Shown piece after piece: positions 1-58,706 of a DNA stretch of 58,706 nucleotides; within the stretch, counting starts at the first letter, position 1; every line of letters begins with the position of its first letter. The notes under the pieces were generated by a model, which saw only the letters and a list, made by a program, of their open reading frames with translations, was not told where the DNA came from and searched no databases. The stretch spans positions 1 through 58,706 of the forward strand of contig DAITKN010000001.1 in the NCBI GenBank assembly GCA_036836235.1, written 5' to 3'. The translations under genes were made by a program, and so were the position numbers. Origin of the DNA: Gaiellaceae bacterium (lineage in GTDB: Bacteria > Actinomycetota > Thermoleophilia > Gaiellales > Gaiellaceae).

Positions 1-53
1 GGCTCCCGCTCCTCGTGTTCCTCGCGGGCTGCGGCAAGGGCAAGAAGTACTAG
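1..53 (+). CDS. 3' end of an upstream CDS running off the window edge (partial, function unknown)
   Basis: The frame is open from base 3 to TAG at 51-53 and translates ...LPLLVFLAGCGKGKKY*. Only 16 codons are visible. Confidence 0.2.
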   Translation, partial: LPLLVFLAGCGKGKKY

Positions 54-81
54 CGCTCAGGGCCGCGCGTACGATCCGGGC

Positions 82-1047
82 GTGACCGCAGCGGAGGTGC
101 TGACCCTCGACGACGTCCTCGCGGCGCGCGGCCGGATCGCCGATCGCCTGCACCGGACGCCGACTTTCGGCTCTGCCACCCTCTCCAAGCGGATCGGCGC
201 GACCGCGCACCTCAAGGCCGAGCTCTTCCAGCGCACAGGCTCGTTCAAACCGCGGGGCGTCTTGAACATCCTGGGTCAGCTCTCCGACGAGGAGCGCGCC
301 CGCGGCGTCGTCGGCATCTCGGCCGGAAATCATGCCCAGGCGCTCGCCTACTGCGCGGCCCTCGAGGACATCCCGTGCCTCGTGGTCATGTACAAGGGCG
401 GCAATCCGACCAAGATCGCGGCGACGCTCGAGTACGGCGCGGAGGTCGACCTGGAAGCCCCGGATCCGCACGCGGCCTTCGAACGCCTCGCCGAGGTCAG
501 CGGCGGCCGGGTCCTCGTTCATCCGTTCGACGACCCTCGTGGCATGGCCGGTGCCGGAACCGTGGGCCTCGAGCTCGTCGAGGACGTACCCGACGTCGAC
601 GTGGTGGTCGTCCCGGTCGGCGGCGGCGGTCTGATCTCCGGCATCGCGGCGGCGGTGAAGGGGGCGCGGCCGCAGTCCCGTGTGATCGCCGTCGAGCCGG
701 AGCTCTCGCCGGCGCTGCACGAGGGGCTTGCCGCGGGCCATGCGGTTCCCGTCGGTGCGACGACGATCGCCGACGGGCTCAACGCCCCGTTCGCCGGCGA
801 CAACTGCCTGGCGATCTGCAAGGAGCTCGTCGACGAGGTCGTGCTCGTGACCGAGGAAGAAATCAAGGCCGGAATGCGTTTTCTCTATGAGAGGGGAAAG
901 CTCGCCTGCGAGCCCGCGGGAGCCGCCGCAACCGGCGCGCTCCTCGCCGGGAAAGTCCCGGTGGAAAGCGGGGAAAACGTCGTTGCAATTGTCTCAGGCG
1001 GCAACGTAACCCCTGAAAATGCCTCTGCTATTCTGGGAGAGAAATGA
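82..1047 (+). CDS. PLP-dependent threonine/serine dehydratase (short form, no ACT regulatory domain)
   Basis: 321-aa ORF with a GTG start. It has the PLP-lysine motif [18 protein letters not shown] and the glycine loop [10 protein letters not shown] of fold-type II dehydratases. Confidence 0.85.
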
Positions 1048-1262
1048 AGACTGAAATCCATCCCGACTACGTCCTCACGACTGTCACGTGCTCCTGCGGG
1101 AACACCTTCGAGACGCGGTCGACCAAGCCGGAGCTCCACGTCGAGATCTGCTCCAACTGCCACCCGTTCTACACGGGCAAGCAGAAGCTCCTCGACAGCG
1201 GCGGGCGCGTCGAGCGCTTCCAGCGCCGGCTCGAGAAGGCCGGCGGCTCGCGCCGCGGCTAA
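1044..1262 (+). CDS. rpmE: 50S ribosomal protein L31
   Basis: 72 aa, MKTEIHPDY...CSCGNTF...[13 protein letters not shown], the canonical Zn-ribbon form of L31. It has an ATGA overlap with the upstream gene. Confidence 0.95.
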
Positions 1263-1269
1263 CCGCTCG

Positions 1270-2199
1270 ATGTCACAACCCATAGGAGGACAGGCCGTCC
1301 TCGAGGGCGTGATGATGCGCGGCGCGTCGAACTGGGCGGTCGCGATCCGCAAGCCGGACGGCGACATCGCGCAGGTCTCTCGTCCCGTCCAATCGGCGAT
1401 GGCGCGGCACTGGGTGCTGCGCCTGCCGGTCATCCGTGGGGTCGTCGCGCTCGGAGAGTCGCTGACGATCGGCTTCCGCGCGCTCGCGATCTCCGCCCAC
1501 TACGCGGCGCAGGAGGAGCGCGCCGACGGTGACGAGGCGGCCGCGGAAGAGATCGAGACCGAGCTCTCGCGTGGCGCGCTGATCTTCGCCTTCGCGATCG
1601 CGATCGGCTTCGCGCTCATCCTCTTCAAGGTCACGCCCGCGCTGATCACCGACTGGATCGGGATCAAGGCGGGCTGGTTCGTGATCGTGGAGGGTGCGAT
1701 CCGCGTCTCGATCTTCGTCGCGTACCTGGGCCTCATCTCGCTACTGCCCGACCTCCGGCGCGTCTTCCAGTACCACGCCGCCGAGCACAAGGCGATCAAC
1801 GCCTACGAGGCGGGGGAGGAGCTCGAGCCCGAGCGCGTGCAGAAGTTCAGCCTGATCCACCCGCGCTGCGGGACGGCGTTCCTGCTCTGGGTGATGGTGA
1901 TCGCGATCTTCGTGTTCGCGTTCTTCGGCCGGCCGGCCTGGTACTGGCTGATCGCGAGCCGGATCCTGCTCCTGCCGGTGATCGCCGGGCTCGCGTACGA
2001 GCTGATCCGCTTCGCCGGCAAGCACACGGGCAATCGCATCGTCCTGACCGTGCTGGCGCCGGGACTCTGGCTGCAGCGGCTCACGACCCGCGAGCCCACG
2101 CTCGACCAGCTCGAGGTGTCGATCCGTGCCCTTCGTGAAGTCCTAGCGCTCGAGGGGCGAAGCGACCCCAACGAGCGCAAGGTCGAGATCATGGCCTAA
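1270..2199 (+). CDS. DUF1385-family membrane protein (commonly found next to rpmE/prfA/prmC)
   Basis: 309 aa with the motif YHAAEHKAINAYE, several hydrophobic segments, and the conserved position between rpmE and prfA. Confidence 0.8.
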   Translation: MSQPIGGQAVLEGVMMRGASNWAVAIRKPDGDIAQVSRPVQSAMARHWVLRLPVIRGVVALGESLTIGFRALAISAHYAAQEERADGDEAAAEEIETELSRGALIFAFAIAIGFALILFKVTPALITDWIGIKAGWFVIVEGAIRVSIFVAYLGLISLLPDLRRVFQYHAAEHKAINAYEAGEELEPERVQKFSLIHPRCGTAFLLWVMVIAIFVFAFFGRPAWYWLIASRILLLPVIAGLAYELIRFAGKHTGNRIVLTVLAPGLWLQRLTTREPTLDQLEVSIRALREVLALEGRSDPNERKVEIMA

Positions 2200-2224
2200 C
2201 CGAGACTTTGTGGCTCTGAGCCAC
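2197..2224. repeat. Copy 1 of a ~25-nt repeat with the hairpin core GTGGCTC-T-GAGCCAC
   Basis: AACCGAGACTTTGTGGCTCTGAGCCAC overlaps the TAA stop of the DUF1385 gene. 21 nt (GACTTTGTGGCTCTGAGCCAC) are identical to 2315-2335. Confidence 0.7.
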
Positions 2225-2310
2225 TATCTCGGGTTCGGACACAGAATCGTGCGTCCTTCGGCACAGACGCCCGCATGGACAAGCCGTCGGCGATCGTACG
2301 GACGCAGCTG

Positions 2311-2341
2311 AACCGACTTTGTGGCTCTGAGCCACAAAGTC
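2311..2341. repeat. Copy 2 of the repeat, here a perfect 27-bp palindrome GACTTTGTGGCTC-T-GAGCCACAAAGTC
   Basis: I read a 13+1+13 perfect inverted repeat at 2315-2341, about 40 nt upstream of the osmC-like start. Confidence 0.7.
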
Positions 2342-2379
2342 AGCTGAGGCGCCCGGCCGCAGCGGGGTAGTCTGTCGCG

Positions 2380-2817
2380 ATGCCGAGGGTGCAACGCAGC
2401 GCAGACGTCGTGTGGGAGGGGAACGTTTCCCGCGGACACGGCACGATTCAGTGCGGTAGCGGTGCCCTGAGGGACATCGAGATCTCGCTGCCGACGCGCT
2501 TCGGTGACGCCGACGGACATACGAGCCCGGAGGAGCTGGTCGCAGCGGCGCTCGCCGGCTGTTTCGCCATGGCGCTCTCGGCCGAGCTCACGAAGGCCGA
2601 CACGCCGCCGGAGCGGCTCGAGGCGCGCGCCCTCGTCACGCTCGACGAGGTCGGGGATGACCACCGGATCACGACGATCGACCTCAGCGTCGTCGGGCAC
2701 GTGCCCGGCATCGACGACGAGACCTTCCAGCAGGCGGCCCGCGCGGCCGAGCAGGGCTGTCCAATCTCGAACGTGCTGAACGCCGAGATCCGGCTCGACG
2801 CTCGCCTCGCGAGCTGA
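2380..2817 (+). CDS. OsmC/Ohr-family peroxiredoxin-like protein
   Basis: 145 aa with the OsmC-like pattern (VVWEG...G.G....SG...I..S.P..FGG....SPEELV.AALAGCF, plus a second Cys in EQGCPISN). Confidence 0.8.
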   Translation: MPRVQRSADVVWEGNVSRGHGTIQCGSGALRDIEISLPTRFGDADGHTSPEELVAAALAGCFAMALSAELTKADTPPERLEARALVTLDEVGDDHRITTIDLSVVGHVPGIDDETFQQAARAAEQGCPISNVLNAEIRLDARLAS

Positions 2818-2945
2818 CCGAGACCGACTCGCCGGCCGACCGGCACCGGCTGCGCCAGACCTTCGAGCGCGTCCCCGAGCTCTACGATCGCGCGCGGCCC
2901 GTCTATCCGGCCGCGGTCTTCGACGACATCGTCTCGGTCGGCCGG

Positions 2946-3608
2946 GTGCCAGACACCGGCCGTGTCCTCGAGATCGGGTGCGGAACCGGACAGGCGACGC
3001 TGCCGCTCGCCGAGCGCGGCCTCGACGTCGTGTGCGTCGAGCTCGGAGCGGACCTCGCCGCGTTCACCCGACGCAAGCTCGCTGCCTTCCCGAACGTCCG
3101 GATCGTCAACGAGCGCTTCGAGTCCTGGGAGCCCGACGGCGAGTTCGACGCGGTCGTGTCGTTCACCGCGTTCCACTGGATCGACCCGGAAGTCCGCTTC
3201 GCCAAGACCTCCCGGATCCTGCGGCGCGGCGGCGCGCTGGCGGTCGTCGAACCTCATACGGTGCTGAACGACGATCCCTTCTGGACCGAGGTTCAGGAGG
3301 ACTACGACGCGGTCGTGCCGAGCCCGGAGAATCGCCCGCCGCTACGCGCCGAAGAGATCGGCGACCTGATCGACGAGATCGACGCGAGCGGAGTGCTCCG
3401 CAATGTCGCTGTCCGACGTCACCGCTGGGACGTCCGCTACACGGCCGACGAGTACATCGCGCTCATCGCGACCTACTCGCCCAACCTCGATCGCGACGAG
3501 GAAACACGCGAACGGCTCTTCGAGCGCATCCACCGCCGCGTGGCGAAGCAGGAGTCCATGCTCACGACGTACCTGGCCACGCTGAACGTGGCGACTACCC
3601 TTGTGTGA
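2946..3608 (+). CDS. Class I SAM-dependent methyltransferase (true start probably upstream, see findings)
   Basis: Motif I is VLEIGCGTGQATLPLAERG. The first ATG/GTG/TTG (GTG 2946) lies only 9 codons before motif I. The frame stays open and protein-like back to CTG 2814, which overlaps the osmC-like stop. Confidence 0.8.
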   Translation: MPDTGRVLEIGCGTGQATLPLAERGLDVVCVELGADLAAFTRRKLAAFPNVRIVNERFESWEPDGEFDAVVSFTAFHWIDPEVRFAKTSRILRRGGALAVVEPHTVLNDDPFWTEVQEDYDAVVPSPENRPPLRAEEIGDLIDEIDASGVLRNVAVRRHRWDVRYTADEYIALIATYSPNLDRDEETRERLFERIHRRVAKQESMLTTYLATLNVATTLV

Positions 3609-4648
3609 TGGCCGGCATGGAAGACCTGATCGACGAGCTCGACCGCTCCTACCGCGAGACGCAGGAGCGCCTCTCGGATCCTGACGTCTACAACGACCAC
3701 CGCGAGGCGGCGGAGGTGGGGCGGAAGCTGAAGGAGCTCGAGACCCCGCACAAGCTCGCCGAGGAGTGGCGGACGACGCGTGACGATCTCACCGCGGCGG
3801 CCGACGACGGCGAGCTGCGGGAGCTCATCCCCGATCTCGAGCAGCGCCTCGCGGCGATCGAGGAGGAGCTGAAGGTCGCGCTCGTCCAGGCCGACCCGGC
3901 CGACCAGAAAGACGTGATCGTCGAGGTCCGTCAGGGCGTCGGCGGCGACGAGGCCGCGCTCTGGGCCGGCGACGTCTACTCGATGCTGAACCGCTACGCC
4001 GAGCGCCGCGGCTTCAAGACCGAGCTGCTCGGCTCGAGCCCGAGCGAGAGCGGCGGCTTCAAGGAGGTCACCTTCGCGGTCAAGGGCGACGGCGCCTACT
4101 CCGTGTTCAAATGGGAGGGCGGGACGCATCGCGTCCAGCGCGTGCCCGCGACCGAGTCGCAAGGGCGCATCCACACGTCTACGGCCACCGTCGCGGTGAT
4201 GCCAGAGGCGGAGGAGGTCGAAGTCGAGATCGATCCCGGCGACCTGAAGATCGACGTGTATCGCTCGACCGGGCCGGGCGGGCAGAGCGTGAACACGACC
4301 GACTCGGCGGTGCGGATCACCCACCTGCCTACGGGCGTGACCGTGGCGATGCAGGACGAGAAGTCGCAGATCCAGAACCGGGCGAAGGCGATGCGCGTGC
4401 TCCGCGCGCGGCTCTACGAGCAGAAGCGGGCAGAGCAGCAGGCCGAGCTCGACCAGCAGCGGCGCTCGCAAATCGGCAGCGGCGAGCGGGCGGAGAAGAT
4501 CCGGACGTACAACTTCCCCGAGAACCGGCTCACCGACCACCGCGTCAAGCTGACGGCGCACCAGCTCGACAAGATCCTCGCGGGCGAGCTCGACGAATTC
4601 ACCGAGGCTCTGGCCGCGGACGATCGCCAACGCGCGCTCGAGGGGTGA
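3608..4648 (+). CDS. prfA: Peptide chain release factor 1
   Basis: GGQ motif (GPGGQSVNTTDSAVRITHLPTG) and the RF1-type PxT tripeptide (RVPATESQGRIHTS). ATG 3608 overlaps the upstream TGA. The 556-aa track ORF is an upstream out-of-frame extension. Confidence 0.95.
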   Translation: MAGMEDLIDELDRSYRETQERLSDPDVYNDHREAAEVGRKLKELETPHKLAEEWRTTRDDLTAAADDGELRELIPDLEQRLAAIEEELKVALVQADPADQKDVIVEVRQGVGGDEAALWAGDVYSMLNRYAERRGFKTELLGSSPSESGGFKEVTFAVKGDGAYSVFKWEGGTHRVQRVPATESQGRIHTSTATVAVMPEAEEVEVEIDPGDLKIDVYRSTGPGGQSVNTTDSAVRITHLPTGVTVAMQDEKSQIQNRAKAMRVLRARLYEQKRAEQQAELDQQRRSQIGSGERAEKIRTYNFPENRLTDHRVKLTAHQLDKILAGELDEFTEALAADDRQRALEG

Positions 4649-5478
4649 CCCTCGCCGAGGCGCTGCGGGCGGCCGCCGAGCAGCTCGCGGCGCGGGGAGT
4701 TCCCGACCCGCAGGTCGACGCGGAATGGCTCTTGGCGAAGGCGCTCGGCTCCTCCCGTGCGGAGCTCGCCCTCGCACACGCGCGCGCGTTGACCCCGGAG
4801 GAGGAAGAGGAAGCCGCGGCGCTGGTTGCGCGCCGCGCCACCCGCGAGCCGCTCGCATACGTGCTCGGGGAGTGGGGGTTCAGGCGGCTGACGCTGCGCA
4901 CCGACGCGCGTGCGCTCGTTCCCCGGCCCGAGACGGAGGTCCTCGTCGAGCGCTGCCTCGAGCTGCTGAAGGGACGCGCGGAGCCGTTCGTCCTCGACGT
5001 CGGCGTTGGGTCGGGTGCGATCGCGCTCGCGCTCGCAGACGAGCACCCGGGCGCGCGCGTGCACGGCGTCGACGTGTCGGCCGCAGCCCTCGAGCTGGCG
5101 CGCGAGAACGCGCGGCGCACCGGCCTCGCCGACCGCGTCTTGTTCGAGTTCGCCGACGCCGCAGCAGGCCTTCCCGCCGGCCCGTTCGATCTCGTCGGGT
5201 CCAATCCGCCCTACGTCGAGCCCGACGAGGTCGAGGGGCTCGAGCCGGAGGTGCGCGACTGGGAGCCGCGCGCAGCCCTGGTCGGCCCGGACCTGACCGA
5301 AGCGGTCGTGTCCGGTGCCTGGCACTGCCTTCGCCCCGGCGGCTTCCTCGTGCTCGAGACACACGCTTCGGCCGCACGGAAAGTGGCCGAGCTCGTCGAG
5401 GCCCGCGGTTACGACGCCGGTAGGATCACGCGTGATCTCGCCGGTCGGGAGCGAGTGGTCGAGGGGAGACGGCCGTGA
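4645..5478 (+). CDS. prmC: Release-factor glutamine N5-methyltransferase
   Basis: It has the NPPY motif (VGSNPPYV) and the SAM motif VLDVGVGSGAIAL. GTG 4645 overlaps the prfA stop (GTGA). Its position after prfA is canonical. Confidence 0.9.
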   Translation: MTLAEALRAAAEQLAARGVPDPQVDAEWLLAKALGSSRAELALAHARALTPEEEEEAAALVARRATREPLAYVLGEWGFRRLTLRTDARALVPRPETEVLVERCLELLKGRAEPFVLDVGVGSGAIALALADEHPGARVHGVDVSAAALELARENARRTGLADRVLFEFADAAAGLPAGPFDLVGSNPPYVEPDEVEGLEPEVRDWEPRAALVGPDLTEAVVSGAWHCLRPGGFLVLETHASAARKVAELVEARGYDAGRITRDLAGRERVVEGRRP

Positions 5479-6089
5479 TGGAACCGACCTCGGTGGCCGA
5501 AGCGGTCGACGCGATCCGCCGCGGGCAGCCGGTCATCCTGCCGACCGACACGGTCTATGGGCTCTGCGCGGACGCTTATCGCAGCGAGCCGGCCGAGCGC
5601 CTTTACCGCTTGAAGGGCCGGCCTCGGACGCAACCGTCCGCCTTGCTCGCTGCCGAGGTCGAGACGTTGCTCGAGTGCATCCCTGAGCTGCGCGGCCGTT
5701 CCGGGTCGATCGCCCGCGCGCTGTTGCCCGGGCCGCTCACGCTCGTCCTGCCGAACCCAGCCCGGCGCTTCCGCTGGGTGACCGGCGAGAACTACGAGGC
5801 AATCGGCGTCCGCGTCCCGGAGCTGGACGGCCCGGGCAAGGAGGTGCTCGACCAGGTGGGCTGCCTGGTCGCGACGAGCGCCAATCTCCCCGGCGGGCCG
5901 GATCCGCGTCGCCTGGACGACGTCCCCGAGGCGATCCGGGCCGGCGTTGCTGCCGAGGTCGACGGCGGCGAGCTGCCGGGGACGCCGTCCACCGTGCTCG
6001 ACTTCACCGGCGAGGAGCCGCGCGTCGTTCGCGAGGGTGCCGTCCCGGGCGCTGAAGCGCTCGAGCGCGCGGTCGCAGCGCTGGCCTGA
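5475..6089 (+). CDS. tsaC: L-threonylcarbamoyladenylate synthase (YrdC/YwlC/Sua5 family, YrdC domain only)
   Basis: 204 aa with [23 protein letters not shown] and GPLTLVL motifs. Confidence 0.85.
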
Positions 6090-6136
6090 CCCTCGACTAT
6101 CCTCAAGCACGACACCGCCGGAGAGGAGCGATTCGA

Positions 6137-7426
6137 ATGGCCGTCGCGCAGGAGACCTTCCAGCACCTCACGAGCGCCGGGCTCGCCGAGATCGACCCGG
6201 AGATCGCGCAGCTTCTAGAGCGCGAGCTCGAGCGGCAGCGCGGCCAGATCGAGCTGATCGCATCCGAGAACTTCACGTGGCCGTCGATCCTCGAGGCCAT
6301 CGGCTCCACGCCGACGAACAAGTACGCCGAGGGCTATCCCGGCCGGCGCTACTACGGCGGCTGCGAGGTCGTGGACGAGATCGAGACGACCGCGATCGAA
6401 CGCGCCAAGGAGCTCTTCGGCGCCGAGCACGCGAACGTCCAGCCCCACGCCGGCGCGCAGGCGAACATGGGCGCGTACTCCGCGGTCCTCCAGCCGGGCG
6501 ACACCATCCTCTCTCTGAGCCTCGACCACGGCGGCCATCTCACGCACGGGCTGAAGGTCAACTTTTCCGGGCGGATGTACACGATCGCCCACTACGGCGT
6601 CAGCCGCGAGACGATGGTCGTCGACTACGACGAGGTGCTCCGACTGGCGAAGGAGCACAAGCCGCAACTGATCGTCTGCGGCGGCTCCGCGTATCCGCGC
6701 ACGGTCGACGCCGAACGCTTTCGCGAGATCGCCGACGAGGTCGGAGCCATGCTCCTCTGCGACATGGCCCACTTCTCCGGCCTCGTCGCGGCCGGCCTGC
6801 ACCCGAACCCGGTGCCGCACTGCGATTTCGTCACCTCGACGACACACAAGACGCTCGCCGGCCCGCGCGCGGGATTCATCCTCTGCAAGGAGGAGCACGC
6901 GAAGGCGGTCGACCGAGCCGTGTTCCCGGGAATGCAAGGGGGCCCGCTCGAGCACACGATCGCCGCGAAGGCGACCTGCTTCAAGATCGCCATGACCGAC
7001 GCGTTCCGCGAGTACCAGCGCCAGATCCGTGCGAACGCCGACGCGCTCGCCCAGGCGCTGGTCGACGGCGATCTCGACGTGCTCACCGGAGGCACCGACA
7101 CGCACCTGATGCTGCTCGACCTGCGCGACTCGGAGTTCTCCGGCAAGGATGCGCAGGAGCGGCTGGAGAGCGTCAACGTGACGACGAACCGGAACACGAT
7201 CCCGTTCGACGAGCGCCCGCCGATGATCGCCTCGGGCCTGCGTCTCGGTACCCCCGCCGGAACGATGCGCGGCTTCGACGAGGAGGACTTCCGCGAGGTC
7301 GCGGCGATCATCGTCGACGCGCTGAAGGCCGACCTCGACGCCGACGCGCTGATCGGCCGAGTCGACGCACTCTGCGCCAAGCGGCCGCTCTATCCGGGCT
7401 TCCGCGGCTACACGTCGTACGCATGA
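6137..7426 (+). CDS. glyA: Serine hydroxymethyltransferase
   Basis: 429 aa with ELIASENF, the PLP-lysine region [12 protein letters not shown], and GGPLEH. Confidence 0.97.
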
Positions 7427-8067
7427 GCGCCACCGCGACCGGCCGCTTGATCGAGGTCGATCATCCCCTGGTCCAGCACAAGCTCTCGTACCTTCGGGAC
7501 AAGGAGACGCCCACCGTCCACTTCCGCAAGCTCGTGAACGAGCTGACGCTGCTGCTCACGTACGAGGCGACCAAGGAGTTCCCGACGGAGCCGATCGAGA
7601 TCGAGACGCCGCTGGAGCGGATGACCGCGCAGCGGATCCCCGGGAAGAAGGTCGCCGTCTGTCCCGTTCTGCGCGCGGGCCTCGGGATGCTCGACGGCGT
7701 CCTCTCACTGATCTCCGGCGCGCGGGTCGGATTCATCGGCCTTTACCGCGACGAGGAGACGCTCCTGCCGGTCGAGTACTACGTGAAGCTCCCGGCCGAC
7801 CTGGCCGAGCGCGACGCGATCGTGCTCGACCCGATGCTGGCGACCGGCAACTCGAGCGCCGCGGCGATCGCGTCGGTGAAGGCCCAGGGCGCACGCTCGG
7901 TCATCCTCGTCTGCCTCGTCGCCGCCCCGGAGGGGATCGAGCACCTGCAGGCCGAGCATCCCGACGTCACGATCGTGACCGCCGCCGTCGACCGCGGGCT
8001 GAACGAGCGCGGCTTCATCGTCCCCGGGCTCGGCGACGCGGGCGACCGGCTGTACGGAACCAAGTGA
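7423..8067 (+). CDS. upp: Uracil phosphoribosyltransferase
   Basis: [13 protein letters not shown], the PRPP loop [10 protein letters not shown], and [15 protein letters not shown] at the C-terminus. ATG 7423 overlaps the glyA stop. Confidence 0.95.
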
Positions 8068-9197
8068 GCCAAGCGCTCGACACGCTCGCGGACAACCTCC
8101 AGGTCGTCTACGGCGCGATCGTCGCGCTCGTGGTCGTCGTCCTCCTCACGCCGGCGGTCGGCGGGATGGCGCGGATCCTGGGCGTCGTCGGCCGCGACGA
8201 GCCGGGCCGTCGGCCGAACGCGCGCGCGGTGCCGCGGCTCGGCGGGATCGCGCTCTTCCTCGGGATCTTCGTGCCCGCGCTCGCGTTCCTCGACCTCGGT
8301 CGCGAGACGCGCGGACTCCTCCTCGGCGCCGCGGTTGCGACGACGGTCGGCGCGATCGACGACTTCCGCGGTCTGCGCTGGTGGGAGAAGCTCGGGGGAC
8401 AGCTCGCCGCGGCAGCCATCCCCGCCGGGTTCGGGATCTGGGTGCACCGGTTCACGTTCCCGGTGCTCGGGATCCACCAGCTGCCGGCGTGGGTGGGCAT
8501 CTCGCTGACCATGGTGTGGATCGTCGCGATCATGAACATGGTCAACTTCCTCGACGGGCTGGACGGGCTCGCCGCGGGGGTCTGCGCCATCTCGGCGGGG
8601 ACGTTCAGCGTGATCGCGCTCTCGCTCGGCAAGCCGCAGGCCGCGATCGCGACGGCGATCGTGCTCGGCGCGTGCGTCGGCTTCCTGCGTCACAACTTCT
8701 ATCCGGCGCGAATCTTCATGGGCGACTCGGGGGCGCTGTTGCTCGGCTTCGTCCTCGCGACGATCTCCGTCCAGTTCCTGCTCAAGACGGCCGCGATCGC
8801 GTCGCTCTTCTTCCCGTTGCTCGTGCTGGCGATCCCGATCCTCGACACGTCGTTCGTGATCGCGAAGCGGATCAAGTACCGCCAGCCAGTCTTCGTCGGC
8901 GACCTCACGCACCTGCATCACCGCTTCCTGAACATCGGCTTCTCGGAGCGTCGCGCGGTCGCCTACATCTACTTCTGGTGCGGGACGCTCGCGCTCGCCG
9001 CGCTCTCGACTCGCTTCATCCGCCCGCACGCGCACGGCTTCTGGCACCTCTGGCGCACCGTCGCGGTCGGCGGGATCGGCCTCCTCGCGCTGGCCGCGTC
9101 GATCTACATGGTCTACCTGCTGGAGATCGTGAAGCTCGCGAATCCACGAATCCGCCGGCGCGAGGTCGCTGCCTCGGCGTCGGATCGCGTCGCTTGA
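8064..9197 (+). CDS. Glycosyltransferase family 4 polyprenyl-phosphate HexNAc-1-phosphate transferase (MraY/WecA/Rfe-like)
   Basis: 377 aa, polytopic, with motifs NMVNFLDGLDGLA and FMGDSGALLLG. Its position just upstream of the atp operon matches actinobacterial rfe/wecA. Confidence 0.85.
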   Translation: MSQALDTLADNLQVVYGAIVALVVVVLLTPAVGGMARILGVVGRDEPGRRPNARAVPRLGGIALFLGIFVPALAFLDLGRETRGLLLGAAVATTVGAIDDFRGLRWWEKLGGQLAAAAIPAGFGIWVHRFTFPVLGIHQLPAWVGISLTMVWIVAIMNMVNFLDGLDGLAAGVCAISAGTFSVIALSLGKPQAAIATAIVLGACVGFLRHNFYPARIFMGDSGALLLGFVLATISVQFLLKTAAIASLFFPLLVLAIPILDTSFVIAKRIKYRQPVFVGDLTHLHHRFLNIGFSERRAVAYIYFWCGTLALAALSTRFIRPHAHGFWHLWRTVAVGGIGLLALAASIYMVYLLEIVKLANPRIRRREVAASASDRVA

Positions 9198-9211
9198 CCG
9201 GGCGGCCGACG

Positions 9212-10258
9212 GTGCCCAGAATCAACGGGTTGTCTTCCGGCCGTCTCGTTGCAGCGCAGCGCCCGGCCGCGGGGGTCGTGCGCGTCCGTGTCGCGGCATT
9301 CGCGGTTGCCGGTCTGCTTGCCGCGGTTGCGGTCGGTTACGGCATCCATCGGGCCAGCAGCTCCTCCGGCGACAGCGGGCGAGCCCTCGAGCCGGTCGTC
9401 GCCGCCGTCGTACCGCTCCGACCGGTCATCACCGGCGTTGCGACGGGGAGCGGCGCCGTGTGGGCGAGCTCCGAGTCGGGCGGCGCGACGAATCCAACCG
9501 CGGCAGGCCTGCTCTGGCGGATCGACCCGAGCACGAATCGCGCGGCGAGCCCGATCCCCGTCAGCGGCGGCGGGCAAGGGATCGCGATCGCCGCGGGCTC
9601 GGTCTGGACGGTTTCGCCGGAGGGTACGCGTCGGGTTGACCCGCGGAGCGGCAGGGTGATCGCCCGGATCGACGCGGCTCGCGGCTCGGAGATCGAAGGA
9701 TTCGGCAACGCGCTGTGGGTCGGCCAGCAGCGGATCGATCCCGCGACGAACACGGTGGCGGCCGTCGGCTCGTTTGACGGCTTCGTAACCGCGATCGGGC
9801 CGGAGGGGACCTGGGCGCGCAGCGACGCGCTCGAGCGCGTCGATCCGCGGACCGGGCGCGTCCTGGCCACGCTGAGGCGAAACGGCTTCACCCCGAACGC
9901 GATTGCGCTCGGCGGCGGGTCGGTTTGGGTCGCCTACGCCAGTCGAACCGAGTGGGAGACCACCGCGGTCGCACGCATCGATCCCAAGACGAATCGCTTT
10001 GCCGGCGACATCGTCGTCCTGCACGGCCGGGTCCCTTCGGCGCTTGCCTACGCCCGCGGCTCGCTCTGGCTACTCGCCCACAACGAGGAGGAGCGGGGCG
10101 CGCGGCTGACGCAGATCGACCCGAAGCGCGGAGCGGTGGTCGGGCTGCCGCTCCATCTGACGGGCGGAACTCCCGGCCTCCTCGTCGCGCAGGGCAGAAC
10201 GCTGTGGGTGGGCGAAGACCTCGACCAGGGCACGGTCACGCGGGTCGACCTCCGCTGA
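9212..10258 (+). CDS. Membrane-anchored/secreted repeat protein, probable beta-propeller
   Basis: It has an N-terminal hydrophobic anchor (VAAFAVAGLLAAVAV), then 6-7 repeats of about 45 aa, each carrying an R(I/V)DPxT(N/G)R motif and a xxWV strand. The start (GTG 9212) is uncertain. Confidence 0.6.
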   Translation: MPRINGLSSGRLVAAQRPAAGVVRVRVAAFAVAGLLAAVAVGYGIHRASSSSGDSGRALEPVVAAVVPLRPVITGVATGSGAVWASSESGGATNPTAAGLLWRIDPSTNRAASPIPVSGGGQGIAIAAGSVWTVSPEGTRRVDPRSGRVIARIDAARGSEIEGFGNALWVGQQRIDPATNTVAAVGSFDGFVTAIGPEGTWARSDALERVDPRTGRVLATLRRNGFTPNAIALGGGSVWVAYASRTEWETTAVARIDPKTNRFAGDIVVLHGRVPSALAYARGSLWLLAHNEEERGARLTQIDPKRGAVVGLPLHLTGGTPGLLVAQGRTLWVGEDLDQGTVTRVDLR

Positions 10259-10262
10259 GCCC

Positions 10263-10281
10263 TTGTAACAGTCTGTTACAA
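10263..10281. promoter_or_regulatory. Perfect 19-bp palindrome TTGTAACAG-T-CTGTTACAA upstream of the atp operon
   Basis: Read directly. It is AT-rich relative to its surroundings and lies 5 nt after the upstream stop and about 100 nt before atpZ. Confidence 0.5.
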
Positions 10282-10339
10282 AGCTCGGTGAAGCGCCTGG
10301 ACAAACTGCTGCGTTTCGCGCAGAACCATGCGCTTTAGG

Positions 10340-10371
10340 CTGTTACAAGCGCGCCTCGGCTCTGCTAAGCT
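10340..10371 (+). promoter_or_regulatory. Candidate atp-operon promoter (TTACAA-N17-TAAGCT) overlapping a third CTGTTACAA half-site
   Basis: The half-site CTGTTACAA is at 10340-10348. The -35-like TTACAA is at 10343-10348 and the -10-like TAAGCT at 10366-10371. The -10 ends 8 nt before ATG 10380, which would give a leaderless or near-leaderless mRNA. Confidence 0.3.
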
Positions 10372-10379
10372 CGCGCTGG

Positions 10380-10583
10380 ATGGAGCCCGCGCCTCGTTCG
10401 ACCTTTGAGCCCGCCGGCGCGGGCGGACTCCTGATCGGCGTGACCGCTGCTGTGATCGTCGTCGGCGGCCTGATCGGCTGGGTGGCCGGGTCGCTCGGGA
10501 TCGGTTGCCTGGTGGGCGCGGTGGTGGGGATTCCCGTGGGGGTCTTCGCGGTCTACCGGCGCTACCGGGGAGCGTTCTCGTGA
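10380..10583 (+). CDS. AtpZ/AtpI-family small membrane protein
   Basis: 67 aa with two Gly-rich TM helices, in first position of the atp operon. Confidence 0.6.
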   Translation: MEPAPRSTFEPAGAGGLLIGVTAAVIVVGGLIGWVAGSLGIGCLVGAVVGIPVGVFAVYRRYRGAFS

Positions 10584-10969
10584 GCGGCGGCCCCTTCGCA
10601 ACGCCGCGTCCCGTCCCCGGTCGGCTGCTGCCCGCACTGGGTGGTGCGCTCGTCTGTGCGCTCGCGCTGCCCGTGTTTCTCCTCGGAGGTTGGAGTATCG
10701 TCGGATGGGCGCTCGGGTCGACGCTCTGGGTCGGCATCCTGGCGCTCGATCTCCTGCTGGCGCGGGCCCGCGCGTCCGCCGGTAATCTCGCCGCCTCAGG
10801 CGTGCTGGCTTTCGGACTCTTCTTCAAGGCGATCGCGGTCCTCGTCGTGCTCTTCGCCGCAGCGGCGAGGGATTCGCACGTCGCGCTCGCGACCGTCCTC
10901 GTCTTCGGCCTCGCGTACACGCTCGACCGCGGCCTGCAGCTCGCGACCTACTTCGGGGCCGCGCGATGA
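10580..10969 (+). CDS. Hydrophobic membrane protein, ATP synthase protein I-like by position
   Basis: GTG 10580 overlaps the upstream stop (GTGA). About 129 aa with 4 predicted TM segments. It ends in an ATGA overlap with atpB. Confidence 0.45.
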   Translation: MSGGPFATPRPVPGRLLPALGGALVCALALPVFLLGGWSIVGWALGSTLWVGILALDLLLARARASAGNLAASGVLAFGLFFKAIAVLVVLFAAAARDSHVALATVLVFGLAYTLDRGLQLATYFGAAR

Positions 10970-11808
10970 GGCGGCTGCTGCTCCTGCTCGGGACGCTCGC
11001 GCTCGTCCTCCCGGCCAACGCCTTTGCCCGCGGTGAGTTCGATCCCGCTAAGGAGTTCGAGCAACATGAGTGGATCCCAATCCACCTCGGGCCGCTTAAC
11101 CTTTCGATCACGAAGGCTGTCGTCTACCTCCTGCTCGGCGCGCTGCTGACCATCCTCCTCGGGCTCTTCCTCATGCGCGGCAAGACGCTGAACCGCCGGG
11201 GCACCACTGGGGAGATGATCTACGACATCGCACAGAGGCAGGTTGCCGAGCAAGGTCTGCCCTCTAAGGCCATCGGCCGCTGGTTCCCGTACGTGGCGAC
11301 GCTGATGCTCTTCATCTGGGTCGTGAACATGCTCGGCTTCATCCCGCTGCCGATCACCGGCGAGACGTGGCACGGCATTCCGGTCTGGGGCATCTACGCC
11401 GCGACCTCGTCGATCTCCGTCACGCTTGCGCTCGCTTTGCTGACCTTCGTCTTCACGCACGTGGAGGGCGTGCGGGCGAACGGTCCCGTCCGCTATTTCA
11501 AGAGCTGGATCCCGGAGGTCCCGAAGGCGATCCTGCCGCTGATCGTCCCCCTGGAGATCCTCGGCCAGTTCATGCGCCTCATCTCGCTGAGCGTCCGCCT
11601 CTTCGCGAACATGCTCGCCGGGCACATGCTGATCCTCGTCTTCATCGGCCTGATCTTCGTCCTCCAGAGCCTGGCTCTGATACCCGTCGTCCTGTTCGCG
11701 TCGGTGTTCTATGTCTTCGAGGTCACGATCGTCGTGTCGATCCAGGCCTTCATCTTCGCTCTCCTGTCCGCCATCTATATCGGCTCCGCAATCGAGCCGG
11801 AACATTAG
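10966..11808 (+). CDS. atpB: F0F1 ATP synthase subunit a
   Basis: 280 aa with the conserved region LSLSVRLFANMLAGH containing the essential Arg. Confidence 0.95.
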   Translation: MRRLLLLLGTLALVLPANAFARGEFDPAKEFEQHEWIPIHLGPLNLSITKAVVYLLLGALLTILLGLFLMRGKTLNRRGTTGEMIYDIAQRQVAEQGLPSKAIGRWFPYVATLMLFIWVVNMLGFIPLPITGETWHGIPVWGIYAATSSISVTLALALLTFVFTHVEGVRANGPVRYFKSWIPEVPKAILPLIVPLEILGQFMRLISLSVRLFANMLAGHMLILVFIGLIFVLQSLALIPVVLFASVFYVFEVTIVVSIQAFIFALLSAIYIGSAIEPEH

Positions 11809-11819
11809 GAGGAAACCGG

Positions 11820-12089
11820 ATGATCCACTCGTTCATCCTCGCCGCAGCCGCAGGCGACAACGTGAAGGCCGGCAAGGCCATCGCGCTCGCTCTCGGAATT
11901 GGACTCGGCTCGCTCGGCGCCGGCATCGGCATCGGCAACATCTTCGGCTCGATGATCCAGGCGGTCGCGCGACAGCCCGAGCTGCGCGGAGAGCTGCAGG
12001 GAATCCAGTGGCTCGGGTTCGCGCTCACCGAGGCGGTTGTGTTCTACGGCCTCATCGGCGGCCTGCTGGCCTACGTGCTGATCTCGTAG
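11820..12089 (+). CDS. atpE: F0F1 ATP synthase subunit c
   Basis: 89 aa hairpin protein with the GxGxGxG helix (GAGIGIGNIFG), an ARQPE loop, and the carboxylate in GFALTEAV. AGGAGG lies 9 nt upstream. Confidence 0.95.
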   Translation: MIHSFILAAAAGDNVKAGKAIALALGIGLGSLGAGIGIGNIFGSMIQAVARQPELRGELQGIQWLGFALTEAVVFYGLIGGLLAYVLIS

Positions 12090-12623
12090 ATGCTCGTCGC
12101 AGCCAACGCTCTGATCCAGGTCACTCCGGGTCTGATGATCTGGACGATCGTCGCATTCGGAATCACCGTCTTCGTGCTCAAGCGCTATGCCTTCGGCCCG
12201 ATCCAGAAGACGATCGACGAGCGGCGCGAGCGGATCAGGCAGTCGATCGAGGAGGCCGAGCACGCCCGTGAGGAGGCGCGCCGCCTGCTCGAGGAGCACA
12301 AGGCGCTGATGGGCCAGGCCCGCGGCGAGGCAGAGTCGATCCTCGCGGAGGCTCGGCGCGTCGGCGACGCGCAGCGCGAGCGCATGCGCGAGGAGGTCGA
12401 AGCCGACCGGCAGCGACGCCTCGAGGAGACCCGCCGCCAGATCGAGGGCGAGACGGCCCGCGCGTTGACCCAGATCCGCGCCGAGGTCGCCGAGTTGACG
12501 CTCGAGGCCACCGCGAAGGTCACGGGCAAGGTGCTCGACGACGAGGACCACCGGCGGCTCATCACCGACGCAATCTCGGGACTCGACTTCTCCGTTCTGG
12601 AGCCGGAGCCGGCCGAGAAGTAA
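12090..12623 (+). CDS. atpF: F0F1 ATP synthase subunit b
   Basis: 177 aa with a single N-terminal TM helix, then a long charged coiled coil (E/R/A-rich). Confidence 0.9.
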   Translation: MLVAANALIQVTPGLMIWTIVAFGITVFVLKRYAFGPIQKTIDERRERIRQSIEEAEHAREEARRLLEEHKALMGQARGEAESILAEARRVGDAQRERMREEVEADRQRRLEETRRQIEGETARALTQIRAEVAELTLEATAKVTGKVLDDEDHRRLITDAISGLDFSVLEPEPAEK

Positions 12624-13157
12624 ATGGCCGTCGCGTACCGCATCTACGCCCGCGCCCTCTTCGACGCGGCGCAGAACCACGACCGCCTCGCGCGTGTGCG
12701 CGAGGACCTGGCCGACTTCGTCGCGGCGGTCGAGCAAGTGCCGGAGCTGCGCGCGCTGTTGCGCGATCCCGTGCTGGACCCGAAGGAGAAGGCGGCGGCG
12801 CTCGACTCGATCCTCGGCGGTGTCGACGAGCTCGTCCGCAACTTCCTGCTGCTGGTCGCCGAGAAGAACCGCACCGCGCAGATCGAGGAGATCGCCCGCG
12901 AGTTCGACCGTCTCGTCGCGGCCGAAGAGCGCCGGCTCGAGGTCGAGCTGACGACCGCGTTCGAGCTCTCCGACAAGGAGGCGAAGTCGATCGTCGCCCA
13001 GATCGAGAAGGCGTCCGGCCGCCAGGTCGACGCGACGCGCTCGGTCGATCCCGACCTGATCGGCGGCCTGATCCTGCAGGCCGGCTCGATGCGCGTTGAC
13101 GCCAGCGTGCGCGGCCGCCTAAACCGACTACGACACGACCTAGTGACGAGGAGCTGA
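12624..13157 (+). CDS. atpH: F0F1 ATP synthase subunit delta
   Basis: 177 aa with an OSCP-like sequence (YARALFDAA..., ...[25 protein letters not shown]). Confidence 0.9.
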
Positions 13158-13158
13158 T

Positions 13159-14688
<1,530 letters not shown>

Positions 14689-15591
14689 ATGGCGACCGTC
14701 CAAGACATCCGCAGGCGCGTCCGCTCCGTCACCAACACGCGCAAGATCACGAAGGCGATGGAGCTCGTCGCCGCTGCGAAGCTGCGCCGCGCGCAGGCGC
14801 GGATCGAGGCGATGCGCCCGTTCGCCGACCGGATGCTCGAGCTGATGGCTGGCACGGCGAGGGCGAGCTCGTCGGTTCGAGGACTGCCGCTCCTGCAGCA
14901 GCGCGACCAGGTGGAGACGGTCGCGATCGTCGCGGTCACCGGCGACCGCGGCCTCGCGGGCGCCTTCAACGCCCAGGTGCTGCGGCAGTCGATTGCGCTC
15001 GAGCGGCAGCTCGCCCGCGACGGCGTCTCGGTGCGCTGGCTCGCCGTCGGCCGCAAGGGCGGCTCGAGCTTGCGCTTCCGCCGCTACGAGGTCGAGCAGG
15101 CGTGGACGGGCTTCACGGACCAGCCCACCTATGCCGACGCTCAGGCGATCGCGCGGAAGCTGGCCGACCTCTACTCGAACGGCGACGTCGACCGCGTCAC
15201 GATCGTCTACAACGAGTTTGAGTCGGCGCTGGTGCAGCGGGTCACGTCGCGCGACGTGCTGCCGATCTCCGAGGACGTGCTCGCGGCGGCCACCGACGGC
15301 GAGGACGACGCGCAGACCGCAGCGCTCCGCGGCGACTTCATTTACGAGCCGGAGCCGGAGGAGATCCTCGAGCGTCTCCTGCCCGTGTACCTCGAGACGG
15401 AGATCTTCCGCGCGCTCCTCGAGTCGGCCGCGTCGAAGCACGGCGCTCAGATGACCGCGATGCGGAACGCGTCGTCGAACGCCGGCGAGCTGATCGACTC
15501 GCTCACGCTCGCCATGAACCGCGCCCGCCAGGCGGAGATCACCCAGGAAATCCTGGAGGTGGTCGCGGGCGCGGATGCTTTGACTGCGTAG
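14689..15591 (+). CDS. atpG: F0F1 ATP synthase subunit gamma
   Basis: 300 aa with IRRRVRSVTNTRKITKAMELVAAAKLRRAQ at the N-terminus and ITQEILEVVAGA at the C-terminus. Confidence 0.95.
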   Translation: MATVQDIRRRVRSVTNTRKITKAMELVAAAKLRRAQARIEAMRPFADRMLELMAGTARASSSVRGLPLLQQRDQVETVAIVAVTGDRGLAGAFNAQVLRQSIALERQLARDGVSVRWLAVGRKGGSSLRFRRYEVEQAWTGFTDQPTYADAQAIARKLADLYSNGDVDRVTIVYNEFESALVQRVTSRDVLPISEDVLAAATDGEDDAQTAALRGDFIYEPEPEEILERLLPVYLETEIFRALLESAASKHGAQMTAMRNASSNAGELIDSLTLAMNRARQAEITQEILEVVAGADALTA

Positions 15592-15647
15592 GAGTCGCGA
15601 GGTGCGAGGGCACCTGGATCGGTCCCAGGGACGCTTCGATAGACTGA

Positions 15648-17210
<1,563 letters not shown>

Positions 17211-17642
17211 ATGGCCGACGAGCGGCGCAGGTTCGACGTCTCGCTCGTGACGCCCGAGGGAGCGGCGTTCGAGGGCGAGGCGGAGATGCTCATTGTGCCA
17301 GGCGCGGCGGGCGAGATCGGCGTGCTCGCGCGGCACGCTCCGCTCGTGGCGACGCTGAAGGCCGGCTCCACGCGCGTGCACGTGACGCAAGGCGATGTGA
17401 AGGAGTTCGCGACCGGCCCCGGTTTTTTCAAGGTCGAGCTCGACCGCGCGATCGCCCTCGTCGACGACGCCGCCGACGTCGAGCAGATCGACCGCGACCG
17501 CGCCCAGAAGCAGCTCGAGGAGGCGCGCGCGGAGCTCGAGCAGGTCGAGGCGGGCGACTCGGAGGCCGATCGCTGGCAGCTCGAGCAGCGGATCGCGCAT
17601 GCGGAGAACCAGCTCCGCGTCGCGGGCGTCGAGCCCGGCTAG
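17211..17642 (+). CDS. atpC: F0F1 ATP synthase subunit epsilon
   Basis: 143 aa, immediately follows atpD, with a beta-sandwich plus helical-hairpin pattern. Confidence 0.9.
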   Translation: MADERRRFDVSLVTPEGAAFEGEAEMLIVPGAAGEIGVLARHAPLVATLKAGSTRVHVTQGDVKEFATGPGFFKVELDRAIALVDDAADVEQIDRDRAQKQLEEARAELEQVEAGDSEADRWQLEQRIAHAENQLRVAGVEPG

Positions 17643-17664
17643 CGACCTCTGGCACAATTCCGGG

Positions 17665-18255
17665 ATGCGCGCCTTGGCGCATGTCTTCGTCGCCGTCATG
17701 GCTCTCGGCCTCCTAACAGGCGGTGCCGACGCAAAGCGGAAGCCGGCGTGGACATGGGCGTCGCTCCACCGGCCGCTGCACGTCCCGCGATTGGCGCCAG
17801 GCGCCTCGTGTCCGGTCAGCGCGACGCACGTCGTCAAGCTCGGCCCATCCGCAGGGCCCCGGACTTTGCCTGGCCCAGGGCCGGCGTATCCGGTCCTAAC
17901 GACCGACGTGTCCGTCGATTTCGTCTATCCCCCAGATCCACGACAGACGGACTTCTACGGCTCGGGCTGGGGCGGCAACAAGGTGCTTTGGTGGGTCCAG
18001 AACTCGTACAAGGGCCCGGTCCTCATCCGCGGTCGCCAACTCGACGGATCACACGCCGTTCGCTTCGATCGCGGCATGCCGCCGCAGCTGGAAATCAGGA
18101 TCGGAGTCGTCCACGACGGGTACTACCGGACCCACGCCCGCGGGCGCGCGAGCTACACTCGGCTCGAGGCGGCGGGCTGCTACGCGTACCAGATCGACGG
18201 CGTCGACTTCAGCCGAGTAATCGTCTTCCAGGGCCGGATCGTCCCCGCCCCTTAG
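17665..18255 (+). CDS. Secreted hypothetical protein
   Basis: Signal peptide MRALAHVFVAVMALGLLTGGADA. No recognisable domain. The track ORF starts earlier (17599) but overlaps atpC. Confidence 0.5.
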   Translation: MRALAHVFVAVMALGLLTGGADAKRKPAWTWASLHRPLHVPRLAPGASCPVSATHVVKLGPSAGPRTLPGPGPAYPVLTTDVSVDFVYPPDPRQTDFYGSGWGGNKVLWWVQNSYKGPVLIRGRQLDGSHAVRFDRGMPPQLEIRIGVVHDGYYRTHARGRASYTRLEAAGCYAYQIDGVDFSRVIVFQGRIVPAP

Positions 18256-18355
18256 CTACACTGCGTTCAGCACGTCCGGAGAGCTTTGAACGGCAGCTTG
18301 GCGACCGGGTTACCAAACGCCTAAAGAGCCCGCGGAGCCCCGGCTCCCGACCTCT

Positions 18356-22012
<3,657 letters not shown>

Positions 22013-22070
22013 ACAGGAGCGAGCCTCCCGGCTTCGAACCACCGGAGCGTCGGATATCCTTGGGCGCGGC

Positions 22071-22093
22071 AGCGCCTCCGGCGCTCCTTTTTT
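22071..22093 (+). terminator. Probable intrinsic terminator after metH
   Basis: Stem AGCGCC/GGCGCT with a 3-nt loop, followed by CC and a T6 run (22088-22093). Confidence 0.5.
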
Positions 22094-22103
22094 CAGGTCC
22101 TGG

Positions 22104-24044
22104 ATGCGAACCACGCTCAAGAGAGGAATCGGCCGCGGCGCCGCGCTGAACGGGGACGGCAACGGCCGCGCGATCCTCCCGCCGACCTCGCCCGCCTTCA
22201 CGATCTACCGGCAGCCCGAGCCGTCGCGCCGCAGCCTCGCCGGGCTCGTCCTGAAGGGCTTCCTCTGGCTGCTCGCCGGCATCGTCGGCGTCTTCGTCTC
22301 CCTCGCAGGCGGGTACTACCTCTGGTTGCACGAGGTGCCGACCGCGCTGCGCGCTGTCTCTCGCGACGTCGTGAAGGCCCAGAAGCACCTCGGCATCCCG
22401 ATCGCCGGGAAGCCGACCATCGCGCTCGTCATCGGCTACGACAAGCGCAAGGGGAAGGAGGCCGACCTCACGTCGCGATCGGACACGATCATGCTGATCC
22501 GGTCAGACCCGGAGACGAACAGCATCTCGATGATGTCGTTCCCGCGCGACCTCCAGGTGCTGAACTACTGCCCTGGACACTCGCCCGTCCTCGACCGGAT
22601 CAACGCGGCGTACTCGATGTGCGGCGCCGCGGGGACACTCGACACCGTCAAGCACCTCACCGGGATCAACGTCAACTACCTGATCACCGTCAACTTCGCG
22701 GGCTTCAAGCAGGTGGTGGACAAGGTGGGCGGGGTCTGGGTCGACGTCGACCGGCGCTACTTCAACAACAACACCACCGGCTACGACCGCTACGCGACGA
22801 TCAACCTGCAGCCCGGCTACCAGAAGCTGAACGGCCGCGACGCCCTCGACTACGTTCGCTTCCGCCACACCGACTCGGATCTCTACCGGCTCGCGCGTCA
22901 GCAGCTCTTCATCCGCGCGATGAAGGAGCAGATCTCGCATTCGTTCCTGCCGATCTCGATCCCGCGCATCGTCGGGGCGATCACCAAGAACCACAACGTC
23001 CAGATCGGGGCGGGTGGAGGCAAGACCGTCGACTTCGACACGATCAAGTCGTACGGATTCGCCGCGTACAAGACACCCTCGGGCCACATCTTCACGTCCA
23101 CGATCCAAGGCCTGACCGGCCAGAACGAGCTCGCGGCGCCCCAGTCGGACATCGACGCGGCTGTGCAGGACTTCCTCAACCCCGACGTGCAGGCACCCGA
23201 GAAGGCCGGCGCGGTCGCGCTCGGCAAGAAGCCGCACGTCAAGAGCGGGCCGAGCGCCTCGACCGTGCCCGTGCTGATCCTGAACGGGAACGGGGTCAGC
23301 GGCTCGGCAACCACTGCCGGGGCGGCGCTGCAGGCGAAGGGCTACCCGATCATCCTCCCCGCGAACGGCGCGCCGGCGAACGCGCCGAGCTGGAACTACG
23401 CGCGCACGAAGATCTACTTCGACCCGCGCCAGCCGAGCGCGCAGCCGGCGGCAAAGCGCCTGGCGATCCTGTTCGGGCAGGCGGACGTGGGGCCGATCCC
23501 CGCCACGATCAAGCCGCTGCAGAACGGCGCGATGGAGATCGTCGTCGTCGGCGCCACCTACGCCGGCAAGCTCGCACCCGCACCGCGCGACCAGACGCCG
23601 ACGCGACATCCGCCGGACGTCCGCGCCGACGGCGGGACGTCGCTGCCTCTGCTTCGGCAGGTACGAAAGAAGGTGCGCTTCCAGTTGATGGTGCCTTCGC
23701 AGATCGAAGGGCACTCGCGGCCCGACCTCGAGGTGCCGGTCCGCTCCTACTGGATCGGCAAGCACCGCGCTGTGCGGCTCGTCTACAAGACGAGCCTCGA
23801 CGTCGCGGGCTACTGGGGGATCGAGGAGACCGACTGGCCCGATCCGCCGCTCCTCGACAAGCCGAACCGCACCATTGTCCGAAACGGGCGCCGCTTCGAT
23901 CTCTTCTTCAACGGCGTGCACCTGCATGTCATCGCGCTGCGCGAGAAGAACGCGTCCTACTGGGTCACGAACACCCTCCTGAACACGCTCTCGAACGAGA
24001 CGATGATCGCGATAGCAAAAGGATTAAGGCCACTCTCTCGGTGA
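22104..24044 (+). CDS. LCP (LytR-CpsA-Psr) family cell-envelope phosphotransferase with LytR_C domain and an extra C-terminal region
   Basis: N-terminal TM helix, LCP core (RSDTIMLIRSDPETNSISMMSFPRDLQV, YVRFRH), and a LytR_C-like VLILNGNGVSGSATTAGAALQAKGY. The start ATG 22104 was chosen downstream of the metH terminator. Confidence 0.85.
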   Translation: MRTTLKRGIGRGAALNGDGNGRAILPPTSPAFTIYRQPEPSRRSLAGLVLKGFLWLLAGIVGVFVSLAGGYYLWLHEVPTALRAVSRDVVKAQKHLGIPIAGKPTIALVIGYDKRKGKEADLTSRSDTIMLIRSDPETNSISMMSFPRDLQVLNYCPGHSPVLDRINAAYSMCGAAGTLDTVKHLTGINVNYLITVNFAGFKQVVDKVGGVWVDVDRRYFNNNTTGYDRYATINLQPGYQKLNGRDALDYVRFRHTDSDLYRLARQQLFIRAMKEQISHSFLPISIPRIVGAITKNHNVQIGAGGGKTVDFDTIKSYGFAAYKTPSGHIFTSTIQGLTGQNELAAPQSDIDAAVQDFLNPDVQAPEKAGAVALGKKPHVKSGPSASTVPVLILNGNGVSGSATTAGAALQAKGYPIILPANGAPANAPSWNYARTKIYFDPRQPSAQPAAKRLAILFGQADVGPIPATIKPLQNGAMEIVVVGATYAGKLAPAPRDQTPTRHPPDVRADGGTSLPLLRQVRKKVRFQLMVPSQIEGHSRPDLEVPVRSYWIGKHRAVRLVYKTSLDVAGYWGIEETDWPDPPLLDKPNRTIVRNGRRFDLFFNGVHLHVIALREKNASYWVTNTLLNTLSNETMIAIAKGLRPLSR

Positions 24045-24147
24045 ATTCGACGCGGGGGCGGTTAGGGAGCGGAGACGGCGAACGGGCACGGCCCGTCCGC
24101 CTGAGGACGGCGTCGCGAGGCGCCGCCTTCGCGCTAGGCTCCGCCAA

Positions 24148-25485
24148 ATGAGCAGGGTCGCGATCTTCGGCGCGGGCTACGTCGGCCTCGTCACGGGTGC
24201 CTGCTTCGCCGAGTTGGGGCACACCGTCGCGATTCGCGACGTGATCCCCTCGAAGATCGACGGTCTGCGCGCCGGGAAGGTCCCGATCTTCGAGCCCGGT
24301 CTCGACGAGCTGCTCGAGCGAAACGCGGAGCGGCTCACGTTCACGCTCGACGTCGCGGAGGCGATCGACGGGGCCGAGTTCGTCTACATCGCGGTGGACA
24401 CGCCGCCGACGTACTCCGGCGACGCCGACCTCTCGCGCGTCTGGACGGTGATCGACGAGCTGCCGCAGGTCGGCGGCGACCCGATCCTCGTCATGAAGAG
24501 CACGGTTCCCGTCGGCACCGGCGAGAAGGTCCGGCACGCCCTCGACACGCGCGGTCTCGAGCACGTCGGCTACGCGTCCAATCCCGAGTTCACGGCGGAA
24601 GGCACCGCCGTGCGCGACTTCCTGCACCCGGACCGGATCGTCGTGGGGGCGTTCGACCCCGCCGACGGCGACCGCGTCGAACAGCTCCATAAAGGCATCG
24701 ACGCGCCGGTCGTGCGGGCGGACGTGTCCTCGTCGGAGATGGTCAAGCTCGCCTCGAACGCGTTCCTGATGACGCGGATCAGCTTCATCAACGAGATCGC
24801 CAACGTCTGCGAGGCCGTCGGCGCCGACGTCACCCAGGTCGCGAAGGGCATCGGGCTCGACCACCGGCTGGGCCCGCACTTCCTCCGCGCGGGGATCGGC
24901 TACGGCGGCTCGTGCTTCCCGAAGGATTCGCTCGCCCTCAAGCAGCTCGCGTCGAACTCGGGCTACCACTTCCAGCTGCTGAACGCGGTGATCGAGGTCA
25001 ACGAGCTGCAGAAGCGCCGCGTGATCAACAAGCTCAAGAAGCACCTCGGCTCGCTGCGCGGGAAGACCGTCGCGCTCCTCGGACTCGCGTTCAAGCCGAA
25101 CACGGACGACATGCGCGAGGCGCCCTCGATCGTGCTCGCGTCGCGGCTGCTCGCGGAGGGTGCGGAGGTGCGCGCGTGGGATCCCGTCGCCGACGCGAGC
25201 GACATCCTTCAGGGCGTCACGTTCTGCGACTCGCCGCTCGAGACGGTGACGGGTGCCGACGCGGCCGTGATCGTGACGGAGTGGCCGCAGCTGCGGGAGC
25301 TCGCCACCGCGGAGACGCGCGAGGCGATGCGCCGCGCGATCATCGTCGACGGGCGCAACCTGCTCGATCCCGACGAGGTGCGAGCCGCAGGCTTCGCATA
25401 CGAGGGGATCGGCCGGCCGACCACCGCGTTCTCCGCCCTGCCGGAGACCCCCGAGCGCGAACCGTCGCAAGAGTCGCAACGCTGA
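24148..25485 (+). CDS. ugd: UDP-glucose 6-dehydrogenase
   Basis: Rossmann motif GAGYVGLVTGACFA and catalytic Cys motif GYGGSCFPKD. Confidence 0.93.
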   Translation: MSRVAIFGAGYVGLVTGACFAELGHTVAIRDVIPSKIDGLRAGKVPIFEPGLDELLERNAERLTFTLDVAEAIDGAEFVYIAVDTPPTYSGDADLSRVWTVIDELPQVGGDPILVMKSTVPVGTGEKVRHALDTRGLEHVGYASNPEFTAEGTAVRDFLHPDRIVVGAFDPADGDRVEQLHKGIDAPVVRADVSSSEMVKLASNAFLMTRISFINEIANVCEAVGADVTQVAKGIGLDHRLGPHFLRAGIGYGGSCFPKDSLALKQLASNSGYHFQLLNAVIEVNELQKRRVINKLKKHLGSLRGKTVALLGLAFKPNTDDMREAPSIVLASRLLAEGAEVRAWDPVADASDILQGVTFCDSPLETVTGADAAVIVTEWPQLRELATAETREAMRRAIIVDGRNLLDPDEVRAAGFAYEGIGRPTTAFSALPETPEREPSQESQR

Positions 25486-26180
25486 TGGAGGCGCTGCTCC
25501 TCGCCGGCGGCAAGGGGGAGCGACTGGGGGAGGCGGCGGAGGGAAGGCCGAAGCCGCTCGTCCTTGTCGGCGGCCGCCCGCTCGCGTCGTACCAGGTCGC
25601 GCAGCTCGCCCGTGCGGGGGTGACGCGCGTGATCGTCGCGTGCTCGGCGGGCTTCGAGCAGCTGTTCCAGGCAGAGCTCGGTGGGGTCGGTGTCGAGATC
25701 GTGACGGTCGGCGAGCGCGAGCCGCTCGGGCGGGGCGGGGGCCTACGGTTGGCTGCCGCGGAGCGAAAGGAGTCCGGGCCCGTCTTCGCGCTGAACGGAG
25801 ACGAGCTGCTCGACCTCGACCTGCCGCAGCTGCTGGAGCGCCACCTCGAGCTCGGCGGCGCGGCGACGATCGTCGTCTCGCCGCTCGTCTCGCACCTCGG
25901 TGTCGTCGAACTCGAGGACGACGACACCGTGACAGGCTTCCGCGAGGGCCCGAGGCTCCCGCACTGGGTCAACTCGGGTGTCTACGTCCTCGGCGAGGAG
26001 GCGCTCGAACGACTCCCGGACCGCGGCGACCACGAGGCGAGCACGTTCCCCGAGCTGGCCCAGGAAGGGAAGCTGAAGGCGTTCCGTCACGAAGGCGTCT
26101 GGCTCACCGTGAACACGCCTAAGGACCTGCGCCGGGCCGAGGAGTTCATCGCCGCGAACCCCGAATGGCGACAGGCGTAG
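25485..26180 (+). CDS. Sugar-phosphate nucleotidyltransferase (NTP_transferase family)
   Basis: N-terminal LLAGGKGERLG signature. ATG 25485 overlaps the ugd TGA. 231 aa. Confidence 0.8.
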   Translation: MEALLLAGGKGERLGEAAEGRPKPLVLVGGRPLASYQVAQLARAGVTRVIVACSAGFEQLFQAELGGVGVEIVTVGEREPLGRGGGLRLAAAERKESGPVFALNGDELLDLDLPQLLERHLELGGAATIVVSPLVSHLGVVELEDDDTVTGFREGPRLPHWVNSGVYVLGEEALERLPDRGDHEASTFPELAQEGKLKAFRHEGVWLTVNTPKDLRRAEEFIAANPEWRQA

Positions 26181-26210
26181 ACTCGCCCAATCGGCGAGGA
26201 GTCACCCAAT

Positions 26211-26600
26211 TTGAACACGCTTTCCCGCTTCGCGTTCGAGCCCGAGCGCGTCGAGAAGCCGTGGGGCTGGGAGCTGATCTGGGCCCACGCCGAGGAGTAC
26301 GTCGGCAAGCTCCTCTTCGTCCGGGCCGGACACGCCCTCTCCAAGCAGTTCCACAAGGTCAAGGACGAGTCGTGGTACTTCCAGGAGGGCCGCGCGGAGC
26401 TCGAGCTCAACGCGCCGGGCGAGGCGGTCGAAAAGACTGAGGTCGTGGGACCGGGCGCCGCGTTTCGCCTCAAGCCCGGCACGGTGCACAAGCTGACCGC
26501 GCTCGAGGACACGCTCGTGATCGAGGTGTCGACGCCGCACCTCGACGACATCGTGCGGCTCGAAGACCGGTACGGCCGGGAGGGGACGACCGCACGCTAG
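26211..26600 (+). CDS. Cupin-domain protein (type II phosphomannose-isomerase-like cupin)
   Basis: 129 aa with a TTG start, PWGWE...K.L.V..G..LS.Q.H..K.E.W and GTVHKL cupin motifs. Confidence 0.65.
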   Translation: MNTLSRFAFEPERVEKPWGWELIWAHAEEYVGKLLFVRAGHALSKQFHKVKDESWYFQEGRAELELNAPGEAVEKTEVVGPGAAFRLKPGTVHKLTALEDTLVIEVSTPHLDDIVRLEDRYGREGTTAR

Positions 26601-26630
26601 CTTGACACAACTGTGTTAAGGTAGTGCAGG

Positions 26631-26954
26631 ATGGACGATCTCACCGTAGGACAGGCGGCCGCGCGCACCGGCTGGTCGCCGCGGATGCTCCGCTACCTCG
26701 AGACTGCAGGGCTCGTCGCCCCGCGGCGCACCGCGTCCGGCTACCGGCTCTACGGCCTGCGCGAGCTCAACCAGCTTCGCTCCCTGCGCAACCTCCGTGC
26801 CCGCTTCACGCTCGAGATCTCAGACATGGCCTTTGCCGCGCGCCTGCGCCGCGAGCCCGAGCTCAGGGCGGCGGTCGACACCTGGCTCGCAGGGACGGGC
26901 CTCGCCGCGCTGGAGTGGGAGCAGCGCAAGCACGAGCGGCTCCTGGCCGCCTAA
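26631..26954 (+). CDS. MerR-family transcriptional regulator
   Basis: The N-terminal HTH is LTVGQAAARTGWSPRMLRYLETAGLVAPRRTASGYRLYG. 107 aa. Confidence 0.8.
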   Translation: MDDLTVGQAAARTGWSPRMLRYLETAGLVAPRRTASGYRLYGLRELNQLRSLRNLRARFTLEISDMAFAARLRREPELRAAVDTWLAGTGLAALEWEQRKHERLLAA

Positions 26955-26982
26955 CTAGACTGGCCTCCAAACGGAAGGACTC

Positions 26983-28251
26983 ATGGCTACGACCAAACGA
27001 TTCGACGTCAAGGACCTGGCACTCGCGGCGGAAGGCATCCGCAGGATCGAGTGGGCCGACCGGCAGATGCCGGTCCTCGCGGCGATCCGCGAGCGCTTCG
27101 AGAGCGAGCAGCCGCTGAACGGCTACCGCATCGCAGCCTGCCTCCACGTCACCACCGAGACGGCGAACCTCGCCCGCACGCTGAAGGCCGGCGGCGCCGA
27201 CGTGGTGCTCTGCGCCTCGAATCCCCTCTCGACGCAGGACGACGTCGCCGCGGCGCTCGTCGACGAGTACGACATCTCCGTCTTCGCGATCAAGGGCGAG
27301 GACAACGACACGTACTACTCGCACATCGAGGCGGCCGTCGACCACAAGCCGCACCTGACCATGGACGACGGGGCCGATGTGATCGGCGTCCTCCACTCGG
27401 CGCGGCGCGAGCAGCTCGGCGACATCATCGCGGGCACCGAGGAGACGACCACGGGCGTGATCCGGTTGAAGGCGCTCGAGGCCGACGGCAAGCTCGGCTT
27501 CCCGATCATCGCGGTCAACGAGGCGAAGACGAAGCATCTGTTCGACAACCGCTACGGCACGGGGCAGTCGACCATCGACGGGATCATCCGCGCCACGAAC
27601 GTCCTCCTCGCCGGCAAGCGTTTCGTCGTCAGCGGCTACGGCTGGGTCGGGCGCGGCGTCGCGATGCGGGCCCGGGGGATGGGCGCGCACGTGATCGTGA
27701 CCGAGGTCGACCCGTTGCCCGCGCTCGAGGCGTCGATGGACGGCTACGAGGTTCTACCGATGGAGAAGGCGGCCGAGATCGGCGACATCTTCTGCACCGC
27801 GACCGGTGACAAGAGCGTGATCGCGAAGCAGCACATGGAGCGGATGAAGGACGGCGCGATTCTCGCGAACACGGGCCACTTCAACGTCGAGATCGAGATC
27901 TCCGCGCTCCGCTCGCTCGCATCCGAGACGCGCCACGCCCGTGAGTTCGTCGAGGAGTTCACGCTCGAGGACGGTCGTCGGCTATATCTGATCGCCGACG
28001 GACGGCTCGTCAACCTCTCGGCTGCGGAGGGGCACCCGGCACTCGTGATGGACATGTCCTTCGCGAACCAGGCGCTCGCGGCCGAGTACGCCTTCGCAAA
28101 CGCGTCCACGCTCGAGCGCAAGGTGTATCCCGTTCCGACCGAGATCGACGAGGAGATCGCACGCCTGAAGCTGGCGACGATGGGCGTCGAGATCGACGAG
28201 TTGACCGAGGAGCAGGCGAAGTACCTGGCCTCGTGGGACGAGGGCACCTGA
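26983..28251 (+). CDS. ahcY: Adenosylhomocysteinase
   Basis: 422 aa with the NAD-binding motif [11 protein letters not shown] and conserved DDGAD, ETTTGV and GHFNVEI motifs. Confidence 0.97.
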
Positions 28252-28709
28252 GCCGAGTCCTGGCCGCCGCTGCGGTCGCGGGCGTCCTTGCGACGTCCGC
28301 AGCCGCGTCGGTGGGAATCGGGTTCACCGTCGTCGCCGCAGGCGGCGCCGAGCCGACCGGCAGCCAGCGCGCGACCGGCTACCTGGCCGCGAGCGTGCCG
28401 GCGACGCGGCCGTGGTCGAAGCGGCTCACTCCTGCCGACCAAGCACGTGTGCGCGCCATCCCGTTCCGAACGGCCGGCGCGGTGGCCGTCTTCCTCGACG
28501 GGATGCCGTGCGCCCAGAAGGTCGCCGTCACACGACTGACGCGCAGCGGCTCCGAGCTGCAGGTCGACGTGGCGTTCACGCGGCTGCCGATCGGGGTGGC
28601 GACCTGCGTCCGCACGTCGACCGCGTACCGCGTCCTGCGGGTGCGCAAGGCCGCGCTCGGCACACCCGCGCCGACACGGGTCCGCGTCGTCGCGCACGCG
28701 CGCGCTTGA
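28233..28709 (+). CDS. Hypothetical exported protein
   Basis: Signal-like [20 protein letters not shown]. It sits between ahcY and mtnA with overlaps at both ends. No domain recognised. Confidence 0.4.
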
Positions 28710-29662
28710 GGGCCGAGCTCGAGCCGGACCGGATCATCCGGCTCGAACCGGGCCGCGTCGTGCTGCTCGACCAGCGCCGGCTGCCCGACGAGGAGGTCGA
28801 GCTCGTCTGCCGCTCGGCTGCGGAGGTCGCAGAAGCGATTCGCACGCTCGCCGTCCGCGGTGCGCCCGCGCTCGGGATCGCCGCCGCGTACGCCTACGCG
28901 CTCGCAGCGGAGAACGGCGACGACGTCGACGAGGCGCACGCCGTCCTCCTCGAGTCCCGTCCGACCGCAGTGAACATCGCCTGGGCGCTCGAGGAGATGC
29001 GGGCGGACCCGAGCGCCGAGAACGCACGGCGGATCCACACCGACGAGGTCGAGCGCTGCCGCCGAATGGCCGCTCACGCCGCCGACCTGATCGGCCGCCG
29101 ACCGCTGACGCATTGCAACGCGGGCGGGCTTGCGACCGGCGGTTACGGAAGCGCGGTCGGCGCGTTGCGGGCGGCGTGGGAGCGCGGCCATGTCGAGAGC
29201 GTTCTCGTCGACGAGACCCGCCCGCTTCTGCAGGGCGGGCGCCTGACAGCGTGGGAGCTCGAAGCGCTCGGCATCCCGCACGCGGTGATCGCCGACTCCG
29301 CCGCAGCGTCGATGATGGCCGCGGGTGAGGTCGACTGCGTCGTCACGGGCGCCGACCGGATCGCGGCGAACGGCGACACCGCGAACAAGATCGGCACCTA
29401 CTCCCTCGCGGTGCTTGCGGCGCACCACGGAATCCCGCTGTACGTCGTCGCGCCGAGCTCGACGATCGACCTGGCCACGGCTGACGGCGCAGGCATCCCG
29501 ATCGAGGAGCGCGACGCCGCGGAGATCACCTCACGCTTCGCCGCGCGAAATCCCGCGTTCGACGTCACGCCGGCCGCCCTGATCGCCGCGATCGTGACCG
29601 AGGACGGCATCCACCGCGCGCCCTACGCGCAGTCGCTCGCGCCTGCTCCCGCGCCGGCATGA
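28706..29662 (+). CDS. mtnA: S-methyl-5-thioribose-1-phosphate isomerase (eIF-2B alpha/beta/delta family)
   Basis: LLDQRRLP, AIRTLAVRGAPALGIAAAYA and GADRIAANGDTANKIGTY motifs. TTG 28706 overlaps the upstream stop. Confidence 0.88.
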   Translation: MRAELEPDRIIRLEPGRVVLLDQRRLPDEEVELVCRSAAEVAEAIRTLAVRGAPALGIAAAYAYALAAENGDDVDEAHAVLLESRPTAVNIAWALEEMRADPSAENARRIHTDEVERCRRMAAHAADLIGRRPLTHCNAGGLATGGYGSAVGALRAAWERGHVESVLVDETRPLLQGGRLTAWELEALGIPHAVIADSAAASMMAAGEVDCVVTGADRIAANGDTANKIGTYSLAVLAAHHGIPLYVVAPSSTIDLATADGAGIPIEERDAAEITSRFAARNPAFDVTPAALIAAIVTEDGIHRAPYAQSLAPAPAPA

Positions 29663-30702
29663 GCGTCGTCGAGCGCTACCACTTCGACGAATCGCTGTTC
29701 GAGCGCTTGCAGGCGCTCGTCGCGGACGGCACGCTCTCGGCGGAGTCCAACTACGTGCGCGGACGGATCGAACCGCTCCCGAGCGAGGCGCTCGTTCCGT
29801 TGGATCGTGCACTAGTGCACAAGGGCCAGGAAGCGATCGACCGCGGCGAGGTGGCCGCGGCAGTGCTGAACGGCGGGATGGCCACGCGCTTCGGCGGAGT
29901 CGTGAAGGGCATCGTCGAAGTTGTGGACGGACGGAGCTTCCTCGAATGGAAGCTGCTGGACGCGGAGCGGGCGGGGGTGCCGATGGTGGTGATGAACAGC
30001 TTTGCCACCGACGAGGCGACGTGCGAATTCGTCGCCGGGCTCGAGGTCACCCAGCCGCGGTTCTTCACCCAGTCGGTCTCGCTGCGCCTGAACCGAGACG
30101 GGACCTTGTTCCTCGACGAGGACGGGGCGGCGGCGCCCTACGCACCCGGCCACGGCGACTTCGTCCGTTCAGTGCGGCGCGAGGGCGTGCTCGACGAACT
30201 GCGCGCGCGTGGCGTCCGGCTCCTGCTGCTGTCGAACGTGGACAACCTCGCCGCGCGGGTCGATCCCGCAGTCGTGGGGGCGCACGTTGCCGGCGGGCGG
30301 CCCATCACGCTCGAGGTGACCGAGAAGGCGCCCGGCGACAAGGGTGGAGCGCCCGCGCTCGTCGACGGGCGCCCGATGGCCGTCGAGGGCTTCCGCTTCC
30401 CGCCGGACTTCGACCAGGATCGGATCCCCGTCTTCGCGACGAACTGCTTCGTCTTCGACCTCGACGCGCTCGACCGCGAGTACGACCTGACCTGGCTGTA
30501 CGTCGAGAAGGAGGTCTCGGGGAAGCCCGCCGTCCAGCTCGAGCAGCTCGTGAACGAGGTGACGAGGCTCCAGCCGACGACGTTCCTCCAGGTGCCGCGC
30601 ACAGGCCCACAGGGTCGGTTCTTTCCAGTGAAGACGCCGGAGGATCTCGAGGCGTCGCGCGAGCCGCTGCGCGAGCTTCTGCACAGTTCCGTCACGGATT
30701 AG
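29659..30702 (+). CDS. UDPGP-family (UTP-sugar-1-phosphate uridylyltransferase-like) nucleotidyltransferase
   Basis: VLNGGMATRFGG resembles the UDPGP LNGGLGT(S/R)MG signature. 347 aa. It has an ATGA overlap with mtnA. Confidence 0.6.
   Translation: MSVVERYHFDESLFERLQALVADGTLSAESNYVRGRIEPLPSEALVPLDRALVHKGQEAIDRGEVAAAVLNGGMATRFGGVVKGIVEVVDGRSFLEWKLLDAERAGVPMVVMNSFATDEATCEFVAGLEVTQPRFFTQSVSLRLNRDGTLFLDEDGAAAPYAPGHGDFVRSVRREGVLDELRARGVRLLLLSNVDNLAARVDPAVVGAHVAGGRPITLEVTEKAPGDKGGAPALVDGRPMAVEGFRFPPDFDQDRIPVFATNCFVFDLDALDREYDLTWLYVEKEVSGKPAVQLEQLVNEVTRLQPTTFLQVPRTGPQGRFFPVKTPEDLEASREPLRELLHSSVTD
29807..29820. repeat. 14-bp perfect palindrome GTGCACTAGTGCAC (copy inside the UDPGP-like CDS)
   Basis: Read directly. 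It is identical, including the following AA, to 36542-36557. Confidence 0.6.
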
Positions 30703-30729
30703 CGCGCCGGACGCACCTACGCTCGGAGG

Positions 30730-31392
30730 GTGCTCGAGCTGCTCCTCCCGCAGCGGTGCGTCGTCTGCTCCGTCCAGGGGGTACAGGTCTGCGAACGCTG
30801 CCGCGCGGGGCTGCCGCGCATCGGCGCGCCGCTCTGCGAGCGCTGTGGCGCGCCGACCGCCTGGCCGGTCGCCCGCTGCGCCGAATGCTCGGGCCGTCGG
30901 CTCGCGTTCGCCTCGGCGCGGGCAGCCGTTCCGTACGACGACGCTGTGCGGGCGCTCGTCCGCGAGTGGAAGGAGCGCGGCCTGCGCCGGCTCGCCCTCC
31001 TCGCCGCGGATCTCGTCGCTGGAACCGTCGAGCGCCCGGACGGCGCGACGCTCGTCCCGGTTCCTGCCGACCGTGACCGCAGCCTAAAGCGCGGCCACGA
31101 GCCGGCTACCCAGCTCGCCAGCGAGCTCGGACGCCGCTGGGAGCTTCCGGTCGAGCGGCTCCTTCGCCGCACGCGCGCAGGCCAGCGGCAGCGCGGCCTC
31201 TCGCAAGCCGACCGCCGCGCCAACGTCCGCGGGGCGTTCGCGGCGGCACGCCAAATCCAGACCCGAATCGTCCTGATCGATGACGTCTACACGACAGGAT
31301 CGACCGCCAATGCGGCCGCGTCCGCCCTGCGGAAGGGCGGAGCGCGCCGGGTCGACGTCGTCACCTTCGCCCGCACGATCCGCATCCGCTAG
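30730..31392 (+). CDS. comF: ComF-family phosphoribosyltransferase-domain protein
   Basis: N-terminal double CxxC zinc finger (CVVC...CERC...CERCG...CAEC) and a C-terminal PRT motif VLIDDVYTTGST. Its position upstream of hpf-secA is conserved. Confidence 0.8.
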   Translation: MLELLLPQRCVVCSVQGVQVCERCRAGLPRIGAPLCERCGAPTAWPVARCAECSGRRLAFASARAAVPYDDAVRALVREWKERGLRRLALLAADLVAGTVERPDGATLVPVPADRDRSLKRGHEPATQLASELGRRWELPVERLLRRTRAGQRQRGLSQADRRANVRGAFAAARQIQTRIVLIDDVYTTGSTANAAASALRKGGARRVDVVTFARTIRIR

Positions 31393-31421
31393 ATTCGTCC
31401 GGAGCGACCTCGGGAGGCTGG

Positions 31422-31970
31422 ATGCGACTTCAGGTGAAGGGCCGGAACCTCGAGGTCAGCGATTCGATCCGCGAGTACGCCGAGCGCAAGCTCGGGAAGC
31501 TCGACCGCCTGCTGAACGACCTGACGACCGTCGAGCTCGAGCTCGCCGTCGAGCGCAATCCCTCGATCGCCGAGAACCAGGTCGCCGAGGCCACGATCTT
31601 CACCAAGGGCCCCGTCTTGCGAGCCCGGGAGGCTTCCGGAGACATGAAGGCGTCGATCGACCAGCTGACCGAGAAGCTGATGCGCCAGGTAAAGCACTAC
31701 CGCGAGTCGCGGCAGGATCACCGCCGCTTACGCGGCCCCGGAGCCACCGCCGACCAAGGAGGATTCGTGATCGAGGACGGAGCGGAGCCGCAGATCGTCA
31801 AGACGAAGCAGTTCGCGGTCAAGCCGATGAGCGCCGAGGAGGCCGTGCTTCAGCTCGAGCTTGTCGGCCACGACTTCTTCGTCTTCCAGAACGCGGATTC
31901 GAGCGAGGTGAACGTCGTCTACCGCCGGCGCGGCGGCGGCTACGGGCTGATCGAGCCGCAGACCTACTAG
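31422..31970 (+). CDS. hpf: Ribosome hibernation promoting factor (long form)
   Basis: 182 aa with an N-terminal S30AE domain (MRLQVKGRNLEVSDSIREYAERKLGKL) and a C-terminal dimerisation domain (KTKQFAVKPMSAEEAVLQLELVGHDFFVF). Confidence 0.92.
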   Translation: MRLQVKGRNLEVSDSIREYAERKLGKLDRLLNDLTTVELELAVERNPSIAENQVAEATIFTKGPVLRAREASGDMKASIDQLTEKLMRQVKHYRESRQDHRRLRGPGATADQGGFVIEDGAEPQIVKTKQFAVKPMSAEEAVLQLELVGHDFFVFQNADSSEVNVVYRRRGGGYGLIEPQTY

Positions 31971-31971
31971 G

Positions 31972-32565
31972 TTGCGCTGGCCCTGGCGTCGCGCGGAGAC
32001 GCTCAACCAGAAACTGCTGCGCGAGGCCGGTCTCGACTCGACAGCCTCGACGCTTGGTGAGCCCGAGCCGGCGTCTTTCCCGCAGGGCCGACACGCCTCC
32101 TGGAACGACTCAGCGATCACCGGGATGGCCCGCACGCGCGAGTGGGACGTGACCGCGCTGGCGGACGCGCCGCAAATCGAGGGCGAGGAGGTCCGCTTCG
32201 ACGTGCTGCCTGACGGCACGATCCTCGTCGAGGACGACGTGGGCGATGCGGCGCTCGCTCCGCTGGCCGAAGCCGTCGAAGCGACCTTGCGCCCGCCGTA
32301 TCGCGCCCGTGCGGTGCGCCGGACGGATGCCCGCTGGGCGATCGCGGCCGAAACGATTCGCGTTGTCGAGCTGCCGGGGCAGCCCGGCGATGCGCTCGAA
32401 ATCACCGACCGGGCGGGGGTGCGAGAACTCAAGATCGACGGTGAACGCTCGTTTGGGAGCGTTCCCAAGCTGGAGCTGCTCGCCGGTGCGCAGTTCTCGG
32501 ACTACGCACTCCAGGCTCAGAGACTCGACGGCGATCTCTGGGAGATCCGACTCGATCCGCTCTAG
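31972..32565 (+). CDS. Hypothetical protein
   Basis: 197-aa ORF with a TTG start, an acidic non-repetitive composition, and no recognisable domain. Confidence 0.4.
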   Translation: MRWPWRRAETLNQKLLREAGLDSTASTLGEPEPASFPQGRHASWNDSAITGMARTREWDVTALADAPQIEGEEVRFDVLPDGTILVEDDVGDAALAPLAEAVEATLRPPYRARAVRRTDARWAIAAETIRVVELPGQPGDALEITDRAGVRELKIDGERSFGSVPKLELLAGAQFSDYALQAQRLDGDLWEIRLDPL

Positions 32566-33258
32566 CTAGGCGGCGCAGGTCGTGCCGAGCCGATGGGCTT
32601 CCCGGGCGATCACGAGCGAGGTTGAGCGGGTCTCGGCGAAGGCCGCGTGCGCCTCGCCGAGCTTGCGGGCGAGCACCGCTTCGTGGAAGCGGTCGACGGC
32701 GTCCACGCGGCTCTGCGCGGCAGCCGTGAGCCGCTGGAAGGACCGTATGCCCAGCTTCGGCGGCACGATCTGGCGCACCGCGTTTGCGAACTCGGCCTCG
32801 ACGAGCCGGCGCGCCGTGAAGCTCGCCAGATAGGCGCTGCGCGTCCGCGGGCTCTTCAACCGGTGCAGATCGCTTGCCCGCGTGGCGCACGCTGCCTCGA
32901 CGCGATGCACAAAGGCCGCCCGTTCGTGCCCGGTCTGCTCCGTAGCCGGTGCGGGAGGGAGCTCCATCCCGACCGGGACGGGCGTGCTCTCCACCTTGGG
33001 CTCGGTCGCGCTGACCTGGACGCCCATCTTGACGAACTCGCCCCGGTCCGAGGTGAAGGAACAGACGTAGTCCCAGCCGCTGTTCGAGGCGTTGCACGTG
33101 TACGGCCCGACGCCCGGGGTGCGGTGGTCGAGGTAGGAGCTGAGCTCCGCCGCGGTCAGCCTGCCGCCGGGGAGCTTCGACGCGACGTCGCCGCAGCCGG
33201 ACGAAACCGTCGCGAGACAGCCGATCAGAAGCGCGCGGATCAGCGGTGTGCGGCTCAC
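32566..33258 (-). CDS. Putative lipoprotein
   Basis: An internal GTG at 33258 gives VSRTPLIRALLIGCLATVSSGC with a lipobox (VSSGC). The 334-aa track ORF extends into an Arg/Pro-rich, unlikely N-terminus that overlaps the secA promoter region. Confidence 0.5.
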   Translation of the reverse strand: MSRTPLIRALLIGCLATVSSGCGDVASKLPGGRLTAAELSSYLDHRTPGVGPYTCNASNSGWDYVCSFTSDRGEFVKMGVQVSATEPKVESTPVPVGMELPPAPATEQTGHERAAFVHRVEAACATRASDLHRLKSPRTRSAYLASFTARRLVEAEFANAVRQIVPPKLGIRSFQRLTAAAQSRVDAVDRFHEAVLARKLGEAHAAFAETRSTSLVIAREAHRLGTTCAA

Positions 33259-33329
33259 CTCACGGCAAGGATCGGCCGCAAGCCGACCCCTAACATCCAC
33301 CCAACGGGGGAGCCGATACCCTAAGAACG

Positions 33330-36035
<2,706 letters not shown>

Positions 36036-36038
36036 CGC

Positions 36039-36084
36039 TCGAAAGTCCGGCAGCCGCTGAAGCGGCTGCCATGATGACTTTCGA
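36039..36084. terminator. Long two-tier hairpin between convergent secA and the minus-strand ORF (possible bidirectional terminator)
   Basis: The inner stem is GGCAGCCGC-TGAA-GCGGCTGCC and the outer stem is TCGAAAGTC/GACTTTCGA. There is no clean T-run. Confidence 0.45.
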
Positions 36085-36156
36085 TCGCCTCGCCACCTAG
36101 CGGTCAGCCGCAGCTAGCCGCGACGGCAAAGCCCGCCGCGGCGCCGGAGTCGCGCC

Positions 36157-36531
36157 TCAGCTGGACGATCGCTTCTCTTCGCGGCGTGCCTCTGCTCGAT
36201 TCAAGTGCACTCGTGCACGAGCGAGCGTCTCGTCCAGCTCCCGCGGGGTCGGGAAGTGTCCGACGACGAGCGAGTCGAGCACGCCTGGCGCGCCGTCCGC
36301 AGGCATCTGCGGCGGCGGCGACTCCTGGATCAACTCCAAGACCGTGGTGTAGCCCGGTCTCGGCGTACGCAGCCTCCCTGCAAGCGGTGCGATCCTGCGC
36401 CTTGCCTCCGCCGCCGAGACCCCGAGCCGGCCGAGTCGACGTAGCTCCACGACGAGCGCCGGATGCACAGGCGGTGTCATCCCCTGATCGTCGCCTCGTC
36501 GGCACTTCTCGATGTGCCGACACTGCGCCAA
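36157..36531 (-). CDS. Hypothetical small protein (alternative start at 36480)
   Basis: 124-aa ORF. Met18 (MTPPVHPALVVELRRLG...) is a more plausible start. No domain recognised. Confidence 0.35.
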   Translation of the reverse strand: MAQCRHIEKCRRGDDQGMTPPVHPALVVELRRLGRLGVSAAEARRRIAPLAGRLRTPRPGYTTVLELIQESPPPQMPADGAPGVLDSLVVGHFPTPRELDETLARARVHLNRAEARREEKRSSS

Positions 36532-36541
36532 TCCGTGGTTG

Positions 36542-36555
36542 GTGCACTAGTGCAC
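36542..36555. promoter_or_regulatory. 14-bp perfect palindrome GTGCACTAGTGCAC in the divergent region between the 36157-36531 ORF and prfB
   Basis: Read directly. A second identical copy is at 29807-29820. Confidence 0.45.
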
Positions 36556-36605
36556 AAATTCCGGCACGATGCTGTGCCGGACCCGAGCCGGGTACCATCG
36601 CGTCC

Positions 36606-37713
36606 GTGGCCGAGCCGACGACGCTTTCGCTCGACGAGCAGTTGAAGGAAATCGGGGCCCAGCTCGCCTGGGTCCGTGATTACCTTTGACCCGGATGCGC
36701 TGAAGGCGCGCCTCGTCGAGCTCGAGCAGGCCATGGGCGCCCCGGGCTTCTGGGACGATCAGCAGAAGGCCGCGAAGATCTCCACAGAGCACTCGCGCGT
36801 CCAACGCCGCGTCGAGCGTTACGAGCGCCTGCAGCACGACTTCGAGGACGCGCAGGAGCTCTACGCCATGGACGGCGACATGCAGGACGAGATCGCCGCG
36901 TCGATCGAGCCGCTGCGCGCCGAGCTCGACCGCCTGCAGGAGGACGCGCTCTTCACCGGCGAGTACGACGGCGGCGACGCGGTCGTGACGATCCAGGCCG
37001 GCACCGGCGGCACCGACGCGCAGGACTGGGCCGAGATCCTGCATCGAATGTACGAGCGCTGGGCCGAGCAGCGCGGCTTCCAGACCGAGGTGATCGAGGC
37101 GAGCCCGGGCGAGGAAGCGGGGCTCAAGTCGACGACCTTCACGGTCAAGGGCGAGAACGCCTACGGGATCCTCAAGGCCGAGCGCGGCTCGCACCGGCTC
37201 GTACGCCTCTCGCCGTTCGACCAGGCCCACCGCCGCCACACCTCCTTCGCCGGCGTGATCGTGAGCCCGCTCCTCCCGGACGACACCGAGGTGGACATCG
37301 ACGAGGCCGACCTCCGCGTCGACACCTATCGCGCGAGCGGCGCCGGCGGCCAGCACGTGAACAAGACCGACTCCGCCGTCCGGATCACGCACCTTCCGAC
37401 CGGCATCGTCGTCCAGTGCCAGAACGAGCGCTCGCAGTCCTCCAACAAGCAGACCGCCCTGCGGCTCTTGCGCTCGCGTCTCGCCGAGCTTGCCGAGGAG
37501 GAGCGCGAGGCCGAGTTGGCGAAGGAACGAGGTGCAGTGTCAGCGATCGACTTCGGCAGCCAGATCCGCTCCTACGTCCTCCAGCCCTACCAGCTGGTGA
37601 AGGACCACCGCACCGACTACGAGGACGGGAACACCCAGGCGGTGCTCGACGGGCGGCTCAACGGCTTCATCCACGCCTACCTGCTGGCGAAAGCCGCGGG
37701 GAAGGTCGTCTAG
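36606..37713 (+). CDS. prfB: Peptide chain release factor 2, expressed via a programmed +1 frameshift: join(36606..36686,36688..37713)
   Basis: The frame-0 leader VAEPTTLSLDEQLKEIGAQLAWVRDYL ends at the canonical slip site CTT TGA C (36684-36690). The +1 frame continues DPDALKARLVELE.... It has the RF2-type SPF tripeptide (RLSPFD) and GGQ (GAGGQHVNKTDSAVRITHLPTG). Confidence 0.93.
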
Positions 37714-37781
37714 CCGGGCCCTTCAGCTAGACTCGCCGGAGCGAAACCCGAACCGGCGCGGCCTACACTCCGCCCCTTTTT

Positions 37782-38573
37782 GTGAACCCGGTGCAGGAAC
37801 TCGACCTTCAGCAACAGCAGCAAGATGGCGCCGCGGCGGAGGCCGAGTCGGCGACGAACGGCGCTGTCCCGGTCGCCCCTTCGGGGGCGATGATCGTGTT
37901 CCAGAACGTGACGAAGATCTACGAGCCGAACGTCGCGGCGCTGCAGGACGTCAGCTTCGTGATCGAGAAGGGTGATTTCGTGTTCGTCGTCGGCGCGTCA
38001 GGCTCGGGGAAGTCGACGCTGATCCGGCTCCTGCTGAAGGAGCTCGAGCCGACGACCGGCCGGATCATGGTGGGCGGCCGCGACCTGACGCGCCTCCGGC
38101 GCTCGAAGGTGCCGCTGCTGCGCAGGAACATCGGCTGCGTCTTCCAGGACTTCAAGCTGCTGCCGAGCCGCACCGCGGCCGAGAACGTCGCCTACGCGCT
38201 CAAGGTGCAGGGCGAGAGCCGGAACTCGATCCGCCGCAAGGTGCCCGAGGTGCTCAACCTCGTCGGCCTCTCGCACAAGACGAACTCGCTTCCCGACGAG
38301 CTCTCCGGCGGCGAGCAGCAGCGCGTCTCGATCGCGCGCGCGTTCGTCAACCACCCGCCGCTCCTCGTCTGCGACGAGCCGACCGGCAACCTCGATCCCG
38401 ACACGTCCGTCGGGATCATGCAGCTGCTCTACCGCATCAACCGCGCGGGGACGACGATCCTGATGGCCACCCACGACCGCGAGATGGTGGACAAGATGCG
38501 CAAGCGCGTGATCGCGCTCGACGGCGGACGCCTGGCGCGCGACGAGCGGCGTGGGGGATACACGTCGGAGTGA
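37782..38573 (+). CDS. ftsE: Cell-division ABC ATPase FtsE (likely true start ATG 37890)
   Basis: Walker [10 protein letters not shown], the signature [14 protein letters not shown], and Walker [13 protein letters not shown]. The first 36 codons from GTG 37782 are low-complexity (QQQQQ). FtsE normally starts M-I-x-F-x-N-V as at 37890. Confidence 0.9.
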
Positions 38574-39439
38574 GGCTCCGGCTTCTCCTCTCCGAGTCGC
38601 TGCGCTCGCTGACCGCGAACCTGTCGACGACCGTCGCGGCGACGATGACGGTCCTGATCGGGATGTTCCTCCTGGGCCTGTTCATCGCGCTCGGCACCTG
38701 GGTCGTCTCGTGGTCGAACCACGTCAAGAAGGAAGTGATCGTCAAGGTCTACTTCGCGCCGGATTCCACTGACGCGCAGATCCGCTCGGTCAACACGACG
38801 CTCGACGGCGAGCCGCGCTTCGTCAAGCACGTGGACTTCGTCTCCAAGGAAGAGGCGCTGGCGCGGATGCAGAAGCGATACCCGCAGCTCGTCAAGAACC
38901 TGGCCGGCAACCCGCTGCCGGCGACGCTCGAGGTCACGCCTACGCATGCGGAGTTCGCCGACGACATCGAGCGCAGCCTGATCCCGCACCCGCCGGGGGT
39001 CGACCGGATCAACTACGGCAAGAAGACGGCGAACCGGATCATCAGCGTGGCGACCGTGATCGAGGTCGTCTTCATCTCGGCGGTGATCATCCTGCTCATC
39101 GCCGCGACCCTCTTGATCGCGAACACGATCCGGCTCTCGATCTTCGCGCGGCGCCGGGAGATCGAGGTGATGAAGCTCGTCGGCGCGACGAACTGGTTCG
39201 TGCGCGGTCCGTTCATGTTGGAAGGCCTGCTCTGCGGCTTGGTCGGCGCGTTCGCGGCCGTCGTCCTGCTCCTGCTCGGCAAGGAGATCGCGATGCCGAA
39301 GATCCTCGGGCACTTCACGACGAGCGACGACGTCCGGGCGCTCTCGTTCTGGCTCAACGCGCTGATCTTGCTGCTCGTCGGGCTGCTGCTCGGCGCCGCG
39401 GGCTCGGGTCTGACGCTGCGGCGTTTCCTGCGCGTCTAG
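38570..39439 (+). CDS. ftsX: Cell-division permease-like protein FtsX
   Basis: 289 aa with TM1, an extracellular domain and 3 TMs, and an FtsX-type C-terminal region. It has a GTGA-type overlap with ftsE. Confidence 0.9.
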   Translation: MRLRLLLSESLRSLTANLSTTVAATMTVLIGMFLLGLFIALGTWVVSWSNHVKKEVIVKVYFAPDSTDAQIRSVNTTLDGEPRFVKHVDFVSKEEALARMQKRYPQLVKNLAGNPLPATLEVTPTHAEFADDIERSLIPHPPGVDRINYGKKTANRIISVATVIEVVFISAVIILLIAATLLIANTIRLSIFARRREIEVMKLVGATNWFVRGPFMLEGLLCGLVGAFAAVVLLLLGKEIAMPKILGHFTTSDDVRALSFWLNALILLLVGLLLGAAGSGLTLRRFLRV

Positions 39440-39577
39440 CCTCCCGAGATCGACCCCGTCGTCGCCGAGATCTCGAAGCGCGGCAAGCTCGTCGTCGGCG
39501 AGCCGTACTTCACGCCCGGAACCCCGATCCTGCTGGATCGCAAGGGGCTCGGCGACGCGCGTCCGGGCGACCTCGCC

Positions 39578-41125
39578 GTGGTGGTGCCAGGCAGAGGCCG
39601 TGCCCGGCTCGAACGTGTCCTCGGCCCGGCGAAGGACATCGAGGCCGTGCTCGAAGGACTTCTCGTCGAGGAGGGCGCGCGCACGGAGTTCGAGCCGTTC
39701 CAGGTGCGCGAGCCGAGCCTCGAGGGTCGGCTCGACCTGCGCGACCTGACGACCTTCACGATCGACCCCGAGACGGCGAAGGACTTCGACGATGCCATCT
39801 CCGTGCGGGCCGAGGGCGACGGGCTGCGCGCGTGGGTGCACATCGCGGACGTGTCCTACTTCGTCGCGGCAGGCTCGCCTCTCGACCGCGGCGCCGCGGA
39901 GCGCTCATTCTCCACCTACGTCCCCGGCCGCGTCGCGCCGATGCTGCCGCCCGAGCTCGCCGACGAGGCCTGCAGCCTGCGCCCGCACGTCGAGCGCCTC
40001 TGCGTCACGGTCGAGCTGCCGTTCGACGGCTCGTTCGAGCTCGGCGAGCCGGAGTTCTACCGCTCGGTCATCCGCAGCGACGAGCGGCTCTCGTACGGCC
40101 AGGCCCAGCGGATTCTCGAAGGACGCGAGTCGATCCGGGACGAGATCGCCGACGCGTTGCGACGCGCCGAGAAGCTGTCCACCGAGCTCCGCCGGCGCCG
40201 TTTCGCGCGTGGTGCGCTGCGGATCGAGACGGGGGAGACCTCCTTCGAGTTCGACCGCCGCGGCGGCGTCGCGCGCGCGTGGCGCGAGAGCGAGCCGCAC
40301 GCGCACATGCTGATCGAGGAGCTGATGATCCTCGCGAACGAGTGCGTCGCGCGCCTGCTCGCCGGCCGGAACCGCGAGGCGCTCTACCGCGTGCACGAGC
40401 GGCCCGATCCGCAGGCGATCCAGCTACTCCTTGCGAAGCTCGCCGACCTGGAGGTGCCCACGCCGCCTGCGCCCGACGCCGACCAGCTCAGTCCGAGCGT
40501 CGCCGCTCGGCTCGCCGGCGAGATCAGCGAGCGCGTGACGGCGTACGTGGAGCAGAGCGGGCGCGGCTGCGAGGCGTTCCCGTCGCTCGTCCTCCGCGCG
40601 CTCAAGCAGGCACGGTACGACCCGAAGAACCTCGGCCACTCGGGACTGGCCTCCCGCGCCTACTGCCACTTCACCTCGCCGATCCGCCGCTACCCCGACC
40701 TCGTCGTCCACCGCAGCCTCCTGCGTGAGCTCGGGGAGGAGGAGGCGCTCCCGGACGATCTGAACCAGCTCGCCGAGCACGCCTCTCAGCGCGAGCGCGC
40801 CGCCGCCGACCTCGAGTACCGCGCGGACGACCTCTGCCTCGCGTGGCTGCTCGACGCGCGGCTGTACGAGGAGGGTTGGGAGGCGACCTTCCCAGGGGAG
40901 ATCACGGGCGTGATCGGATCGGGCCTCTTCGTGCGTTTCGGCGACATCTTCGAGGGCTATCTGCCCGCGCGCAGGCTCCCGGGCGACTACTTCGAGCTGA
41001 ACGACACCGGCACGGCGATGATCGGCCGGCGCGGACGCGGCACCTACCGCCTCGGCGACCCGATCGAGGTGCGGGTCCATGGGATCCGCAAGGCCGAGGG
41101 CAAGGTCGAGGTGGGGCTCGCCTGA
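39578..41125 (+). CDS. rnr: RNase R / RNase II-family 3'-5' exoribonuclease (RNB + S1 domains); the N-terminus probably extends upstream
   Basis: RNB motifs (DPETAKDFDDAISV, HIADVSYFV, LMILANE, GHSGLASRAYCHFTSPIRRYPDLVVHR) and a C-terminal S1 domain. The first canonical start is 39578, but the protein-like in-frame sequence starts right after the ftsX stop. Confidence 0.88.
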   Translation: MVVPGRGRARLERVLGPAKDIEAVLEGLLVEEGARTEFEPFQVREPSLEGRLDLRDLTTFTIDPETAKDFDDAISVRAEGDGLRAWVHIADVSYFVAAGSPLDRGAAERSFSTYVPGRVAPMLPPELADEACSLRPHVERLCVTVELPFDGSFELGEPEFYRSVIRSDERLSYGQAQRILEGRESIRDEIADALRRAEKLSTELRRRRFARGALRIETGETSFEFDRRGGVARAWRESEPHAHMLIEELMILANECVARLLAGRNREALYRVHERPDPQAIQLLLAKLADLEVPTPPAPDADQLSPSVAARLAGEISERVTAYVEQSGRGCEAFPSLVLRALKQARYDPKNLGHSGLASRAYCHFTSPIRRYPDLVVHRSLLRELGEEEALPDDLNQLAEHASQRERAAADLEYRADDLCLAWLLDARLYEEGWEATFPGEITGVIGSGLFVRFGDIFEGYLPARRLPGDYFELNDTGTAMIGRRGRGTYRLGDPIEVRVHGIRKAEGKVEVGLA

Positions 41126-41135
41126 ACGTCGTCTC

Positions 41136-41681
41136 TTAGAGCTCGTCCGGCAGCAGCGAGTAGGAGACCATGTCGCGGCGCTCGCCCCGGACGTCCATCC
41201 AGCTCCGTTGGACGCCCTCGCGCGTGAAGCCCGCCTTCTCGGCCACGCGCTGAGAGGCGATGTTCTCGACGTCCGCGTGTAGCTGGAGCCGCTTGGCGCC
41301 CGTGTTCTCCGCGACCCAGCGCGTGAGGAGCGTCAGTGCGCGGGGCGCGATCCCGCGCCCGCGCTGAGCGCTCGCGACCCAGTAGCCGAACTCGGTGCGC
41401 TCCGCCTCGTCCCCGCGGAAGCCGCACGCGCCGAGCAACTCGCCGGTCCTTGCATCGAAGACGCCGACGTTGCCGGCGCCCTCTGCGTTCCGCTGCGGTT
41501 GGCTCCCGATGAACTCGCGCCCATCCTCCTCGCGGTAGGGGAAAGGCATCATCGGCAGCCAGTGGTGGAGGGTCTCGTCGTTGCAGGCTTCGACGAGCGC
41601 CGGCACGTCGTCCATCCGCCACGGCCGCAGCGTCACGACGCCGTCCGTCAGCTCTTCGAAGAGATCGACCGGCTCGGCCAT
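41136..41681 (-). CDS. GNAT-family N-acetyltransferase (RimJ/RimL-like)
   Basis: 181 aa with the acetyl-CoA loop QRGRGIAPRAL and the pattern typical of Acetyltransf_3. Confidence 0.8.
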   Translation of the reverse strand: MAEPVDLFEELTDGVVTLRPWRMDDVPALVEACNDETLHHWLPMMPFPYREEDGREFIGSQPQRNAEGAGNVGVFDARTGELLGACGFRGDEAERTEFGYWVASAQRGRGIAPRALTLLTRWVAENTGAKRLQLHADVENIASQRVAEKAGFTREGVQRSWMDVRGERRDMVSYSLLPDEL

Positions 41682-41703
41682 GGCTCGATCCTAGAATGAC
41701 GAA

Positions 41704-42156
41704 GTGGCCGAGAAGCTGATCACAGACAACCGCCGTGCGCGGCACGACTACCACCTGCTCGAGCGCCACGAGGCCGGGATGGTGCTCACCGGGACGGAGG
41801 TGAAGTCGCTGCGCCAGGGCCGCGTCACGCTCGGGAACGCGTACGCGGACGTGCGCGACGGCGAGCTCTGGCTCATCGGCGCCCATATCGACGTGTACGA
41901 CCAGGGCAATCTCGCGAACCACGAGCCCGAGCGCGACCGCAAGCTCCTGATGAAGCGCCATGAGATCGACTCCCTGTACAGCACGGTTCGCGAGAAGGGC
42001 CTGACGCTCGTCCCGACGAGGCTCTACTTCAAGGACGGGCGCGTGAAGCTGGAGATCGCCGTCGCGCGCGGCAAGGAGCTGCGCGACAAGCGCCGCGACC
42101 TCGTCCAGCGAGACCAGCAGCGCGAGATGGAACGCGCGCTCAAGGCACGGCGCTAG
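41704..42156 (+). CDS. smpB: SsrA-binding protein
   Basis: 150 aa with a GTG start, ITDNRRARHDYHLLERHEAGMVLTGTEVKSLR and LVPTRLYFKDGRVKLEIAVARGK. Confidence 0.96.
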   Translation: MAEKLITDNRRARHDYHLLERHEAGMVLTGTEVKSLRQGRVTLGNAYADVRDGELWLIGAHIDVYDQGNLANHEPERDRKLLMKRHEIDSLYSTVREKGLTLVPTRLYFKDGRVKLEIAVARGKELRDKRRDLVQRDQQREMERALKARR

Positions 42157-43054
42157 CGAGCGGCCCGCGGAGGTGGATCCGGCCCGGCGCCGGGGTGTAA
42201 CCCAGCTTTTCGTTGACGCGCCGCATCGACGCGTTCCGCACCTCATTCGTCGTGTCGAGCAGGTCGAGCCCGTGCTCGATCGCCCACACGATTTGCGCCC
42301 GCTTGAGCGCGCTCGCGATCCCGCGCCCGCGCCAGGCGCGCTTGACGCCCGTCATGGCATGTATCGCGTGGCCAGGGCGAGCGGCAGAGATGCGGAGCAT
42401 CGCGTAGCCGACCGGCTCGTCTTGCGCGACAGCGATCCACGTTTCGTTGCCAGGGCCGTACAGGTGGTGCTGAACCCAGTGCTCGAGCGGGCGCATCACT
42501 TCGGCTTCGGCGCCGGGGATGTCCGGAAACGATTCGCGCGCGACGTCGTAGAGCGGGTTCGCAAGATCCGGACGCTCCGCAAGCGTGACGATCTCGACAT
42601 CCTCCGGCGGCTCGACCGCGGGAGGTTCTATGCCGTCGAGCCGTAGCTCGAGACCGGCTTCGCGCGACTCCTCGACGAACCCGCGGCGCAGCGCGTAGTC
42701 GATGCCCTCCGGATCCTCCTCGCGCGCGAAGGTGTCGAGCGTTTCTCGGCCGCGTTCGCGCGCCCACGCGGAGACGGCTTCGTAGAGTGCGGTCCCAACG
42801 CCGCGCCGCCGCCCAGCCGGAAGGACGGTAATCAGGGTGAACACGTGGTCGGGTCGCGGCGAGCCGATCGCCGCGACGGCGGATCCGACGACCTCGCCGT
42901 CGAGCTCCCCGAGCACCTCGAGCGTCTCGTCGTGCCCGGCTCGCCAAGCGGTCGTCTCTTCGACGGTGAAAGCGGCGCGCGGCCAGACCCGGTTGTAGAC
43001 CTCGGTCGACGCGGCGAGGTCGTCTTCGTCGCGGCAGGGCCTGATCTCCACCAT
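42140..43054 (-). CDS. Tandem-GNAT N-acetyltransferase (two acetyltransferase domains, MshD-like architecture)
   Basis: 304 aa with two acetyl-CoA-binding loops (RRRGVGTALY and RGRGIASALK). The specific function cannot be inferred. Confidence 0.7.
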   Translation of the reverse strand: MVEIRPCRDEDDLAASTEVYNRVWPRAAFTVEETTAWRAGHDETLEVLGELDGEVVGSAVAAIGSPRPDHVFTLITVLPAGRRRGVGTALYEAVSAWARERGRETLDTFAREEDPEGIDYALRRGFVEESREAGLELRLDGIEPPAVEPPEDVEIVTLAERPDLANPLYDVARESFPDIPGAEAEVMRPLEHWVQHHLYGPGNETWIAVAQDEPVGYAMLRISAARPGHAIHAMTGVKRAWRGRGIASALKRAQIVWAIEHGLDLLDTTNEVRNASMRRVNEKLGYTPAPGRIHLRGPLASAVP

Positions 43055-43061
43055 TTGCGGC

Positions 43062-43067
43062 TACAAT
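43062..43067 (+). promoter_or_regulatory. Candidate -10 element (TACAAT) for ssrA
   Basis: TACAAT lies 17 nt upstream of the mature tmRNA 5' end. That would give a short leader removable by RNase P. No convincing -35 was seen. Confidence 0.4.
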
Positions 43068-43084
43068 ATGGTCAACACACATAC

Positions 43085-43449
43085 GGGGGCGACCTGGCTT
43101 CGACGTGGTCGGTTCTCCGGCAGAGCTGCAAGCGGAGGTCTCCGGTCGGCCTCCTAAAACAACCGGAAACCAATGCAAGTGCGGATAATCAACTCGCACT
43201 CGCCGCTTAGTTCTTAGGGACTAAGTGACGTGTCGCCCCGAGTTGGGCCCGTGGCCCGGAGGCGGCATCAACTAACGGGCTGGCGCTCAGGGAGAGTCAC
43301 TCGCCTGAAAGCGTGAGATCCAAAGGAGGACTAGCCCGAACGGTTGGTCGGTCCCCACCGGCCGCCGGGCGAAATTCAAGGGGTACCTAAGCTTGTAGAT
43401 GCTCTGACCGGTGCGATTGCGGACGCGGGTTCGATTCCCGCCGCCTCCA
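43085..43449 (+). ncRNA. ssrA: Transfer-messenger RNA (tmRNA)
   Basis: The 5' GGGGGCGACCTGGCTTCGACG pairs with the 3' CGCCTCC-A (with a G3:U wobble). The T-arm is GGGTTCGATTCCC. The internal tag frame ends ...ASADNQLALAA-TAG (43175-43210). CCA is not encoded. It lies downstream of smpB. Confidence 0.95.
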
Positions 43450-43450
43450 T
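43424..43450 (+). repeat. attL-like direct repeat (last 27 nt of ssrA)
   Basis: CGCGGGTTCGATTCCCGCCGCCTCCAT, identical to 45108-45134. Confidence 0.9.
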
Positions 43451-43452
43451 CA

Positions 43453-43505
43453 CGCCCCGAAGTCCGCTCCGGCTCCGCCGGAGCATGCGACTTCGGGGCG
43501 TTTCT
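43453..43505 (+). terminator. Intrinsic terminator for ssrA supplied by the inserted element
   Basis: A 12-bp stem CGCCCCGAAGTC/GACTTCGGGGCG encloses an inner stem CTCCGG/CCGGAG and is followed by TTTCT. Confidence 0.6.
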
Positions 43506-43676
43506 GCTCCTAGCGGTGGACCGCAGCGAGCCGACGCCGGCGAAGCCGGCATCGGCGGCTGATGTGGACACGGGCCTGTGCTTTGGAGTCAGCACACCCA
43601 AGGGTGCATCTGCGTCTCGCTGGCTACCTTCCTGTCCGGAGCCTCAGGGCGCGCCCGTCTTTGCCGATAACAATAA

Positions 43677-43691
43677 GTGGACAAAGTCCAC
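43677..43691. promoter_or_regulatory. Inverted repeat GTGGAC-AAA-GTCCAC upstream of the HTH gene (candidate operator / RDF site)
   Basis: Read directly, in an AT-rich stretch about 45 nt upstream of ATG 43735. Two further GTGGAC copies are at 43516 and 43564. Confidence 0.45.
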
Positions 43692-43734
43692 ATACTCGAC
43701 AAAGACGACATCAGGAGCTATAGTCCTGAGGACG

Positions 43735-43998
43735 ATGACAACCAAGGAACTGCTGAACGTTCGTGACACCGCTCGGTTGCTGGGCGTTCACGAGAACACG
43801 GTCCGCAACTGGGAGGCTGGCGGTCTGCTGCGCGCCGTTCACCTGCCTGGCAGCGGCTTCCGGCGATTCGCGCCTCAGGACGTCGAGCGGCTGCGCGCTG
43901 AGATGTTCGAGCAGCTGGCGCCGGCCACCGAGGGTCCCGTCGTGAACCCCGGGCGCAAGCGCAGCGGTCGACTTGTCTTAGGCGACGCGACCGAGTAG
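43735..43998 (+). CDS. Excisionase/MerR-superfamily helix-turn-helix protein (HTH_17-like)
   Basis: 87 aa: LLNVRDTARLLGVHENTVRNWEAGGLLRAVHLPGSGFRRFAPQDVERL. GAGGA lies 4 nt upstream of the ATG. The longer track ORF (from 43411) would overlap ssrA and is rejected. Confidence 0.7.
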   Translation: MTTKELLNVRDTARLLGVHENTVRNWEAGGLLRAVHLPGSGFRRFAPQDVERLRAEMFEQLAPATEGPVVNPGRKRSGRLVLGDATE

Positions 43999-44040
43999 CC
44001 AGGACGAAGACGACCGGGGCGCCGATAGGCTGGCGCGCCG

Positions 44041-44622
44041 ATGTCGCCGAGACCGAAACGACCTTCAGACGCCGACTACTACGAGCGCGATCGCGTCGAG
44101 CTCTTCAGTCAGGGCGATCTGTTCCGCGACGTTCCGCTCGCGTATCCGTTGCCGGCTGACGAGCTTCTCGTCGACGAGGCGAGCAGAGGCAGCCGACGCT
44201 TCCTGAGTGGTCCGCTCGCGTTCGGTCCCGCGATGCTGATCACGCCGAGCTGCTCGCTCGGGGCTCAGGGCGTCGAGGGCTACGGTCATCCTGTCCGGAC
44301 GCTTGTCCCGCTGATCCCAGTCGTGCAGCTCGTCGACGACGGCATCGTCAAGGAAACGGCACTCGCCGACCTTCGGCGCTTCGATCACCTGATCAACTAC
44401 ATGTACCTGCCGCCGCTCGAAATCGACGAGCTCGAGTTCTCGATGCCCGAGAGCATCGCGCTCCTGTACATGCCGGTCACGCTCCACCATGCGTTCCTCG
44501 AAGGTCAGCGTGTCTCCCAGCTCGCGTACCGCGGCGCACAGCAGTTGCAGCGGAAGCTCGTGTGGTTCTACTCGGGCTGGCTCGAGGATGATCTCGATTC
44601 GTTCGACCCCCCGATGGACTGA
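44041..44622 (+). CDS. Hypothetical protein (island cargo, no recognised family)
   Basis: 193-aa ORF with non-repetitive, balanced composition. It is on the same strand as the flanking island ORFs with short gaps. Confidence 0.55.
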   Translation: MSPRPKRPSDADYYERDRVELFSQGDLFRDVPLAYPLPADELLVDEASRGSRRFLSGPLAFGPAMLITPSCSLGAQGVEGYGHPVRTLVPLIPVVQLVDDGIVKETALADLRRFDHLINYMYLPPLEIDELEFSMPESIALLYMPVTLHHAFLEGQRVSQLAYRGAQQLQRKLVWFYSGWLEDDLDSFDPPMD

Positions 44623-44659
44623 CGGCCTGGTCTTTGGGTCCCGTTGGCACTATTCACGC

Positions 44660-45097
44660 ATGGAGCTGAAGCGGTCGATTGTCAGCCTTCTGAACAAGGC
44701 GTGCACATGCGTTGACGAAGTCGCCTACCGTCCGGCGGTCGTCCGGCTCACGCTCCCGCTGCCACGCTGGTGGAGCTGCCAACTCGCGAAACTCTCGATG
44801 CGCCTTGACGATCGCTGGGGCACGCGTTATTGGGCGGGTGACGCCGCGCCGGCCGCGCCCCAGGGAACCTGCGAGGCATGCGGGCGTCGTGCCGCATGGC
44901 TTGTCGTCGGTGGTCCCCATGAGGACGATGAGGAGCCAGGGGAGTACTTCCTTGCAAGCCGTCCGATTTATCTCTGCGGTTGGTGCCGTCTCGAGACCGA
45001 GCATCCAATGGACAACGAAGGCGACGTGCGCCGGGCACTCGCCGCGGCTCGAGCTCGGAGCATCGCGTGGCGCTGGCGCTGGTCGGCGGCTCGCTGA
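44660..45097 (+). CDS. Hypothetical protein with two CxxC pairs (possible zinc ribbon)
   Basis: 145 aa from ATG 44660, with CEACGRR...CGWCRLE. It ends 10 nt before the attR-like repeat. Confidence 0.45.
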   Translation: MELKRSIVSLLNKACTCVDEVAYRPAVVRLTLPLPRWWSCQLAKLSMRLDDRWGTRYWAGDAAPAAPQGTCEACGRRAAWLVVGGPHEDDEEPGEYFLASRPIYLCGWCRLETEHPMDNEGDVRRALAAARARSIAWRWRWSAAR

Positions 45098-45107
45098 AGG
45101 AACCTTG

Positions 45108-45134
45108 CGCGGGTTCGATTCCCGCCGCCTCCAT
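45108..45134 (+). repeat. attR-like direct repeat (orphan copy of the ssrA 3' end)
   Basis: Identical 27 nt. The upstream sequence does not continue the tmRNA, so this is a fragment and not a gene. Confidence 0.9.
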
Positions 45135-45138
45135 TCTT

Positions 45139-45155
45139 GTTGTCGTTTCGACAAC
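45139..45155 (+). terminator. Hairpin GTTGTCG-TTT-CGACAAC just after the orphan ssrA end (possible ancestral ssrA terminator)
   Basis: A 7-bp perfect stem lies 4 nt after the repeat. The tail is GTGTT, so it is weak as an intrinsic terminator. Confidence 0.35.
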
Positions 45156-45206
45156 GTGTTATGAAAACGCTCGATCAGGCGAGAGCACCGTCGCGCACTG
45201 AAGAGT

Positions 45207-45629
45207 TCATTGGTTGGCGGCGTGCGCGAGCGCCGAGGGCGTCTGGCGGCCGACGATCGCCGGGGCCTCGTGGACGAGCTCGTCGTTCTCAAGGGCCTCC
45301 ACCATGAACAGGGCAAAGTCCACGCGGCGCGTGATGTTGCTCTCGAGAATGGGGTCGCCCACGTGCCGGCTCCACACGGGCAGGCCCTGACTCTCGCCCT
45401 CCTCGAGGTCGCTGCCGCGCACGACGGTCCACCGCGTGTCGCTGGCGAACACCCGCCGGCACGCCTCCACCTGGTCGTCGAGGTCGGCGAAGCGAGCGAG
45501 ACGCGCGAGCGGGCCGAAGACCTTCACGATCGCCTTGAGCTTCCACGAATACACGTCCTGGCCGTCGCGCGTGATGTGCCACCCGGACGAGAACACGAGG
45601 CGCGCGCCCGGAGGCGCGTGGTCGAGCAC
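45207..45629 (-). pseudogene. 5'-truncated NAD(P)H-binding (atypical SDR / NmrA-like) gene fragment
   Basis: The ORF encodes only the C-terminal two-thirds (..GTAQAVLDHAPPGARLVFSSG...TVVRGSDL...RVDFALFMVEAL). The same frame hits a stop 26 codons upstream of the annotated Met. I found no GxxGxxG Rossmann segment in any frame upstream. Confidence 0.55.
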
Positions 45630-45852
45630 CGCCTGGGCCGTTCCCGTCGAGTACCCGTGGAGCGATGAGGCTGCGAGAGCGCTGGAGCGGGTGGAAGCGG
45701 GAGCCGTTCACGAGCGACAGCCGCAAGCACGTGTCCGTCTGGGAAAAGCCGGCGGTCTAGGCCGCATCGTCGGGGGCATTACCGAAACGCTGGCCCAGCC
45801 AGCAACCCCCGCCCCTTGGCAGCATCCGTGGATCTGCCGATCGTTTCGTTGC

Positions 45853-46017
45853 TTACGAGCGGTCGGTGTCTGAGCGACGAAGGAGCCGCGCGAGCAGCGA
45901 CCGGCGAGCCGGAGTCTCTCGCGCCGCCTGCTCGCGTCGCAGATCGGCGTTCGCCCATGCGCGCTCGCGCATTCGGCGAGTGGCATAGCGGGGCTTCCAG
46001 ATAACCGGCTTGGGCAT
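45853..46017 (-). CDS. Small basic hypothetical protein downstream of the RidA gene
   Basis: 54 aa from ATG 46017 (MPKPVIWKPRYATRRMRERAW...), 10 nt after the RidA stop. No family recognised. Confidence 0.25.
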   Translation of the reverse strand: MPKPVIWKPRYATRRMRERAWANADLRREQAARETPARRSLLARLLRRSDTDRS

Positions 46018-46027
46018 GGTCCCGAGC

Positions 46028-46492
46028 CTACCCCGAGACCGCGACGATCGCGTCAACGATGATCGGAACGTTCAGAGGCGATGGCCCCTGGCCTGGTGCG
46101 GAACGCGCATGATGGCCCGCCTCGCCCCAGACCTCAATGATCAGGTCGCTAAAGCCGTTGACGATCTTCGCGTTGTCGTGGAAATCAGGCGCGGTCTGCA
46201 CATACCCGACGGCCCGCAGCCATTTCGTCACGCGGTCGAGGTCGCCCAACTCCTGCTTGAGGGAAGCGATGATCGAGAGTGCTGTCAGCCGCGCTGCGGT
46301 GTAGCCCTGTTCCACTGTCAGATCGCGACCGACGACGCCCTGGGCAAGGACGGTTGAGCCGTCGATGGGCGGGTGCCCGGCGACATAGGCGACGCCTGCG
46401 TGGATGTTGACCAGCTTGAAGTTCCCGGGAGGATTCATGGGCGCGGGCAACACGAGCCCAAGTTCTGCCAGGCGTCCCTCGATGCCCTTCAC
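46028..46492 (-). CDS. RidA/YjgF/Endoribonuclease L-PSP-family protein
   Basis: 154 aa with the typical pattern L..LGL.LP.P......F..V...G...YVAGH.P, ..A.GYVQTAPDF. and ..HARSAPG.G.SPLNVPI.VDAIV. Confidence 0.75.
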   Translation of the reverse strand: MKGIEGRLAELGLVLPAPMNPPGNFKLVNIHAGVAYVAGHPPIDGSTVLAQGVVGRDLTVEQGYTAARLTALSIIASLKQELGDLDRVTKWLRAVGYVQTAPDFHDNAKIVNGFSDLIIEVWGEAGHHARSAPGQGPSPLNVPIIVDAIVAVSG

Positions 46493-46637
46493 ACCTCAAG
46501 AATAAGTCCTCGACGAGACCGTCCAAGTCGCTGCGGCCTCGACACCAAGCTTCGGGCGGTTCTGGCGCGCTCGCGCGCAGTCCCGGCTTTGCGCGATCAT
46601 TCGTCATGGCCTGTCGACGGTTCCGTCGGGACCGCGC

Positions 46638-47085
46638 GTGACGCTTGCGTCGATCTGTGGACAGACGTGCGGCCTGCCGCTGTTCCTCCACGTCCTCGGC
46701 GCGACGATCCTCATCGGCGGCATATCTGCAGTGGTGGTCGTTGCGGTGGCGGCGCTCCGGTACCCGGACCATGCGGCGCTGCTGCGACGAATCGCCTTCC
46801 GGACAACGCTGATCGTCGTGTGGCCCGCGTTCATCGCGACAGTGGCGGGAGGGCACTGGACTCTGTCGAGGGAGCACCTCGCCGATAACCGGACGCCGCC
46901 CGGCTGGGCGCTGGTCGGCATCGCCGTCACCGACGTGGGCGTCATCGTCGTGATCGTGCTCACGGTTTTCGCCTGGCTTGCGCTCCGGCGGCCGCATGGG
47001 CCGAGCTGTGGCGGCGCTCGCCGGGCTCTATCTCGGAGCGCTCTTGGTCACGCTTTGGGCAATGACCACGAAGCCGGGGTCTTAG
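46638..47085 (+). pseudogene. Polytopic membrane protein, apparently frameshifted near 46985-46996
   Basis: Frame 0 gives four good TM segments up to ...VFAWLALRRP, then turns Arg/Gly-rich. Frame +1 from about 46996 gives a clean TM segment GRAVAALAGLYLGALLVTLWAMTTKPGS* ending at 47085. Confidence 0.45.
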
Positions 47086-47398
47086 AACTCCCACCTTGTT
47101 GCGATGCAAGACGTGGCCCTGCCACCTCAGTCCGCGCAGGAGCCGGGGACCGGCTACGGAACAGTGGAGCCACCTACGCCGAAAGGGGGCCAGCGCTCAG
47201 CATTCTCGTGATCATCTTGATCGTCATCGTCGTGCTCGCGGTACTTGGATTTTTCGGCCGCGGACGCTTCTAGATGGCACGGGGGAGAGGCCGATCGTCC
47301 CGGTCGGTCTCATCCCCCTCTAACGCGATTCTGGCTCGGAGCCGCTGCGCTTGACCCCGGCCGGGTGCCAACTTCGCGATGCGGGTAGGCTGGATTTG

Positions 47399-48289
47399 AT
47401 GGATCGGCGCCGCTTGCTCGCGCTTGCCTCCGGCGCCGTGGTGCTCGCGGGTGCGGGTCTGGTCGCGCGGCCGTCCCAGGCGAACGTCAGCGCGGCATGT
47501 TCGGCGAACGAGGCCGGCACGCTCAGGAACGTCCCCCGCGCGATCGTGCCGATCGGCGTGAGCGCCGTTCGCAGCTTTACCGTCAGTGCTCCTGACGAGG
47601 TTCCCTTGTCGAGCATCCAGCTCTCCGCGCCGCCGGACTACAAGGCCCAGCAGATCGCCGGCAACCAGGCGGCCGTCATTCGCTTCACTGCTCCGCGGGC
47701 GGGCCCGTTCGTCGTCCAGGCGACCTGGACCGTCCAGTCCAGCGAAGGGACGTGCACCGCGTCCGGCAGCTCGACGCTCAACGCCGCCGCCGGCACGCCG
47801 ATCACGGTCAAGCCCCCTCCGACGCGCAAGTTCCCCGGAGTGAAGACCATCCAGTACGACCGTCCCCTGCTGTGGACGTGGGCGTGCAGCGCCGACTCGG
47901 ACCCGACTCCGATGGTGGCGACGATCCGGTGGGAGGTCGATTACCGCCAGCTGCCGCTCTTCTCGAAGGGCGGCAAGCCGCCGTTCAAGTTCACGAAGCG
48001 AGCCAAGGCGTTCGTCGTGCAAGCGGGTGACTCGTGCGACGCCCGGCAGGTGGGACTCGTCCGCAAGGCGCTGCCGAAAGGCTCGTCGCTGCAGGTCACG
48101 CTTGGTGCGGGCGGCTTCCGCGTCGACCTGAAGGGTGGTTTCGTCAATCCGAACGGCAACAAGGCGCCGTTCCACCTCGGGGTCACGCTCAAGCAGGGCT
48201 CGCGGACGCTCCTCGACCGGAAACTCTGCGCGTGGTACCAGTCCAGCTTCCTCGTCGCAGACCGCGCGGGGATCAGCTGCTGGTGGTGA
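47399..48289 (+). CDS. Secreted hypothetical protein with a twin-arginine-like signal
   Basis: MDRRRLLALASGAVVLAGAGLVARPSQA followed by a Cys-containing beta-rich sequence. No domain recognised. Confidence 0.55.
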   Translation: MDRRRLLALASGAVVLAGAGLVARPSQANVSAACSANEAGTLRNVPRAIVPIGVSAVRSFTVSAPDEVPLSSIQLSAPPDYKAQQIAGNQAAVIRFTAPRAGPFVVQATWTVQSSEGTCTASGSSTLNAAAGTPITVKPPPTRKFPGVKTIQYDRPLLWTWACSADSDPTPMVATIRWEVDYRQLPLFSKGGKPPFKFTKRAKAFVVQAGDSCDARQVGLVRKALPKGSSLQVTLGAGGFRVDLKGGFVNPNGNKAPFHLGVTLKQGSRTLLDRKLCAWYQSSFLVADRAGISCWW

Positions 48290-48292
48290 CGA

Positions 48293-48625
48293 TCAGATGT
48301 CTTCGGCCCAGCGGCGGTTGCGCTCGAAGTCCCAGCAACCGAAGCTGAAGATCGCCGCGGCGGCCAGGACGGCTGCGCCGAAGACTGACGGATAGAACCA
48401 GCGCCCGACGCCGAAGCCGAGGATCGTGAGCATGGTCAGCGTCGTCCAGACCCAGAGGAACGCGATCATCAGGCCGCACGCGGCAGACGCGAGCAGCAGC
48501 TCCAGCTTTCCGCCGTTGCCGACCCTCGGGATCAGCAAGTCCTGCTGCGAGATGTCGCGCTCGCTCTTGTCGGGGCGGACATTGCGGTCGAGCGACGCAC
48601 GATCCCAGCCCTTGGCCATGGCCAT
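48293..48625 (-). CDS. Small two-TM membrane protein
   Basis: 110 aa from ATG 48625 (MAMAKGWDRASL...), with two hydrophobic helices. It follows the upstream minus-strand gene by 8 nt. Confidence 0.45.
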   Translation of the reverse strand: MAMAKGWDRASLDRNVRPDKSERDISQQDLLIPRVGNGGKLELLLASAACGLMIAFLWVWTTLTMLTILGFGVGRWFYPSVFGAAVLAAAAIFSFGCWDFERNRRWAEDI

Positions 48626-48633
48626 GGCGTAGC

Positions 48634-49338
48634 TCAGGCGCTTTGAGCCGCTCCCCGGCGCGGGGTCGCACGGAAGAGGACGACCGACGTCCCGATCATC
48701 CAGATCCAGAAGCCGAAGGTAGGCGGTCCGTTGAGGATGCCGCCCACAGTGTGGAAGCTTCCGGTCGCTCCCTGCGCGGACGCGGCAACGATCCCGCCGC
48801 AGATCACGAGCGCCCCCGCGACGAGGCCGAGCCATGTCAGCCAGCGCGGGAAGAGCCTTGACAGGTGCATCGCCAGCGAGCCGGCGACCATGCAGACGCC
48901 GATCGGCGCCCAGATCATGTCGAACAGGATCGTGCCCGCCGTGTCGAGCGCGACGATCGCGCTCGCGGCGCCGTGCGCATGCGCGAGCCAAGCTCCGGAG
49001 GTCACGAGCGCGTAGTCGATCACCTCGATCGCGACGCTCACGGCCATCGCCGCGACGGCGAACGTGGCCAGCGGGAGCTCCCGGCGGGTGTCGCGGAACG
49101 CGTCGCGCAGGCCGATCGCGAACAGGATGCGGCCCAGCAGCACGAAGCTGAGCCAGCCGGCGGCGAAGGCCATCCGCTGAGGGTGGGTGTACTCCGCGAC
49201 GATCGCCGCGGGATCGACCCCGAGCTTGTCGGTCGGTACCGACGGAATGAACGGGATCGCGATCCACTCCGCGAAGTACATGAGGGTCCCGAGCAGTGCG
49301 AGCCGATTGCCGACGAGCTGGTCACGTCTGGACGTCAC
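48634..49338 (-). CDS. Polytopic membrane protein (6 TM, unknown family)
   Basis: 234 aa of hydrophobic segments with normal composition. The overlapping 324-aa and 755-aa ORFs in other frames are Arg-rich artefacts. Confidence 0.55.
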   Translation of the reverse strand: MTSRRDQLVGNRLALLGTLMYFAEWIAIPFIPSVPTDKLGVDPAAIVAEYTHPQRMAFAAGWLSFVLLGRILFAIGLRDAFRDTRRELPLATFAVAAMAVSVAIEVIDYALVTSGAWLAHAHGAASAIVALDTAGTILFDMIWAPIGVCMVAGSLAMHLSRLFPRWLTWLGLVAGALVICGGIVAASAQGATGSFHTVGGILNGPPTFGFWIWMIGTSVVLFRATPRRGAAQSA

Positions 49339-49378
49339 GTGTTCCTCCGAAAGAGTGTTTCTGCGAACGTACCGTGTG

Positions 49379-50401
49379 ATGTACGCCGCCGCCGACGACC
49401 GTTACGGGCGGATGCAGTACAGGCGGTGCGGCCGGAGCGGCTTGAAGCTCCCCGCGATCTCGCTCGGCCTCTGGCACAACTTCGGGCACGACCGGCCGCT
49501 CGAGACCAGTCGTGCGATCGTCAGGCGGGCTTTCGACCTCGGGATCACGCATTTCGACCTCGCGAACAACTACGGCCCTCCCTACGGCTCCGCGGAGGAG
49601 AACTTCGGCCGCCTCATGCGTACGGACCTCGCTCCGTACCGCGACGAGCTCGTGATCTCGACGAAGGCGGGGTACGACATGTGGGCGGGCCCGTACGGGG
49701 AGTGGGGCTCCCGCAAGTACCTGCTCGCGAGCCTCGACCAGTCGCTCGGGCGTATGGGCCTGGACTACGTCGACATCTTCTACTCGCATCGCTTCGATCC
49801 CGAGGCGCCGCTCGAAGAGACGATGGGGGCTCTGCACACCGCCGTCCTGCAGGGCAAGGCTCTGTACGTCGGCGTCTCGTCGTACTCGGCGCAGAAGACG
49901 CGGGAGGCGGCGGCGATCCTGCGGAGTCTCGGCACGCCGCTCCTCATCCACCAGCCCTCGTACTCGATGCTGAACCGCTGGATCGAGGAGGAGCTGCTCG
50001 ACGTGCTGGCCGACGAAGGCGTCGGCTGCATCGGCTTCTCGCCGCTCGCGCAGGGGATGCTCACGGACAAGTATCTGGACGGGATTCCCGAGGGCTCGCG
50101 GGCGACGCAGGGCGACTCGCTCTCGCGAGATCTGATCACCGACGAGACGCTGGAGAAGATCCGCGCCCTGAACGAGCTGGCCTCGCGGCGCGGCCAGGCG
50201 CTTGCGCAAATGGCACTCGCGTGGACGCTGCGCGACCCGCGCATGACCTCGACGCTCGTCGGGGCGAGCAGCGTCCCTCAGCTGGAGGCGAACGTCGGTG
50301 CGCTCGACCGCCTGGAGTTCACCGCCGAGGAGCTCGCGGAGATCGACCGCCACGCGACCGAGAGCGGCATCAACCTCTGGGCTCGCTCGAGCAGCGAGTG
50401 A
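49379..50401 (+). CDS. gpr: Aldo/keto reductase, L-glyceraldehyde-3-phosphate reductase (YghZ/Gpr) type
   Basis: It is near-collinear with my recollection of E. coli YghZ (MQYRRCGRSGLKLPAISLGLWHNFG, GITHFDLANNYGPPYGSAEENFG, STKAGYDMW, LLIHQPSY). Confidence 0.85.
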   Translation: MYAAADDRYGRMQYRRCGRSGLKLPAISLGLWHNFGHDRPLETSRAIVRRAFDLGITHFDLANNYGPPYGSAEENFGRLMRTDLAPYRDELVISTKAGYDMWAGPYGEWGSRKYLLASLDQSLGRMGLDYVDIFYSHRFDPEAPLEETMGALHTAVLQGKALYVGVSSYSAQKTREAAAILRSLGTPLLIHQPSYSMLNRWIEEELLDVLADEGVGCIGFSPLAQGMLTDKYLDGIPEGSRATQGDSLSRDLITDETLEKIRALNELASRRGQALAQMALAWTLRDPRMTSTLVGASSVPQLEANVGALDRLEFTAEELAEIDRHATESGINLWARSSSE

Positions 50402-51132
50402 TGTACGTCGAGGAGGTGCCGGGCCGCGAGCCGCCGGTCGTGCTTCTCCACCACGGCGCCAACTCTTTGCGCGGCTGGGATCCGTTCGTGCCGGAGATTG
50501 CCGGCGGGCGCCGGCTGGTCGCCTACGACCGGCGCGGGTTCGGGTCGTCTCCCCGGGACGCCGTCTTCGACGCCGGGCTGTTCGACCGCGACGCCGACGA
50601 CCTGGCCGAGCTGCTGCGCGAGCGCGACGCGACGCCCGCGCATCTGGTCGGTTTCAGCGACGGGGCCACCGTGGCGCTCGTTGCGGCCGTGCGCCATCCG
50701 GAGCTCGTCGTGAGCGTGACGGCGATTGGAAACCACATCCGCCTGGACCGCGCGACGCACGAGCTGCTGCTCGACGGCGGGCCGGAGCTCGCGCCAGAGC
50801 GGCACGCGGAGTACCGCGAGCGACACGGGGAGGACTGGGAACAGGTCTTCCTCAGCTGGTACGACCTCTGGACGCAGCGCCTCGCCGACTGGGACATCGA
50901 GGAGTCGCTCCGCGTGATCAGCGCCCCGGTGCTCGTCGTTCACGATCGCAACGACCCGCTCTCGCCGCGCGAGCACGCGGAGGGCGTGATCCGGAGCATC
51001 CCGCACGCGAAGCTGTCTTGGTACGACACCGGCAGGCACGGGCCGCACTACGTCGAGCGCGAGCGCTTCGACGCCGAGCTCGAGGCTCACCTCCGGGCAG
51101 CCGAGTCGCCCTCGATACTTCTCGATCTGTGA
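50401..51132 (+). CDS. Alpha/beta-fold hydrolase
   Basis: 243 aa with HG-type oxyanion LLHHGAN, nucleophile elbow GFSDGA, and a late HDRNDP / GRHGPH acid/His region. It has an ATGA-type overlap with gpr. Confidence 0.75.
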   Translation: MYVEEVPGREPPVVLLHHGANSLRGWDPFVPEIAGGRRLVAYDRRGFGSSPRDAVFDAGLFDRDADDLAELLRERDATPAHLVGFSDGATVALVAAVRHPELVVSVTAIGNHIRLDRATHELLLDGGPELAPERHAEYRERHGEDWEQVFLSWYDLWTQRLADWDIEESLRVISAPVLVVHDRNDPLSPREHAEGVIRSIPHAKLSWYDTGRHGPHYVERERFDAELEAHLRAAESPSILLDL

Positions 51133-51731
51133 CCCCCAAGCGCTGCGACTGGGTGCCGGAGGACAATCCGCTCTACGTCGACTACCACGACACGGAGTGG
51201 GGTGTCCCGACGCATGACGACCGCGAGCTCTTCGAGCTCCTGACCCTCGAAGGCGCCCAGGCGGGTCTGGCCTGGATCACGATCCTTCGCAAGCGCGAGG
51301 GCTACCGCGAGGCGTTCGCCGGCTTCGACCCGGCCGCCGTCGCGCGCTTCACGCCCCGCGACGTCGAGCGGCTCATGGACGACGCGGGCATCGTCCGCAA
51401 CCGGCTCAAGATCGAGTCGGCGGTGAACAACGCCGCACGTGTCCTGGAAGTGCAGGAGGAGCTCGGCAGCCTCGCCGCCTACCTCTGGAGCTTCGTCGAG
51501 GGAACGCCGATCGTCGGGACCTGGCTCACGAGCGCCGACGTCCCGGCCGAGACCGCCGAGTCGCGGGCGCTGAGCAAGGATCTGAAGCGCCGCAGCTTCC
51601 GCTTCGTCGGTCCGACGGTCTGCTACGCGTTCATGCAGGCGACCGGGCTCGTCGACGACCACGCAGTCGGCTGTTTCCGTCGCGGGGCGGTCAGCTACTC
51701 GAACCGCGAGTCGGCTCCACCGCAGAGCTGA
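51129..51731 (+). CDS. tag: DNA-3-methyladenine glycosylase I
   Basis: RCDWVPEDNPLYVDYHDTEWGVP, LEGAQAGLAWITILRKRE and YAFMQATGLVDDH match the Tag family. GTG 51129 overlaps the upstream stop. Confidence 0.9.
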   Translation: MTPKRCDWVPEDNPLYVDYHDTEWGVPTHDDRELFELLTLEGAQAGLAWITILRKREGYREAFAGFDPAAVARFTPRDVERLMDDAGIVRNRLKIESAVNNAARVLEVQEELGSLAAYLWSFVEGTPIVGTWLTSADVPAETAESRALSKDLKRRSFRFVGPTVCYAFMQATGLVDDHAVGCFRRGAVSYSNRESAPPQS

Positions 51732-51840
51732 CGCGTCCCCAGCGGCGGAACGTCTCTGCAGCAGCGCCGAGACCGCCGATCCAGCGGAAGGCGAGGAACG
51801 CGACGAGGTACAACGCGAGCGGGGAGATCCACCAGGGCAA
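51691..51840 (-). CDS. Possible small membrane peptide (49 aa) with a strong Shine-Dalgarno
   Basis: On the minus strand, AAGGAGGG is followed 4 nt later by TTG, then PWWISPLALYLVAFLAFRWIGGLG.... It overlaps the tag 3' end convergently by 41 nt. Confidence 0.25.
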   Translation of the reverse strand: MPWWISPLALYLVAFLAFRWIGGLGAAAETFRRWGRVSSAVEPTRGSSS

Positions 51841-51912
51841 AGGACCCTCCTTCTGCGAGCAAGGGTACCGAGCCTTGACACGCCGGACAGCACGGTTCAG
51901 CCTCGGCGCAAG

Positions 51913-52989
51913 GTGTCGGAGACGACCGCAGCGAGCACGGATATCACCGTCGAGGAGCTCCAGCTCGCAGCCCGCAATCACGCATTGCCGCTCGAGGCGC
52001 TGCGCCGCGAGATCACGCCGGTCGGGCTGCACTACCTCCTGATTCATTTCGACATCCCGTTCGTGGACGAGTCGGAGTGGACGCTCGAGGTGGGAGGCCG
52101 CGTCACGACCCCGCTCGAGCTCGGCCTGGACGAGCTCAAGGCACGCCCGGCGCGGACCGTCGCGGTGACGCTCGAATGCGCGGGCAACGGCCGCGCCCTC
52201 TTGGCTCCGCGCGCGCTCAGTCAGCCGTGGCTGATGGAGGCGGTGGGCACAGCAGAATGGACGGGGACGCCGCTCGCGCCGCTTCTCGAAGAGGCCGGAC
52301 TCCTTCCGGAAGCCGTCGAGGTGGTCTTCACCGGGCTCGACCGCGGTGTCCAAGGCGATGTCGAGCACGCGTACGAGCGCAGCCTGCCGGTCGGCGAAGC
52401 TCTCCGCGACGACCTGCTCCTGGCCTACGAGATCAACGGACAGCCGCTGCCGCCGCAGCACGGCTTTCCGCTTCGGTTGGTCGTGCCCGGCTGGTACGGA
52501 ATGACCCACGTGAAGTGGCTCCGCTCGATCACGGTGGTGGACGAGCCCTTCCGCGGCTGGCAGCAAGACGTCGCCTACCACGTGCGCGAGTCGGACGAGG
52601 AGCAGGGCGTGCCGGTGACGAGAATCCTGCCGCGGTCGCTCATGGTGCCGCCGGGCATCCCCGAGTTCCTGTCGCGGAATCGGCTCCTGACCGCCGGCCC
52701 GTGCCAACTGGAAGGGCGAGCCTGGTCGGGCTGGGGCCCGATCGAGCGAGTCGAAGCCAGCGTCGACGGCGGACGGACATGGGCGGACGCGGCCCTCGGC
52801 GACGCGCCGTCCGAGTTCGCCTGGCGGGGGTGGAACTTCGATTGGGATGCCGAGCCCGGCGAGCACGAGCTCTCCTGTAGAGCGACTGACACCGCCGGGA
52901 ACACGCAGCCTCTGAGCCCGGAATGGAACTTCGACGGGTTCTGCAACAACGCCGTCCAGCGCGTCCGGGTCACCGTCTCGGACACGTAA
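51913..52989 (+). CDS. Sulfite-oxidase-family molybdopterin oxidoreductase (Oxidored_molyb + Mo-co dimerisation domains)
   Basis: It has the Mo-ligand Cys motif TLECAGNGR and GFPLRLVVPGWYGMTHVKWL. 358 aa with no signal peptide. Confidence 0.85.
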   Translation: MSETTAASTDITVEELQLAARNHALPLEALRREITPVGLHYLLIHFDIPFVDESEWTLEVGGRVTTPLELGLDELKARPARTVAVTLECAGNGRALLAPRALSQPWLMEAVGTAEWTGTPLAPLLEEAGLLPEAVEVVFTGLDRGVQGDVEHAYERSLPVGEALRDDLLLAYEINGQPLPPQHGFPLRLVVPGWYGMTHVKWLRSITVVDEPFRGWQQDVAYHVRESDEEQGVPVTRILPRSLMVPPGIPEFLSRNRLLTAGPCQLEGRAWSGWGPIERVEASVDGGRTWADAALGDAPSEFAWRGWNFDWDAEPGEHELSCRATDTAGNTQPLSPEWNFDGFCNNAVQRVRVTVSDT

Positions 52990-52990
52990 C

Positions 52991-53368
52991 GTGGCCGATC
53001 GCGAGCGGATGCTGGAGAAGATCCGGGAGATCAGCCTTGGCCTCCCCGAGACGAGCGAGCGCCTGTCCCACGGCGCGCCGAGCTTCTTCGTGCGCGAGAA
53101 GCGCTGCTTCCTGATGGTGCTCACGAACCACCACGGCGACGGGCGGTTCGCGATCTGGTGCGCGGCGGGCGACGGCGTCCAGCGGATGCTCGTCGACGCC
53201 GACCCCGAGCGGTTCTTCGTCCCGCCCTACGTGGGCCACCGCGGCTGGCTTGGCGTTCGGCTCGACCGCGAGCTCGACTGGAACGAGCTCGCCGGGATCG
53301 TCGAGGACGCCTACGCAGAAGTCGCGCCCGCCAAGCTCGTCGAGGCGGCGCGCCGACACACGGACTGA
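52991..53368 (+). CDS. MmcQ/YjbR-family protein
   Basis: 125 aa with the pattern LGLPETSERLSHGAPSFFVREKRCFLMV...GWLGVRLD typical of YjbR-like proteins. Confidence 0.55.
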   Translation: MADRERMLEKIREISLGLPETSERLSHGAPSFFVREKRCFLMVLTNHHGDGRFAIWCAAGDGVQRMLVDADPERFFVPPYVGHRGWLGVRLDRELDWNELAGIVEDAYAEVAPAKLVEAARRHTD

Positions 53369-53428
53369 CGAGGAATCCCTCGATCGAGGGACGGCTCGCA
53401 TCCCAAACGGCTCGATCCTCCTAGGGAG

Positions 53429-54280
53429 ATGCCCACCGCTACTCCTTCGCGGCGATTCTTCGCCATCGCCTCTGCTGCGGTCTTCGTCACCGTCTTCGTC
53501 CTCTTCACCCTGTACGAACGGCCTTGGCTCGGCCTCGGCCATTTCTATTACTTCGCGATCGCGCTCGCCGCGCTCGCCGGAGGGCGTCGCGTCGGCGCAA
53601 GTGCCGGGCTGCTCGCCGCGGGCCTCTACGCCGCGGGCGTCCTGATCAACCCTCACGTCCCCTCGTCGCAGGTCCCGACGATGCCGACCCTGATCCGCGC
53701 GATCACGTTCATTGCGATCGGCGCGCTGATCGGCTGGTTCGCCGAGACGCACCGCCGGATGGTGGCGGAGCTCAGCATCCTCGCCGAGCGCGATGCGGTC
53801 ACCGGCCTGCCGAACACGCGCGCCTTCGAGATCGCGGTCGACCGGCGGCTCAAGTCCGAGCGCGCGTTCGCGCTCCTCGTCGGAGATATTGACGCGCTCG
53901 ACGGGGGGTCGGGTCCGGTCGTCGGCCCGGACGAGTCGCTGCGCGCGCTCAGCGACCTGCTCTCCCGGTCGCTCGAGCCGGACGACGACATCGCGCGGAT
54001 CGGCGGCGCCGAGTTCGCCGTGCTGACGACGCGCCGTGTCGCCAAGGATGCGAGCGACCTGGCGCTGAAACTCGAGCGCGTCGCCCGGAACGGCGGCTAC
54101 CAGGTCACGTTCGGCTGGGCGTCGTTCCCGCACGACGGCGAGAACGCGCTCTCGCTCTACCGCGCCGCCGACGAGCGGCTCTACGCACGGAAGCTCGTCG
54201 CAGGATCGGCTCGGCGCGGCACGCTCGCGGCGGTGCCGGGCGCCTCGGGCCGGCGCTCCGTGCGCGACCTGATGCCCTAG
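53429..54280 (+). CDS. Membrane-anchored GGDEF-domain protein with a degenerate GGAEF site
   Basis: It has 3-4 N-terminal TM helices, then RDAVTGLPNTRAF...RIGGAEFAVL...YRAADERLYARK. Confidence 0.8.
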   Translation: MPTATPSRRFFAIASAAVFVTVFVLFTLYERPWLGLGHFYYFAIALAALAGGRRVGASAGLLAAGLYAAGVLINPHVPSSQVPTMPTLIRAITFIAIGALIGWFAETHRRMVAELSILAERDAVTGLPNTRAFEIAVDRRLKSERAFALLVGDIDALDGGSGPVVGPDESLRALSDLLSRSLEPDDDIARIGGAEFAVLTTRRVAKDASDLALKLERVARNGGYQVTFGWASFPHDGENALSLYRAADERLYARKLVAGSARRGTLAAVPGASGRRSVRDLMP

Positions 54281-54936
54281 AGAACGCGCTCGATCAGCTC
54301 TGCGAGCGGCACGTCCGCGAGCGAGTCGAGCACGAGATCCGCTTCGTCGAGGCCGAGAGCGGCGGTCACGCCGTTCGGGACGGCGACGCAGAAGATCCCG
54401 GCCGCCTTCGCCGCCTTGATCCCGTTCGGCGAGTCCTCGAATGCGATCGCCTCGTCGGGAGCGAGACCTAGCACGTCGAGCGCCTCGAGGTAGAGCGTGG
54501 GCGCGGGCTTGGCGCGCGCGACGTCGTGGTTCGCAGCGACGACGGCGTGGAAGTGCTCGGCCCGCTCGAGCCGGATGAGATGCCGGTCGATCCACTGGCG
54601 CGACGAGCTCGAGACGATCGCCGTCCTGAGCCCTCGCCGCTCCGCCTCTTCGAGGTATTCGAGCACGCCTGGCCGCAAGTCCTCGAACTCCGCAAGCGAC
54701 AGCTCGTGATTCCGGCGGCGTTCGAGCACGGCCTGGCGGTCGAGCGGTCCGGCCAGCTCCTCGAGGTGCGCGTACGGGTCGAATGGAGCGCCGATCGTGC
54801 CAACGAGCGTGATCCACTGCTCCAGCGGCAGCTCGTGGCCGTGCTCGCGGTAGAGCTCCTGCCACGAGGCCAGCGAAGGCGTCTCGGTATCGACGATCAG
54901 GCCGTCGAAGTCGAAGAGGAGTCCCCGGACGGCCAC
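54277..54936 (-). CDS. HAD-superfamily hydrolase (subfamily IA, beta-phosphoglucomutase-like)
   Basis: Motif I LLFDFDGLIVDTE, motif II VSSS, and motif IV FEDSPNG. Confidence 0.85.
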   Translation of the reverse strand: MAVRGLLFDFDGLIVDTETPSLASWQELYREHGHELPLEQWITLVGTIGAPFDPYAHLEELAGPLDRQAVLERRRNHELSLAEFEDLRPGVLEYLEEAERRGLRTAIVSSSSRQWIDRHLIRLERAEHFHAVVAANHDVARAKPAPTLYLEALDVLGLAPDEAIAFEDSPNGIKAAKAAGIFCVAVPNGVTAALGLDEADLVLDSLADVPLAELIERVL

Positions 54937-54963
54937 GGCCCGAGGGTATCCGCCAGGCGCGGC

Positions 54964-55944
54964 CTAGGACTGGTAGGTCGGCACGATCGAGACCTCGGCC
55001 GACGCGGCGTTGGCGAAGGGGATTGCGCGGAGGCCGTTCGAGATCTTGTAGAACTCGCGTGCTCCCGGAGGCAGCGCCGCGAAGGTGAAGCCCGTCCCGC
55101 CGCCGAGGACGTTGCCGGCGGCGTCGAAGATTACGCACGAGAGCTCGACGCTCTGGAGCGTCCGGGCCGCCTGGTCGTTCTGGATCTCGCCTTCCACTGA
55201 GCCAGTCCAGCCGATGTCGTAGGGATCCATCACCACGCGCGTGTTCGCGACCGCGGGGAAGGCCTTCGTCGCGGGTCCGGACTTTCCGATCGTCACGACG
55301 ATCTCCAGGCGGGCGATCGGCGGGACGCCCGGGAAGCTCAGATCTCCTCCGAGCGCGTGCTGCCGGCCCGCGGCGACGGCACTGACGTGGGTGGTCGTGG
55401 AGCCGATCAGCCGATTGTCCGGCATCACGAAGTTGGCGAGGACGGTCACGTCCTGCGCGTCCTGTGGCGAGTCGTTCGCAAGAATCACACCCCAGCTGAC
55501 CGTGCTGCCGCCGTACTGGAAGGCGCGCTGCGTGTAGCCCTGCTTCACCACGCTGATGTGCGCGGGGATGACGGAGCCGACGACCATGATCGTCTTGACG
55601 GCGCCGCCGGCGGCTCCGCAGCTGACCATCGCCATCGCCGGGCCGGGCTTCGTCCCGCGTGCGACGAGCCAGCGCCAGGAGGCGCGGCCACCGTGTGCGG
55701 CGCGCGCGCCGAGGCCGCGCTGCTTGGCCCCGCTGTCGTACTGGACGCTGAGCGAGCAGCGAGCTCCGGCGGGGGAGACCCTGACGGACGCGGAGATGTA
55801 GTTCCCCTGGACCGCGCGTGTCGGGACGTCGAGGCGGACGCTCGAGACGCGCTCCGGAACGGCTCCAGCCGGGCCAGCGAAGGCCAGCGCGGGAAGCGCG
55901 GCGAGGAGGAGAAGACGCTTGTGGATGGTGGGTGCGCTGGCCAT
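54964..55944 (-). CDS. Secreted hypothetical protein
   Basis: Signal peptide KRLLLLAALPALAFAGPAGA, then a beta-rich sequence. No domain recognised. Confidence 0.5.
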   Translation of the reverse strand: MASAPTIHKRLLLLAALPALAFAGPAGAVPERVSSVRLDVPTRAVQGNYISASVRVSPAGARCSLSVQYDSGAKQRGLGARAAHGGRASWRWLVARGTKPGPAMAMVSCGAAGGAVKTIMVVGSVIPAHISVVKQGYTQRAFQYGGSTVSWGVILANDSPQDAQDVTVLANFVMPDNRLIGSTTTHVSAVAAGRQHALGGDLSFPGVPPIARLEIVVTIGKSGPATKAFPAVANTRVVMDPYDIGWTGSVEGEIQNDQAARTLQSVELSCVIFDAAGNVLGGGTGFTFAALPPGAREFYKISNGLRAIPFANAASAEVSIVPTYQS

Positions 55945-56003
55945 TTAGAGCTCTCGGGCTGTTGAGCGTGGCCGCGCCGCTTGCCCTTACGCCCTTCCAT
56001 CGT

Positions 56004-56822
56004 GTGCCACGCGGCTCCTTCCGACCCTCGTGTGAGGGATTCGCGGCCTTCTGCGAAGATCGACCGGCTTTGCTCGCGCCCGACGACCTTTCCCGGCGGA
56101 TCGACCGGGCCGAGGCCGACTTCATGCTCGATTGGCTCCGGGGGATCCCGGACGTCCGGATCGAGCGCTTCGGAGGCGCCTGGGCCCCGGTCAACCCGGA
56201 CGAGCCCGAGCTCGACTTCCAGAACCGGCTGATCGGCCTCTATCCGGAGGATGCCGGCGAGCTGGACGCGATTTTCGCGTTTTACCGGGAGGCGGGAGTT
56301 CGGCCGTGGTTCGAGCTGCCGCCGGCGCACGACTTCGAGCGGCTTTCCGGCCCTCTCGCCGCCGCCGGCGCCCGCCCGATCGCGTTCCACACGGTTCTCT
56401 ACGGCGAGCCCGAGCATTTCGACGCGGACCCACGCGTGCGCGAGATCGGGCGGGCCGAGGCCGAGGTGTTCGCCGACGTGCTCTTGCGCGGGCACGGCGT
56501 TCCCGAGGACGTGCCGCGCGGCCACGTCGCGCGCTGGGCCGAGAATGAGACGTCGCGGCTGTACATCGCCGAGGTGGACGGCCGGCCGGCAGCGGCGGGA
56601 GCCCTCGTCCTCGGAGAGGTCGCGAACCTCGCGAACGCCTCGACGCTGCCGGAGTTCAGGGGGCGTGGGCTGCAGTCGGCGCTGATCCGGGCGCGGATCA
56701 GCGCAGCAGCAGCGGCCGGGTCGGAGATCGTGTGCTCGGGCGCCTCATGGGCATCGCAGAGCCAGCGCAACCTCGAGCGCGCGGGTCTTCGTATCGCCTA
56801 CACGAAGACTGTCTGGCGCTAG
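56004..56822 (+). CDS. GNAT-family N-acetyltransferase
   Basis: C-terminal acetyl-CoA loop FRGRGLQSALIRARI. The start is uncertain (GTG 56004 chosen). The track ORF from 55818 overlaps the divergent gene and is Arg-rich. Confidence 0.65.
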   Translation: MPRGSFRPSCEGFAAFCEDRPALLAPDDLSRRIDRAEADFMLDWLRGIPDVRIERFGGAWAPVNPDEPELDFQNRLIGLYPEDAGELDAIFAFYREAGVRPWFELPPAHDFERLSGPLAAAGARPIAFHTVLYGEPEHFDADPRVREIGRAEAEVFADVLLRGHGVPEDVPRGHVARWAENETSRLYIAEVDGRPAAAGALVLGEVANLANASTLPEFRGRGLQSALIRARISAAAAAGSEIVCSGASWASQSQRNLERAGLRIAYTKTVWR

Positions 56823-57505
56823 GAAGTGCTGGCCAGGAAGCCGGTGGTCGAGCGCCGCGTGATCCGCGTTGCGCTCGACACGATGATCTGCGGCCGCGAG
56901 AACGCATGCCACATGCCGTCCGAGTCAATCAACTGCGCGCCTGCGAACCCGAACGCGTAGCTGTTGCACGCCTGTGTCGCGGTCGCCCAGCTCTCCGCGG
57001 TCACGATCGCCGGCAGTCCCGACGAGCTCACAGGGATGGCGAACTCGGGGCTTACGGCCCGACCGTCCACCAGGACGTGCCACGTGCCCGGCGCGCCTTC
57101 GAGCACCGACACGGTAAAGCGCGTCCCCGGACGAACCCCCCGGGCGAGCTCGACGTAGTGCCGCCCGTTCGGGAGCATCAGCTCGTAGTAGAGCCGGCTC
57201 CCGCTTCCGGGATAGGCGGCGAGCCCGGCCTGGAGCCACGCATTCGTCCCGCCGGGCCCCGCTCCGCGCCCGCCGACACCGACCCACGCGGCCACGTGCC
57301 CTCCGGCCACGCGCGGGGCGGAGACGGCTGTCAGCGTTGCGCTCACACCGTGCACCGCGTCGTTCTGCGCCAGCCCCGCGTACGTGTATCCGTGGGCAGC
57401 ACAGGACGTCTCGCCCCGCGCTGCCGACGGGACGGCCGTCCAGGCGGCGACTGCGGTGCAGACTAGTACGGCCGCCGCGAGCGCGGCCACGAAGCGTGGG
57501 GACAC
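56819..57505 (-). CDS. Secreted protein resembling the peptidase G1/A4 (eqolisin) fold
   Basis: It has a signal peptide, then AAWVGVGG...NAWLQAGL resembling the G1 signature (A)WVGIDG...ILQTG, and TAESW...ACN resembling AEFIIEDF..CN. Family motifs are recalled from memory and not searched. Confidence 0.4.
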   Translation of the reverse strand: MSPRFVAALAAAVLVCTAVAAWTAVPSAARGETSCAAHGYTYAGLAQNDAVHGVSATLTAVSAPRVAGGHVAAWVGVGGRGAGPGGTNAWLQAGLAAYPGSGSRLYYELMLPNGRHYVELARGVRPGTRFTVSVLEGAPGTWHVLVDGRAVSPEFAIPVSSSGLPAIVTAESWATATQACNSYAFGFAGAQLIDSDGMWHAFSRPQIIVSSATRITRRSTTGFLASTS

Positions 57506-57595
57506 GGATACCTCCGGCGCGGGGGATGACCGCGCGGTCGACGTTACGGGGAGAAAACGCCTTTCCGCCCGCTTCGGTTACGCCCGTCGACTAGC

Positions 57596-58330
57596 GTGCA
57601 GGACGAGATGCGGCCGATCGTCGGCGTCACGTCCTACGTCGAGCAGGCGCGCTTCGGGGCCTGGGACGTTCCGGCGGCCCTGATCCCGCTGAGCTACGTG
57701 CAAGCGGTCGAGCGGGCGGGGGGCCGGGCGCTCGTCGTGCCGCCCACGGAGGAGGGCGTGGAGGAGACGCTGGACGCGCTCGACGGCCTGCTGCTCTCGG
57801 GCGGCTCCGATCTCGATCCATCGCTCTACGGCGCGGACGCCCATCCCGAGACGCGCCAGGTCCGGCCGGAGCGTGACCGGGCCGAGTTGGCGCTGCTCCG
57901 TGCGGCCCTCGCGCGCGACCTACCCGTGCTGGCCGTGTGCCGGGGGAGCCAGGTTCTGAACGTCGCGCGCGGCGGGAACCTCGTCCAGCACCTGCCGGAG
58001 ACCCTCGGCAACGAGGCTCACCGCGAGACCCCGGGCGTGTTCTCCGAGCATGGCGTGGAGGTCGAGCCGGACAGCCGACTCGGTGGAATCGTCGGGGCCT
58101 CGGTCGACGTCAAGTCGCACCACCACCAGGGCTACGGCGAGCTCGGCGAGGGCCTCCGCGTCGTCGCGCGCGCCGAGGACGGGACGATCGAGGCCGTCGA
58201 GGATCCCGAGCGGCGCTTCGCAATCGGCGTTCTCTGGCATCCCGAGGCGGGGGAGGACGCAGGGCTCTTCGACGCGCTCGTCGCCGAAGCGCGGGAGTAC
58301 CAAGCCAGTAGGACTAGCCGGAGACGCTGA
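57596..58330 (+). CDS. Gamma-glutamyl-GABA hydrolase-like class I glutamine amidotransferase (peptidase C26)
   Basis: 244 aa with a GTG start, the nucleophile elbow LAVCRGSQVLNV, and HHQG / WHPE motifs. Confidence 0.85.
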   Translation: MQDEMRPIVGVTSYVEQARFGAWDVPAALIPLSYVQAVERAGGRALVVPPTEEGVEETLDALDGLLLSGGSDLDPSLYGADAHPETRQVRPERDRAELALLRAALARDLPVLAVCRGSQVLNVARGGNLVQHLPETLGNEAHRETPGVFSEHGVEVEPDSRLGGIVGASVDVKSHHHQGYGELGEGLRVVARAEDGTIEAVEDPERRFAIGVLWHPEAGEDAGLFDALVAEAREYQASRTSRRR

Positions 58331-58673
58331 TCGGCGGCGAGAGCGGGGGCTCGACGCTCTGCAACGGCGGCGCGACCGCGAACGGCTGCGGAGGCACGGC
58401 CAGGACGGGGCGGATCGCGGCCGCCTCGAGCACGGCTGCGGTGTTTCGCTCGATCTGGAGCTGGCAGAGCGCGCTTTGCGCCTGGATCCGGTAGCCGAAC
58501 GCGCGGGCGTCTCCGATCGTGTAGCCGATGATCCCGCCAAGGACGGCGCCGACGATCAGCGTCGCTACGCCGAAGATCGACGGGATCGGCCACGCTGCGC
58601 CAAGGGAGGTCAGCGGAACGGAGCCGAACGCGGCTCCGATGACCATTCCGATCGCGATCGAGCCCATGACCAC
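58314..58673 (-). CDS. Hypothetical membrane protein (the N-terminus may lie beyond the window)
   Basis: 119-aa ORF with Gly-rich TM helices at the N-terminus and a Pro-rich tail. The frame remains open to the window edge. Confidence 0.35.
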   Translation of the reverse strand: MVMGSIAIGMVIGAAFGSVPLTSLGAAWPIPSIFGVATLIVGAVLGGIIGYTIGDARAFGYRIQAQSALCQLQIERNTAAVLEAAAIRPVLAVPPQPFAVAPPLQSVEPPLSPPISVSG

Positions 58674-58706
58674 CGCATCCGCCTTGGAATACAGGCGTGC
58701 AGCGGA

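Follow-up and report, generated by a model that had tools for sequence, protein, structure and literature searches.

A probably decayed, integrase-less island in the tmRNA gene of a Gaiellaceae bacterium retains a conserved gene pair with a predicted MazF/CcdB-fold protein

Integration hot spots classically include tmRNA genes, and islands whose tyrosine integrases target tRNA and tmRNA genes are reportedly marked by a sublocation preference and by "traffic at the tmRNA gene", observations said to go back to work by Williams in 2002 and 2003. Integrase-less remnants bounded by repeats have already been described, and derivatives of ICEs or IMEs that keep attL and attR and have lost their recombination and transfer genes are known as CIMEs. 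Mobile elements are also stabilized by type II toxin-antitoxin modules with MazF/PemK/Kid or CcdB toxins. The locus described here belongs to the Gaiellaceae, soil Actinomycetota that are abundant yet barely cultured. Arrays at the ssrA gene of Dehalococcoides include units without an integrase, which were read as either cis-mobilizable or fixed (PMC3146451).

The window, by which we mean the whole 58.7-kb stretch of DNA analyzed, carries smpB (41704–42156) upstream of ssrA, the tmRNA gene. A 1.68-kb insert starts at 43451, directly at the 3′ end of the intact tmRNA gene, and contains three open reading frames. The features of the locus are:

43085–43449, plus strand: ssrA, encoding the tag peptide ADNQLALAA (ARAGORN; Rfam RF00023, 167.7 bits); its 3′ end is the integration target
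43424–43450, plus strand: attL core, made up of the T-stem, T-loop, acceptor 3′ strand, CCA and one further base, and belonging to the functional ssrA
43451–43591, unstranded: left segment unique to the window's lineage, without homology to any of 30 related loci and without the motif GGAAYSRTT
43452–43501, plus strand: strong hairpin followed by TTTCT, read as the ssrA terminator supplied by the insert (RNAfold, −42 kcal/mol)
43592–43734, plus strand: control region of ORF A, preserved in essentially every locus; a promoter scan gives 10 of 12 matches
43735–43998, plus strand: ORF A, 87 amino acids, an HTH_17/MerR_1 DNA-binding protein (Pfam HTH_17, 31.7 bits against a cut-off of 27; MerR_1, 31.0 bits, likewise above cut-off)
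44041–44622, plus strand: ORF B, 193 amino acids, of an undescribed family, with a predicted MazF/PemK/CcdB-type barrel and ∼80 extra residues (AF2, Foldseek)
44660–45097, plus strand: ORF C, 145 amino acids, variable-slot cargo, a Cys4 zinc-ribbon protein (147 homologs; alignment)
45099–45107, plus strand: GGAACCTTG, the element-side arm immediately left of the attR core, kept in nearly all related elements
45108–45134, plus strand: attR core, where the displaced 3′ end of ssrA survives as an orphan copy
45139–45155, plus strand: weak hairpin in the host flank, with a 7-bp stem (−8.3 kcal/mol)

The last 27 nucleotides of ssrA, CGCGGGTTCGATTCCCGCCGCCTCCAT, occur exactly twice, as the attL and attR cores, and both copies are perfect. 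The repeat is exactly 27 bp long, because the bases bordering the two copies differ on either side. No match to the core arose in 100 shuffled sequences, and none is expected by chance; the ssrA of the window is the only attB in the genome. An earlier, sequence-only reading of this DNA had proposed a base-perfect duplication of the ssrA end, a strong terminator inside the insert after the functional copy and, from these, the footprint of site-specific integration into ssrA. All three are borne out, the last also by integrase-bearing relatives that use the same core. The hairpin it had placed after the orphan copy exists, but is weak. The region around this hairpin is probably the pre-insertion downstream region of ssrA: the flank beyond the orphan core has a homolog to the right of attR in one relative (L011), which fits such an ancestral arrangement. 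A second hairpin (43524–43561, −28.5 kcal/mol) lies inside the left segment.

The same reading had called the insert AT-richer than its flanks and integrase-less. The first claim holds modestly, with a GC content of 65.1% for the insert against 68.9% for the window (3rd percentile among windows of the same size), a composition foreign to the host; GC3 is 0.72–0.81 for the insert ORFs (0.80–0.81 for the ORF A-ORF B module) against 0.94 for smpB. The AT-rich string quoted as an example proves to be the conserved putative operator and promoter of ORF A. The second claim stands for tyrosine recombinases. No recombinase domain was detected in the insert ORFs (Pfam, PHROGs, NCBIfam, PADLOC), and tblastn over the full window with five diverse ssrA-island integrases, a search that covered the tyrosine type, returned only noise at E ≤ 10; a missed tyrosine recombinase is thereby ruled out. 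Nor is the structure an assembly artifact, because 20 fetched loci, drawn from at least 10 samples in JGI, ENA, and NCBI assemblies, are 99.86%–100% identical over positions 43085–45300.

The same ORF A-ORF B pair is found at the far end of 4–7 kb ssrA islands in 30 related Gaiellaceae/Gaiellales loci, most of which open with a tyrosine integrase beside ssrA. Full-length islands run from the ssrA/attL core through an arm of GGAAYSRTT repeats, a minus-strand tyrosine integrase, an HTH_3/31 repressor-like gene and a first variable cargo slot to the operator and promoter, ORF A, ORF B, a second variable slot, GGAACCTTG and the attR core. Among 26 species-representative genomes, most loci keep the order tmRNA, integrase, ORF A-ORF B, core copy, and several hold tandem arrays. 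The DNA of positions 43592–44622 is 81%–86% identical to the islands of species-representative genomes, and these islands contain no counterpart of 43451–43591 or of ORF C. Relatives of ORF B in L011, L013, and L014 lie in islands with the same core at both bounds and a Phage_integrase gene abutting ssrA; related ssrA-adjacent tyrosine integrases with this core, on which the sequence-only reading had counted, therefore do exist in relatives. Most integrase-bearing arms carry GGAAYSRTT at constant offsets (+28 and +57, or +41); the whole window has no copy, and the integrase-bearing L011 and L017 also lack an exact one in their arms. No paper found in the literature mentions Gaiella together with integrase and tmRNA, and the Gaiellales ssrA-island family itself appears to be undescribed.

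Integrase-less forms number at least six (the window, L018, L023, L025, L026, and L028). ORF A lies ∼170–630 bp from the ssrA core in these loci, and the only sequence common to them is a 60–75 bp control region. Because their left junctions all differ, a shared mini-element propagating among these genomes is ruled out. L025 retains an integrase fragment and an L036-type arm, L028 retains an L015-type arm, and these remnants are continuous with the module, which therefore indicates deletion and not original absence. In the window, the left segment stands exactly where relatives have the attL arm, the integrase, the HTH_31 gene, and the first cargo slot. The deletion in the window's own lineage would be read from its relatives, no sequence capturing the event itself. 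A nested insertion, in which a relic core should lie between the integrase module and ORF A, is not supported: full-length islands contain no degenerate core there at ≤7 mismatches in 27.

We consider it probable that the insert descends, by decay and loss of the integrase, from a family of ssrA islands long resident in Gaiellaceae, and that it is fixed in place and carries a surviving, toxin-antitoxin-like ORF A-ORF B module. Everything from the attL core to the control region of ORF A would have been lost in the window's lineage and replaced by 141 bp of unrelated DNA, which would now provide the ssrA terminator, and the two-gene module, a single cargo gene (ORF C), and attR would be what is left over. 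The remaining pair would resemble a type II toxin-antitoxin or maintenance module, and such a role would explain why it outlasts repeated loss of the integrase.

The larger protein of the pair, ORF B, has 707 homologs, with 189 cluster representatives, and its residues G25, D26, and P124 are invariant. The AF2 model of ORF B is a confident prediction (pLDDT 93, pTM 0.88). When it was searched with Foldseek, the best 50 PDB matches were all MazF/PemK/CcdB toxins, with a probability of 1.00 and target-normalized TM scores of 0.65–0.75, and the best matches in BFVD were PemK-like. No sequence-level membership in the PemK/MazF or CcdB families was found: ORF B matches nothing in Pfam, PHROGs, PADLOC, or NCBIfam, 39 members of its family have no match in NCBIfam or in Pfam, its toxin families included, the family profile finds 0 matches among PDB sequences, and hhalign against a small MazF/PemK alignment gives a probability of 0.3%. 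The known catalytic Arg and Thr of MazF have no mappable counterparts. By its model, ORF B is confidently predicted to be a MazF/CcdB-fold protein. The third protein, ORF C, has invariant cysteines at positions 71, 74, 106, and 109 and homologs in other islands; it matches no family in Pfam, PHROGs, NCBIfam, or PADLOC, and its AF2 model, of moderate confidence (pLDDT 72), gave no match in a fold search.

ORF A ends 42 bp upstream of ORF B and has a conserved C-terminal tail (residues 55–87). Its control region contains TTTGCCGAT at 43660–43668 and a perfect palindrome, GTGGACAAAGTCCAC, at 43677–43691, conserved like the promoter, just upstream of the −35 element of a predicted promoter (−35 TCGACA, 43696–43701; 17-nt spacer; −10 TATAGT, 43719–43724). 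Because the ATG follows 10 nt after the −10 element, the ORF A mRNA would be nearly leaderless. In the mechanism we favor, ORF A would bind the palindrome abutting the −35 element of its own promoter and so control a nearly leaderless ORF A-ORF B transcript, and ORF B would be a MazF/CcdB-fold effector, presumably toxic, that ORF A restrains and neutralizes through the conserved tail, which would wrap around an ORF B dimer.

The two genes are also paired at great distance. An HTH_17 gene adjoins an ORF B-like gene in all four distant relatives sampled, at ∼30% identity and outside ssrA islands, although in two of the four it is convergent and not upstream; the pairing extends to contexts without ssrA, beside housekeeping genes. 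Across the related loci, amino-acid identity averages 87.6% in ORF A and 87.3% in ORF B, against 72.2% in SmpB and 65.7% in the integrase. Median dS is 0.69 (ORF A), 0.72 (ORF B), and 0.61 (smpB), with dN/dS values of 0.11, 0.10, and 0.36 in that order. The pair is thus under strong purifying selection and more conserved than SmpB at equal synonymous depth. A recent horizontal sweep of the module is rejected as the cause of the high identity, because the module matches smpB in depth of dS. Chromosomal toxin-antitoxin systems are not usually conserved so strongly across a whole family at one fixed locus. To our knowledge, HTH_17 does not belong to the classical MazE or CcdA types of antitoxin, and a literature search for HTH_17/MerR-type antitoxins found nothing.

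A bolder extension, which we hold only tentatively and regard as rather doubtful, is that the pair is an undescribed maintenance or addiction system, or a host-co-opted stress module tied to trans-translation, that anchors the Gaiellaceae ssrA islands, has been held under stronger purifying selection than SmpB throughout the family's divergence, and outlives the integrase while the islands, possibly integrase-less ones too, still cycle through ssrA. Here the attR sites, kept nearly perfect over the divergence of the family, would indicate that islands still move in and out of the gene. A maintenance or toxin-antitoxin-like role would explain how islets persist as fixed genome features and would give the MazF/CcdB fold a new effector family, and a module that benefits its host would exemplify the domestication, at ssrA, of a gene pair from a mobile element.

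Population data bear on whether the window's own insert moves. An exact look-up of the right-flank protein found the insert at 10 of 10 distinct places (20 contigs); no empty site was seen among them, in consensus assemblies, which hide rare excision products. Exact scans of metagenome contigs, subject to the same masking of rare products by consensus assembly, gave 0 matches to the attB junction (...GATTGCGGA + 27-bp core + TCTTGTTGTCG...) and to the attP junction (...GAAGGAACCTTG + 27-bp core + CACGCCCCGAAG...). No species-level relative sharing the window's right flank was found, and no tandem helper element is present at its ssrA. The insert looks like a fixed remnant because it has no GGAAYSRTT arm, is 99.9%–100% identical between loci, and yields no empty site or circle junction; it is fixed in the population, its own ability to excise is probably gone, no sign of assisted excision is seen, and it would now be immobile. 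Against this, its perfect attR core and intact GGAACCTTG arm are what a site still in use would show.

These results go against the proposal of the sequence-only reading that the insert is a non-autonomous element, of the CIME or satellite kind, mobilizable in trans and not an old scar, and they correspond to the outcome that it had itself named as refuting. In its full form, the proposal has a helper's ssrA-specific tyrosine integrase acting on attL and attR, with ORF A as the directionality factor. Because attR and the conserved GGAACCTTG arm, which is kept across the family, are intact, mobilization in trans could still occur, and it would be mechanistically plausible given that integrase-bearing relatives and tandem arrays offer a route to accretion and mobilization. 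L018, in which an integrase-less ORF A-ORF B unit is followed by a second unit, and the similar interpretation of integrase-less units in Dehalococcoides arrays (PMC3146451) point the same way. The perfection of both cores also fits, but a 27-bp repeat is uninformative on this point at any age below a few percent divergence. Against mobility, all 10 places are occupied and the attB and attP scans are empty; the attL-side arm lacks the motif that most integrase-bearing elements carry at fixed offsets; the genome's only attB has no tandem helper, and no integrase lies within the 58.7 kb; the six integrase-less left junctions are all different; and ORF A does not co-vary with the integrases. We therefore regard continued mobilization in trans as unlikely.

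The depth of the module's divergence allows for another history, in which ORF A-ORF B and attR were domesticated by the host and inherited vertically since the Gaiellaceae ancestor, the integrases arrived later, and the window is close to the basal state and not a deletion product. A synonymous divergence as deep as that of smpB, with dN/dS of ∼0.10, agrees with this, as do a module that diverges about as much as the host flanks in the L013/L016/L024/L030 group, its presence alongside integrases down to 38% identity and at least three arm types, and the lack of any match of ORF B to sequenced phages or plasmids. We nevertheless judge this history quite unlikely. A late arrival of the integrases sits poorly with the finding that no full-length island has a relic core between its integrase module and ORF A and with the arm and integrase fragments that L025 and L028 keep continuous with the module. 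The GC3 of the module marks it as compositionally foreign, the attR cores are still nearly perfect although, at such divergence, a scar no longer in use should have degenerated, and the correlation between SmpB and ORF B in pairwise similarity is weak (rho 0.31).

We consider it very unlikely that the island uses ORF A as a true excisionase (RDF) and ORF B as an accessory factor in its recombination or replication, and not as a toxin-like effector: the HTH_17 fold, a match to PHROG 66 ("excisionase and transcriptional regulator", 1.2e-8), and the want of any other obvious Xis candidate in full-length islands are outweighed by a score below the curated cut-off of the excisionase model TIGR01764 (18.8 against 28.8 bits), by a position 2–3 kb from the integrase in relatives, where ORF A stays 77%–95% identical (∼87% on average) while the integrases range from 38% to 97%, by its retention in six integrase-less loci, by the persistence of its pairing with ORF B beside housekeeping genes, and by best structural matches of ORF B that are exclusively toxins. 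Of the "retained RDF-like gene" in the sequence-only reading, the HTH_17 protein stands, as one half of a conserved two-gene unit; the RDF role is not supported, and ORF A is more likely a regulator or antitoxin-like partner of ORF B than an excisionase.

Returning to the reading we prefer, that of a decayed island with a surviving module, the insertion compares with described systems as follows. As in the ssrA islands of Dehalococcoides, the target is the 3′ end of a single-copy tmRNA gene, a reverse-strand integration module lies beside attL, tandem arrays occur, and the cargo varies (McMurdie et al., 2011, PMC3146451). In contrast, the Dehalococcoides islands rely on a serine recombinase of the CcrB-like kind, with a repeat of 20 bp, whereas the Gaiellaceae islands employ tyrosine integrases (PF00589), and their core, 27 bp long, covers the T-arm and acceptor 3′ strand; their strongly conserved distal HTH_17 and MazF-fold module has no counterpart in the Dehalococcoides description (PMC3146451). 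The insert shares with CIMEs intact core repeats, a missing recombinase, and, by comparison with relatives, descent from an integrase-bearing family, but it keeps only the cores and the attR-side arm: attL arm motifs, an empty site, a circle junction, and a tandem helper were not found. From tyrosine-integrase islands in tRNA and tmRNA genes it does not differ in principle, since the element replaces the 3′ end of the RNA gene and leaves the gene intact, the displaced fragment marks the far boundary, and the block of identity begins at the T-stem.

The module invites comparison with type II toxin-antitoxin systems. A small DNA-binding gene is followed ∼40 bp later by an effector with a predicted MazF/CcdB barrel and a C-terminal helix, a palindrome that would serve as operator lies at the promoter, and the pair sits on integrative elements and persists when the element decays. 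It differs in that ORF B is ∼80 residues longer and lacks sequence-level membership in the PemK/MazF or CcdB families, and in that its partner is HTH_17/MerR-like and not AbrB or RHH. The module is also far better conserved than typical chromosomal toxin-antitoxin loci, and vertically more stable. The insertion is an ordinary feature of a known kind, and the new part is only the strongly selected two-gene module without family assignment; added to this is a so-far undescribed family of Gaiellaceae ssrA islands, clearly modular in layout, in which the integrase has been lost repeatedly.

The 1.68-kb insertion at the 3′ end of the tmRNA gene (ssrA) is best explained as the fixed remnant of an ssrA island that has lost its integrase, and features of this kind are known. 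It is bounded by CGCGGGTTCGATTCCCGCCGCCTCCAT, which occurs as two perfect copies in the whole window (attL core, 43424-43450; attR core, 45108-45134) and has no match in 100 dinucleotide-preserving shuffles. The identity between the copies stops at the adjoining base on either side, which fixes the repeat length at 27 bp. The first copy belongs to an authentic tmRNA gene, whose 3′ end it forms; this gene is set in the usual neighborhood of RNase R, GNAT, smpB, GNAT, and ssrA. Exact string search, the shuffles, ARAGORN, and Rfam thus bear out the sequence-only reading, in which the end of ssrA recurs base-perfect at the orphan copy. That reading also placed a strong terminator inside the insert and a different hairpin after the orphan copy, and both were found, the second being weak. 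The features of the locus are as follows.

39578-41125, RNase R
41704-42156, smpB
43085-43449, tmRNA gene ssrA (ARAGORN, tag ADNQLALAA; Rfam RF00023, 167.7 bits)
43452-43501, hairpin of -42 kcal/mol followed by TTTCT, directly after the functional copy
43677-43691, perfect palindrome GTGGACAAAGTCCAC upstream of ORF A
43696-43724, predicted promoter TCGACA-N17-TATAGT (10/12 matches)
43735-43998, + strand, ORF A, 87 aa, HTH_17/MerR_1
44041-44622, + strand, ORF B, 193 aa
44660-45097, + strand, ORF C, 145 aa
45139-45155, weak hairpin with a 7-bp stem, after the orphan copy

A second strong hairpin (43524-43561, -28.5 kcal/mol) lies within the lineage-specific 141-bp left segment. Same-species contigs keep the trans-translation neighborhood at 36676-43449 (prfB, ftsE, ftsX, RNase R, GNAT, smpB, GNAT, ssrA).

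The same 2.2 kb is 99.86-100% identical across 20 fetched loci from JGI, ENA, and NCBI assemblies, which rules out an assembly artifact. As had been proposed, the insert is AT-richer than its surroundings, with a GC content of 65.1% against 68.9% for the window (3rd percentile among same-size windows) and a GC3 of 0.72-0.81 in its ORFs against 0.94 in smpB. The earlier claim that no tyrosine recombinase lies in or near the insert also holds: Pfam, PHROGs, PADLOC, and NCBIfam detect no recombinase domain in ORF A, B, or C, and tblastn of five diverse ssrA-island tyrosine integrases against the full 58.7 kb returned nothing above noise.

The exact ORF B protein was found in 86 blocks of the assembly collection, with an identical integrase-less context in all 10 places listed. 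Homologs number 707, the best 120 of which are 84-99% identical; one source names one of them Gaiella sp. In three more divergent loci (L011, L013, and L014), the HTH_17-ORF B pair occupies the distal end of a longer island, which begins beside ssrA with a minus-strand Phage_integrase gene plus an HTH_3/HTH_31 gene and is flanked by the same core as the window insert. L011 has three core copies and is therefore a tandem array. Scanning species-representative genomes gave 26 further loci, all from Gaiellaceae, Gaiellales, or Thermoleophilia MAGs, with the majority layout tmRNA, integrase, 2-3 kb, ORF A-B, 0.2-7.5 kb, and a core copy. Window positions 43592-44622 share 81-86% DNA identity with the islands, compared with 75-81% for the tmRNA genes from those genomes; nothing in these related islands corresponds to 43451-43591 or to the ORF C region. 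In nearly all islands, the attR core has the 9-nt GGAACCTTG (window 45099-45107) directly on its left. Most integrase-bearing islands carry GGAAYSRTT repeats at constant distances from the attL core (+28 and +57, or +41), a pattern that would be expected of arm-type integrase sites; the motif occurs nowhere in the entire window.

Full-length islands contain no relic core (≤7 mismatches in 27) between the integrase module and ORF A, so they behave as single units, and a nested-insertion model is not supported for them. In L024, L029, L030, L031, and L034, the 30 nt right of the attR core resemble the attL arm starts of other islands (tctccctgctaatcg...), which suggests that they are relic arms of older elements, with array growth by accretion. 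L034 has another integrase, together with a diverged and partial repeat of the ORF A-B module, at 9344-10754, to the right of its first island's attR. In L017, ARAGORN called a spurious permuted tmRNA (12566-13106) where the ssrA 3′ end is duplicated at attR.

In six genomes (the window, L018, L023, L025, L026, and L028), ORF A lies within about 170-630 bp of the ssrA core, too close for an integrase to fit between them. Their core-to-ORF A sequences have only the 60-75 bp ORF A control region in common. L025 retains an integrase fragment and an arm matching that of the integrase-bearing L036, the L028 arm matches L015, and the L018 arm resembles L031. Since what is retained matches different relatives and the remainder is unshared, the integrase-less forms are separately arisen deletion derivatives; by this comparison integrase loss appears recurrent and independent, at least six times. 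L023 and L028 have no recognizable attR.

The sequence-only reading suggested that the insert is a satellite-like element mobilizable in trans rather than an old scar. The islet's attR core and GGAACCTTG arm are indeed intact, but its attL arm lacks the family's repeated GGAAYSRTT motif, no helper element stands in tandem at this ssrA, and the window has no integrase. Contigs encoding the exact right-flank protein carry ORF A and ORF B in 10 of 10 distinct places (20 contigs, at least 10 samples), with no empty site, and exact attB and attP junction patterns had no match in the metagenome contig collection, whose consensus assemblies hide rare excision products. By itself the perfect repeat tells little, as any insertion that has diverged by less than a few percent should show it and ssrA function preserves the attL copy. 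On these four lines (occupied sites, junctions, helper or integrase, and attL arm) the islet gives no sign of continuing mobility, an outcome that the sequence-only reading had itself named as refuting it; mobilization in trans is possible but improbable, and we favor a fixed remnant.

A gap of 42 bp separates ORF A from the downstream ORF B. The control region of ORF A, comprising TTTGCCGAT, the palindrome, and the promoter, is kept in essentially all loci; with 10 nt between the promoter and the ATG, the predicted transcript is nearly leaderless. Conservation extends along the whole ORF A protein and takes in the tail that follows the HTH. Residue 82 (43978-43980) is Leu in the window and Phe in 24/24 relatives, the tail motif RLVFGDA being otherwise invariant. 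ORF A had been read as an RDF/excisionase-like gene; it scores 18.8 bits against a curated excisionase model with a cut-off of 28.8 and does not covary with the integrases, which together argue against a cognate RDF role. An HTH_17 gene adjoins the ORF B relative in all four distant cases examined (28-33% identity); in two of them it lies upstream in the same direction, and in the other two it is convergent. The contexts include a tRNA-Ala island, a DnaB-helicase neighborhood, and a housekeeping neighborhood. The two genes thus form a functional unit of their own.

None of four HMM libraries assigns ORF B to a family, and 38 other members have no Pfam match; theirs is a small family, with 189 cluster representatives among 1.84 billion. 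The AlphaFold2 model of ORF B, based on an alignment of 39 diverse members, has high confidence (pLDDT 93.1, pTM 0.88). The best 50 PDB structure matches are all MazF, PemK, MoxT, or CcdB toxins (probability 1.00; TM 0.65-0.75, normalized to target), and among viral proteins the top matches are PemK-like. A family profile run against PDB sequences found nothing, and hhalign of the family against four MazF/PemK sequences gave 0.3% probability. Given no sequence-level link, ORF B is confidently modeled as having a MazF/CcdB fold and is not called a MazF family member. Searches of sequenced phages and plasmids found no match to it. Fragmented ORF B matches around position 10000 in several of the loci L033-L039, mostly long-read MFD MAGs, may represent either pseudogenes or indel errors.

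In the 14 genomes whose genes are complete, amino-acid identity between pairs averages 87.6% for ORF A and 87.3% for ORF B, against 72.2% for SmpB and 65.7% (range 38-97%) for the integrases. Nei-Gojobori median dS is 0.69, 0.72, and 0.61 for ORF A, ORF B, and smpB, and dN/dS is 0.11, 0.10, and 0.36. With dS as deep as that of smpB and low dN/dS, the high identity is that of an old module under strong purifying selection; the dS values reject recent spread as its cause. Among L013, L016, L024, and L030, DNA identity is 84-89% in the module, 82-90% in the host flanks, and 90-94% in the tmRNA-int-HTH_31 block, and the stretches between conserved blocks are unrelated, which defines two cargo slots. 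These comparisons suggest long vertical residence of the islands, despite which attR cores still match at 26-27/27 in most genomes.

ORF C belongs to a real gene family (147 homologs, 48-100% identity), and four invariant cysteines indicate a putative zinc ribbon protein. Homologs are cargo in another ssrA island (L041) and occur in a tRNA-Ala element with TrwC and an integrase (L042). Its structure model is moderate (pLDDT 72) and has no fold match.

Right of the islet, the gene at 45207-45629 (- strand) matches NAD_binding_10 only in the C-terminal third (profile positions 117-183 of 184); no Rossmann-type N terminus is visible upstream (45630-46027), so the gene looks truncated. At ~45761-45795, ~650 bp right of attR, lies a strain-variable breakpoint: of the same-species contigs, L051 diverges, L052 replaces 45796-45883, and L053 and L055 end. 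Another, L003, lacks ~2.1 kb (48299-50427) and is only 90% identical beyond.

The undescribed ORF A-ORF B module, with its predicted toxin-type fold, merits follow-up: it is more constrained than SmpB, is conserved family-wide at ssrA, and has survived integrase loss on at least six independent occasions. By analogy, it may work like a type II TA or maintenance module, although ORF B falls outside MazF/PemK and CcdB by sequence and ORF A would be a partner of atypical class; a literature search for HTH_17/MerR-type antitoxins found nothing. Nor did we find a paper on Gaiella ssrA elements. The islet has the structure by which a CIME is defined, but mobilization is unsupported. The Dehalococcoides ssrA genomic islands (PMC3146451) use a serine recombinase, whereas the Gaiellaceae islands carry Phage_integrase, but the two architectures are closely parallel.
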